Origin: Geosiphon pyriformis uo1
Lineage: Eukaryota; Fungi; Glomeromycota
Assembly: GCA_016748015.1 (NCBI GenBank)
Contig: JAAOMT010000577.1
Span: 478,666 to 542,665, forward strand
DNA length: 64,000 bases
Direction: 5' to 3'
Below, one piece after another: positions 1 to 64,000 of this stretch (positions are counted from its first letter, which is position 1; every line of letters starts with the position of its first letter). The position numbers were made by a program, and so were the translations under genes. The notes under the pieces were generated by a model that made no database searches, was not told the DNA's origin, and was given only the letters and a program-made list of their open reading frames with translations.

Positions 1-3000
1 ATAAAAAAATTAAGCTTAAACAACAGATTTAAATGTGATTATTTTATTAAAAAATAGTCTATTATTGATGATAAAAAGTCTTTCAAAATTAAAAATGTTT
101 TAAAATAATATAAAGTTAATAAATATTATTAACTACTTGTTAATAATCAAGAAAAAATATAAGAAATCCAAATATTATAAATCAAAAATAACCAAAAATA
201 TAGCTGTCAAAAAATAATTAAAAAACAAATAAAAAGTTTTAGTTTTAATAAAGAAAGCATAATAAGAAGTATTTTGAAATAGTCTTTTTAAAAAATAATT
301 CTGAACTATTTAGTAGTTAAAAAAAATTGGTTCTAAAATCAAATAAAATAAAACTTAGAATTAATAAAATTATAATAAGTTAAATAAAAAAGTAAAAAGT
401 ACTTGTAATACTGTTTAATTTGTACTTTTACCAGTATATACTATTAAGTTATATAAAAGAATATATTTTTTTTGGTATAATAAGTAAGATTTGAATAAAT
501 AAATTGGTTCTAATTATTAATAATCTGTCTAATAATAAAGTTATTAATTTGTTTAAAATATTAAATAAACTTTGAAAACATTATAATAACATAGTAATAA
601 AATGTTTTTTGAATCTATTAAATTTTTGTTTAACTTTTGGCAATATTTTAGTTTTTTGAAAAAGAGTATAAGTTTTAATGATTTTCAAGCTTTATAATTG
701 AAATAGTATTTTTACAAATATACAGCTTATTGTATTTATTGAGATAGCTAAAAAAATTTTTAACAAAATTTTTTTAAATTGTATTTTTTTGCTTATAGTA
801 AATATAATGTTTTTTAAAATTCCAATTTTTTGGTTTTGAAAGGTACTTTAACCCAATTTTCTGTATTTGCTATTGGTTTAATAATAAAAAATGCTTTGAA
901 AAAAAGCCAAGAGTTTTAATTAGTTCTGTAGAATATGTCCAAAACATATAATTTAGTTAATTAATATTATTTAAAAGCTAGTTTAAAGTATATTAAAATA
1001 TATAATAAGTTTATTAAGTTTTTTAAAAATATACACATAAACAAAATCAACAAAGTAATAATTAATTTTGGTTTTTTAGATAATCACAAAGTATAAGATA
1101 GTTTTAACTAAAGTAAAATATTTTCTTTGTTTTTTCGGAAAATTTTTATTATCTATTATTATGTAAAATAAAGAAACATAAATATTTAAGTAAATATAAA
1201 ATTAACACTAATTTTGTGACAAAAATGAGTAAAGTAGAAATCAATAGAAAAAAATTTTTTTTTTGTAATTGGTATTTTTATTGATAATACAATTTAGATA
1301 AAAAACAATTAGACTTTAACACAATATATTTTGGATATTATTAGTAAGTTTTTTAAGATTAATAATATTTTTATTAATAATAACAAGACAATAGTAATTT
1401 TTATTAATTAAAAAATTGTAAATACTTCTTTGTATATTAGTAATTAGTCTATTTTTATTGCCAAGTATAGTGAATTTTATAGGTACTTGGAATTTTTTGT
1501 CAACAGAAAATATATTTAAGTCAAGTTTTGTTAAGACATATTTAGATGTTAAGTTTTTTTTTAATTTTGGTTTTTAGAAAAATATTGTTAAATAAACAGT
1601 TTTTTATTTGGTCTTAGCAATTTTTTAACTTATAGTAAATTATTAAACATAATTCAATTTTATATTTAAAAATATATATTAGAAATGAAATATTATAATT
1701 AAAAAAAAGTTTAGATTTAAAACCAATTTGCTCAAAGATTTTTTTAATCAAACTTTATACTATTTATTTCTGTATAAATTAAAGTTTTTTAAACAGATAC
1801 AAACAGAAAACAAAGTAGTTTTAGTAGTTTAGTTCTTTAATACAACTGAAATTTTTGGCCAATTATTTAAATACTATTTTTTGGATTTGCAAGTTTTAGA
1901 ATAGATACTTATAAACTTACTACAGTACTTAATTAAGTTAAAGTTAGTCCTGTAAATAATTATTTGGTAAAAATTGAAAAATTTTTTTTAAATAATCAGA
2001 TTTTTTAATTAACAACTTATTTAGCATATTTTATGGTTTTTATTACTTTTTAATATCCAAAATTTTGGAATATTTTTATTATTTTAAGATAGTCTACTCT
2101 TTAAAATATTTTAATTTTGTTTTTAGAAACAAGTTATTAAATAAACACAAATTAGTTGTAAATTAAAAGACTTTTTATTATTAAAAAAAATTAAGTTTTA
2201 AAAACTTAATACTATTGTAACTTAAAAAAAACTTCAGTTTTTATAAATAATTTCTTACTAAACTTAATAAGATTATTCTTATTTTTGGTTGGTTAAATTT
2301 TTTGAATATTTGAAAATATTTGCATAGATTGTAAACAGATATTTTTAATATTTATACTAATAATTCTTTGAAATATTTAAGTACTGTAAAAGTAGTTAGT
2401 AAAATAATAATTTATTTTTTTGATAGTAAAATAAATATAGATATAAAAATACATGGACTGTTGTTTTTAATGATATTAAAATTACAGATGATTATCTTAG
2501 CATTAAAATGTATTCTTTTTTTTTGCTTAATAATTTTGCATATAAACAGTCAAACTATTATAAATATATATGTTTTAGAGTTTAAGTTTATCTGTTTGAT
2601 TTTTAAAACAAGTATTAAATAAAGAGATATTATATAACTAATTTAGTTAAATTGAAAAATATTTTTGTTAAATAGGTAAAAATTAAAAGTTATTTAAAGA
2701 ATACAAACAATAATTAAGCTGATATTTTTGTATATAATACTATACAGTTTTGTGTTATTTTTTTGCAGAAATTTGCAAGAGATTTATTGTGGCTAATAGT
2801 TAAATTATATTAAAAAATACTTATTACTTTGTTTATAATATTTATTAGACTATATACTGAATTAATATGATTGTAGTTTAATATTTAAACTTTTACATAT
2901 TTTTAAAGTTTATTAACAAAACTTTAGCTGTTTTTGGCATATATTTGATAAAAGCAGTCTATAAAAGATTATTAATTATAATTAAAAAAAAACTTTATAA

Positions 3001-3680
3001 TAAAAGTTATTTAAATGCTTTGTTCTTAATATGTAGTAATATTAAACTATTTAATTATGTTTTTATGTATTCAAGAAATATTTTTATTTGTTCTAAAATT
3101 CTGCTGAATCATATTAATTTGTAAAAGTTTTTAATAAGACCTTATTCTCTATTATTATTCTTGGTATTGTATATTTTTTCTTTGAAAATTTTGTGTAAAA
3201 ACTTTGTTTTTAAGAATTGAACTAATAAGGCAGTATTAATTTTTGGTAATAAAAAGAAAACTGTTTTAGTAGTAGTTGATTTTATTTATTATTTAGTCGA
3301 AAAGTATTGTAGTAAATTATAGTTGTTTAGATCAAAATTCAAAACAAATATAGAGAAAAATGATCTAATTGATAATATAAATATAATAACTGTTGGTTTT
3401 AAAATTTGTTTAATGTTTTGCTAATTAAAGTTGCTTATTTGCTTAATATTATTAAGTCTTTTACTGTAAGTTTTAAATTATATAGTTTGTTCATTTTTTT
3501 TTAAGTATTGTTAATAGTATATAGATTTATATAAGTACATAATATTGTTTTGATTGGTTCAAGTAGCTAATCACATATAGTAAACATGTGAATCATATTT
3601 AGTTAAATTTACTTGGTTTGTTTCTGTATATTAAATAGTGGTTAAATTGTACTTATTAAACATAAAAATAAAAAATTAAT
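1..3680 (+). mobile_element. Heavily decayed LINE relic (ORF2 from EN-RT linker to 3' UTR and A-rich tail)
   Basis: Collinear with LINE A ORF2 once G>A/C>T changes are allowed. 260-400 matches 40120-40260; 1271-1298 ggtatttttattgataatacaatttag is the RT AFIDDTIW motif; ~2351 is a VYTDGS remnant; 3541-3660 is a 3' UTR ending ttattaaa plus A-rich tail. Confidence 0.8.
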
Positions 3681-4241
3681 TAATTTTGTTATTTTGTTAT
3701 TTTACTATTTAAATAATATTATATACAAAAAAAAGTTTTTAAAGTTAACATAATTTATAAAATAAATTTGATTATACCAAAAATAACAAATTTAATAATA
3801 TTAAATAAAGAAAAAAATTGCAATTTTTTAATTATTTAAGTTTAATTAATAATATAAATTTTTTTTTACATTTTTAATTAGTAATATATATAATAAATTA
3901 GCCAGAATATATTTTATTTAAAATATAATATTGTTTTAACTAATTTAGATAACTGGTTACATACAAACAAAACATAATCAAATTTTGTTTTTTAAAAAAT
4001 TGTTAATATTAATATTTTAAACTTACAATATTATTACAAATTAAAATAAGCATTACATATTTTTTATACAAAAAATAATGTATTATTTAAAAAATCTGAA
4101 ATAAAAAATACAGTCATTAACAGCTAAAAAAATAAAAGACTTTTTTAATTCCAAAAATATAAAAAAACAAAAAATTAAGACAAATAATAAAACTTGTATA
4201 ACATAATTGTACATCAGTACATTTAATATGTGTTTAAAAAT

Positions 4242-6162
4242 CTAAGCTTGTATTATAGATAATTGCTCCTCTGGCAAATTAAACCATTCATCTTTTAGAG
4301 CATCATTTGCAGTCGGTCGACTATTAGAATTTTTGTTCATCAATTTTTCCCTAAACTGTTGAGCGGATGAAGAAAGTGAAATATGGTTGTAAATTCTAGT
4401 ATGTTTGAAAAGATTTCCAACCATCCATATATCGCCTGCAGTGCTACAAAAGTCTTCCCCCGATTTATATTCTGGAGCTCCAATAGCCAATGAATCTCTT
4501 TGTAAAGTAAATAGCAACAATTAGCAAACATGTCTAACCGTAAGTCGAAATTCTTTTATCACTGTACCTTGAAGCTCCTAAGGGAGCAGCTTCTTCAAAG
4601 TCAATTAACATCCAACTATCATTCGGGAGTCTTAAAACATTATCCCAGCGAATATCCCGATGGACGACGTTCATCTTATGAAGTTTTTCTAGCGTTACAA
4701 GTACATGCCGTATAGCATCTCGCAGCTCGCGTTCACATTTAGGAAATATCGTAAAGCCAACCGGAGCCAAATGTACTATCACTGAGTCACTTGTACGGGA
4801 ATACTTAAGAACCTTGATTGGTCCTAAGCCTGGAAGCGTATTTTGGTAAAAATTTTTATGGAAACCTAGATCAATAATGCTTGGTTTGTCTATTTTTTTA
4901 ATGATCTTGTCGGGGAATATTGTAACAACACAATGTGACCGTTGGATATCATCGTATAGCCTCAATATTGGAGCTGTGATGTACTGATCTCGACACAAAG
5001 TCCGAAGAATCCGAAAAAAATTGATTGTGTACTGAAGCACTTGATAATTGTATACTCGGATTAGACCGTCAAGGATCAGAGATTCGCCAATTGTCTCACG
5101 TCTTGGTGTCAAGCCCGTTGTATCATCCACGTAGTAATAGTAAAATTGCAAATGTGTACCTCCCACTGCAAGGGCTAGAACAAATGGTAAGTTACCAAAG
5201 GCAAGTGGATTCCAAAATTGAAAATAATCATTCAGTTGTTCTGCTGCGTTTAATATGTTTTCCTTAATATCTTTTTCTTCACCAATCATTACAAGCAAGT
5301 CGTTGCAATAAACTGTGATATCTGGCCGAACGCTCTTATCTGTGATGGTACTCGTATCATTTATTTTTCCATTACGTTTCCAGCGTAGTGATGGAGTTGC
5401 GAAACATTGGCCTAAAAGTGTAATCATGTCCAAAATGTGATTATTGATACCATCTGCGGTTCGTTGTTCTTGCCGAGGACTTTCGGTAAAGGACTTGCTG
5501 AAAATGGTAGTGACGATTGCTAACAATCTAGGAACATTGTAGAGAGGATCTGAATCTATAGGTACAAGATAATTCCCATAGTCCCGGCAAAGATGGGATA
5601 TAGCTGGCAATTTTTGAAGTAACGCTGAGGTAAAACAGTGTTCAAGATTGCTGCGTGTGATTGGTTCATCGAAGGGAGGACAGAGAAGTTGTAGAAATGA
5701 TAAGGTGTTGTCAGGCATGTCAAGTCTAGCACGCTTCGCAAGGTGTTCTAGAATAACCATAGAAAATAGAAAGTAATAAGCGTTATACACCAAATATTCT
5801 CTTAGATATGGATATTCCTTCCATAAAACGCATATGATTACAAAATGAATGAATAGTAATATAGATTGTATGGATGGAAAAGTGGAATTTACAAATTTGT
5901 TACCTGTATCATCTATTGCTGCACGTAGTTTTTCTGCCCATTTTCGCAACTCCTCCTTCCACTCGTTCTTTTCTACCTTTAAATCATTTGCTTCTTCTTC
6001 CAACTCTTCCTTTTCTTCTGTCCACTTCTTCCTTTGGTTTTCGTCTACATCCTCCTTCTCTCTCAGATTCTTCTTCAACTCTTCTAATCTATATAGCTTC
6101 TCCACGCATCTCCCATACTGGGTCTTAGCATATTCTAATTCACGTTTAATATCTTCAGACAT
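4242..6162 (-). CDS. Spliced gene: N-terminal coiled coil, PD-(D/E)xK (REase-like) domain and Ser/Thr kinase domain; Crinkler-type toxin/effector module. Predicted exons 6162-5904, 5747-4568, 4497-4242 (~564 aa)
   Basis: Kinase motifs HRDIRWDNVL, LIDFE, APE and DIWMVG; REase-like RPD...IGEEK. GT-AG intron 4567-4498 (70 nt, gctaat branch site) joins ORFs 4534-6162 and 4242-4520 in frame (GAS-R-DSLAIGAPE). A probable GT-AG intron at 5903-5748 (156 nt) removes a hydrophobic intron-like stretch. Confidence 0.85.
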
Positions 6163-7562
6163 GGTGTTTTGTGTGTTTGTTATGGTTTGGGAAGATATGG
6201 CCTAATATATGTTTTGTTCATGTCAATGACATTTCAGATCTTTGTATAAATTTACTATTTAGGTAATAAACCCGCCTTTGTTAAATTTCAAGAGTTTTTA
6301 CTCTATAATATAATTGTTTTTTTAATAATTATTGTATTATGCAATATTCATTAAATTATTATTTTTTATTAAATTAAGATTATTATTGTTTTATATATTT
6401 TAATATTGAATAAAATTCGTTTTATTATTTTAAAATAAAAATAATTGTAAGTTTTAAAATTAGAAAAAATTAAACCAGTATTAAATATATTTTTATTATT
6501 ATTTTGCATATATATATGTAACTTTATATTAAATTTAAACTTATTAAATAAGTTTATATATTTAATTTATAAATAAAACAAATTTAATAATGTTATTTTT
6601 AATTAAATACAATTTAATTAAAACTTAAAATATGTAATAAAAATATTACTTACACATTTTTTATATATAACTAATAATTCAAACTTATATTAAGCAATAT
6701 AAATTAAAAAAACTATTTGTTTTTATTTTATTTAAGTATTTAATATTTTTTATTTAAATGCTTATTTAATTTTTTATTTTAAACATATTTATATTTAAGT
6801 TTAATAACTTTTATATTAATACTTTATATTTTTTACAAAATTATTAATTTATTATTTTTATTATTTAAAAGATATATATTATAGTTTTGTGAATTTTCAA
6901 ACAACAAAATAATAATAATACTACTTTTAATTTAAAAAAATTTTGGTATTTATTTTTAATAATCAATAAAAAAATAATTTAAATTTTTAAAAAACTAATA
7001 AATTTAACTATAAATTTATTAAACAAGTCAATTTTTGTAAGTAAAATTTTAAAAACTTTATTATTAATTCTAAAAATAAGTAAATAAAACATAAAATAAT
7101 AATAACAATATTATTTTATTACTAATAATAAACAATTTATTATTTTTTTAAATTCTTTAGAAAATTAAACAATTATAATTTTAAAATTAATTATTTATAT
7201 TAATTTTTACAAATTTAATTTACTGTTTTAAATAAATTTTTTTATTAGTTTGATTTTTTTTAATAATCTTTTTTTTGTTATCTATTTACTCAAATTTATA
7301 ATAAAAAAGTAGTTTTTTTAAAAATTTTTTTTTATTATATAAATAATTATTTATATTTAATACAATAATCAAAAAAATATTGTTTAAAACACAACAAAAA
7401 TAATTTAAATTTTATTAAACTTAATTTTTTGTTTTTCTGTTTAATTTGTATTTTATTAAAAATTAATATAATAAATAATTTTAAAATTTTTAAAACTTGT
7501 TTTTAAATAAATATTTAATTAAAATTTATATTGTTTATAATATTTTTTTTAATTAAATTTAT

Positions 7563-8546
7563 TAACTTTTTTCTTTTATTTATTCTAATAATCATTAAAA
7601 AATCTTAATTTTAATAAACAAGTTTTTAGTTGTTATTATATACCATTTAATTTAATAAATCAAAACTATTTTTATTTAATTACAAAACTATTATTGGTTT
7701 TAATATTGCTATTATAAAGAAATTTACCAGAAACTTTGGTTTTAATATTGTTAATAAGAATGTTTTTTCTAAGAAAAAGAGAAAATATAATGTTTTGGAA
7801 AATAATATTGTTAAAAAAGAGTTGTTTGTCAAGAAAATAATTGATTGTTTTTAGGATTTTAAGACTAATAATACTATTAAATTCAATAATATTAATAAAA
7901 AAAAGAATTTTTAGTGGAAAAAACCAGTATAAATTACAATAAAAAAAAATATTTTGTTTAAAAAAATCTAAACCAGACATCTAAAGAACTTAGATTGATA
8001 ACTAAAAAGACATTAAATATATCTTTAAAAAAGATTAAGTTTATAAGTAAAGATGCTATAATAAAAAAATCTTCTTAAAAAAAGTTAAAAATAATCAAAA
8101 ATTTGTTTTCTAAAATCAATAATTTTAAAGAAATTTCTACTTTTTCAAAATTTGTTAAGATTATTTATATATCATTTACTTCTAAATTAAACTTAACATG
8201 AACAATAAAAAAGACAAAAACTATAAATATCTTAGTAAATAACAATCTTAGAAAATTTGTTAGATGTTCAGATTAAATTGTAATAGTTAAAAAATACCAA
8301 TTAGAACATTAACTAAAACTATGTATACTGTACTATCTGAATTTGAGATAATTGTATTAATTAAAATACAATTAATAAAAATATAATGGAAGATTATAAT
8401 TGAATTTAAACAATCTAATTATGTTAATTTAATTATAACAAAATAGTTTATTCTAATTAGAAAAGATTTTATAAGAATTGCTAAAGCTAATATTAACAAA
8501 AAAACATAAAATACAAAAAACTATAATAAAATACTGCTTTATATAT
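7563..8546 (+). mobile_element. Decayed LINE 5' end and ORF1 relic (LINE B-like), cut by Gypsy-1 insertion
   Basis: 7660-7800 aligns with 44740-44890, and 8060-8546 aligns with 45250-45740 (SQEKL...FGGAST...EIPIGT...LLYT). Homology stops exactly at the LTR TG at 8547. Confidence 0.75.
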
Positions 8547-9627
8547 TGTTATTATGGATAAACTTAATAGTATATAATAATAATGTTTGGTGCTTAAAAT
8601 TTGGATTTCTAAGAGCTTTTAATAGTTTTCTTTTAATAAGCTTATTTGAAGTGTTAATGTTATTAGTCTTTGAAAATTTTTCTAATTAATATAAATTTAC
8701 CTGTGAAATTCTTTAATTATAAGGCACAAAGAGATGGTTTCATGATATTGCAACTTTTTGTATATGAGCTATTTTCTCCAAACTAATTGAGTACAGTCAC
8801 TAAGATCTGGTAGTATTTTTTTGCTCTTTTAATAAGCTAACAAGATAATATTAATATCCAATCTTAGAAAAAGCTTCTCTTTTTTACCAGACTATTACAA
8901 AGTTTATTCTCAAATAGTCAATTTTCTTATATTATCACTCTATAAGAGAAAATAAAAGAAAAAAAAATCAAAAAAAATCAAAAAAAGATAAAAAAAAAGA
9001 TAAAAAAATAAATTAATATTGTCAATCACCATAATCAAAAATAATTGATCCAAGTTGTAATAGTTTAATACTGTTTTATGCTAAAAGCATCTGGCCAGGA
9101 ATAAAAGTAAGAACAAGATTAATTTAGCTATAATATATAAAATATAAGAATTATACAAATGGGAATTTTAAGTTTTGTTAATATTTTTTTTTATTTCTAT
9201 GATATAAAATATAAAATATAACAAGAGATATATAACAAATATAGGTAGAAAAAAGTTGATTTTTGTCTATCTGTCTGTTTTTTTATCTTTTACAACTACT
9301 TTTTTTTATATATTTTTTTTAATTCTATAAGACTGTTTTTAATTGTTTTATTATTGCTAATTATTGTTTACTATTTCTGTTTTTGCTTTGTTTTTCTACA
9401 TTATTACTAGTTATTTTCATTATTTGTTTACTATTTTTGTTATTGCTTTATTTCTTTATGTTATTACTAGTTATTCTTATTATTTTGTGTTATATTACAT
9501 TATTGTATCTTGTATTGTGTTATTTTAAGTTATTATATTATTCTGTGTTCTTTTGTATTATTCTGTGTTATTATATTTTTGATCATATTTCTTTATAACT
9601 TAAATTGGTTTTTTTATTTAGGTAATA
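8547..9627 (-). repeat. 3' LTR of Gypsy-1 (~1080 bp) with ~60-bp U3 repeats
   Basis: On the minus strand it begins TATTACC (decayed TGTTACC) directly after a purine tract (9628-9642) and ends ...ATAACA. Repeats at ~9340-9590. Confidence 0.7.
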
Positions 9628-9640
9628 TTTTTTCTTTCTT

Positions 9641-10380
9641 TTAAAATTAAGCTTTTGTAAAATTGTATATATCTGTAATAGTTGTATTTTTTATGTAGTA
9701 TTAGATTATTGCATTAAATATTGTTTTTTGTAAGTTTTTAAACTGTGTATTTGTTATTCATTCTATATTGTTGACTGTAATAGTTTCTAGAAAGCTGTCT
9801 AATAATACAGTTGAATAGTATTTAAATATTGTATATAATTGGTATGCTGCTTTATAATGTAGTATTAAGTTGTTTCTTCTTATAAATATTTCTACTTGTT
9901 TGAAAGCTTTTTTGTTAATTGTTTATTAGTTAAGGTTTTTGTATAGTGTTCTCAATTTTATTTGTTTACCAATCTTATAGAATTAGTAGACTAGTAAAAG
10001 TTTTTTTTTCTATACTCTGGAGTTTTTAGGTATTTATTTTTCTGTTACTGGTTTCAATACTGGTCTGCTAAAAGCTTTTTTAATTTATTTGAGCTTTGTC
10101 CAACATATATTTCTTTTTTTTTTGTGTGTTTTAATTATTCATAGAAATAGAAATATTCAGTTTTAGTTGAGTTTTTGTTCACTCTTTTCCTACTTTTGTC
10201 TCTGTATTGTATCTCTTTTTTATTAATTATAATTTCTATTTGGGTTGTGAATTGTTGATTTGCTTCAAATAGTTGTTTTGAGAGTTTTAAAATTTGATTT
10301 AAGAGATTTATGTTAAAAGTTTTGTTGTTTTTTTTACTGTTTTGGCTGTTATATATACTTAAATTTTTTAATTAAATAAT
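9641..10380 (-). pseudogene. Extra ORF (ORF3) between integrase and PPT of Gypsy-1, decayed
   Basis: Translation KLSKQLFEANQQFTTQIEIIIN ... YKLYTIFKYYS..LETITVNNIE.ITNTQFKNL resembles the equivalent region of Gypsy-2; its stop abuts the PPT. Confidence 0.6.
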
Positions 10381-13300
10381 CATATATCAATTATGTTTTG
10401 ATAATAATAATTGGTTTCAGATCTCATAATATATTATCTGAATTGATTAATGGAATTTGTGTTCTTAGTTAAGATATAAATGACAATATCTCTTGTTTTA
10501 TATAATAAATTTTTAACTGATTTCTATGCATTACTTTTTTTAAAATTTCGTTTTCCAATCTTAATTTGTAAGTTTTATTGCCTAAAACTTTGTGTGTATG
10601 AAATAGACCATCCCATTTTGGGTCAAATTTTTCATTTCACTGTTTCTTAGTTTTTATACAATGTAACAGTACTTGGTCTTCAATCTTAAATTCAATTAGT
10701 TGGTCCGATAGGTGATTATTATGTTTTTTTTTGGTTGTTTTTGTGCTTTGCTAATATTGTTAGCTGCTGTTCTACAATTGTTTTCCAATGTTTCTATAAG
10801 ATAGTATGTTTTTTGGTGTAAAGTGGTTTCAAAATTCTCCTTAGTAATTGTTTCTGTTAAGAAAGAAGATATTTTTTGTTTAATAGGTAAGATAGCTTTT
10901 CTTTTGTAAATTAGTTTAAATAGTATGAACTGGATAGTATTTTGCTTTAATGTTTGGTATGCAAATAATATAGAAGGTATAAATAAGTCTTATTTTTGTG
11001 TATTTTTGTAACTTATTTTTGCTAATGCTTTATATAGTGTTTGGTTAAATCATTTTACTAATCTATTTGTTTATAGGTGATATGATGACAATAAGAGTTG
11101 TTTTATTCCAAACTATTGGCTTAGTTTGGTTAACATACTATTGATAAAATACATTTCTTGGTCGGATAACAATTTTTTTGAACATTTATAGTGGCAAATT
11201 AAATCTTGGTATACAAACTTGGCTATTGTTTTAGCATCAGCTATTTGGATTGCTCTGGCTTTTGGCCATTTGGTAAGGTAGTTTACAGTTACAACTATAT
11301 AACAATTTCTTTTGAATGTAATTAAAAGAAGACCAACCAAATCAATTTTTATTCTATTAAATAGATTTTCAACTGAAATGGGTCAAAGTGGTTCCATTGT
11401 TCTGGTTCCTTCTCTTTGTTGGCATAAGTCACAATTGAGAATATATTCAAAAATGTCTTTATATATTATTGGCCAATAGTATAAATTTGTGGTTTTCTTT
11501 AGAGTAGTGTCTTTATTAAAATGTTCTGCAGTTGGATCAAAGTACATGCTGTGTAAAACAGTTTTATTTTCATTGTATTTTATAACTTGTTGTAAAGTAA
11601 TATGATTTTAACATTCTCAACAGTATAGTTGGTTGTTTTGAATAAAGTAATTATGAGTTTGTTTTTATATACTACTTTGTTTCTGTTGAAATATAGCTTC
11701 TTGAACTGAAGATTTGATAAATATTGGTGTAATTGTTAATAGGTGGTTGTATCTATAGATTCAAAATTAAATTTGTATTATTCTTAACAAACTGTTAGCA
11801 TTGGTATTTTTGGATTCTTTCTTATAATGAATTTTGTATGAGAATTGTTACAAATAAATACTTTATTGTGCATATCTTTTTTCCAGTTATGGTTTACTGA
11901 GTAACCAAATAAATTTCTTATAATTAGTATATAGGTCAAATAATTGGTAAAGAGAGTGTTTCCAATTTTGTACTGCCTAATAAATAGTAAAACATTCCAA
12001 ATTTGTTGTGCTGTATATTTTTTCTGTTAGGCTGGTGCTGCAACTAGCATAAGCAATTGGATGCTTTCTGTTGTCTGGCTCTATTTGGAATAGGACTACT
12101 TCTAATGAATTTTTCAAGACATTTGTTGTAACAATAAACTGCTTATTAAAGTCGAAATAAATTAGTATTGGTGCTGTAATAAAACATTGTTTAAAGTAGT
12201 CAAATGCCTCTTGCTGATTTTTTTCCATATATACAGCATGTATTTTAACAATAGGTAATGAAGTGGTTTCACGATATTAAAAAATTTTTTAACAAATCTG
12301 TAATAGTATTTAGCCAGTTCTAAGAATTTTCTTAGTTTTATAGATTAGTTGGAACTAAAAACTTTCTAACTTTTTGTATTTTGTTCAGATTGGGCTTGAC
12401 TCTATTTTTGCTGATTATATGTCCTAGAAATTTCAGCTCAGTTTTTCCGAAAAAACATTTATTAGGGATGAATTTTAGTTTAGTTCTCTAAAAATGTTCA
12501 AAAACTTGTTAAAGATAAAGCAAGTAATTATCAAATGTTTCCAAGAACACATTGGTGTTATTCAAATAGACTACTACTAATTTCCAAAGAATTTCTTTGT
12601 ATACTACATCCATAAGATATTGGAAGGTAGCAGAAGTATTACACAGTCCAAAGAGTATTACATTGAATTTAAAGTTTCTATTTTGCATAGTAAAGACCAT
12701 TTTTTTTTTGTCTTTGGGATCTATTTCTATTTGCCAATATTTACTGGCTAGGTCTAATGATAAGAACCATTTTTTGTTGCCTAAATTGTCCAATATTTCT
12801 TGTATAAGGGGAATAAAGTAATTATTGTTATGAGTGATGCTATTTAGTTTTTGGTAATCTACACAAAACTGTATTTTTTTATTTTTCTTGGTAATTAATA
12901 CCACTGAAAAAAACCAAAAGCTTAATTATTCTTTAATTAGTCCATAATCTAACATTTATTGTACTTCTTTTTTAATCAAATTATTATCTATTAGGATTAC
13001 TTAATATGTCTATTGTTTAATAGAGTGGGCATCTTCTGTATTAATCTAATGTTTTACAATGTCTGTATGTCTGAACTTATTTTTGTTGGCAAAAATATCA
13101 GTTTATTAATTTAACAGAACCTTAAGTTGCATTTGTTGCAAAATGTTTAAGTTTTCCAAATTCAATTTATTAATTTTTTCTGGTGTAAACAAGTAATTTT
13201 CTTTTGGCAAATTCTATACTTGTAAGGTAATGTTGCAAAATAAAAACAATTGCATAAAATCCAGAATAAGCTGGAGTTCTTTAAAATTTTGAATATCTGG

Positions 13301-15237
13301 AAAAATAGAACCAATAAGAGTTCTCTCAGGAATTTCGATCACATTTTTGGTAGAATTTTAGATAAAAATTTTGAAATGTTTATGAGTTTTAACAAGTATG
13401 TATAGATTAACAATATCAGTTAGAAAACAAATTTCTGGATCAGTTTCAAATAGTAGGACTTGGTCTTGGATTTTTTAATTCACTTTGAGAATGTATTGTT
13501 GATATAGAGAAATAGAAATAACTGTATTAGTATAAATAAGTTTTACTTTGTCACTGTTTTTCTTAATAAAATTAACTGTTATGTTCTCTCTTTTATTTGA
13601 TCCAAATTCTTTAATTTTTTTAGCAGTGAAACTTAATTTTTTGTGTATGATAACTGAAGTTAATTGGAGTATTTTTACAAGAGATTAAAAGATAGCTTGG
13701 GCAATCTTTTCTTGTGAGTTAATTTTATAAAGTTTATCAAAATTGTTCTATAATATTACAATAATGTTTTCAGTATATCCAGTGTTGATAATTTCTCTTT
13801 TTACATCAATTTTTTTCTTTGTAAAACTATGACCTAAATGCTACTTGTACCATTATACTAATAAGAATTTTTAATGCTATTTTGAGATTTAGTTTTACTA
13901 AGGAGTATGAAGCTATAACTATAAATAATTGTCCAAAGTATTTTAAATTGAAATTAGCATTAGTTTTATGCATTTTCCAGAGCATATTTTTTTATTATTA
14001 TTACTGTACTATTTTAATTTTAATTTTTTGGAAAAATTGGGATAAACAAAATACTGTTCTATTTTAATAGTCTTATTTAGCTCTTGAAATGACAGATTTT
14101 TTCTAGTAAACTTATATTTCTCTTTTGGTTTTGGTAGTTTAATGATAGAATATAGTATTCTTAGAAGTGAATTAAATATAAGATTATATTTATTATAGTA
14201 TTAAAAATAACAAGAAATCAAGCAGTGATCACACAGTTTTGTATTAAGATCTGCTAGTTTTTGTTTCTGTTTTTCTTAAGTTGGAACCAGTTTTTGGTAC
14301 TAGTCTTGAAATGTTTTAGAATCATTTGTGAATATGTCATTTATTTTTTTGATTATTACTGGAGCATTTTTTATAATGCATATTTTCTTAATAGTAGTTC
14401 TTTCTTACTTGGCCATAATTATTTTTCAAATTTTTTCTTTATCATAGAGATATAAGTTTAGTTGGTTTATTGCTCGACTATATGCTGTAGTAAACAGAAT
14501 GTCTTTCCTAACTCAGTCATTTATTAGAATAGTGTATTGACACAATTTGTCATATGTTTCTTCTTTGTCTGAAACATTATTCTATAATCTTTTATTTGGT
14601 AAAATTTTACCATATGCAAAACATGGTGTATTGTCCTATTTGTCTTGTTACTTAAGTCATTTATATTATTCTAATATACAAAATTAGCAGTAATACTTGG
14701 TAGCTGTTGGCCATACTTTGTCATCTATAATGCAGATGCCTATTAACAATAATTTTTTTTCACAATTAATGCAGATTAATTTTGGAGATTGATAGGGTTG
14801 ATTTTTTTGGTTTGGTACTAGATATATTGATGGTGATAATTGAAATTTTTCTTTAGTCTTTCTTTTACCTTTTTTTTCCAAGTAGGGAGTGGTAAAAGTT
14901 CTGTTTAAAAATCGTCCATCCAAAAAACTTGGTACATTTTTAAAGTTGGTTGAGAAATAAGTTTATCAAATTCAATTAATAGTTGTTCTGGAGTTGTTTT
15001 TTGGAAGTGTTTACATATTGTGAATACTTAAGCATATTGTTTGTTAAAAGTTATCTGGAGTTCTTGTGTGTTCTAATCTAATGTAATGTGAACTTTTATT
15101 GGCCAATCATTTTCCATAAAAGCCTAATATTGTGTGGCTTCTATAATAAGCATTTTGGTAAGAATTTGAATTCTGCTGATTTTAAATAGAAAATTGTCAA
15201 TTTTTTCTTATAAAGGTTTTTGTATTTTTATTTATGG

Positions 15238-16238
15238 TGTTATTTATAAAAAAAAGCACAAAAAAAACAGTAGAAAAAACAGATAAAAAAAATAAACCAA
15301 TAAAAAAATAGTATTAAGCATATGAATATATTATTGCTGAATTATGACATATTGTTCAACAATATAAGCAATATCAGTAAATTATGACATATTATTTAGC
15401 AATATGAGCAATATCAATAAATTATGACACATTGCTTAATAATGTAAGCAATGTCAATAGATTAGAGCACATCACTTAGCAATATAAACATTGCTTAAAA
15501 AATTATAGCATATTGCTTACAAATGTGTAAAATTTTATAAAACATTAATTATGTATATATAGTAAGAGTATTAGAAGCAAAAAAAACAGAATTCACAGCT
15601 AGAACATAGTTAGAATTTCTGGTTAAGAAACACAGTTAGAAGCAGTTTAAAATCTATATCATATATTAATAAATTATTAATTATCTCTTAAATTTATGTT
15701 ATCAGCACTTAATTAAAGAATATTAAATTATTTCTATTCTATCAACATTTTATGTTAATAGAATTTAATACTTAACTATACTAAAACAATAGTTCTTGAT
15801 CATGGCTATTGATGAGATATTAATTTATTTATTTTTTTATTTTTTATTTTATTTTATTTTTGTTTCATTAATTTACTAACTAATTAAAAAAAACTAATGC
15901 ACAGAATACTAATATCAAGATATAGTACTAATAAAAAATCTAGAAATAAGATTAGACACTCATAATTAAGGATAACTTACTAGAAAATACTTGTCACTAA
16001 GCTAAGAAAGAAATTAATAGAATATAGATATTCTGGAAAATGATGAATAACAAAGCACATCAACTCAAAAGTTGAAAAAAACACTAGAAACATCACCAAA
16101 AAATATTATTATTAAATCTTTGTTCATTATACAAAAGACTCAACTAAAACCTTCAAATATTACTTATTATATTACTTATCAAGTGCCAAGTTAAAGGTTT
16201 GTTATTTGTATCAACACTCTAAATAATTACTTGTAATA
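15238..16238 (+). repeat. 5' LTR of Gypsy-2
   Basis: TGTTA...TGTAATA (decayed CA); direct repeat of 24361-25262; tatatata box ~15554. Confidence 0.9.
15341..15500 (+). repeat. 40-bp tandem repeat (~4 copies) in LTR U3 with ACATTGCT/AGCAATGT inverted cores
   Basis: attatgacat/attatgacac/attagagcac recur at 15341, 15381, 15421 and 15461. Confidence 0.8.
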
Positions 16239-16299
16239 TTTGATACTCTCTGTAAGGTATAATCTAGCAGAAAACCAGTACCAACAGCAATTATCTGAA

Positions 16300-19200
16300 A
16301 CAGTAACAAAATCAAAAGTAACAAAAACAAATCACTTGGAATTTCCAAAAGCTTTATTTCAATACTATTAACTCCACTTAAAATTAACAAGTAACCATTG
16401 GCCAGCAGAATCAACTTTCAACTTCTATGTCAATAAAAAAATTAAATTTCATTTAAGAGACCAAGAAGATTCAGAAGCAGCACTATATTTCTACAAAATT
16501 ATTTGTTCACTCCAATAATTACAAAAATCAACAGAAAAATTAAGAAACACATCAGACAGAAATTTTTTATTATCTTTGCAGACAACAATAAAAAAAATTA
16601 CAAACACCAGCAGAAACACCAAAAAACATACAACTATTTACTTGAAAGAAACCAAGAGTAGTTTCACTCATTCATCCATTATACCATCACATACCAAAAA
16701 GTATCATAAACATAACATCAGCCAATGTGTTCATATTAACAACAAAAACACTATCAGCAAGAATCACATTTCAAAGTCAACAAGAAAAACCCAACTTACT
16801 GAAAACTTATGGCAATTACTTTGAAGAATTTAAATTGTGATTAGCAACACCATAAAAATTTTAATTACTGCTACCTCAATCTGATTTCGAAGCCATTAAT
16901 TATTGAAAAATAACTGATTTAGAAGAAGAAAAAAACAAAGATCAGGAATTTAATTACCAAAACCCAATTCCAGAAAACCCAAACATTTAAACTCTAATTC
17001 AGCAAAACCCAAATAATTCAAACTTAGCTCTTATTATTCCTCAAAACTTATTTTTAGTAATTATAATTGATCTATTACTAGTTGTATCAATTGCTAAATT
17101 ACAACAATAGCTGTAACTACTACCTTAATAACAACAACAATAACAACTTTAACAACAACAACTATTACTAATGACATACACACCAATTGCCAAGTTAGAA
17201 AAGTTTATTGGCAAAGAGGACAATGTCCAAGTTTGGTTTAATGATGTTGTCAAAATAATTACTGCTAAAAATTAGGATAATGTTAGAGTCTTATAAGTCA
17301 TTCCATACTTTTTGCAAAATATTGCCAATTTGTGATATTAAAGCTTAATTAATAAACCTGTTACTTTCAATGTATTTAAAACAGAATTTTTGAAATACTT
17401 TAGTAATAATAACAGCATTAATTGTCTTACAACTGCCTTTATTATCATTAAACAAGAAGATACTGAAGCTATCACCATATATCTAGAACATTTTTATAAA
17501 AATTTATGCCAAATACAAACAATTGACATAAATTACTTTACAGTACCACAGATTTTAAACCAGTTTATTCATAGTTTACATAGTAGTATCTTTCAGTATG
17601 TACATCTATTACATTTACAAACACTCTAAAATACAGTTATACACCAGAAATTTTAAATTGGCCAAGCTAAAAGCCAATTATACCCAAGCTGTTAATCTAG
17701 TAATGAATAGATCATCTGATTTGAATTCTAAATTAAAACAATTCAGTGATTCAATCAATCAGAAACTTAAAGGATACTTAGCTAACAACCAGACAATATA
17801 TCAAACTCCATAATATTACAATAATTTGAAAGCCTTTAATTAGTTACATCTTTCATTATTATCAACTCATTAATCATGACAGCAAAAAATGCATATCTGT
17901 CACAACTGTAGTAAACAAAACTATATATAGATTAACTGTTATACCAGAATTAATAATCAATGATCAGAAAATTAATATCAAAACCCTGATCACCAATTTT
18001 AAACTCAGAATTATTAATTAAATCAAGAATCATATTAACTCTAATACACCCTAATAATGTAATAAGCCATATACTTACTGCTAATTTATCAGTTCCAAGC
18101 TCCAGTAATATATCAACTATAGTCACAGATTATATATTAGCCCCAACTATTTTAAATACTGCCACCAAATTCAGTTCAAATAACACCCAGAAATCAAATT
18201 CTGAAAATTACTTATACTCAACAAAACTGGAGATTGGCAATAATAATGTACTAACTGATTACCAATTCCTCAAACCAACCATCAGAATCATGCCAGTAAA
18301 GTTCAGAGAGTAAGTACATCCAGAAACCAAATTTTCAGAATTATTTAAGTTTCTTAGTTGTCTCAGAAAATGCTCAACTCAACAAATAAGAATCCAATCA
18401 AAAACAACTTATACTTACCAATAATATTCTACCAACTACTATCATAGAAGATGAATTGCTTGCTACAATCTTTTTTTTTGAAATTAAAGAACCAGTTTCC
18501 ACACCTTATTTCAATAAAGCCACTCTTAAATCAAAACTTATCACTGTCATATATACTAATACCAAAGTTGATGATCAGTTTATCAAACTGATTCTGCATA
18601 GTAAATCAGCTAATAGCATTATTACACAACAATTCATGAACCAATTAAGTCACCAAGTTGATTGTACTGCCAGTGCCAAGATTATTACTACCAATAAAGC
18701 AACTAAAATGCTCATTAGTAAGATTGACAACTTTCTGTTTAAAGTCAATAACATTAAAGTACTAATTAAGATATTGATAATAGAAGCTACCCAATACTAA
18801 GCTCTTGTTGGTAATAATTGGCTGTTCAAAATCAACACAGTGCTTGACTGAAACATCCAAGAACTACAATTGAGCCAAAACAGCCAAAACATTTAAGTAC
18901 TAGCCATTTGTGATTATTTCAAGACCACTACTAACAAGTAATCATTAATTGAGTTTGAGAAAAAAGAGAAAATACCTACCTGAAAAACATATCAAGTATT
19001 ATGAACCAAAGAAGACCATAATAAACTGTCATTAATCCTAAACTGAAAAGAAAAATGCAAAAAAAAAGCAAAAAAAAAACCTAAGCCAACTATTTCCACT
19101 TATATTCTCTATACTATTTCTTATACCAACTTACAGTATTATCAGCCAAAGCTAGTTTGCATTGATTGTGACAAGAAATTGTTATCAATAGACATATGCT

Positions 19201-22200
19201 GTGGCAATAACAAGGAATAATTTATGGCAACAAAATACTACTGTTGCTTATGCATCCTTGAATGTTTTGGATAACCAAAAAAAAAAGGAAAATAGAACAA
19301 TAAACTATGTTTTGTCTGTAAAAAAACTCTGTTAGACAAAAAAATGTGAAATAACATTTCTGGTTATGAAAAAATATGCAACAAATTATGTCAATACACA
19401 ATTCTTATAAGTAATTAAGTAAAGGAAGGAATATCAATAAAAGCTGTCTGGAGAAGAGCTGTAAAATATTTGGACAGCTGTTCACATAATAACAATGAAA
19501 TCTAGTAAATAGCAATTGCCAAAATTGAAGGCACATTTTTAGAAGAAATAAAAACAATCAAAAACAATTTATCAGAACCCAAAAAAATCATTTGAATTCC
19601 AAATTTTAATATTACTTTAGACATTATAGATTCAAAACAATTTTACAAATACTATTAGGAATTAGCACCCACTAGAGAAAAGCAAGAGCAACATTTAGAA
19701 CAATTTAATATTTGCTTATATAACTACTGTTTAATTCCATGTGATTTTTAGTATTATAATAATTGTGACATCATTTACAATTCACTACTACACATAATCT
19801 ACTTGATCTCCAAAGAAAAAAAACCAATCAGCAAATATGCAGCAGAATCAAAATCAAAATTCAATCTTAATTTAAACTTTAATAATGATAATAATAACAG
19901 TTCTAATTCTATTTACTATAATAATAACAATAACAATTTAAACTCTGATTATAACTCCAAACAATATATTATGCTCCCAAATCTCTTAATAGAGCAAAAA
20001 CTGAAATAGTTCAGTGATAATGATGAAAATATTATGCCAGAATGAGCATATAATACTGATACAAGGTTTAATTTTAGATATTTTGAAAAAACAACCATTA
20101 AATTAGAACCATATTTGCATACTAGCATTGATCTGAAAATAGTACTGAAAATTCTAGCAACAACAATAATTTAATTAGCATCTATATTTAGTTTAGTAAA
20201 AAAAAGAATCAACATTAGGGGAGAAATAATTGACACAAGATATGTAGAAAATATCATTGCAATGCTACAAAATAATTCAAAAAAACAATATATAATTGAA
20301 CCAAATAAAAAAATAGCACAAACAATATTTCTATTTCTGGTTAAAATAGCCCAATTAGTGTTAGTAAAAACAAAAAAAGAGTTAAAGATTACAGCCAAAA
20401 AAAACGAATTTGAATTAATGAATAGAATAAACATATTATTTAATATGACAGAAAAAGAATCTATTAATAAAGAAAAAATTATTTCTACTAATCAATCAGT
20501 TTTCATTCTATTATATAACTATTATATGTTAATAATAAAAAAGAAAATAAGAGATTAGCCCCAGATTTTTGAAGTAAAACCAACTATTTGTGAATTAAGA
20601 AAAATTGGAATCATCAATCTTTACATACTGGCCAAAAACTATAAACACATCAAAATTCTCATCTATAATATAACTGAAGACACCATAGAAATATCAAACA
20701 ATACTAATATCAGATATTTAAGCACTGAAATTGAGGATCAACCACTAAATACAATTCCAAATTTTTTATAATTATGTAAATATGTGGATATCATATCACA
20801 AACTATATATAGATAAAAAGAATGTTATTTGCTCTAATCAGAACAATTAGACCAAATAAACTTAAGAAACTTGGACCCACTTTAACATATGTAACTAAAG
20901 ATGTTTTTTAATAATTTCATTGATATCTTTGCCAGTAAAAACAAATTTGGCAGAACTGATATTATCCAGCATTAAATCAAGATAAAAAATACTATGCCAA
21001 TCAAACAGTAAGCATACTAAATACTACCAGTTAGCCATAAGATTATCTGACAAGAAATTAATAGAATATTAGACAATAGGTTAATTCAACTACCAATAAG
21101 TCTATGGTCATTACCAGTAGTACTAGTTCAAAAGAAGAATGAAAAGATCTGCTTTTGTGTAGATTACAGAAAACTCAATAGTATTACTTATGGAGATAGC
21201 TATCTGATTTCATGAATCCAAAAATTATTTAATGTTTTTGGAGGAAAAAAATGATTTTCTATATTAGATTTAAATAGTAGTTATTAACAAGTAACCATAA
21301 ATTCAGCCAATAAAGAAAAAACAACATTTACTACACAAAAAGAAAATTTTGAATTTAATATTATGCCATTTGGTTTAATAAATGTGTCAGCAACTTTTTA
21401 ATGACTTATCAAAATTATGTACACTGAATTACTATGAAAATCAGTAGTAGTTTACTTGAATAACACTAACATGTTCTCAAAAACATTTGACAATCATTTT
21501 TACTATCTTTAACAAGTGTTTGAGAGACTAAGTAAAGCCGAATTAAAACTAAATACAAACAAATGTTTTTTTGGTAAAACAAAACTAAAATTTTTAGGAC
21601 ATATTGTAAGCAAAAATGACATCAAAACAGATCAAGATTGTTAGGAACTTTTTAGTACTAACAAATTTCACAGAATTAAGAGCATTTTTAGAATATACTA
21701 GATACTACTGCTGCTTTATCTAAAACTTCTCTAAACTGGCTTAACTATTCCACCAGTCCAAGCCAAGACTATAAAATATAAATAAACTAAAGCTTAACAA
21801 GAAGCTTTCAATATTTTAAAAAAAAACTTGTTTAAGTTCCAGTACTAATCTATTTGAATTACAACAAATTATTTATTATTATCACTAATGCATCAAGTCA
21901 AACATTGGAAGCTATACTGTCTTAAAGAGGATCAGATAGAAGAAAACACCCAGTAGTATATACTAGCTGAAGCTTAAGTCCAGCTAAAAAAACTATAGAA
22001 CTCTAACATTAGAACATTTGGCTATCTATTGAGCTGTCATCAAATAGAAAAAATACTTGAATCAAAAGTTTGATATATACAGTAATCACAAAGAATTGAC
22101 ATCAATTCAGAAACAAAAATTTGAAGACAGTTATCATACAAGATAGAAAATAGAACTTTCACTAATTATATATATAATATATTATAAAAAAGGAAAAAAA

Positions 22201-23652
22201 ACAGAAATACTAATGGTTTGTTACAAATGAAATAAATCTAAGAATATTTTAACCCAAAAATATAATAAAAGATGAACATACAAAAATATTTACAACTCCA
22301 ATATTATATTAATATTCAATAATTCAAGAAAAAATTATTTCAAAAAGAACAAAACAACATAAAACAACAATCAAAATATTTTATTACTTACCAAAATATA
22401 CTATATTAAAAAAACAGAAAAAATTCAAATCAATCATTCAAAATAATTAAAGAACCAGAAAAAAAAACAATACTATACAACATGCATTCAAATTTGACAG
22501 CAAAACATTTTCATAAAAAAATAATCATGAAAAAAACCAAAAAAAGATATTATTGGTCATTAATATATTCAAACATTATTTAATATATTTAAAATTGTAA
22601 TACTTGTCAAAAAAAAAAGGAACAAGATCCAGTAAACTACTAAGACCAATTAGAGTAAAACAATTATTTAATTGAATTAGAATTGACTTAGTTGAACCAT
22701 TAATAATAACCAGTAGAAACAATCGTTATATAGTAGTAGTTATGAATTATCTTACTAAATAGCCAAAAGCAAAAGCAATTCAAAAAATAGATGTAAAATT
22801 TGTAGCCAAATTTGTTTATTAAGATTTAATTTGTCGACATGGATGTCCAAAAAAATTATTATCAGATCAAAGAACTTACTTTGTGAACAGAACACTAACA
22901 GAATTGAGTTAAAATTTTAGAATTAAGAGATTATTATTATCATCATACTATTTACAAACAAATAGCTTAGTTGAAAAGTTTAACAGAACATTGTGTGAAG
23001 CAATAGCCAAAATTAGCCAAAAAACCAGAACAAATGAAATTTGTTTATACTATCAGTACTATTTGCTTATTAAAAAATGAAACAAAATACTATATAAGCA
23101 ATATTATTTGAATTTATTTATAATAGAACAGCAATATTACCAATTGAAATAAACATCAACACATATCTAATAGAACCAATAACAGAAGCCAATTTAGAAA
23201 AAACATTGCTGAAAAGAACATACAAACTAATAAAAACTTTAGAAAACAAAAGATAAAAAACAGCTAATAATATTCAAAAGTTACAAAAAAAACAAAAAAA
23301 ATAATACAATAACCAATTACTAAATAAACCAGTTAAATTTAGAATTGAAAACAAAGTATTATTACATCATACCAAAGTGAAAAAACAATAGAGTGGAAAA
23401 TTTGACTCCAACTAGAATGAATTATTTTACATTGAAAAAATTTTAAAAAATGGAGCTTATAAACTAAGATAAAACAACAAAATCTTAGCTAAAACAGCAC
23501 ATAAAAATTAATTGAAACCATATTACAATATAGCATTATTATTTACTAATAATATTCTACAACTGAAAGTACATAAAATACTAGTTAAACCAGATAAGAT
23601 TCCACAAGATTTAAAACCAATTATAATCATTGATACAAACATGTTAAAGTAA
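16300..23652 (+). pseudogene. Gypsy-2 gag-pol pseudogene (gag ~17180-17810, CCHC ~17890-17940, PR ~18540-18920, Cys-rich ~19140-19800, dUTPase ~20030-20420, RT ~20950-21750, RH ~21840-22220, INT ~22480-23600)
   Basis: Recognisable motifs after reversing G>A/C>T: PIAKLEKF, LILDSGS, AGFDL, IDAGYVG, KIAQ, FCVDYRKLN, YLDD (tacttgaataac), HHCC, SDQG, GPF. Confidence 0.85.
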
Positions 23653-24346
23653 TTAACCAAAATAATATAAAAAAACATAGTATATACAACAAAAACAATA
23701 ACAGAAAAATAGAAATTTCAGACAACATCTATTCAATGGCTCAACAATTATTTTAAGCTGTAAATCAACAACAATTGGATATAGAAATTGTTATCAACCA
23801 CCAAACAATCTGTTATTGGAACACCAAAAAAGAAAAAAAAACAGAAAATACACTATATTAGTGACCACTGAACTCAACAAAACATTGGTTAAATAAAATA
23901 ATAGAAAAAGTGAAAAATACTTTTGAGAAAATACTTATAATTGGCCTAACAGAAAAGTTAATAAAAAAAATTAGAAACACTGAACAAAACAATTTCTAAT
24001 ATTATACTGTTATTATTAATTGAAACAAAAACTAAATATTTAAGAACTATATACTGACAAATCCAAAAAAATATTCAATTAAAAAATAATACAGCAAATT
24101 GAAGACTTTATTAGGAAAAAAACAAACTTATTACTTTATATTAAAACAATCTATTGACTATATATTATATTTCAAAATTATTCAAAAATATTACTACATT
24201 CAAAAATAGAAACAATAATCATTAACTAGTAAGAAAAAATAAACAATTCACAAATAAAAAACATAAAAATCAGAGTTAAACAAATAATATTAAAAAAAAT
24301 AGCAGAATTAATCCAAAATAAAGATTTTGATGGAATTCAATATTAA
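23650..24346 (+). pseudogene. Extra ORF (ORF3, ~230 codons) between integrase and PPT of Gypsy-2, decayed
   Basis: SMAQQLF.AVNQQQLDIEIVIN ... LYIIFQNYSKILLH ... DFDGIQY-stop; homologous to 9641-10380. Start codon uncertain. Confidence 0.6.
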
Positions 24347-24360
24347 AAAAGAGAAAATAA

Positions 24361-25262
24361 TATTACTTATAGAAAAGAGCACAAAAAAAATAGTAAGAAA
24401 AACAGATAAGAAAAATAGGCCAATAAAAGAATAGTATTGAGCACATAAACATATTGCTGGTAAATTATGGCATATTGTTTAGCAATATGAGCAATGTGAG
24501 CAATATTAATAGATTAGAGCACATTGCTTAAGAAATTATAACACATTACTTATGAATGTATGAGATTTTATAAAACATTAATTATATATATAGTGAAAGT
24601 ATTAGAAGCAGAAAAGACAGAATTCACAACTAAAACATAATTAGAATTTCTGATTAAGAAATACAGTTAGAAACAGTTCAAAATTTACATTATATATCAA
24701 TAAATTATTAATTATCTCTTGAATTTATGTTATTAATACTTGATTAAAGAATATTAATTAATATCTCATGTTGATAGAATTTAATACTTAATCATACTAG
24801 AATAATAGTTTTTAATCATGGCTATTAATAGAATACTAATTTTTTTTTCTTTTATTTTCTTTTATTTTTGTTTCATTAATTTACTAACTGATTAATAAAA
24901 ATTAATGTACAGAGTACTGATATTAGAATATAGCACTAGTAAAAAAATTAGGAATAAGAGTAGACACTCATAATTGAAGATAGCTTACCAGAAAATACTG
25001 ATTATTAAGCTGAGAAAGAAATTGATAGAATATAAATATTCTGGAAAGCAACAGATAACAAAGCATACCAACTAGAAAGTTGGAAAAAACATTAAAAATA
25101 TTACCAAAAGATATTACTATTGAATCTTTGTCCATTATACAAAAGACTTAACCAAAACCTTCAGATATGAAAACCTTTAGATATTACTTATTATATTACT
25201 TATTAAGCACTAAGTTACAGATTTATTATTTGTATCAACACTCCAAATAATTACTTGTAACA
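24361..25262 (+). repeat. 3' LTR of Gypsy-2
   Basis: TATTAC (decayed TGTTAC)...TGTAACA, preceded by a purine tract; ~100 bp shorter than the 5' LTR owing to fewer U3 repeats. Confidence 0.9.
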
Positions 25263-27471
25263 GCAGTAATAATTTGAACAGTAGCTATATAATCTATTTG
25301 ATGATCTAATTGATCTATAAATTGTTTTATGATTATATTATTTGCAAATTCACTATCAAGTATCAATTTAATGTTTATTTTCCCTATTTTAGCATTGGTG
25401 TATATTACCATAATTAATTTGTTTTAGTTAATAACAGTTTTACTGAAAAGGTCAGAGTTATTTAGGTTGTTAACATTGAATGAAAATATAGCAGCAAAGA
25501 TATTATCTTCAGTAATTATGACTAGTAGGATTGTCTTGGTAATTTGACATTGGTTCAAAGTAGAAGAATTAATTATTTTAATTACATTTTTCTTTTCTAA
25601 AAGTGTAGTGCTACAAAAATTTGAAGTTTCTATAAGACTAAGTTATAATATTTAGTTTGTATTGATCATAATAGTAAACTATTTCACTGTATTAGTTGGA
25701 ATAATCTGCTACTAGTTTGTATTTAATTGCCACTGGCATTCCTCCATCTTTGATTATAATTGATTTCTTAAGATTTAGATTGGTTGTAAGTAGGTGCTTA
25801 GTATTGAAATGTTATTGGCACTGTTGTAAATGGCTAATAGTAATTTTGAGGCATTTGTTATATGTACTGTAGTAGTTGATATTGAGATACAGAATATTGG
25901 AATCCTAAAGCTTAAAGATATCTCTGCTGTTATAAATGTTGATTTTTTCTGTTCTGGTCTGCCAACTTTTTTTAGTAGTCTTAAACAATATGTCTGGATT
26001 TCTAATAGTAGTAACAATTATGAAAATCTGATCTTTAGAGTTGTTGTTATTGTTGACCATTCTGTTGTTATTAGTATTTGTTTTTATTGTTGTCTTTTTG
26101 TTGAGATAACTGATAGGTTTTTGTGATTTTAACTAAGAATCTCTCAATTTTTTGAATTAATTTCTTACTTAATTGGGTAATTTTTGTGTTGATATCTAAA
26201 ATTTTGTTAATGGCCAAGTTAATAGCTTAAGTATGATTAGTTTTTTGTTCTGTCAACTTGAAATTACAAGCAAAAATAATTACATCTTGTAGGTTTATTG
26301 AATGACAAAGTTTTACAGATAGTAGAATACTGTTTCTTAATCCCTTAATAAATTGATTGAGGACTTGTGCTATAGTATAGTAATCTCTTTCTATTGCCAG
26401 TATCTGTCAAAAAATTTGATTAAACTGTTTAAGATAAGTAGTTACTGCTTTATAATTTTTTTGTTTTATTATACTGAATTGATTTTGTAACTAAATGAGC
26501 ATATTAAAATTACAAAAATACTGTAAAAAGACAAGTTTGAAAGCAGCAAAGTCAGTTGGTTTCTTTTCGAGACTTTAGTACCAGGAGTTTGCAATTTCTA
26601 TTAAAAAAAAGGCAGTGCTTGAATGGTTTTGGTATCATCCCAATTGTTGGTAATAATTACTTTCTCTGTTTCTACTATTCAGGTATATGTGTTATTTTCT
26701 TCACCAGAGAATTTCTCTAGTTTAGCAATATTTTAATAAGCTATTATCTAAGTAACAGAAAGTAATTTATTTGTTAATAACAAAATTTTTGATGGCAATA
26801 TACTGTATTGTTTTCCAAATACTAATGTTGGTTGCTTTTTTTTGTTATTAAGGCCAATGGGTGACAGGATGGCTGTTTTTTTGTAGGAGTGGTTGTTAAT
26901 TCTGTTAAGGGCTATACTATTGGTAGTGCTTAAAACAATGTGCTTTTACCAAGTTGGCTGGCAGTTGGAGTAAAATTCCTAAATAATAATTTATATTTTC
27001 CTAAGAATTTTGTTTAAAAATTATTATTGTGGCCCCAAAAGTACAGAATTCCAGGAGTTCTTGGAGTTTTTGTTTGTGTTTTTGTGAATTGGTTAAATAA
27101 AATATTATTTTTTGGGGCCTGATAGTATAAAAGAATGGTTGGTGAGAGAAACCTTAATTTCTTGTTAATTGTAAATTGAGTTTGTTTTTGTGTAACTGTT
27201 ATATTATCAGATTCAGACTCAAATTTTGTAAAGTCAGGCTTTACTATTTGTTTTCTTTTTACTTGAAAGTACTATTGTGCTATGTATTCTTTGATTTTTC
27301 TATTAATTATATAAAAAGTCTCAGCTATGGCTCAGATAATAGTTTTTGCTAAGTATGTCAATAATTTTTGATGAATTTGTTTTCTGAGTTTTCTTGTGTT
27401 TATTGTTTGGTCTAATAAACAGTCAATTTTGGTGTACAAATAATAACAAAAATTACTTTCTGTGATAATAG

Positions 27472-28372
27472 TATTACTCATAAAATATAAAAATTATATT
27501 AACATATAAATTAGCCAATCAGAAGTAAATATAATAAATAAAAAATTCCAGAATTTCTCTTAAAAAAATTGTAGAATTTCAAAATTACAGGATTCTTGTA
27601 TAAAAAATTGTGGAATTCCAGAATTGCAGAATTCTTTTCGAGGAATTACAGAATTCCAGAAATTGCAGAATTCCAGGAATTGCAAAATTCCTGGTGTAAA
27701 GAATTAAAAAATTAAGAAATTTCAATTATGTATATATAGTGGTAGCATTAAAAACAGAAAAAACAGACTTCTAAGTTTCACTTCTTAGTTAGCATTCATA
27801 CATTTACACTATTAATAAATATACTTATTAATTATATCAATTCAATTATACATTATTAACACTTTATGTTGATAGTAACTTATACTTGATCATACTGGAA
27901 CAATAGTTCTTGATTATGGCTATTAATAGGATACTAACTTAATTGCCTTGGCTTTATTTTATGCATTTTTTTTTTATTTTTTTATTTTCTTTTGTTGTTT
28001 TTTGTTGTTTACTAATTGATTAAAGATCAAGTACTGAGTTATTAACATCAAAAATAGACTAGTAAAAGATTCAAAAATAAGAGTAGTGAACTCAGAAATT
28101 AAGAATAGCTTACCAGAAGAGTATAACTGCCAAAATAAACTGGCTATTATGCTGAAAAAAGAAATTTGATAGAATTGGAATTCTGGGAGGCTACAGATAA
28201 AACAACTATTGAATCTCTGTTCATTATACAAAAACTCAAAACCAAAACCTTCAGATAAACAAACCTTTTAAAGTAACAAAACCTTTAGAGATTATTATCA
28301 TTATAGCAGCTATTAAGTACCAAGTTATAGGTTTGTTATTTGTTTTGAGATCCCATATAATTACCTGTAACA
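27472..28372 (+). repeat. 5' LTR of Gypsy-3 with GAATTC/GAATTGC-rich minisatellite (~27545-27700)
   Basis: TATTACTCA...TGTAACA; the 3' half is similar to the Gypsy-2 LTRs; followed by the PBS. Confidence 0.8.
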
Positions 28373-28374
28373 TT

Positions 28375-28391
28375 TGGTGCTTTCTGTAAAG
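28375..28391 (+). promoter_or_regulatory. Primer-binding site (TGGTGCTTTCTGT...)
   Basis: TGG follows the LTR end CA after 2 nt; a decayed counterpart tgatactctctgtaagg sits at 16241. Confidence 0.7.
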
Positions 28392-31300
28392 TATAATCCT
28401 ACAGAAAACCAGCACCAACAACAATTAATCAAAAGTGACAGAATTAGAAAAAATAAGAACAAACCATTTAAGATTTGCCAAATTCTTATTTCAACATTAT
28501 TGTTAACACTTGAGATTAACCAGCAATCACCTATTAGTAAAATCAGTCTTTAATTTTTATGTCAACAAAAGAATTTTTTATTTTTTAGAAGCACTAGTAG
28601 ATACTGAATCAACAAGAGAAAATTTTTACAATAAATTAATTCAAAACACCAGCTTACCAGTAATTTATAATTTCACATCAATTTTTACTAAAATCAATTG
28701 AGAAATTGAAAATCACACTCAACAAAGATATCTAATCACCTATGCAAACAAGGGCAAGAGAAAACTACAAACATCAGCAATAATATTTTAGAAAATACAA
28801 CTACCTACTTGAAAGAAAACAAGAGTTGAATTACCAACCAATCCATCTTACTACTATATACTTAGAAGTGCCATCAACATCTTATTAATAGGTGCATCCA
28901 TATTAAACATGAAAACAGCATTGACCCAACTTCTATTTTAAAGTAAATAAAAGAAAGCAGAATTATTAGAAACTTACAATATTTATTTTGAAAGATTTAA
29001 TTCATGATCACCAATGCCATTAGGATTTCAATTACTACTATCTCAACCAGATTTTGGAACTGCCAGTCTTTGAAAGATCATAGAATCAAACAAAAAGATA
29101 AAAATTAGGAATTTAAGTATTAAAACTCAATTCCAGAAAACCCAGAATTTGAAACTCTGATTGTTTTAACTTAGCCAAATCAAAACAATCCAAACTTTAT
29201 AATTATTAATTAGCAGAATCTATCTTCAATAATTGTAATTGATCCACTACCAGTTGTCACATCATCTCAATAGTTACAACTATAACCACAACCACAACTT
29301 TAACCACAACTTTAACAACAACTATCAATTACACCAATAGTATTTGTTCCAATTGCAAAACTTGAAAAATTCACTAGTGAAAAAAATAATGCTCAAGCCT
29401 AAATAAATAATGTCATCAAAGCAATTATGGCTAATAATTGAAATAATAACAGAGCCTTTTAGACAATTCCATATTTTTTACAAGATACTACTAACTTGTG
29501 GTATTAAAGCTTGGCCCAAAAACCTCAAACATTTGATGTATTCAAACTGAAATTTCTAAGATATTTTAGTAATAATAACAGTATCAATTGCCTAGCCAAT
29601 GTTTTTATTACTATTAAACAAGGAAATACTGAAGCAGTTACCATATACTTAGGACGTTTTCATCAGAATCTACACCAAATCTGAGCAATTGATGCAGCCT
29701 ACTTTACAGAATCCCAAATTTTGAATCAATTTATCTGTAGTTTGCACAGTAGCCTTCTCCAATGCATATGTTCATTACATTTAGCTGATTTTCAAGCCAC
29801 TATTACCTATGTCAGAGACTTTAAATTAGCTGAACTCGAAGTTAACCATGCCCAGACTGTAAATTTAATAATAAATAGATCATCTGAATTGGATTTTAAG
29901 CTAAAACAATTTAATAATTTGATCAATCAAGAAATTGAAGGGTACTTAGCTAACAGCAATCAAGCAATTTATCAACTGTCACAATGACACAATAGTCAAA
30001 AAAACTCAGATTAGGCCTGAAATTAGTTGTATCTATTATCAGCAATCAATCAACAGTGACAAATAGAAACACATAGCTGCCACTATTGTGGTAGACAAGA
30101 TTATTTAAAAATTGACTGCCATATTTGCTTAAATAACTAATGATTGAGAAATCAATACCAAAATCCCAATTGCTGATTTCAAGTTCCAAATCAGTATCTG
30201 AATCAAAATCACTATCAAACTTATTACATATAAATGACATAGCAGCTAATTTACTAATCTCTAATTTATCAAATTCCAGCACCAATTATTTATTAACCAC
30301 AGCTGTAAATAATATATCAACCACAACAAATCCAAAACCTGCCACAAATTTTAACTTAGATGTCACCCAGAAATTAAAGACCAAAAACCATTGAACAAAA
30401 CTAGAAATCAGTAATAATTATTCATTAACCAATTTTCAGTTTTTTCAACCAAGCATTAGGATTATGTTTACGTAATTTGGAGATGAGTTATACTCAAAAC
30501 CTGAATTCCCAGAACTACTTAAGTCTTTTGATCACCCCAAAAAATGCCCAATACAATAACCTGGAACCTAATCAATAGCAGCCACTTACCAACAATATTC
30601 CACCAACAACTATTACTGAAAACAAATTCCTTACAGTAATTTTTTTCTTCAAAATAAAAGAATCAACTATTACATTATTATTTAATGAAGTTACTCTTAA
30701 CACAAAGCCTATTACAGCAATATATATGAATGCCAAAGTTAATGGTTATCTTATTAAACTAATATTAAATAGTGGTTTAGCAGACAACATAATTACATAA
30801 CAACTCATGAACCAGCTAGATTACTGAATTGATTACACTGCTAGTGTCAAAATTATCACTGCTAATAGAGCTACCAAAACTCTAATTGGTGAAATTAATG
30901 ACTTCCTATTTGAAGTTAATGGTATCACTATACCCATCAAAGTATTAGTAATAGAAGCTACTCAATACTAAGTCCTTATTGGTAATAACTGGCTGATAAA
31001 GACCAATGCTGTACTCAATTAGACCACTCAAGAATTGCAATTCAGCCAAAATGGCCAGCACACATGAGTACTAGCAACTTGCAGTCACTTTAAACCTACA
31101 AATCTGCCAGCACCACTAATTAACATCAAAAAAGAAGTAAACAAACCTATCTAAAAAGCCTACCAAGTCTTGTAGATTGACATTAACCACAATAAACTGT
31201 CACTAGTACTCTCTTGGAATGACAAGAAAAAAAGGAAAGAAGAAGATAAACCCAAAAAAACCACAGCTGCTAAAGAAATAACTAGTGGCTAGGAAAGATT

Positions 31301-33979
31301 ATACTTACACAAACTTATCAAAAAACCACTATATATCTTACTCAGATACAAGAACTGTAGAAAAAAGCTGTCTTCTATGGGAGCATAGATTGCATCAAAT
31401 AAAGACTATTGGACATATATGCATTATTACTCTAAGCCATGCCACAGAAAATACTACAGATATCCAAAACAACAAGAAAAATAGGACAATAAATGATGTT
31501 TTGCTTGTGAAGAAACCCTACTTAACAAAATAATATGAAATGACATTTCTGGTTGAGAAGAAATATGTAATGCATTGTGCCAGTACACAATCCTTATAAG
31601 CAATTGGATTGGTTGTAGAACATCTATCAATATAACATGGTGTCAAGCAATTTCTCACTTAAATAGATACTCATATGACAAGAACAAAATCTGGTAAATA
31701 GTGAATGCCAAAATAGAAGGCACTTTACCCAGTAAGATCTTGAAAATAAAAAACAATATACCAGAACCAGTTAAAGTTGTTCTCATTTCCAACTCAGACA
31801 TATTTTTGAATATTGAAGCAGATTCAGAAAAGTTCTATAAACACTACCAGAATTTAGCACTCACAAAAAAAGAGCAGAAACAGCATTTAGAACAACTAAA
31901 CACTTAACTATGTAACTATTGTTTGATCTCATGTGACTTCCAATATTGTAATTAGTATAACCTTATTTACAATCTACTAATACACATAATCTACATAATT
32001 TCCAAAGAGGAAGAACCAATTAGCAATTGTATATTAGAATCAAAATTGACATTTAATCCTGATTCAAATTTCAATTACAATGACAACAATAGATCCAGCT
32101 CTGTTTAAAATGACAATAATAACAACAATAATTTGGACTCTGATTAAAACTTAAAACAATATATTGTACTTTTTGATCTCTCTAAGAAGCAAAAACTTAA
32201 ATGGTTCAGTAATAATAATAAAGGTATTATGCCAGAATGTACACATAATACTTATGTAGGGTTTGATCTAAGATATCCAAGAAAAAATGCCATTAAATTA
32301 GAACCACATTTATGTCCTTGTATTGATCTAAAAGTAGCACTGAAAATTTCAGCAACAATAATAGTTTAATTAGCATCTAAGAATAGTTTAGCAAAAAAAA
32401 GAATTAATATTAGAGGGAAAATAATTGATACAGGATATGTAGGAAATATTATTGCAATGTTATAAAATAATTCAGAAAAAACTTATATCATAAAGCCAAA
32501 TGAAAAAATAGCACAGGCAATATTCTTGTCTTTGGTTAAAGTGGCTTAGTTAGTATCAGTAAAAAATAAGGAAAAATTAGAGATTACAGCTAAAAAGATT
32601 AGTAAATTCGGATCTACAAGTAGAATAGATGTACTGATTAATATGGGAAAGAAAAAAATTATTGACAAGAAAGAAATTATTTTTACTTGTCAATCAGTTT
32701 CTATCTCATCATATGACAAATATATATTAATAGTAGAAAGAAAAGTGAAAGATCAATTACAGATTTTTAAAGCCAAGCCAACTATTTGCAAATCAGGGAA
32801 AATTGGGCTTACCAATTTTTACATACCAGTTAAGAACAACAATTACATTAAAATTCCCATCTACAATACAATTAGAGATTTTATAGAAATAACAAAAAGA
32901 ACCATCATCAAATACTTAACCACTAAAGTTGAAAAGCAACCACCAAACTCTATTCCAGATTTTCTACAACTATGTAGATATGTGGATATCACATCACAAA
33001 CAATCTATGAATGAGAAAAATGTTATTTGCTCTAACCAAAACAATTAAAGCAAATAAACTTAGAAAACTTGAATTCACTTTAACAAATACAACTTAAAAT
33101 ATTATTCAATAATTTTACTGACATCTTTGCCAGTAAGAATGAATTTGACAGAACTAATATTATCTAACACCAAATCAAGACAGAAGATACAATACCAATT
33201 AAACAACAAGCATATCAGGTACCACCAGCAAGCCATGAAATCATACAATAAAAAATAAACCAGATATTAGACAACAGGTTAATTCAACTATCAATAAATC
33301 TATGGTCTTTACCAGTTGTATTGATCTGAAAAAAAATTGGAAAATTTTGATTTTGTGTGGATTACTGAAAACTAATAAAATAACAAAAAAAGATAGCTAT
33401 TCAACTTCAAAGATCCAAAAATTCTTTGATGCATTTGGAAAAAAAAAATGGTTCTCAATATTAGATTTGAATAGTAATTACTGGCAAGTAGCTATAAAAC
33501 CAAAAGATAAGAAAAAAACAGTGTTTACAACCTAAAAAAAAAATTTTGAATTCAATATTATACTTTTTGGCTTAATGAATACTCCAGCCATCTTCCAATA
33601 GCTAATAAAAATTGTTTATAAAAGACTATTATAAAAATCAGTAGTTGTGTATTTAGATGACACCAATGTATTTTTAAAAACATTTGATAATTATTTTCAT
33701 CATCTACAACAAGTGTTTAAAAGACTGAGACAAATAAAACTAAAGTTAAATACCACCAAGTGCTTTTTTGGAAAAACAAAGTTGAAATTTTTGGGACATG
33801 TAGTAAGCAAAGACAGAATTAAAACAAATCCAGATAAAATAAAGATAGTAAAGAACTTTTTAGTACTAACAAACTTGATGAAACTAAGAGCATTTTTGAA
33901 ATTTGCTGGATATTACCAGTGTTTTATCAAAGACTTTTACAAATGAAAGAAAGAAGTTTTTTTTATGCTTCCCAAATTA

Positions 33980-34680
33980 ACAAGTCTTTAAAACTATTTT
34001 TCTTAAACAATTTATAAATAATAATACTTTAATTACTTTTTATAATTAAATAAAAACTAATTGAATTTGTTATAATTTATATTAAAAAGTTTAACAAACT
34101 TTTCAGAAAAATTTGTCAATTAAAAACAAATACTTATTACTTTAATGCTTAATTTTTAATTAATTCATTACTAAACTTAAATACAAACTTATTAAAAAAG
34201 TTTATTTACATGCTTTAACAAATTTAATTATTGTTATTATATATATATAAAATATAAAATAATAATAAAAAAATAAAACACACTAAATTTGTTAATTTAA
34301 CTATAAGCAATCTTAGTTTAACAGCTAAAAAAATTGATCAACTTATCAAAAAAGTTGAAACTTATTTTGCTAATTAATAATAAAAGTACAAATTATTATA
34401 ATAAAAAAATTAAAAAAATTTATTTTTATTTAATAATAATTAAATTTTAAATTCAAGTTTTTATTATTATAAAATTCTAAAATACTAAAAATATGATTGC
34501 TAAAAACTACAAAAAAATTAACAATAAGAGAATAATTTATATTATTTTTTTTAATAGCAAATAATTATATAATTTATTATTATCTGCTTATTATTTACTA
34601 AAATTACAACTTACTTATTATTAATCTGTTTTATTATAATCATAATACTATTAATAATTTTTAATACAAAATACTTAAGT
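33980..34680 (+). mobile_element. Decayed gag fragment of another Gypsy subfamily
   Basis: Remnants of FKT.FLEQF..NNT, AQ.L.QFI..L and TKFVNL...EKIDQL.KKVE.YF, paralleling the gag of Gypsy-2 and Gypsy-3. Confidence 0.55.
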
Positions 34681-35330
34681 ATTTATTTTTATTTTTAGAT
34701 GTAAATTTTATTAGATTTATATATAAGTAATTAAAATTGAATTCTAATATAACTAAATTTATTTAGAATTTAATATTATTAGTTTAGTTTTTTATAAAGC
34801 CTAAAAAATTTATTATGCCAAGAAATTTCAGAATTTTTACAAAATTAAATTTTAATAAATTAATTTGGCAATTGATAAACACATAGAAAATTTTATAAAT
34901 TATAAAAATAGTATAATATATAGTATTTTAAAATATTTTTTTTGCAAAATAGTATTAAATTATTTAATTATTAAAAGTAAATTTGTTTTGGTTTTTAACA
35001 AAATTAAATTATTAGTGAATTCTATAATATTAAAATAGATTAAAAATTAAATTATTTTTAATAAAATCTTTTCTTTATAATTTCAACAATATATGTTATT
35101 GAATTTTGTTAATAATAATGTTTTTTTAAGTATAATAAATAAGATTTTTATAAATAAGCTTTTTATAGTAATAAAATTATTCTTTATTAACAAAATAACA
35201 AGACTTTTTAGTATTTTTAATAAACTTTAACAATATATTAATATGAGGATTTTGGATTTTTTTTGGTTTTGTTAAATTTTTATTTAATTTTAAAATTAAT
35301 ATTTATTTAATAAAAACATATATAAATTTT

Positions 35331-35903
35331 TTTTATTTAATTTAACAAGTACAGTTTATTTATTATCTAATATACAAAAACAAACTAAGTAAATCTAATT
35401 AAACATAACTTATATACTTACTATATATAACTAGTCATTTAGACTAATCAAAACAATACTATATATTTGTACAAATCTTTATACTATTATCTATATCTAA
35501 AATAACAAACATATCTTATACAAACCAAAATTAACAGCAAACAATTCAATAATACCAAGTAAATAAACTATTTTAGCTAACAAATAACCAAACTGGTTAT
35601 AAAAAATAATAAATAAAATTTTATTATTATTAACTAAGCCATTTTTTTTTATATTTGCTCTAAACTTTAACCTAAATATCTTCAACTTTTTGCAATGTTT
35701 TTTAACCAAATAGTAAACAAAATCAATTACTATTAATATAGCTTTCTCTCTATTATTAAAAACTGTTACTATTTCATTAATTTACTCTCTAAAAACAAAA
35801 TTCTTATACAAAATTGTGTACAACCCAATATTAAAAACACCCAAAAAAAGAGCATACAACACTAATAAAGACAATAAAAAGCAACTCACTACCAAAAACT
35901 TTC
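35331..35903 (-). mobile_element. 5'-truncated LINE (ORF2 C-terminus, 3' UTR, tail), same subfamily as the relic at 1-3680
   Basis: The reverse complement of 35341-35460 matches 3541-3660. 10-bp TSD TATAAATTTT at 35321-35330 and 35904-35913. Confidence 0.75.
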
Positions 35904-36896
35904 TATAAATTTTAATAATTTTTAAATTATATGATTGAAATAAAATCTTAATAAATACTTATTTTATAGTATTAATTGAAACTGTTTGTAAAAATTTATT
36001 AAAATTGTTTTTAGATTATATTTTTAATATTTGTAATAATAATTTTTAGTTTTAAAAAATATATCAACTTTATTACCAATTTTTACAATTAATTTAATTA
36101 TAAAAAATATATTAAAAAAGATCATAAACTGAAATTAGTTTTACAAAGTATGTACAAAGTTATGATTTTGTTAAATAATTATATTTAAAAAACAATTTGT
36201 TAAAGATTAAAATATGTTTTAAATTTATCAAAATTTTTAAAAATATTTACATAAACTATTTAAATTGTGTTATAACTGATTTTAAGCTAACTAATAGCTA
36301 TAAAATTTATAATAATTTAAATCAGAATAAAGTTTTTTTTTTTTTGCTATGACATATTTTTTATGATTTTTTTTTGTATAAAGTAAAAAAACATAAACAA
36401 TTTTTGGCTATTATATTATATATAAATATATATCAAAAACAAATTGTATTAATATTTAAATTAAATTAACAACAGTTATACTATAACTTAATATATTTTC
36501 AACTTGATTAGTGAATTTTTTAGAATTAATAATATTTTTAGTAACAAATATATTTCTGATGCTAATTTATTTATTAGTAATTTACCAATTATAATTACAA
36601 AAAAAAGATATAATATTATTTAGAATTTTTTTGTTTATAAATAGTTTCTTTAAATTTAATATGTTTAAAATTTATTCAGATATAAAAATTTTTTCAAATA
36701 TAGTTCTAAAAAAATTATTTTTAATAAATAATTTTTTTATTTGATTTTAATTATATTTTAAGTAAAATTAAATCAAACTCTTTCTTTCGTTGATCTCCTG
36801 ACCATAACGAGAGCATAGAGTAGTCAAAGAAATATCTTTCTTTTCCCTTATTCCCTTCTGTTCTCTTTAATTATTTCTTTACATACACCTTAGTTC

Positions 36897-38839
36897 ATGA
36901 CAATGGATCCAGTAGGCTCTTCTGCTGGTGGGTCAGCATCTGGTTCAGCTGGTATGGGGACCCGTTCTGGCACTAAAAAAAAGGTGCACGTTGAGAGTGT
37001 TTACGCTCGTGGTCCATCTTACAAGAAAGCGAAGAAACCTGATGATTCTGGTGTTGTTGTGAATTCGTCAGCTGGCCCTCTGTCTGTGGACATGCTACAT
37101 GGTGGCGTTGACGACTGGAAGAAATCTTGGGGTAATGAAATGGACAGCGAGGAATCAAGTATTGGCGGGACTTCTGACGTTGAAAACATAAAGAACACGA
37201 TTGTGGAAGAAACAAGCTACGTCGATTCTGACACTTCCAGGGATGACGAACTAATGGGTAATGCTATGTCAAAGGGTTTGAGAACGAGAACGTACGTATT
37301 TGAACACCCGCCTAAGCAGCCTTCTTTCATTGATGTGGGTGGTGCTGGTGACGTTTTGGAGCTCCTTTCTTGCACGTTCAATGAATCTAATCAGTTGTTG
37401 CCAGTCGCGTCACGTGATTGGGAGATTCGGAGTTTTATTTCGGTGAAATCTTTTGCATTGGATATTGAACTTTCTGCAATAAGTTGATTTGTGTAAAAAA
37501 AATTTTTTATCAAGTTGATGGTTTTGGGGGGGCTTCAACTCCCTCAAAATTTCCTGGAATAATAAGGTCATCATTTACATCTGAAAAAAGTTTGATTAAG
37601 GCAAAGAAAATGGCAATTAGTGAAAAAATTTTGGTAAATGATGATCTAAGAAAAGTAAACAGCCGTTCGGATCGGGAGGTGATCATCAAGGAAATCCCAG
37701 TAGATCTTCCCAAATCAGTGATTGAGGCAGTGTTCTCCAAATTTGGCAAGATTATTTCAATCAAAGTGCAGCTTATTGGTCTTTGGCAAAAGGCCCTAGT
37801 GGAATATGAATCATCTGAGATAACTGATTTGGTTGCGGCTAGATGGTTTGTGCTCATGGGAAAAGATTCTGTTCATGTGGCAAAGGCAAGTGTTGATAAA
37901 TAAACGTGGGTATCTAAGGATCAGCATTGGGCATTGCTTTACACTCTTCCAGTTGGCACCACTGCCCATGATTTGTCTGCATTGGTGGAGGTCTATGGTG
38001 GGAAAACTTGTTTTATTGGCCGTAATCCATCTTCATATATTCGTGATCAGTATGCTGTGATCTGTTTTGAGAGTGAGGCATCTAAGTTGGCTGCTATTGG
38101 TTCGGTTCTGGTTTTCAAGGATGTGAGTTTGCATTGGGCTGGTCTATCTTTGGCCTGTTGTACAGTGTGTAAACAATTTGGTCATGTTTCTGATGTTTGT
38201 TCTATGGGTGGAAATTCTGGTGCTCACAGTAAGCGGGTGGTAACTTCTCAGAATTGGGTTCGTCTGGCTAATGTATATAGGAGGAAACAGGCTTCTATTA
38301 CTTATCCAGTTTCCTTTGGTGGCAAGACATGGGCCCAAGTTGCTAGTGGCACTTCCTTTTGTGTGGTTTCTTCAGGTCCTTTTTCTGTTGGTGCTAGTTT
38401 CGGTGCAGGTTCTGCCTTGGTAGAATCCTCCCCTTCTGATATCTCTGGTTTGTGCAGTCAGTTGGCAATTTTGGAATGCTCTTTGGAGCTTTTGGCAGAC
38501 CGAGTTTCTGCCATTGTGAAGAAGCTGAGTTGTGTTGAGGTGGTTTCTTCAGAGTCTTCTTTTCTAGCCTCTCATTCCGTTGCGTTTGCTTCTCTGGCCT
38601 CATGCGTGGATTTGAATATAGTACTGGACGTTCCGTCAATGGCCTCTCCTTCTCTTTGCCCTACCATTGATAATGCCAATCCTGATTTTGGTTCCAGTAG
38701 TTTGAAGGTTCTAACTGCCAAGATTGGTGGTTTGGAGTTAAAGTTGATGGCTTTGGATGCATCAGTCAGCTCAGTGTTGGCAAGACTGGATATGTTGTGT
38801 TCTGGTTTGGGTTCTTCGGTTCTCTTGTCTTCTCAATGA
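36897..38839 (+). pseudogene. LINE A ORF1 (two RRM-like folds, CCHC knuckle, C-terminal coiled coils), disrupted
   Basis: VIIKEIPVDLPKSVIEAVFSKFGKI, CTVCKQFGHVSDVC and heptad repeats; small frameshifting deletion at ~37480 and CAA>TAA at 37901. Confidence 0.85.
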
Positions 38840-41800
38840 CCAGTTTTATTTGGAAGGTTGCTACATGTAATGTTCGAGGCATGAACATTCCTGCGAAACA
38901 AAAAGATATAGTTCGTTGGCACAAGAACATGGGAAATTTGGTTTCTATTTTTACTGAGACAAAGTTGAAGGATAGGGTTCGTCCTTGGATCGCCAACAAG
39001 TTTAATGGTGTTTGGGTGTTTTTCTCTGGTTTGGATTCTGGTTATCTGGGTGCTGGTGTGGCGGTTGTCATGGACTCTTCTTTGGCAAGGCATATGTGCA
39101 GAGTTTCTGAAGTGCCTGGCCAGCTCTTGTCTGTTAGATTGCTTTTCAAAAATAAGCTCTCGGTGTCAATTCTAGGGCTCTACGCTGGTGCTTCTTCAGT
39201 GGTGTGGTTTTCTCAGGCTGATGAGATTAACTCTTTTATTGCAAAGGCTGTTAATGAATCTTCTTTTGTCATTCTCGGGGGTGATTTTAATGAAGACGGT
39301 TCTCATAAAAGTGCAAGTTTCAAAAGATGCTTTGATTTGGGTCTGGTCAATTTTTTAGTTGGTAGCCCAGCTGCAAAAACGTCCACTTGGGAAAATTCTA
39401 GGGATGTTACAAAAGTAATTGATTATGTGTTTGTCTCCTTGTGTCTTGTCAATGCGATAGTGCATCATAAGATTTTGAATGTCAATGAGCATTTTGACAC
39501 AGACCATCGAGCTGTTTCAGTGAATTTGGGTTTGGGCGGGCTCTTGGATACATGCTTGATTTCTCTTCACAAGCAGGTGAATAGGAATTGTTGGAAGTTT
39601 GACATCAAAGGTGCCAATGATGCTAGGTGGTTGGAGTTCAAGGATGCTTCAGCTGCCAATGCCTCTATGTTCTCAGATGCTTTTGAAGTGGCAGTAAGGT
39701 TTTCAGATGTGGACACTATGTGGAACATTGTTCGCAAGATCATGGTTCTTTCAGCGGGTGGTACATTCAAGAAAAAATGGTTCAAAGGTTTTAACAGCGT
39801 GTTTACCAGGACTTCTTCTAGGTTTTACAAACTGGAGCTGCTGGTTTCTAAGTTGGTTAAGGCCTCGCATTTGGCTTCAAGTGATGATTTTGCTTCTTTG
39901 TTGGAGGTGTGGCACAGACTCGACTCTCCTGGTGCATCAGAGGTTAAGTCTCTGTTTCTTTCAGGTTCTAATTTTGATATTATTCATTCTGCGCTAGCCA
40001 AAGCGAGGAAATCGTACTGCTCTTTGAAATTTTTGGAATCCAAGCGTGCTGAAAAATCTTCGATCAAGCAGGCTATTGGTAAGAGAATGGAGAGTTTTGA
40101 GCTGAACAAGAGTCACACCATTAGAAGTGTTTTGGAGTGTCCTTTTCGCAAGATGGTTCTAGATCATCTGGTTGTAGAAGAAGAGTTGATTTTGGAGCCC
40201 GATTTGGTTAAGTCTAAGGTGGACAAAATTATGAAGGGATGGACCAGAAAACGTGAGGTGGTGTCTGACTTCTCTGAGGATTGGGTTCGTCAATTTTGGC
40301 CTCTGGATTACGTGTTCGATGGTGCTTTCTCTAATGTCATGTGCTCAATTAGTTTTAATGAGTTGTCAACTGTTGTTAAAGATCTTCTTAATGGAAAAGC
40401 GGCTGGTCTTTTTGGTATCTCCAACGAATTGTGGAAACATTGTGACAAATCTATTTTGGATATGCTTTTGGTGCTCTTGAATTTCTGTTTGGTTGGCAAG
40501 TTGGTTCCTGGGCCTTAGAGGGAAGCTTGGGTCTCGATGATTCCTAAACCATATGAATGGAAGGGAGTTCTCATGAACACCCATCCTATAGCTTTAATTG
40601 AAATGGCCCACAAGATTCTTTCCAAGATCCTTTTAGATAGGATCTCTTTGGCTTGTAGCACTTTTGATGTTCTTCATGGAAACAATTTTTTGGTTTTGAA
40701 AGATACAACAACACAGTCTCCCATTTTTGCTGTTGGTTCTGTGGTTGAGGATGTCTTGGAGAAGAACTGTAAACTTTGGCTGGTTTTACAGGATATGTGC
40801 AAGACTTATGACTCGGTTGGTTGGAAACATCTTAGGAGGAGTTTGATCAGGATCAAAATGTGTAACAGATTTATTAGATTTTTTGGCAGTATTCACAATG
40901 GTCACGTCAACAGAGTGATAACTGACTTTGATTTAACTGATGGGTATTGTGTCCACAATGGCTGGATCAGGGTGAAGTTTTCTCGCCTCTTCTTTGGCAT
41001 ATTTTTTATGATTCACTTTTGTGCGAGGTCAAGAGGCAAGAGAGTATATGGGGCTACAGATTGAATTTTCATTATGTTTCTAAAACAGGCCAAGTAGATC
41101 CTCATGCTAGATTGACTTTGTTTCTCACTGCTGGTGCTTTCATCGATGATACTATTTGGGTTGGTAGCAGCCAGACTGCTACACAACACATTCTGAATAT
41201 TGCTAGTGAGTTTTTCAGGTTCAATGACATTTCTGTGAATAATGACAAGACGGTGGCCATTCCTATCAACTGTCGGGTGTTGGACCCTCGTTTAACTATC
41301 AGTGGCGCACCTATTTCCATCGCCAGGAAAGGGGAATTTCATCACTATTTGGGTATTTTTTTGTCTTCTGGGGGTCTTTTGAAGTCTAGCTTGGCTAAAG
41401 CTTAGACTGATGTACGGTTTTTTGTGAATCTTGTTTTGAAGAAGGCGATTTTAGACAAACAGTATGCATATTTGGTGTCTGCAGTTCTTTTCCCTATCAT
41501 CAGCTACAGGACTCAGTTCAGTTTCATTTCTTTGGATGTTTGTAATAAATGGGACGCATTGGTACACAAAATCTTTAAGTCCAAGTCTGGGTTGCCACGT
41601 GATTTCCCCAGTGATGCTCTTCATCATCCCTCTCTGTACAATCTAAAGACTTTCAAACAAATCCAGGCTGAGAGTAAATTGGCCTCCATTATTGCTTTTG
41701 CAAATTTTACTGGTGTCTTGGGTCGTTTGTTTTCACATAGGTCTCATGACCTCCAGGTTTTCAGCTAGTGTCCTCGTCATTCCTTAATGTTTCTGGTTCG

Positions 41801-43523
41801 TGTTGGTGTTAGTTCCTCAAATAATTTTTTGGCTGGTGTGGTCTGTATTTTTTCCAGGTGTAATTTGTCTTTGGGGGGCCCTCTGGCTTGTGTTTTTTGT
41901 TATCAGTGTGGTACTCTTATGTCTTTGGTTCTAGGTGATTCCGGTTTTTTCAAGTGTGTCTCTTCGCTCAGGCGTTATGGGATTGCTTTCGTAGAACAGC
42001 TTCGTGACCATAATAGTGATGTTTTTAGTTGGAGAACCTTCAAGCATTGAAAGAGGCTGGACCCTCGTGGCCCAGTCCCTTTCTGGTTTAATCTCTTCAT
42101 TTGCTTTCTTGGTGGTGTTGTATTTCTCTCCTCAAGTTTCTCTTTGGTAGATGGTCATGCTGTGTCTGACATTCGTCTTTCTCATGATTTTGGTGTGGTT
42201 CGTGATGCTTTGCCGACCGTTGGAGCTGCCCGTCTTTCTGTGTATACGGATGGATCTCTTTTTAGTCTGGGCTCTGTTGACGTAAGGGTGGGTGCTGCTG
42301 TTTTTTTTAAGAACATTAACTTGGGTTTGAGTGTTGAGGTGTCTGGTTTGGTTTCTTCTACTCTGACGGAGCTGCAAGCCATAGCTTTGGCCCTTGAGTG
42401 TGTTCCTTTTTCTTGTTCGGTTGACTTGTTCTCGGATAGCCAAGCTGCTTTAGATGCATGTAAGTCGGAATTGTTGCTGGCTCGTCTGGATTTCAGGAAC
42501 CACTGTTGGATTAAGCATCATCACATTACTACTGTCATTTGTCAGAAGAATTTGGATGTGAATTAGGTCAAGGTGAAGGGTCATTCAGGTGTCTCAGGTA
42601 ATGATCGTGCTGATGCACTTGCTAAAAATGCTACTCTCTCTGCTTGGCGTCTACCTCATTTGGTCAATGAACGTTTTCTGTGTGCTGGTGGTGTAGCAGT
42701 TTCTGGTAATTCTAGACACTTTGTTCGTGATGTTTTCTGGTCAGTCCATCGAGCTCGTTGAGAGGTCGGAGTGGGTTCTCGTGTCGTGGATGATAGGTTG
42801 TGCACTGATATCAATTGGTCTAAGTCTTCTATAGTGTGGCACCCTAATTCTCACTTGGCATCCGGTTTTACCAGCATGTGCATGGCTAGCTGTTGTACTT
42901 ACTTTATGAAGACTCTTCATCATTGGCTTCCTGTTGCTGTGCGCAAGCATTTGTATAATAGGAGATATCCCAGTGTAGTCTGTCTGTTCTGTGGTGATGT
43001 TGAGACCTCAGATCATGTCTTTTTGTGTCCTCAGGATGCCGTTGGTCATGCTCATTTGTTGGGCACTCATGTTTCAGCTTGGAAGGCTCTTTCTGGCCTG
43101 TCTTGTTCTTCTTCTTGTGTCTTACAGGCTTTGGCTTCTTGTGTTTTTGAGGTTGGAATTGGTGTTGCTCTGTGTAAAGGCTTTGTTTTCGATGAGTGGT
43201 TTCGTGAGTCTGTCTCGGTTTTTAATAATTCTGATGAGGGTACTAAAAGGATTGTGAGCTTTGTGTATGGGTTCTGTCTTGCATTTCGGGACAACATTTG
43301 GTTGGTTTGCACCAGACACCGAGCATTTATGGAAAAGCGCAGTCTGATTCCGTGTGACGGCTCAACTTTTGTTTCAGTTTCTGGTTTGTCTAAAGTGTTT
43401 TCGGCTGATGTGGTTAAATTGTTAGGAGTGGCTGAGGCTTTTGGAGTTGGTTTCGGGTTTTGTAGGTTTTGTCCATTTTTTTCAGGTATTGAAGATTTGG
43501 TTTCTGTGCATATAGATGTATAG
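38836..43523 (+). pseudogene. LINE A ORF2: APE endonuclease, RT, RNase H, CCHC finger; disrupted
   Basis: ATCNVRG/TETK/GDFN/IDY/TDH; QGEVFSP and FIDD; VYTDGS/ELQAI/SDSQ/KGHSG; CLFCGDVETSDHVFLC. Several premature stops and a frameshift at ~40960. Confidence 0.92.
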
Positions 43524-43640
43524 TGTATTCTTGACTGGCCCAAATGGCTGGTCACGTGTAAAAAACGCATGATTGGCACCTAGTTTAGATCATTTGTATG
43601 ATGTATAGCACTAGGTCACATTTGGATCTCATTCGTTAAA
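43524..43640 (+). other. Conserved structured LINE 3' UTR (also 51265-51381 on + and 51858-51972 on -)
   Basis: Stems TGACTGGCC/GGCTGGTCA (43532-43554) and ACCTAGT/ACTAGGT (43578-43616), with equivalent pairings in LINEs B and C. Confidence 0.7.
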
Positions 43641-44644
43641 TAAATAAATAAATAAAATTATATTTTAGTTAATAATTAATTATAAAGCACAATTTAGTTT
43701 TATTTAAGAAATATATACAAAAAATAAAATATAATAATATATAAAAACTTAAAATAATAAATAAATTTCTTTAAGAATTTTTTAAATAAAACTTTATATT
43801 ATTTATTACTATATAATTTTAGATTGTTTAAGCAAATTTAAATTAAAAATATGATAATATTTTTGGTTTTATTTTAAATATATTTGGTATTATAAATAAG
43901 TTGTTTAATTATAAATCTATAAATCTCCAGATTTTTAGTTAAGTTTTATTGAATTTTTTATTGTTTGTTAAATTAAAAGTTAATTCAATTAATAATTATT
44001 TAACAAATATGATTAAAATTTTGTTAAACTAATGTGTTTTTTTAATTTGCTTTATTACTTTAATATTTTTATATTTAAATCATATCTTTGTTTTTAATAT
44101 TTTGAATAAAAAATTATATTTTAATGTAGTATACTTTTTAAAAGATTTTATTTTATTTTTAGAACAATTAATAAACAAATAAAACAGAATTTTCAATTAA
44201 AAAACTTTTTACTAGTAAAAAAACTTTGCTTTTAAAAATTCAGTGTTTTAATAATTTAATGTTACTACTTAGTTTTTATAGAAAAAATTAATATACAAAC
44301 ATGTTATTTTCTATAAGTATAATGTTTTTCAAAAAGTATATTAAATTTTAACAATATATTAACAATTAGTAAAAGTTTAAAAACAGCATAATTATTTATT
44401 ATTAATATTTTTACAAATAATTTATTAAAAAAATTGGTGTATTATTATAAGTAAAACTGTTATATATTTTATAAATTTGGATTTAAATATTAGTATTCAG
44501 ATTTTTAAATTGGTATTATTAATATTAACTAAACTTTAAATTATTATTTTGGTTTTTAAATATTTTTTTTTTAATATGATTGCTATTTATTCAGATAATT
44601 AAACTATAATTAATGTTTGTATTTTAGAATTTAATTTAAGCAAA

Positions 44645-47600
44645 AAAAAAACTTTTTTCTTTTCTTTGTCCAAAATTCCCAAAAAAGAGTCAAAAGTTTT
44701 TTTTAAAAGAAGTTTACTTTTACAATTCAGTATGATAAATCTAAACCATTTATTCTTGACTACGAGGCCACTGTTGACAGTAGTATTGCTGTTATGAAAA
44801 AGACTGCTGAAGCTTCTGGTTCTAATGCTAGCTTTAAGCCTGTTCTCCTAAGAAAAAAAAGGAGAGGTGGTATTCTGGAAGAAAGTTCAAATAGTAGTAT
44901 TGTTAATTCTAAAGTTCAAATTAGTTATTCATAGGGTTCAGAAGCTGGAGATACCACTGGGTCTAATAGTATTGACATGGAGGAGAAGTGTCTGGTTGAA
45001 GAAACCAGTTTTGATTTCGGAGAAGGTGGAGCTCTTACTAGTGGAGACTCTAATTAAACACTTACAGGTTCTAAAGTCAAAATGACGAAAGCATTGGGGA
45101 AGCCTCTTGGTAAAATTAACTTTTTGGCTTGTAATGATGATAATAATATCCTCTTGGATGCTCCTCTTGATCTGCCTCCTTTCTTGAAGAATATGGTTAA
45201 TGTTTTGGTCAGGAAGTTCTTTGTGTTGGATATTGGCTTGGATAAGATGTTTGGTAAATCTTCTCAGGAAAAGCTTGTGGTGGTGAGGAAATTATTTTCT
45301 GGAATCAACAGTTTTGGGGGGGGCGTCTACCCCCTCAAAATTCTCAGAGATCATCAGAGTGATGTTCACTTCCAAATCGAGTCTAATAAAAGTTATTGAT
45401 AAGGTTGTGAGTGTGAAGATCTTAGTAAACACCAATCTTAAAAAATTATCTAGGCGGTCAGATCAGGCTGTGGTCATAAAAGAAATTCCAATTGGAACAT
45501 TAGCTGAGGCTGTGCGTGCTGCACTATTTGAGTTTGGAGTTATTAAGGCAATCAAGATGCAATTAATCAGGCTGTGGCAGAAGACAGTGATGGAATTTGA
45601 GCAATTAGATCAGGCTGATTTGGTTGCGGCTGAATAGTCTATTCTGATTGGGAAAGATGCTGTATGTGTGGCTAGGACTGATTTGGACAAAGAGGCATAG
45701 GATGCAAGAGATTGACATAGGGTGCTGCTCTACACATTGCCAATGGGGACTAATGCTTATGATATCTGGGACTTTGTTAAATCTGTGGGTGAGAAAACAT
45801 GCATTATTGATCATCATTCTGTTACGTATGCTCGGGCCAGGTGTGCTGTTGTTTGCTTCGACTCTGCTGAATTATTCATTGCTGCTGTGGGAACCATGCC
45901 AGTACTTAGAAATGCCAATCTCTGCTGGTCTTGCCTCATTTCTGCTAAATGTGCCAAATGTGAGAAGTTGGGTTATATGTCGTTGGGTTGTGTAGTTAGT
46001 GAGAAATTTTTTTCTGGTAATTTATTGCATAGAGCTTTCTTAGACACAGATAAAAGCAGACTGACAGCCATCTATGCCAAACACTTGGCTTTAGTTGCTC
46101 ATCCGGTCTCTTTTGGTGGTCTCTCTTAGGCAATGATTGCTTGCGGGTCTTCTGCTCTTCTCCTCTCTGGTCAGAATGTTTTGGTGGATAATGGCTCCTC
46201 TTCGGAGATGAAGCTGTCCCTATTAGTTGCAATGGAAATCAACAATAGGTTTGCTGCTCTTGAGCGCAGTCTTACCAACCTCACGGAACAAGTTGGTAAG
46301 CTGGCTAGGAAGTTAGATGCACTCAGGCTGATGGTTCCCCAGCCTAGCCCTGGATGTCAGCCATTGGTGACCTCTTTATCACAGGATTAAGGGGCAAATG
46401 TAGTGATGAGTGAGGGCTTGGATGTGTCTATTAGTGATGGAACTGTCACGGAAGCGGTGTTTTTCAATTTGTCTTTGGTGTCTAAGCTGGAAGACAGCAT
46501 GAAGTGTTTAATAGAAATAGTTCTGAGCCTTTCAGCCAAAGTGAATATTCTTGGTGTGAGTTCGGTGTCTCTACCCCTCACTCAATGAGTAGTTTGGTCT
46601 GAAAAGTTGCTACGTGCAATGTTAGGAACATGAACAATCTCGCTAAGCAAGAAGACATTATTAGATGGCATAAGAAAATAAATAATTTGGTCTTTATCAT
46701 TACTAAAACAAAATTAAGAAGTAAGGTTCATCCGTGGATTGCAGATAAGTTTAACAGTATCCAAGTGTTTACTTCTGGTTTAAACTCAGGTCACTTGGGT
46801 ACAGGAGTTGCTGTTATTATGGATGTTTCTTTGGCTCGTCATGTGTGCAAGGTTTCTGAGGTGCCTGGTTGGCTCCTGTCTATTAAATTACTTTTCAAAG
46901 ATAAACTTTCTGTGTCAATTCTGGGGCTTTATGCTGGTGTTTTTTCAGCAGTTCAGTTCTCTCAGGCTGGTGAAGTTAACTCTTTCATTGCGAAGACTGT
47001 CAATGAATCTTTTTTTATTGTTCTCGGTGGTGATTTCAATGAAGATAGTTCTCGTAAGTGTGCAAGTTTTAGAAAGTGTCTTGATTTGGGTCTGGCTAAT
47101 TCTTTGGTCGGAAGCCCAGCTGTAAAAATACATACTTGGGCGAACTTTAGGGGTGTTAGAAAAACGATTGACTATGTGTTGGTTTCTTCAAATTTGGTTA
47201 ATGCAATAGTACATTGCAGTGTCTTGGATGTTGGTGAGCATTTTGAAACAGACCATCAAGCTGTTTTTGTGTTTTTGGGTTTGGGTGGTTTATTAGATGT
47301 ACAATTGAATTCTTTTCGCAAACAGGCAAATAGAGATTGTTGGAATTTTAATTTTAAAAATGCTAATAACATGAAATGGAAAAAGTTCAAGGATGCTATA
47401 ACAGCTAATGCCACCATGTTTTCTGATGATTTTATTGCCTCCTGGCATTTCTCCGATTTGGATGCAATATGGGACATTGTTTGCAAGACAATGGTTTTTT
47501 TAGCTAACAAGGTGTTCAAAAAAAAATGGTTTAAGAACTATGATGGTGTCTTCACTAAGAAATCATCCAAATTTTACAAGTTAGAACTTTTGGTATCAAG

Positions 47601-50600
47601 GCTGGTTAAAACTTCTCGATTGACCTGTCATGACAAATTTGTTTCACTATTGGATGTTTGAAGTTCTCTTGATAATAGTAACATCTCTGTGGTCAGATCT
47701 CTCTTCTTTTCTGGCTCTCCTGTTGATACTGTTTGGTTAGCTCTTTTCAAGGTCAGGAAAACTTATTGCTCACTTAAAATGGTGGAATCGAAGTGCATAG
47801 AGGAATCTCATATCAAATCAGCAATCAATAAGAAAATGGAAAGTTTCGAGCTGAACAAGGGTCACACTATTCGAAGTGTCTTGGAGTGCCCTTTTTGTAA
47901 GGTTGTTTTGGATTACTTGGTTGTAGACAATGAGCTGATTTTGGAATTTGGTTCTGTGAGATCAAAGGTAGATGAAATCATAGAAGAGTGGACTAGAAAG
48001 CATAGGGTGGTTTCCAATGTCCCTGAAGTGTGGTACCATCAGTATCAACTGTTAGATTACGTTTTTGAAGAGACTTTTTTTGGTGTTATGCAACCAATTG
48101 AGTTTTTGGAATTGTTTGGCATGGTTTCTGATCTGCCTGTTGGCAAGGCTGTTGGTCTTTCGGGTATCTCAAATGAGCTGTAGATGCATAGTGATAGGTC
48201 TGTTCTGGATATGCTCTTGATGCTTCTAAATTCTTGTCTGTCTCATGAATCTGTGCCTGGTCCTTGGAAAGAAGCTTGGGTCTCAATGATCCCTAAACCA
48301 TATGAGTAAGAAAGTGTCCTTACAAATACCCAACCTATAGCCTTGATTGAAATGGCTCACAAAATTCTATCTAAGATTCTTTCTAACAGGATATTGCTAG
48401 TGTACAGTGCTCATGATGTTCTTCATGAGGATAATTTTTCAGTTTTAAAAGGTACTACTACCTAAACTCCTATTTTTGCTATCAATTCAGTTGTTGAGGA
48501 TGCTTTGGAGAAGAATTGGAAGCTCTGGCTGGTGTTACAAGACATGCAGAAGGTGTACGATTCTGTTGGATGGGAGCACCTTGAGAAGTGTTTGGTCAGG
48601 ATCAAAATGTGTGGTAGGTTTATTCGTTTTTTCTGTAATATTCATAGAAATCGGATCAATTAGGTTATAACAGATTTCAGTTTGACTGATAGTTATCATG
48701 TACATGATGGGTTGGACCAAGGAGAAGTTTTTTCTCCTCTTCTTTGGTGCATATTTTATGATCCTCTTTTGTGTGAAGTCAAGCATCAGAAGAGTGTATG
48801 CGGATATAGAATCAATTCCCATTTTGTCTCTAGGAATGATTGTGCTAAATCTTAGGCTGGGCTTTTTTCTTTTTTTGCTGCTGAAGCCTTTGTTGATGAC
48901 ACAATTTGGGTTGGCAGCAGTCGGGCTGCTACTCAACATATTCTTGATGTTGCTAGTGAATTTTTTTGGATTAATAACATTTCAATCAATAATGACAAAA
49001 CTGTGGTCATTCCTATTAATAGCAGAATCAGCAATTCATCTCTTTTCATTAGTGGTTCTCCCATTTCCATAGCCAAAAAAGGCGAGTCTCATCAGTATCT
49101 TGGTATTTTTCTCTCAACTGATGGCCTTTCTAAGCCTAGTTTGGCTAAAGCACATTTAGACATTTGTTTTTTTTGTAATTTGGTTCTAAAGAAGGCGGTT
49201 TCAGATAAGCAGTTCTTGTACCTGGTGTTAGCTGTTCTCTATCCTATTGTTAGCTATAGAACGGAGTTCAGCTTTGTCCCTATTGGTGTGTGCAACAATT
49301 GGAATGCTCTGATTCGCAAGAGTTTGAAACTTAAATCTGGTCTTCCTCTCGATTTTCCTAGTGACATGATTTATTATCCTTCTTTTTATGATTTGAAGTC
49401 ATTCTCACAGTGTTAGTCTAAAAGTAAAGTAGCCTCACTTATTAGTTTTGCAAACTCCTATAGGATTCTGGGTCAATTGTTTAGTCACAGGTCTTACAAC
49501 TTGCAAGTTCTGTGTTGGCACCCCATTCATCTATTAAGTTCACCAGCTTGTGTCCATGTTAGTGTTCCTAATAATTTCTTGTCAGATATGGTTTGCATTT
49601 TTTTTGGATGCAATTTGTCTTTAGGTGGCTCTTTGGCCAGCACTTTTCAGTTTAGTGATGGGGTGCCTATGACTGCTGTTCTGGGCGAATTATTGTTTTT
49701 CAAATTCTTGTCTTCTCTCCAGCGTTATGGCATTGCCTTTGTGGATCAGCTTCGGGATTGTCATGGTAATATCTTTAACTGGCACACCTTTAAGTGGTGG
49801 AAGAAACTGGACCCCCGTGGCCTGGTTCCTAAGTGGTTTGGGCTCTCTGTTGCGTTTCTCAGTGGTCCGTCTCTCTCTCCTTTGGCTTCAATTGGTGTCA
49901 GCCCTCTGGACATTTGTGGGTCTAGTAATTTCATATCTGTTAGTGATTGTCTTTCTCAATTTGGCTCTGGTAGTTTGTCTGTTTATACAGATGGTTTTCT
50001 GAAAAATTTGGGCATACTGGACTGTCAAGCTGGTGCTGCAGCCTTTTTTGAGAACATTGATTTGGGTTTGGGTGTCAGTGTTTGTGGTTTGGTTTCATCT
50101 ACTTTAGAAGAGTTGCAGGCCATTGCTTTGGCTTTGGAGTGTATACCAACATTTCGCTCTGTTTGCTTGTTTTCAGATAGTCAGGCTGCTTTGGATGCTT
50201 GCAAATCAGAGTTGGGTCTGTTATGTTCGGACTTTTGCAATTGGTGTTGGGTCAAGTGTCAGCACATTGGGAATATTATTCATGGCAAGAATTTGAAAGT
50301 CAGCTGGCACAAGATGAAGGGCCATTTTGGCATTTTGGAAAATGACTGTGCTAACAGTTTTGCTGAAAATGCCTCTCTCTCTAATTGGTTTCTTCCTCCA
50401 TGTGTTAGTGAACATTTTTTGATGACCAATGGTGGCATGGTGTCTGGTAATTCTAGGCATTTTGTTCGGGATATTTTTTGTGCTGTCTATCATGCACATT
50501 GGGAGGTTGGTTCTGGTTTTGGCTTTCTGGCAGGTGGTTTGTTTTCAGATGTCAATTGGCTGAGGTCTTTTCAGATGTGGCACCTTGATTTGCACATGGC

Positions 50601-51397
50601 CACGGGCTTTACCAACAAGTGCACTGCTGATTCCCATACCTACTTCATGAAGACTTTGCACTGTCAGCTTCCTGTGGCTGTTCGAAAACGGCTTTATGAT
50701 AGATGTTATCCCAGTGTTCTGTGTCTGTATTGTGGGAAGGTAGAAGTATCAGATCATGTGTTTTCTTGCTCAGTCAATAGCTCAGCCCATTGCCATATTC
50801 TAAATTCTGGCATGTCCTCTTGGAAAGAACTTTCTGGTTTTTCTTTTTCCTCTTCATGTGTATTGCAATTGTTGTTGACCTGTGCTTCAGATTTCTCAGT
50901 GTTCTCAGTGCTTTTTAAAGGTTTTGTTTTCAAGGGATAGTTCTCAGAGGCTGTTTCTGTCTTTCATAATCCCAAGGTTGCTGGTGCTAGGGTTACTGAT
51001 TTTGCACATTCTATTTGCCTAGCTTTTAGGAATGATATTTGGTTGGTTCATACTAAACATTGTGTCTTCATGGAGAAGTATGACCTGATTTTTAAGGATG
51101 GCTCAGTTTACACTTCGGCTTCCAGTTCGGTTTTGGTATTTTCAGCTGGTGTGGTCAAATTGCTTGGGATTTCTGAGACTTTTGGTGTCTGTTTTGGTTT
51201 TCGTAAACTTTGCTCATTTTTTTCTGGTTTAAACTCTTCAGTTTTTGTAGTAATAACTGCATAGTGTTGTCCTGACTGGTTCAAGTGGCTGGTTACATGT
51301 AGAAAATGCATGATACATATCTAGTTTAGATCATTTCTTTGATGTATAGTTCTAGATAGTGTGTGGACTTTGCTCGTTAAATGTTAGAAAAAAAAAA
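44645..51397 (+). mobile_element. LINE B: full-length, decayed; ORF1 ~44725-46588, ORF2 46585-51264
   Basis: Same domain set (FVDD ~48889, VYTDG, CLYCGKVEVSDHVFSC), conserved 3' UTR, A tail; TSD TAAGCAAA at 44637-44644 and 51398-51405. Confidence 0.92.
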
Positions 51398-51832
51398 TAA
51401 GCAAATTTAATTTTTACAATAGTTATTGAATCAAAAAAGACAAATTTGCAATTTAATTTATAAAAAAATATTTTAATAATATAATAAAAAGTTAAAAAAC
51501 ATTTAAGTATAATTGGTTAATATTGTTTCTTTTCTAATAATAATTAAAAAATGTTATTTTCAAGTAAAAAATATAACTATATTAAACAATACTTATTGTT
51601 TTGTTTATTAGATTTATAAGTTAATTGAAAGTACTAAGTAAAAAGTAGTTTTAATGTTAATATAATCTTTTATAACATGATTAATAGTATCAATTAATAT
51701 AACAAATTAATATTTAAAAATAATTGTTTTTATTATAATAAAATTGAAGTTTAGATCATATTTTTATATGTGCTTTAAATACAAACAATTACTTTAAATT
51801 ATTAAGAGAGATTTTAGATTTATAAGTTTTTT

Positions 51833-54800
51833 TTTTGTTTTTTTTATTTTTTTATTTAATGAGTGAGATCTAAACACAGTCTAGTACTATACATCAAAAA
51901 AATGATCTAAACTAGATGCAAATCATACATTTTTCTACATGTAATCAGCCACTCATGCTGATTAGAACAATACTATGCAGCTATATAAACTGAAACTAAA
52001 CCACTAAGACCTGAGAAAAATAAACAAGATTTTCAAAAACCAAAACATATATCAAAAGCATCAGCCACACCAAGCAGTTTCACTACACTAGCAGAAAACC
52101 CTGAAGACAAACCAGAAACTGAGATGATAGCCAAACTATTAGAAGAAATCAAACCATGCTTTTCTATATAAGTGTGGTGCTTAGCATGAACCAATTATAC
52201 ATCATTTCTAAAAGCTAAACTAAGAGAGTGCACAAACTTAAAAATTTTTAAACCAGCCATTTTGGAATTATGAAAGATGAAAACGGCCTTCTAGAACCAA
52301 TCATTAAAAACAAAACCCTTGAAAAGAGCCATAGACACAGAGAAACCAGAAGTGCAAGATGACAACAGCTGTAATACACATGAAAAAGCATAAATGAAAT
52401 CAGAAAGTGTTCTCCAAGAATCCACATGGGAATCCTATAACTGATGGCAGGCAAACTTATCAACCCTACAAGAGAATACATAATTTAACACCTTTACTTT
52501 ACCACAATATAAACACAATATACTGGGATAAAGCCTATTATAAAGGCGCTTCCGAATGGCAACAGGCAGGTGATGATGCAAAGCCTTTATCAAGTAAATG
52601 TGTGCATTGGCCAAAAGCCTGCTGGTAAAACCAGTAGTCATATGCAAATCAGGATGCCACACCAATGAAGAGTGGATCCAGTCAATCTCAGAATGCAGAC
52701 TGTTCTTCAAAAACTTACAACCAGAACCAACCTCCCAATATGCATGACAAACAGAACAAAAAATATCATGAACAAAGTGTCTAAAATTGCCAGAAACTAT
52801 ATTACTATCAGCCACAATAAAATATTTATCCACATAAGAAGGAAGGCACCAACCTAAAAGAAAAGCAGTACTAGCAATCATGTTGGCACACTCATTCCCT
52901 GAAACACCAGAGTGACCTTTTATCTTGTGCCAACTGACTCTCAAATTCTTACTATGAATAACATTAAAAATATGTTGACGTTCGATCCAATACTAATTAC
53001 AAAAGTCAGGACACACCAGACCCAATTCTGACTTGCAAGCATCCAAAGCAGATTGACTGTTCAAAAATAAGCGAACAGAACTAGATAAGGGAATACACTC
53101 TAGAGCCAGTACAATAGCCTGCAATTTTGCCAGAGTAGAAGACATCAAACTCATAACACCAACACCCAAATCCAAACCAATGTTCTCAAAAAAGACAGCA
53201 GCACCAGTGCTACAGTTGACTGTACCAAAGTTTTTCAAAAATCCGTTAGTGTACACAGATAAAATGCTAGCATCAACTTGTAAAAGATGATTGCAAATAG
53301 ACACAAAATTACTGGATTTAAGAACATTCAAAAAACCAGCACCACACAAAGCCGCAGAATAAGTCAGAGATAAAGTTACATTATTGAAAAATACAGCAGA
53401 CAACTTGAACCAATCTGGAACAGAGTCACAGGGGTCCAATTTTTTTTACTACTTAAAGATGTATCAATCAAAGACAACACCATGATGATCACAAAGTTGC
53501 TCTACATACACAATATCATACTGCCAAAGAGAAGGAAGAAATTTGATAAACTTTGATTCACCCAGAACAGCAGACATGAGCATTCCATCATTGAATTGAA
53601 AAAAACTGGCCATGAGACCACCCAGAAATAAATTACAATCAAGAAGAATACAAACCATGTCTGTTAGAAAATTATTAGAAACACTGACATGAGTATGAAC
53701 AGAAGAGACCAATAAATAAACAGGGTGCCAACACCAAATTTGTAGGTCATGAGACCAGTAAGAAAATAATTGACCCAAAATTCCATCAGAGTTCACAAAG
53801 CTAACTAGTGAAACAATTTTACTTTCAGACTGAATTTGCAAAAAAGATTTCAAACCATAAAAAAAAGAATGGTGAATAGTATCACTAAAAAAGTCTAGTA
53901 ACAGACTGAACTTAAGCTTCAAGTCTTTACGAATTAAAGCATTTCATTTGTTGTATACACCAATAAGAACAAAGCTAAACTGCATCCTGTAGCTAACAAT
54001 AAAGTAAAGGACTGCTAACACTAAATATAAGAACTGCTTATTCAACACAGCTTTTCTTAAGACCAGATTGGTCAAGAATCGAACATCCAAATATGCCTTA
54101 GCCAAACTAGGCTTTGAAAAACCCTTAATTGAAAGAAAAATACCCAAATACCAATGAGATTCCCCTTTTTTGGCAATAGTGATAGGAGAGCCACTAATAA
54201 AAAAAGAAGGATTACTGATTTCATTATTGATAGGAATGGCCACCATATTTTTGTTATTAATAGAAATGTTATTGATCTGGAAAAATTCACTAGCAACATT
54301 AAGAATGTGTTGAGTAGTATTCCGACTGCTATTAACTCAAATTGTATTATCAATAAAAGCACCAGCAGCAAAAAAAGAGAAAAATCCAGCCCAAGATTCA
54401 GTGTGACCACTCTTGGAAATAAAATGAGAGTTGATCTTGTATTCACACACACTCTCCTGACACTTGACTTTACACAACAGAGGATCATAAAACACATGCC
54501 ACAAAAGGGGAGAAAAAACTTCACCTTGGTCCAAACTATTATACACACAATAACCATCTATTAAACCAAAATTTGTTATGATTCGGTTGGTATGACCCCT
54601 ATGAATATTACTAAAAAATTGAATGAATTTGTTACACATTTTAATTTTGACCAAGCTTTTCTCAAGATGATCTCAGCCAACTGAATCATACACCTTCCGC
54701 ATGTTTTACAAAACCAGCCAGGGCTCCTGGTTTTTTTTCAAAGCATCCTCAATGACTGACCTAATTGCAAAAATAGGAGACTAAGTCATTGTACCCTTCA

Positions 54801-57800
54801 AAACCAAAAAATTGTTACCACAAAGAACATCAAAAGTGCTGCAAGCTGAGGAAATTCTATCAGAGAGAATCTTGGAGAGGATCTTGTGAGCTGTTTCAAT
54901 TAAAGCAATAGGACAAGTATTTGTTAAAACACTCTTTCACTTATATGGTTTGAGAATTATCAAGACCCAGGCTTCTTTCTAAAGATTAGGAATAAATTCA
55001 TTAGACAAACAACAGTTCAGAAACACCAAGAGCATATCCAGAATAGATTTATCACAATACTTCCAAAGCTCATTCGAGATACCCAAAAGACCAGCAGCTT
55101 TGCCATCAGGTAGATTAGAAACCACCCCAAAAAATTCTTTAAAATCAATTGAACACATTACACCAGAAAAAGCTCCATCAAAAATGTGTCCCAAAGGCTA
55201 ATACTGACAACACCAATCATCAGAAACATTAGAGACTGTTTGATGCTTCCAGATCCAACCTTCTATAATTGTATCAACCTTAAACTTAACCAAACTAGGC
55301 TCCAAAACCAGTTTATCATCAATAACTAAATGGTCAAGCACCATCTTGCAAAAAGAGTGCTCCAATACACTTTTAATAGTATGATCTTTATCTATCTCAA
55401 AGCTTTCCATCCTTTTGTCAATAGCAGATTTAATGTCCACCTCTTTAGCTCTCAAAGATTCTGCCAGCTTTAAAGTACGATAAGATTTTCTAGCTCCAAA
55501 GAGGGCAGAACAAACACAATCAAAAAATGCACCAGAGTCCACCAAATTCTGAATGATCAAAGCCTTAGCAATGTTCAAAGAACACCAATGCTTCATAAGA
55601 GAAACAAAATCATCTACACCACCTCTATAAGAAGCCCTAACAATTTTCAAAACTAAAAGTTCTAATCTGTGAAACCTTGAAGACTCTTTAGTAAAGATGA
55701 ATCATTGTTCTTAAACCATTTTTTTTTGAATATCTCATTAGCCAAAAACACCATAACTTTTTGAATAACATCCCATATTGTGTCTAAGTCTGAGAACCTT
55801 GAAGCTGCAACAAACTCATTTGAAAACATCACTGTGTTGGCCATTGTGACATTCTTGAAATCATTCCACTTATCTTCACCAGCATTTTTAAAATTGAACT
55901 TCCACCAATTCTTATTTGCCTGTTTGTAAAGAAAGTTTAACCATGTGTCTAAAAGGCCACCAAGACCCACAAACATAGAAACAGTCTTGTGATCCATGTC
56001 AAAATACTTACTGACTTCCAAAATCTCTCAGTGCACTATTGCATTAACCAGGTTTAAAGAGACAAATATGAAGTCAATTGTCTTCATGAATTCCCTAGAG
56101 TTCATTCAAATAGGTTCTTTGATAACCAGACTACCAGCCAAAAAATTAACAAGCCCCAAATTAGCACACTTTTTGAAACTTGCACATTTATAAGAACTGT
56201 TTTCATTGAAATCACCATTGAAGATGATGAAAAATGATTTATTTGCTGTCTTTACAATAAAAAAGTTGATTTTACCAGTCTGAAAGAACTGAACCATTGA
56301 GAAAGCACCAGCATAAAGTCCCAAAATTTACACCGAAATTTTGTTCCTAAAAAGTAGTTTAATAGAGAGAAGCCAACCAGGCATCTCGGAAATCCTGCTC
56401 ACATGCCTTGCCTAAAAAAATCTATAATGACAACAACATCAGCACCCAAATGACCAGATTCCAAACCAAAAGTGAAGACCCGAACACCATCAAACCTATT
56501 AACAATCCACAGGCAAATCTTCCTCTTTAGTTTTGATTCTGTAAAAATAGAAATTAAGTTGTCCATGTCTTTATGCCAATGTATAATATCATCCTGTTTC
56601 GCAGGATTGTTTATTCCTCTAACATTGCAAGTTGCAACTTTCCAAACTAGAATGTTTATTGAGAAGAGAGTTAGGGAAGTGCACCACCAGCCAAAACCAG
56701 ATCATCAAATTGGGCAGACAGACTTAAAACAGAAGCAGAAAGGCTCTCTAACATATTTTCTAACTTGATTATGTGGGAGGACACAGATGAATCCAAAACC
56801 ATAGTAGTCTCATCACTAGTAGTTTCACTTGAGCCTACTCCTATCACTATATTTCCCTCCAGATTCTGTAAAGGGGGGGTCACTGGCAGCTGACATCCAG
56901 GGCTAGGCTGGGAAACTGCCAGCACAAGAGAGTTCAATCTCTTAGCCAACTCACCAATTTGTTTTGCAAGGCTGGTGAGACTGCTTTCAATATTGACCAA
57001 TCATATTTCCAAATCATTCACACCAGAAGGGAGAGGTTTACTATCATCAATAGAACCAAAAGAGGAATGGGTACCACAAAGAAAACTCATAGAAAGAGCA
57101 CCAATTATCAATGCTCAGGTCTTTTCACTGAAAGCCAGAGGACAAGAGATAAGTGCTGATTTTTTCTCATAAATCTTTGCTAATCTAAACTGGTCTTGGG
57201 CCAAAAGAGGAGCTTTCTTGTCTCTAAAAATTGACCCAATCTTAACTGATTTACAAGCAAAAGACATATGACCAGAATTCTTATATACTGAACACAAAGC
57301 CAACAAAAGATAAGACCAATAGAGACCAACTTCTTTTATAACAGGTGTTGTAATAATTGTATTAGCCAAATCTAACTCAGATTCAAAACACACTATGGTA
57401 CAATGAACACAAGTATAATTGACAGGATTGTGATCAATAACACAGGTTTTCCCACTTATAGAACCAATGAAGTCCCACAGGTCATGAGCAGTTATTTCCA
57501 CAAGAAGAGTATAAAGCAATGTCCTGTAAATATTCCTGGCATCCCATGTTTGTTTGTCAATATCAGTCCTGACCACATGCACTGCATCTTTCCCAATAAG
57601 AATAGACTACTTAGAAGCCAAAAGATCAGCTTGATTTTGATTATGTAACTCGACAATCACCTTCTGCCACAAACCCACTAATTGCATTTTGATTACCTTA
57701 ATCTTTCTAAATTCAGATACTGCAGCTCACACAGCCTCAACAGATATTTCTACTGGAATTTCCTTCAACACAATTGCCCAATTTGTACAGTTGTTGATAG

Positions 57801-58628
57801 GACACTTGAGATTGGTGTTTACCACAACATCACAATCATTTGCCAATTTTGCTGCAATCATTGCTTTTTCAGAAGTAAAAGAAACCCGAATGATTCTACC
57901 AAATTTTGAAAGGGTAGAGGCCCCCCCAAAACCATTCACATCAGAGAAAATTTTTCTGACATAAGCTAATTTTTCCTGAGATGACTTGTTAGCCACTACC
58001 TCAAGATCAATATCCAGAGCAAAAGATTTCCTAACCAAGACCTGTACTATATGTTTAAAAGAAAAAGAGAGAGGGAAAGAGAGTGATCCATCCAAAATAT
58101 CATCATCATCATCATTTTCTAAGTCAAAATTAATAGTGCCAAGAGGTTTTCTAAGAGTATGCTTAGTAACAACCCTTTTGAGATCTTTGGATATTATTTT
58201 AATATCATCACTACTAAACTCTCTCACACTTTCTTGCTGGAAGCTGGTTTCTTCTACCAAATACTCCTTTTCTATATCAATACTTTCAGACTCAGTAGTA
58301 TCTCCACTCACACTCTTAGCTGCACCACCAAAGGCACTGTTAGCAGTAATATCAACCACCTTAATAAATTCTACTAATAAACCACCCTTGTGCTTCTTTC
58401 TAGAAGAAGAGTCAACCACAGTAGAACCAGACAGCAACTTCTTCTTGACTTTTTTCATAACAAAAATGTCACTACCAACAGCAGCCTTGTATTCAAACAG
58501 AAAAGATTGTGAAATGTCTAACTAAATAGTGATAAAAAGTAAAAGCAGTAAAAAAAACTTCTCTCAACAAAAAAAGCTCTCTTTTAGGAATTTGGGGTGT
58601 AAAAAAGAAAGAAGTTTTTTTTTTTTTT
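51833..58628 (-). mobile_element. LINE C: full-length, decayed; ORF1 ~58527-56656, ORF2 56659-51973
   Basis: Minus-strand ORF fragments cover EN, RT, RNase H and CCHC; 3' UTR 51858-51972; TSD AGTTTTTT at 51825-51832 and 58629-58636. Confidence 0.9.
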
Positions 58629-59253
58629 AGTTTTTTAAATAAATATTTCAGCTTTATTTTTTTTAATAATACAATTTATAATTTTTAATATTATTTTTAA
58701 TATAAAATATATAGCTTTATGTAAGAAAATAGTTTTTAGTAATTAGTATATAAAAATTTTATTAATACTTAAAAAAGTCTAATTGACTAAGTTATTTATT
58801 ATATTAATAGTTTAAAATTTAATAAAAGATCATAAAAATATGATTTAATTATATAAATTTACATATAAAATAGTAATAAAAAAATGATTTAGTTTATAAT
58901 AATTTAGTAATTTCTTATAATTTGTATAAATTAGCAGAATTTTTATTAAATAAAGTAATTTAATTAATAAATATTAATAAAATTATAATTAATAATTATA
59001 ATTTATATAGTTAATATATGTTTTTTTCTGATTTAATTTGTTTATATATATTAAATAACTAAATTATATTTATAAAATATTTAATAAAAATTAAAAACAA
59101 TATTTTTAAAATTAATTTGTTTTTTAATCTTAAAAACAATAATTTTATAAATAATATTTAAAAAAATAAAAATTAAAACAAAATTAATAATATAAAAAAA
59201 AATAATATAAAAAAACCAATACAAAATAAAATAACATAATAGAAAAAAATTAC

Positions 59254-62200
59254 AAAAACTTCTTTTTTCTCTATGTTCCAAATTCCTAAAATAGCACAAT
59301 TTTTGAAGAAGTTTTCTTGTTTTTTGTATCTATTCTTATTTTCTATTTTTTTTGGTCTTCACAATTTCTCAACTCACTAATCCTTTCATTGTTCTTTTGG
59401 CGTCTGATATTGTTAATGCTATGTCTGCAAAAAAATTGGCCAGAGGTGCCACTAACAGCTCTGTGAGTGGGAATCTGAGACAAAAACCAAAGGTTTCACT
59501 TGAAAAAGTTAAACACTTGAGTAATGAAGCTAATTTGTCTTTCAAATTATCTGCAAGCAATTCCGGTTGGTATGAGAATATAAATATCTTTTCCAATGAG
59601 AAGTTGGAGCATGAAATAGGCAAAAACATGGGCTATGGTGCTGGCAGCAAGAGTGATAGACCATTGGACTCTAGTACCAACACCCCAAAAGCAAAATGTT
59701 TCAATACTGATATGGTTAAGACTCAATTTCTGAGTCTCTGCAATTTTGGCTCTACCATTAATAATGTCAACATGGACTTATCTTCTCCTGTTTCTTTGGA
59801 ATCCTCTCTTTGTCCAGTTTTTTCTGTCAAGGAAAGACTCTGTTTTAAACTGGCCAAATTTTTTGTGCTTAATATTGGTCTGTCAGCTATTCCTGGAACT
59901 ACTCTGCATAACAAACTCAAGAGTGTTAGGAAGTTATTCTACAAAATTAACAGTTTTAGGGGTATGTTAATCCCATCAAAGTTTCTAGGCATTGTTAGGG
60001 TGTCTTTCACATCTGAATTCAGTCTCATTTTGGCTAAACAATTGGCTGTGTCTGAGAATTTTGTTGTTAATGCTGATCTGAAGAAGATTGGCATATGATC
60101 AAATCAGGAAATTGTTATCAAAGAGATTCTGGTCAATTTGTCCAAATCGGCAGTTGAATCAGCTTTGGTCAAGTATGGAAAAATTTTTTCAATCAAAATA
60201 CAGTTGATTGGTCTCTGGTAGAAACCACTGGTAGAGTTTAAAAGTTCTCAGATTACTGACTTGGTTGTGTTCAAATGATCAATCTTGCTGGGTAAAGACT
60301 CGGCGAGTGTTGCCAAAGCCAATGCCAACAAACAAACATGAGATTTAAAGGACAGCTATTGCACTCTTCTATACACTTTGCTGATGGGCATGACTGCCCA
60401 CAATCTCTCAAATTTGGTCCAGTCATATGGTAAGAAGACTTGCTACATTTTTAAGAACTCAGTGTCTTATGCACAAGCCCACTGTGCAGTCATTTGTTTT
60501 GATTCTGAAGATGTTAAAGAGACTGCTATTTGCTCTACACCAGTGTTTAAGGGTGTCAATCTCATATGGGCTGGTTTGTTTTCTTTTAAGTGTACAACAT
60601 GTGATAATTTTGGTTATGTTTCCTCTGGATGCGACAGTAGTATAAAAAACATTGGGCTGGGTTTCAAAAAAAAAAGATTTCTTTGTTTCAATTTGGATAA
60701 AAAGTGTCTTGTGCTCATCTATGCCAAAAAACAAGCTTCTGTGTCTTATTCAGTCTTTTTTGGCAGTATGACTTAGGCTTTTGTGATAAATGGCTCTCTT
60801 AAAAATTTGTATTCTACACTATTTGTTGAGAACAATTTGAGCATAGGTTGAGTCAACAGTTCAATGCCTACAGTTACAATTCTGGCTTTGCATATTAGTG
60901 TCCTAGAATGTTCACTTGAGAATATGTCTGACCAGATGGCTAACATTTCATGTAAACTGGACAAATTGCTGGCTGTTTTGTCAGTGAGTTTTACTGTTCC
61001 CCCTACTCCTAAACATAACCCAGTGCTGGACATGACTGTTAACACTCTATTGTTTGTTTCCCCTGTGCCCAGTGTAGTCACTGCCATATCTCAGGACATT
61101 TCTCCAAGTGGTTTTTGTGTTTTAACTGTAAAAGTAGATGGTCTAAAAGCTAATCTGGCGGTTCTAGAGAATTCAATTAAGGTAATATTGAATAAATTGA
61201 ACTCTTTTGGTTCTGGCAGTAGTATAGTAACTCCTTCTCTTCCCCAATGAGTAGTTTAGCTTAGAAAATTGCTACTTGTAATGTTAGTGGTATGAATGTT
61301 TCTGCTAAGCAGGATGACATTATTAAATAGCACATGGTTTCGAATAATGACATTTCAATAGTTACTAAAACTAAGCTTTGTTTCAGTATTAAGTCTTAGA
61401 TTGTGAATAAGTTTTCTGGTGTAAAGGTATTTACTTTAGGTCTGGATGCTGGGTTTTTAGGTGTGGGCATCACTTTAATTATGAATGAAAATTTAGCCAA
61501 ACATGTTTCTAAGATTTCTGAGATTCTGAGTAGACTTTTGATGGTCTGTTTGCTATTCAAAAACAAACAATCTGTTTCTGTGTTGGGTTTGTATGCAGAG
61601 GCTTTTCTAGATGAGTGTGTAATTCAGGCTGGACTTATCAATTCTTTTATAGCCAAAGCTTGTAATAAGAGTACCTTTGTTATTTTAGGTGGTAATTTCA
61701 ATAAGAATGGGAACAAACATAGCTTTAGCTTTAGTAAGTGTATAGATCTGAGTCTAGTCAATACATTGGTTAATAGTTTTTACATTAAAACTTCTACTTG
61801 GAGGAATTCCAGAGGTGTTGAAAAGACTATTGATTACATTTTTGTTTCACAAAGTTTGAGTAATGCTTTAGTAAATGGGCATGTTGTGGATGTGGATGAG
61901 TTCTTTTGCACTGATTATAGTTCTGTTCAAATTACAATTGGACTTGGTGGAATTTTAGATCCTGTCTTAAGAGCTATTCGTGTTCAAGCCAATAAAGACA
62001 AGTGGAAATTTAATGTCAAGAATGCTGATAGAGTTAAATGGGAACAGTATAAGACTGCATCTTATGATAATTTTACCATGTTTTTCGATGAGTTTACAGG
62101 TTCTTATTGTTTGTCTAATCTGGACAGCATGTGGAGTGTTGTTCATAAAGCCATTTGTTTCTCAGTAAATGAAGTTTTCTTGAAAACCTGGTCTAAAGAT

Positions 62201-64000
62201 TTTGATGGTGGCTTTACCAAGTGTTCTTCCCACTATTATAGATTGAAACTTTTGGTTTCTAAGTTGGTGAAAGCTTCACATTCTGTGTCATCTAATGAGT
62301 TTGTTTTCTTGTTAGATGTTTGGGTGTCTTTGAACTTTGTTAATACTACTGTTATCAAATTTTTTTTTCTTTTGGGATCTCATTTTGATGCTATTAGATC
62401 AGCTTTGGCAAAGGTTAGAAAGTCTTATTATTCTCTCAAGATAATGGAATTGAAACATGTTAGGGACTCTCAAATCAGACTAGCAATTAACAAAAAGATG
62501 GAAAACTTTGAGTTGAATAAAGACCAAACTATTAGGAGTATACTTGAGTGGCCATTTTGTAAAGTCACATTAGATCATCTAGTTGTGAATGAAAATCTTA
62601 TTTTGGAGCCTGGTTTGGTTAAATTTCATGTCAATAGAATTATGGAGGACTGGACCAGAAAGCATGTGGTGGTTGACAATGTTTCAAATAAATGATGTTG
62701 CCAATTTTAACTCTTGGAATATGTCTTTGATAGTGTTTTTTTGAATGTTATGCACCCAATTGAAGTGGAAGAATTTCTTAGTGTGATTTTGAGTTTGCCT
62801 GATAATAAAGCTGTCGGCCTTTCTGGTATTATAAATGAACTATAAAAACATTACAACAGGTCTGTTCTGGATTCACTTTTGGCACTTTTAAACTCTTGTT
62901 TGATTTGTGAATTTGTTCCAGGTCCTTGGAAGAAGACCTGGGTGTCTATAATTCCTAAACTTTATAACTGGAAGGGAGTTTTTATGAACACCTGACCCAT
63001 AGCACTGATTGAAACTGCCCATAAAATTCTTTCTAAGATCCTCTTTGATAGAATCTCTGTGGCATGTAATAAATATGACATTCTTCATAATAACAACTTT
63101 TCAGTTCTTAAAGATACAACAACACAGTCTCCTATTTTTGCTATTGGTTTGGTGATAGAAGATGCTTTAGAAAAAGATCGTGAACTTTGGTTAGTTTTGC
63201 AAAACATAAGGAAAGCATATAACTCAGTTGGTTGAAAACATCTGAGGAAAAGTTTGGTCAGAATCAAAATATACAGTAAATTCATAAGATTTTTTGAGAG
63301 TATTCACAATGACTGTATAAACAGAGTGATGACTGATTTTGGGCTGACTGATAGTTATAGTGTTCATAATGGCTTGGATCAGAGAGAAGTGTTTTCACTT
63401 CTCTTTTGGCGTATTTTTTACAACACTTTGCTGTGTAAAGTAAAAAGACAAAAAGCAGTGTGTAGTTATAGGCTGAATTTACATTATGTTGCCAAAACTG
63501 GTCACATAAATTCCCAAGATAGTTTGATCTCTTTTTTTGCTGCAGGTGTATTTGTTTATGATACTATATAAGTTGGTTTTAGTCAGATGGCTATACAACA
63601 CATTTTCAATGTTGTCAGTGAATTTTTCAGAATAAATGATATCTTGATCAACAATGACAAAACTGTAACAATCCTGATTAATTGCAGAGTGGTGGCTCTT
63701 TTTTTATCTGTCAGTGGTGCCCCTATTTCCATCATCAAAAAGGGGGTGTCTTACTAATATCTGAGTATTTTTCTTTCTTCTGATGAGTTATCTAAGTCTA
63801 GCTTGGCTAAAGCATATTTGAATGTTAGGTTTTTTGTCAATCTTGTTCTAAGGAAAGCAATTTCAGACAAACAGTTCTCTTACTTGGTTTCGACAGTTTT
63901 TTATCTTATCATTGGTTACAAGATTCAGTTTAGCTTTGTTTCTGCTAGTGTGTGCCAAAAGTGGAATGTTTTAATTCAAAAGGACTTGAAATTAAAATCA
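59254..64000 (+). mobile_element. LINE D: 5'-intact, decayed, runs off the window; ORF1 ~59364-61250, ORF2 61247->64000
   Basis: 5' hairpin motif, ORF1 RRM/CCHC (CTTCDNFGYVSSGC), ORF2 EN and RT remnants. Confidence 0.9.

Follow-up and report, generated by a model that had tools for sequence, protein, structure and literature searches.

The DNA studied is a 64-kb window of contig JAAOMT010000577.1 of Geosiphon pyriformis, and all positions given here are those of the window. It contains four long LINE copies, labeled A, B, C and D, and the 5' part of a fifth, relic copy. On the forward strand, LINE A starts at about position 36778, LINE B at about 44650, LINE D at about 59257 (it extends beyond the end of the window) and the relic at about 7564, while LINE C lies on the reverse strand, from about 58616. 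The four long copies belong to different subfamilies and are packed within 28 kb (36778–64000), with B and C tail to tail, and C and D head to head with about 640 nt between them. All copies observed are decayed. A-runs end B and C at the 3' side, and the flanks are heavily decayed. Elsewhere in the window, an additional decayed fragment of a LINE ORF2 is found at 184–2604 (forward strand), and long decayed repeats without match to LINE proteins occupy 10297–33938, with repeat pairs such as 10297–13888 versus 23737–20131, and 15740–19084 versus 27854–31255. An unbroken frame of 555 codons (4534–6201, reverse strand) lies in a 35% GC island within AT-rich DNA, the spacers in the window having 14–16% GC; its matches to fungal protein kinases are weak, just under the cut-off.

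The elements can be classed as APE-type LINEs, since ORF2 of element A matches PF03372 and PF00078 above the cut-offs, and B, C and D align to A. The domain matches of ORF2 are endonuclease, RT and RNase H, and a PDB sequence search with a profile of its N-terminus gave no hit. ORF1 is of the RRM/CCHC kind: RRM_1 scored above cut-off in two of the five ORF1 relatives scanned, with a weak match to zf-CCHC_3. In LINE B, ORF1 spans 44725–46588 of the forward strand and is decayed, with stops and a frameshift; it encodes a predicted disordered N-terminus, RRM-like domains, a CCHC-type knuckle and a coiled coil. The decayed ORF2 of LINE B (46585–51397, forward strand, end approximate), with its endonuclease, RT and RNase H, is followed by a short 3' end and an A-tail. 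The ORF1 stop and the ORF2 start overlap as ATGA in B (46585), and likewise in A (38836) and D (61247), all on the forward strand, while the same junction in C (56659, reverse strand) reads ATAA, decayed from ATGA. This overlap is a plausible candidate for termination-reinitiation coupling between ORF1 and ORF2.

The original prediction, made from this DNA, held that ORF1 probably starts at a conserved ATT codon upstream of the first ATG, and every coordinate, codon and peptide it named is present in the window. In LINE B the candidate AUU start is the ATT of ACA-ATT (44722–44727, forward strand), with a purine at -3. It would open an N-terminal extension of 23 codons (44725–44793), holding the motif KPFILDYEA at 44743–44769, and is followed by the first in-frame ATG of ORF1 (44794–44796), likely the start of a short isoform. 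LINE C (58456–58530, reverse strand) has ACT-ATT at 58530–58525, a 23-codon extension and an ATG at 58458, and the relic (7642–7716, forward strand) has ACC-ATT at 7642–7647, 23 codons and a decayed ATA at 7714. LINE D (59361–59423, forward strand) reads ACA-ATT-TCT (59361–59366), without AG after the ATT, and has a 19-codon extension, the motif NPFIV and an ATG at 59421. The in-frame distance from ATT to ATG is therefore 69 nt in B, C and the relic (to the ATA) and 57 nt in D, the equal spacing of the first three being due to common descent without indels. The Gln given in brackets in the peptide of C is backed by a Gln at that place in the C-type gene model P0113.

The context of the codon was described as Kozak-like, which holds for the purine at -3 but not for +4, where the window copies have C or T, not G. 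For LINE B, the sequence could also be compared with contigs of run X1, 332 of which align on 44680–44805 at 80% likeness; run X2 gave one matching contig and run X3 none. The in-frame stop TAA at 44704 is present in B as claimed, but it is not general, with T>G in about half of the X1 contig depth. Similarly, the statement that no ATG precedes 44794 is correct in frame but not overall, as an out-of-frame ATG with A at -3 lies at 44732. It opens a 21-codon uORF (44732–44797, forward strand) whose TGA overlaps the ORF1 ATG as ATGA, and which is absent from C. This AUG is removed by C at 44733 in about 14% of the contig depth, or by A at 44734 in 22%. It is lineage-specific, and could divert ribosomes from the downstream AUG, lowering the short form in B. 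The ATGA overlap that ends the uORF is of the same type as that at the ORF1/ORF2 junction.

LINE A was said to carry an ATG at a comparable place, in ACAATG (36900–36905). This is doubtful, as a candidate in-frame ATT-TCT lies at 36873, 30 nt further upstream and 10 codons before the ATG at 36903 (36870–36905, forward strand); a further in-frame ATG is found at 36897, and a TAG at 36891. With the D/E profile this ATT is the best site in the leader of A, yet 2505 of 5000 shuffles score as well, and the claim that A shares the extension, having failed significance, is kept as an unproven lead only. In-frame ATT codons are frequent by chance in AT-rich leaders (9–36% of shuffles have one even when a context rule is added, for a null that is not matched to the context of C and serves only to show that such codons are common). 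The codon alone hence proves nothing, and the case rests on its position and on the other copies. ACG as the true start, one codon earlier, was rejected, the codons at that place being ACA, ACT, ACC and ACA, with no A>G row at 44724.

The 5' leader of LINE B (44650–44724, forward strand) is 75 nt long, from an AACTYYT motif at its 5' end to the ATT, and contains no ATG. A similar AACTYYT motif opens all five copies, 75–107 nt upstream of the ATT. The summed depth of the X1 contigs rises from 108–141 at 44600–44633 to 4,667 at 44634–44650 and 26,715 at 44651–44667, a step which places the 5' edge of the repeat there, with no conserved sequence further upstream. A conserved AUG was sought in the leaders of the window copies, and none was found: there is no ATG in those of A, B, C and the relic, and the one in D is out of frame, 91 nt upstream of the ATT. 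The phase of two leader landmarks relative to the ATT also varies among the window copies. A leader AUG as the general start, whether as in the gene models P0010, P0015 and P0069 or as the ATG of D, was rejected on these two grounds. Directly before the ATT, B has a pyrimidine-rich run. The RNA folding of leaders and extensions is unremarkable (z between -1.1 and +1.2), and Rfam returned no ribozyme family match at the 5' ends of C and D, with two sub-threshold hits, the copies being heavily mutated in both analyses.

All seven indel rows of these 332 X1 contigs fall at 44697–44717, six with lengths that are no multiple of three; 44718–44805 is free of indels. For the substitutions in codons 1–23, 11 C>T/G>A rows were excluded, as was an A>G row at 44777 that reverts a mutation of B itself. 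The eight remaining rows fall five times on the third codon position, three times on the first and never on the second (p 0.088 and 0.039). Transversions between B and C are distributed 3/2/6 over codon positions 1/2/3 in 22 codons, and 10/4/26 in a 114-codon core block. Together, the contig rows and the B/C transversions number 19, of which 11 affect the third position (p 0.024). Random re-placement of the B/C substitutions yielded p 0.037 and 0.082 for the frame of ORF1 and 0.88 and 0.78 for the two alternative frames; on core blocks of equal size it stayed below 0.01 in four of five. Window-only permutations gave p 0.14 for B and the relic and p 0.032 for C and the relic. The coding signal suggested by the window DNA alone is thus modest. 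Few variants of any type, synonymous ones included, are found among the X1 contigs at 44718–44747, and there are no variant rows at 44725–44732, which includes the ATT; the latter is weak evidence, because nearby mutator targets also lack rows, pointing to mapping bias.

Related proteins extend the comparison beyond the window. The four proteins found with the N-terminal stretch of B, P0001 among them, are hypothetical proteins of G. pyriformis. In all, 260 proteins were examined; all the named ones are Geosiphon models, as are ten of ten checked among 150 others. Many public Geosiphon "hypothetical proteins" (P0001 and many of P0002–P0260) are gene models on dead LINE copies, and P0001 is a model on this very window, fusing pieces of elements A and B. 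Such models are in frame by construction, and frameshifts are invisible in them. Twelve models of B, C and E type read through the leader, and in 11 of these an Ile precedes the motif Phe by a distance that is constant within a lineage: 8 residues for 7/7 B/C models, 7 for three E1 models (the distance in window copy D too) and 6 for one E2 model. The exception, P0184 (E2), has no such Ile. The reading ATT comes from DNA, namely from the window copies and B-like contigs; in the gene models the codon could be ATC or ATA instead. The residue preceding the Ile is T, A, N, I or V in 16/16 rows, which implies a purine at -3. From Ile to Met, the length is 23 or 22 codons in the B/C types and 19 in D and E1.

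A P-F-hydrophobic-hydrophobic-D motif is common to the ORF1 clades. A profile built from four E extensions finds the KPFILDYEA of B in the B 5' region, with none of 5000 shuffles as good, while the E profile is not significant on the C motif (2123/5000 shuffles as good). A tree of the first RRM, from 40 rows and omitting P0003 and P0184, which lack this region, resolves three supported clades (B/C, E and A+D), with 42–53% identity between clades and 43–53% between B and E in the RRM core. The extension is present in a member of each clade, D representing A+D. Related loci were sought in viral contigs, metagenome contigs and prokaryote genomes, and none was found. The view that the upstream codons are conserved as protein is upheld by the third-position bias, the whole-codon lengths and the cross-clade motif, with moderate p values. 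Taken together, these comparisons support protein-type evolution of the stretch upstream of the ATG, its signal starting at the Ile codon.

The fate of the downstream AUG differs between lineages. Among 32 B/C models, the Met column holds M in 17, I in 12 and L in 3. The I would be expected to represent ATA, the G>A decay product, and the L marks lineage B5, where the next Met lies five codons on. In E2 the usual Met is absent from 12/12 models, being replaced by Thr/Ala/Ile-type residues. Both B5 and E2 retain the extension, and in nine of the 12 E2 models the start is a Met some eight codons upstream, within it. Rough pattern counts for E1 give 32 models whose start is a Met of the motif and 28 with the usual Met as start; some of the former may be due to GTG>ATG decay. 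In every lineage an AUG follows soon after the Ile, ahead of a Lys/Arg cluster, and position -3 of the downstream AUG is a purine in all four long copies, A to D. An AUG in good context kept in every lineage favors two isoforms over throttling. Of the two outcomes that had been put forward, two ORF1 isoforms therefore fit better, and throttling of ORF1 is unlikely.

As had been claimed, loss of an ancestral ATG through the local mutator does not account for the ATT. Where two copies among A, B and C concur, the third has C>T at 25% of sites and G>A at 19%, compared with at most 3.5% for any transversion class, to which ATG>ATT belongs. In addition, a Met stands at the Ile column in only one of the 260 models (P0003), which disfavors the Ile as a decayed ATG. 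The dinucleotide preference of the mutator is small (CpG 35%, other contexts 17–28%), and a RIP-like or methylation-driven process is a candidate cause of this strong C>T/G>A decay in a fungus of the Glomeromycotina.

In an AlphaFold model of P0010 (68 rows), residues 1–170, which include the extension, have pLDDT below 50. A fold search with this model gave middling RRM/ACT and coiled-coil matches, with RRM-like folds at Z 7–8, and no ESM Atlas hit reached 0.9. Packing of the motif on the RRM, an idea to which the model lends no support, was dropped. The long form would add 18–28 residues, or about 11 in E2. With the extension in a predicted disordered region, its P-F-hydrophobic-hydrophobic-D core is most likely a short linear docking motif; it may resemble SUMO-interacting motifs.

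The interpretation I favor, with a probability of about 0.7, is that the conserved in-frame coding stretch starts at its Ile codon, and that AUU and AUG starts give two ORF1 isoforms. That an extended ORF1 protein is initiated at the AUU at all, be it as the sole form or as one of two, is still more probable. Transcription would proceed from the element's own 5' end, followed by cap-dependent leaky scanning through the leader. A minority of the scanning ribosomes would begin at the AUU, giving the longer ORF1 protein; the majority would continue as far as the downstream AUG, giving the shorter one. Both isoforms would then be made, and the docking motif would be borne by a sub-stoichiometric share of the ORF1p subunits.

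Several other explanations must be weighed against the two-isoform model. The AUU might be the main or only start, throttling ORF1 and the coupled ORF2, with the downstream Met an ordinary internal residue. The loss of the usual Met in lineages B5 and E2 would agree with this, as would the out-of-frame AUG of B at 44732, which ribosomes would meet after the AUU but ahead of the in-frame AUG, so that fewer would arrive at the latter; through the ATGA overlap in A, B and D, ORF2 would track ORF1 output. However, the Met column holds M or its decay product I in 29/32 B/C models, another Met occurs within about 5–9 codons in both lineages that lost the usual one, the AUG has its -3 purine in all four long window copies, and the out-of-frame AUG is not found in C. 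I consider this explanation improbable in general, although a sole AUU start is possible, mainly for B.

Two further alternatives do without AUU initiation. If the CAG after the ATT (44728–44730 in B, Gln2, forward strand), used as a splice acceptor in automatic gene models, were a genuine 3' splice site, an upstream AUG exon would be joined to codon 3, and ACAATT would simply be part of the acceptor. The pyrimidine-rich run before the ATT of B and the CAG after it have the appearance of such a site, and 10/17 models with the motif from codon 3 change to other sequence exactly at the CAG. Yet D has ATT-TCT and so lacks the AG, the Ile of the E models is followed by Ser or Asn, no ATG is available in the leaders of A, B, C or the relic, and the repeat begins only 75–107 nt upstream. 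Moreover, the upstream exons of the ten models are mostly unrelated to one another and look like artefacts of a predictor that must supply a coding-like stretch with an ATG. Splicing is thus the least likely of the explanations considered. Hardly more probable, and on a par with the AUU as main or only start, is a non-coding cis-element of the 5' UTR, such as part of an internal promoter or an RNA signal, with ORF1 starting at the ATG and the protein-like pattern as a by-product. Internal promoters are described in the 5' UTRs of LINEs (PMC3894237), 44718–44747 is poor in variants, including synonymous ones, and the window-only tests are borderline. This is opposed by the third-position bias, by length changes in whole codons and conservative replacements of amino acids between lineages, by indels that end sharply at the ATT, and by a motif common to the B and E clades.

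Beyond the two isoforms themselves, a broader proposal can be made, tentatively and at somewhat less than even odds: the AUU start may have been kept since before the three main ORF1 clades split, giving a LINE RNP of two ORF1p forms with an N-terminal docking motif on one, in a ratio set by start-codon stringency that could respond to host stress. Near-cognate initiation is reported to shift with stress and with eIF1/eIF5 levels (PMC5487733). A conserved AUU-initiated isoform, if true, would be an additional control point.

This kind of translation is already known. In fungi, conserved AUU, CUG and ACG starts are described for cpc-1 of Neurospora and other Pezizomycotina (PMC5487733), and the ArgRS of Cryptococcus is reported to start at cccaccAUU (PMC7049704). 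As proposed for Geosiphon, a conserved in-frame AUU that precedes the main AUG and has a favourable -3 position gives an extended isoform there. As described, however, both are host genes whose extensions are long or are mitochondrial targeting peptides, whereas those of Geosiphon are 10–28 residues on a transposon protein. In rice tungro bacilliform virus (RTBV), the AUU start of ORF I is reported to be used by about 10% of ribosomes, with leaky scanning (PMC5902531). This too is a reverse-transcribing element, and the ribosomes that do not use its AUU start scan to downstream AUGs. According to the same account, ribosomes get to the RTBV codon by shunting and the later AUGs belong to other ORFs, while the Geosiphon leader is 75–107 nt long without notable structure, and its AUU and AUG share one frame. 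PEG10, a domesticated Ty3/gypsy gag-pol gene, has a CUG start 34 codons before its AUG, and both are reported to be used (PMC2800197). It resembles the proposed case in that an RNA-packaging protein of retroelement origin has two starts in one frame, its AUG and a near-cognate codon upstream. It differs as a mammalian host gene from an LTR element with a CUG, compared with a multi-lineage non-LTR ORF1 with an AUU and a conserved extension motif.

Among non-LTR retrotransposons, the 5' ribozyme of R2 has been linked to cap-independent initiation (PMC12203849), and ORF1 and ORF2 of SART1 are coupled through UAAUG (PMC3894237). These are also non-LTR retrotransposons, with non-standard initiation as proposed for Geosiphon, and the Geosiphon LINEs share a stop-start overlap, in the form of ATGA. 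As reported, however, they concern a single-ORF element or ORF2, not ORF1, which a review of non-LTR translation describes as translated normally from AUG (PMC3894237). A survey of Glomeromycotina transposons covers G. pyriformis, and this feature is not mentioned in its accessible text (PMC11952901). A literature search, mainly of openly available papers, found no description of a non-AUG start for a LINE ORF1. LINE ORF1 is generally assumed to start at AUG, the known oddities being those of ORF2 or of R2.

The short extension motif, now that it is named, is directly testable. For annotation, LINE consensus sequences that begin ORF1 at the first ATG can truncate a selected N-terminus. The proposed start would also explain the odd micro-exons that are spliced onto this site in many Geosiphon "hypothetical proteins".
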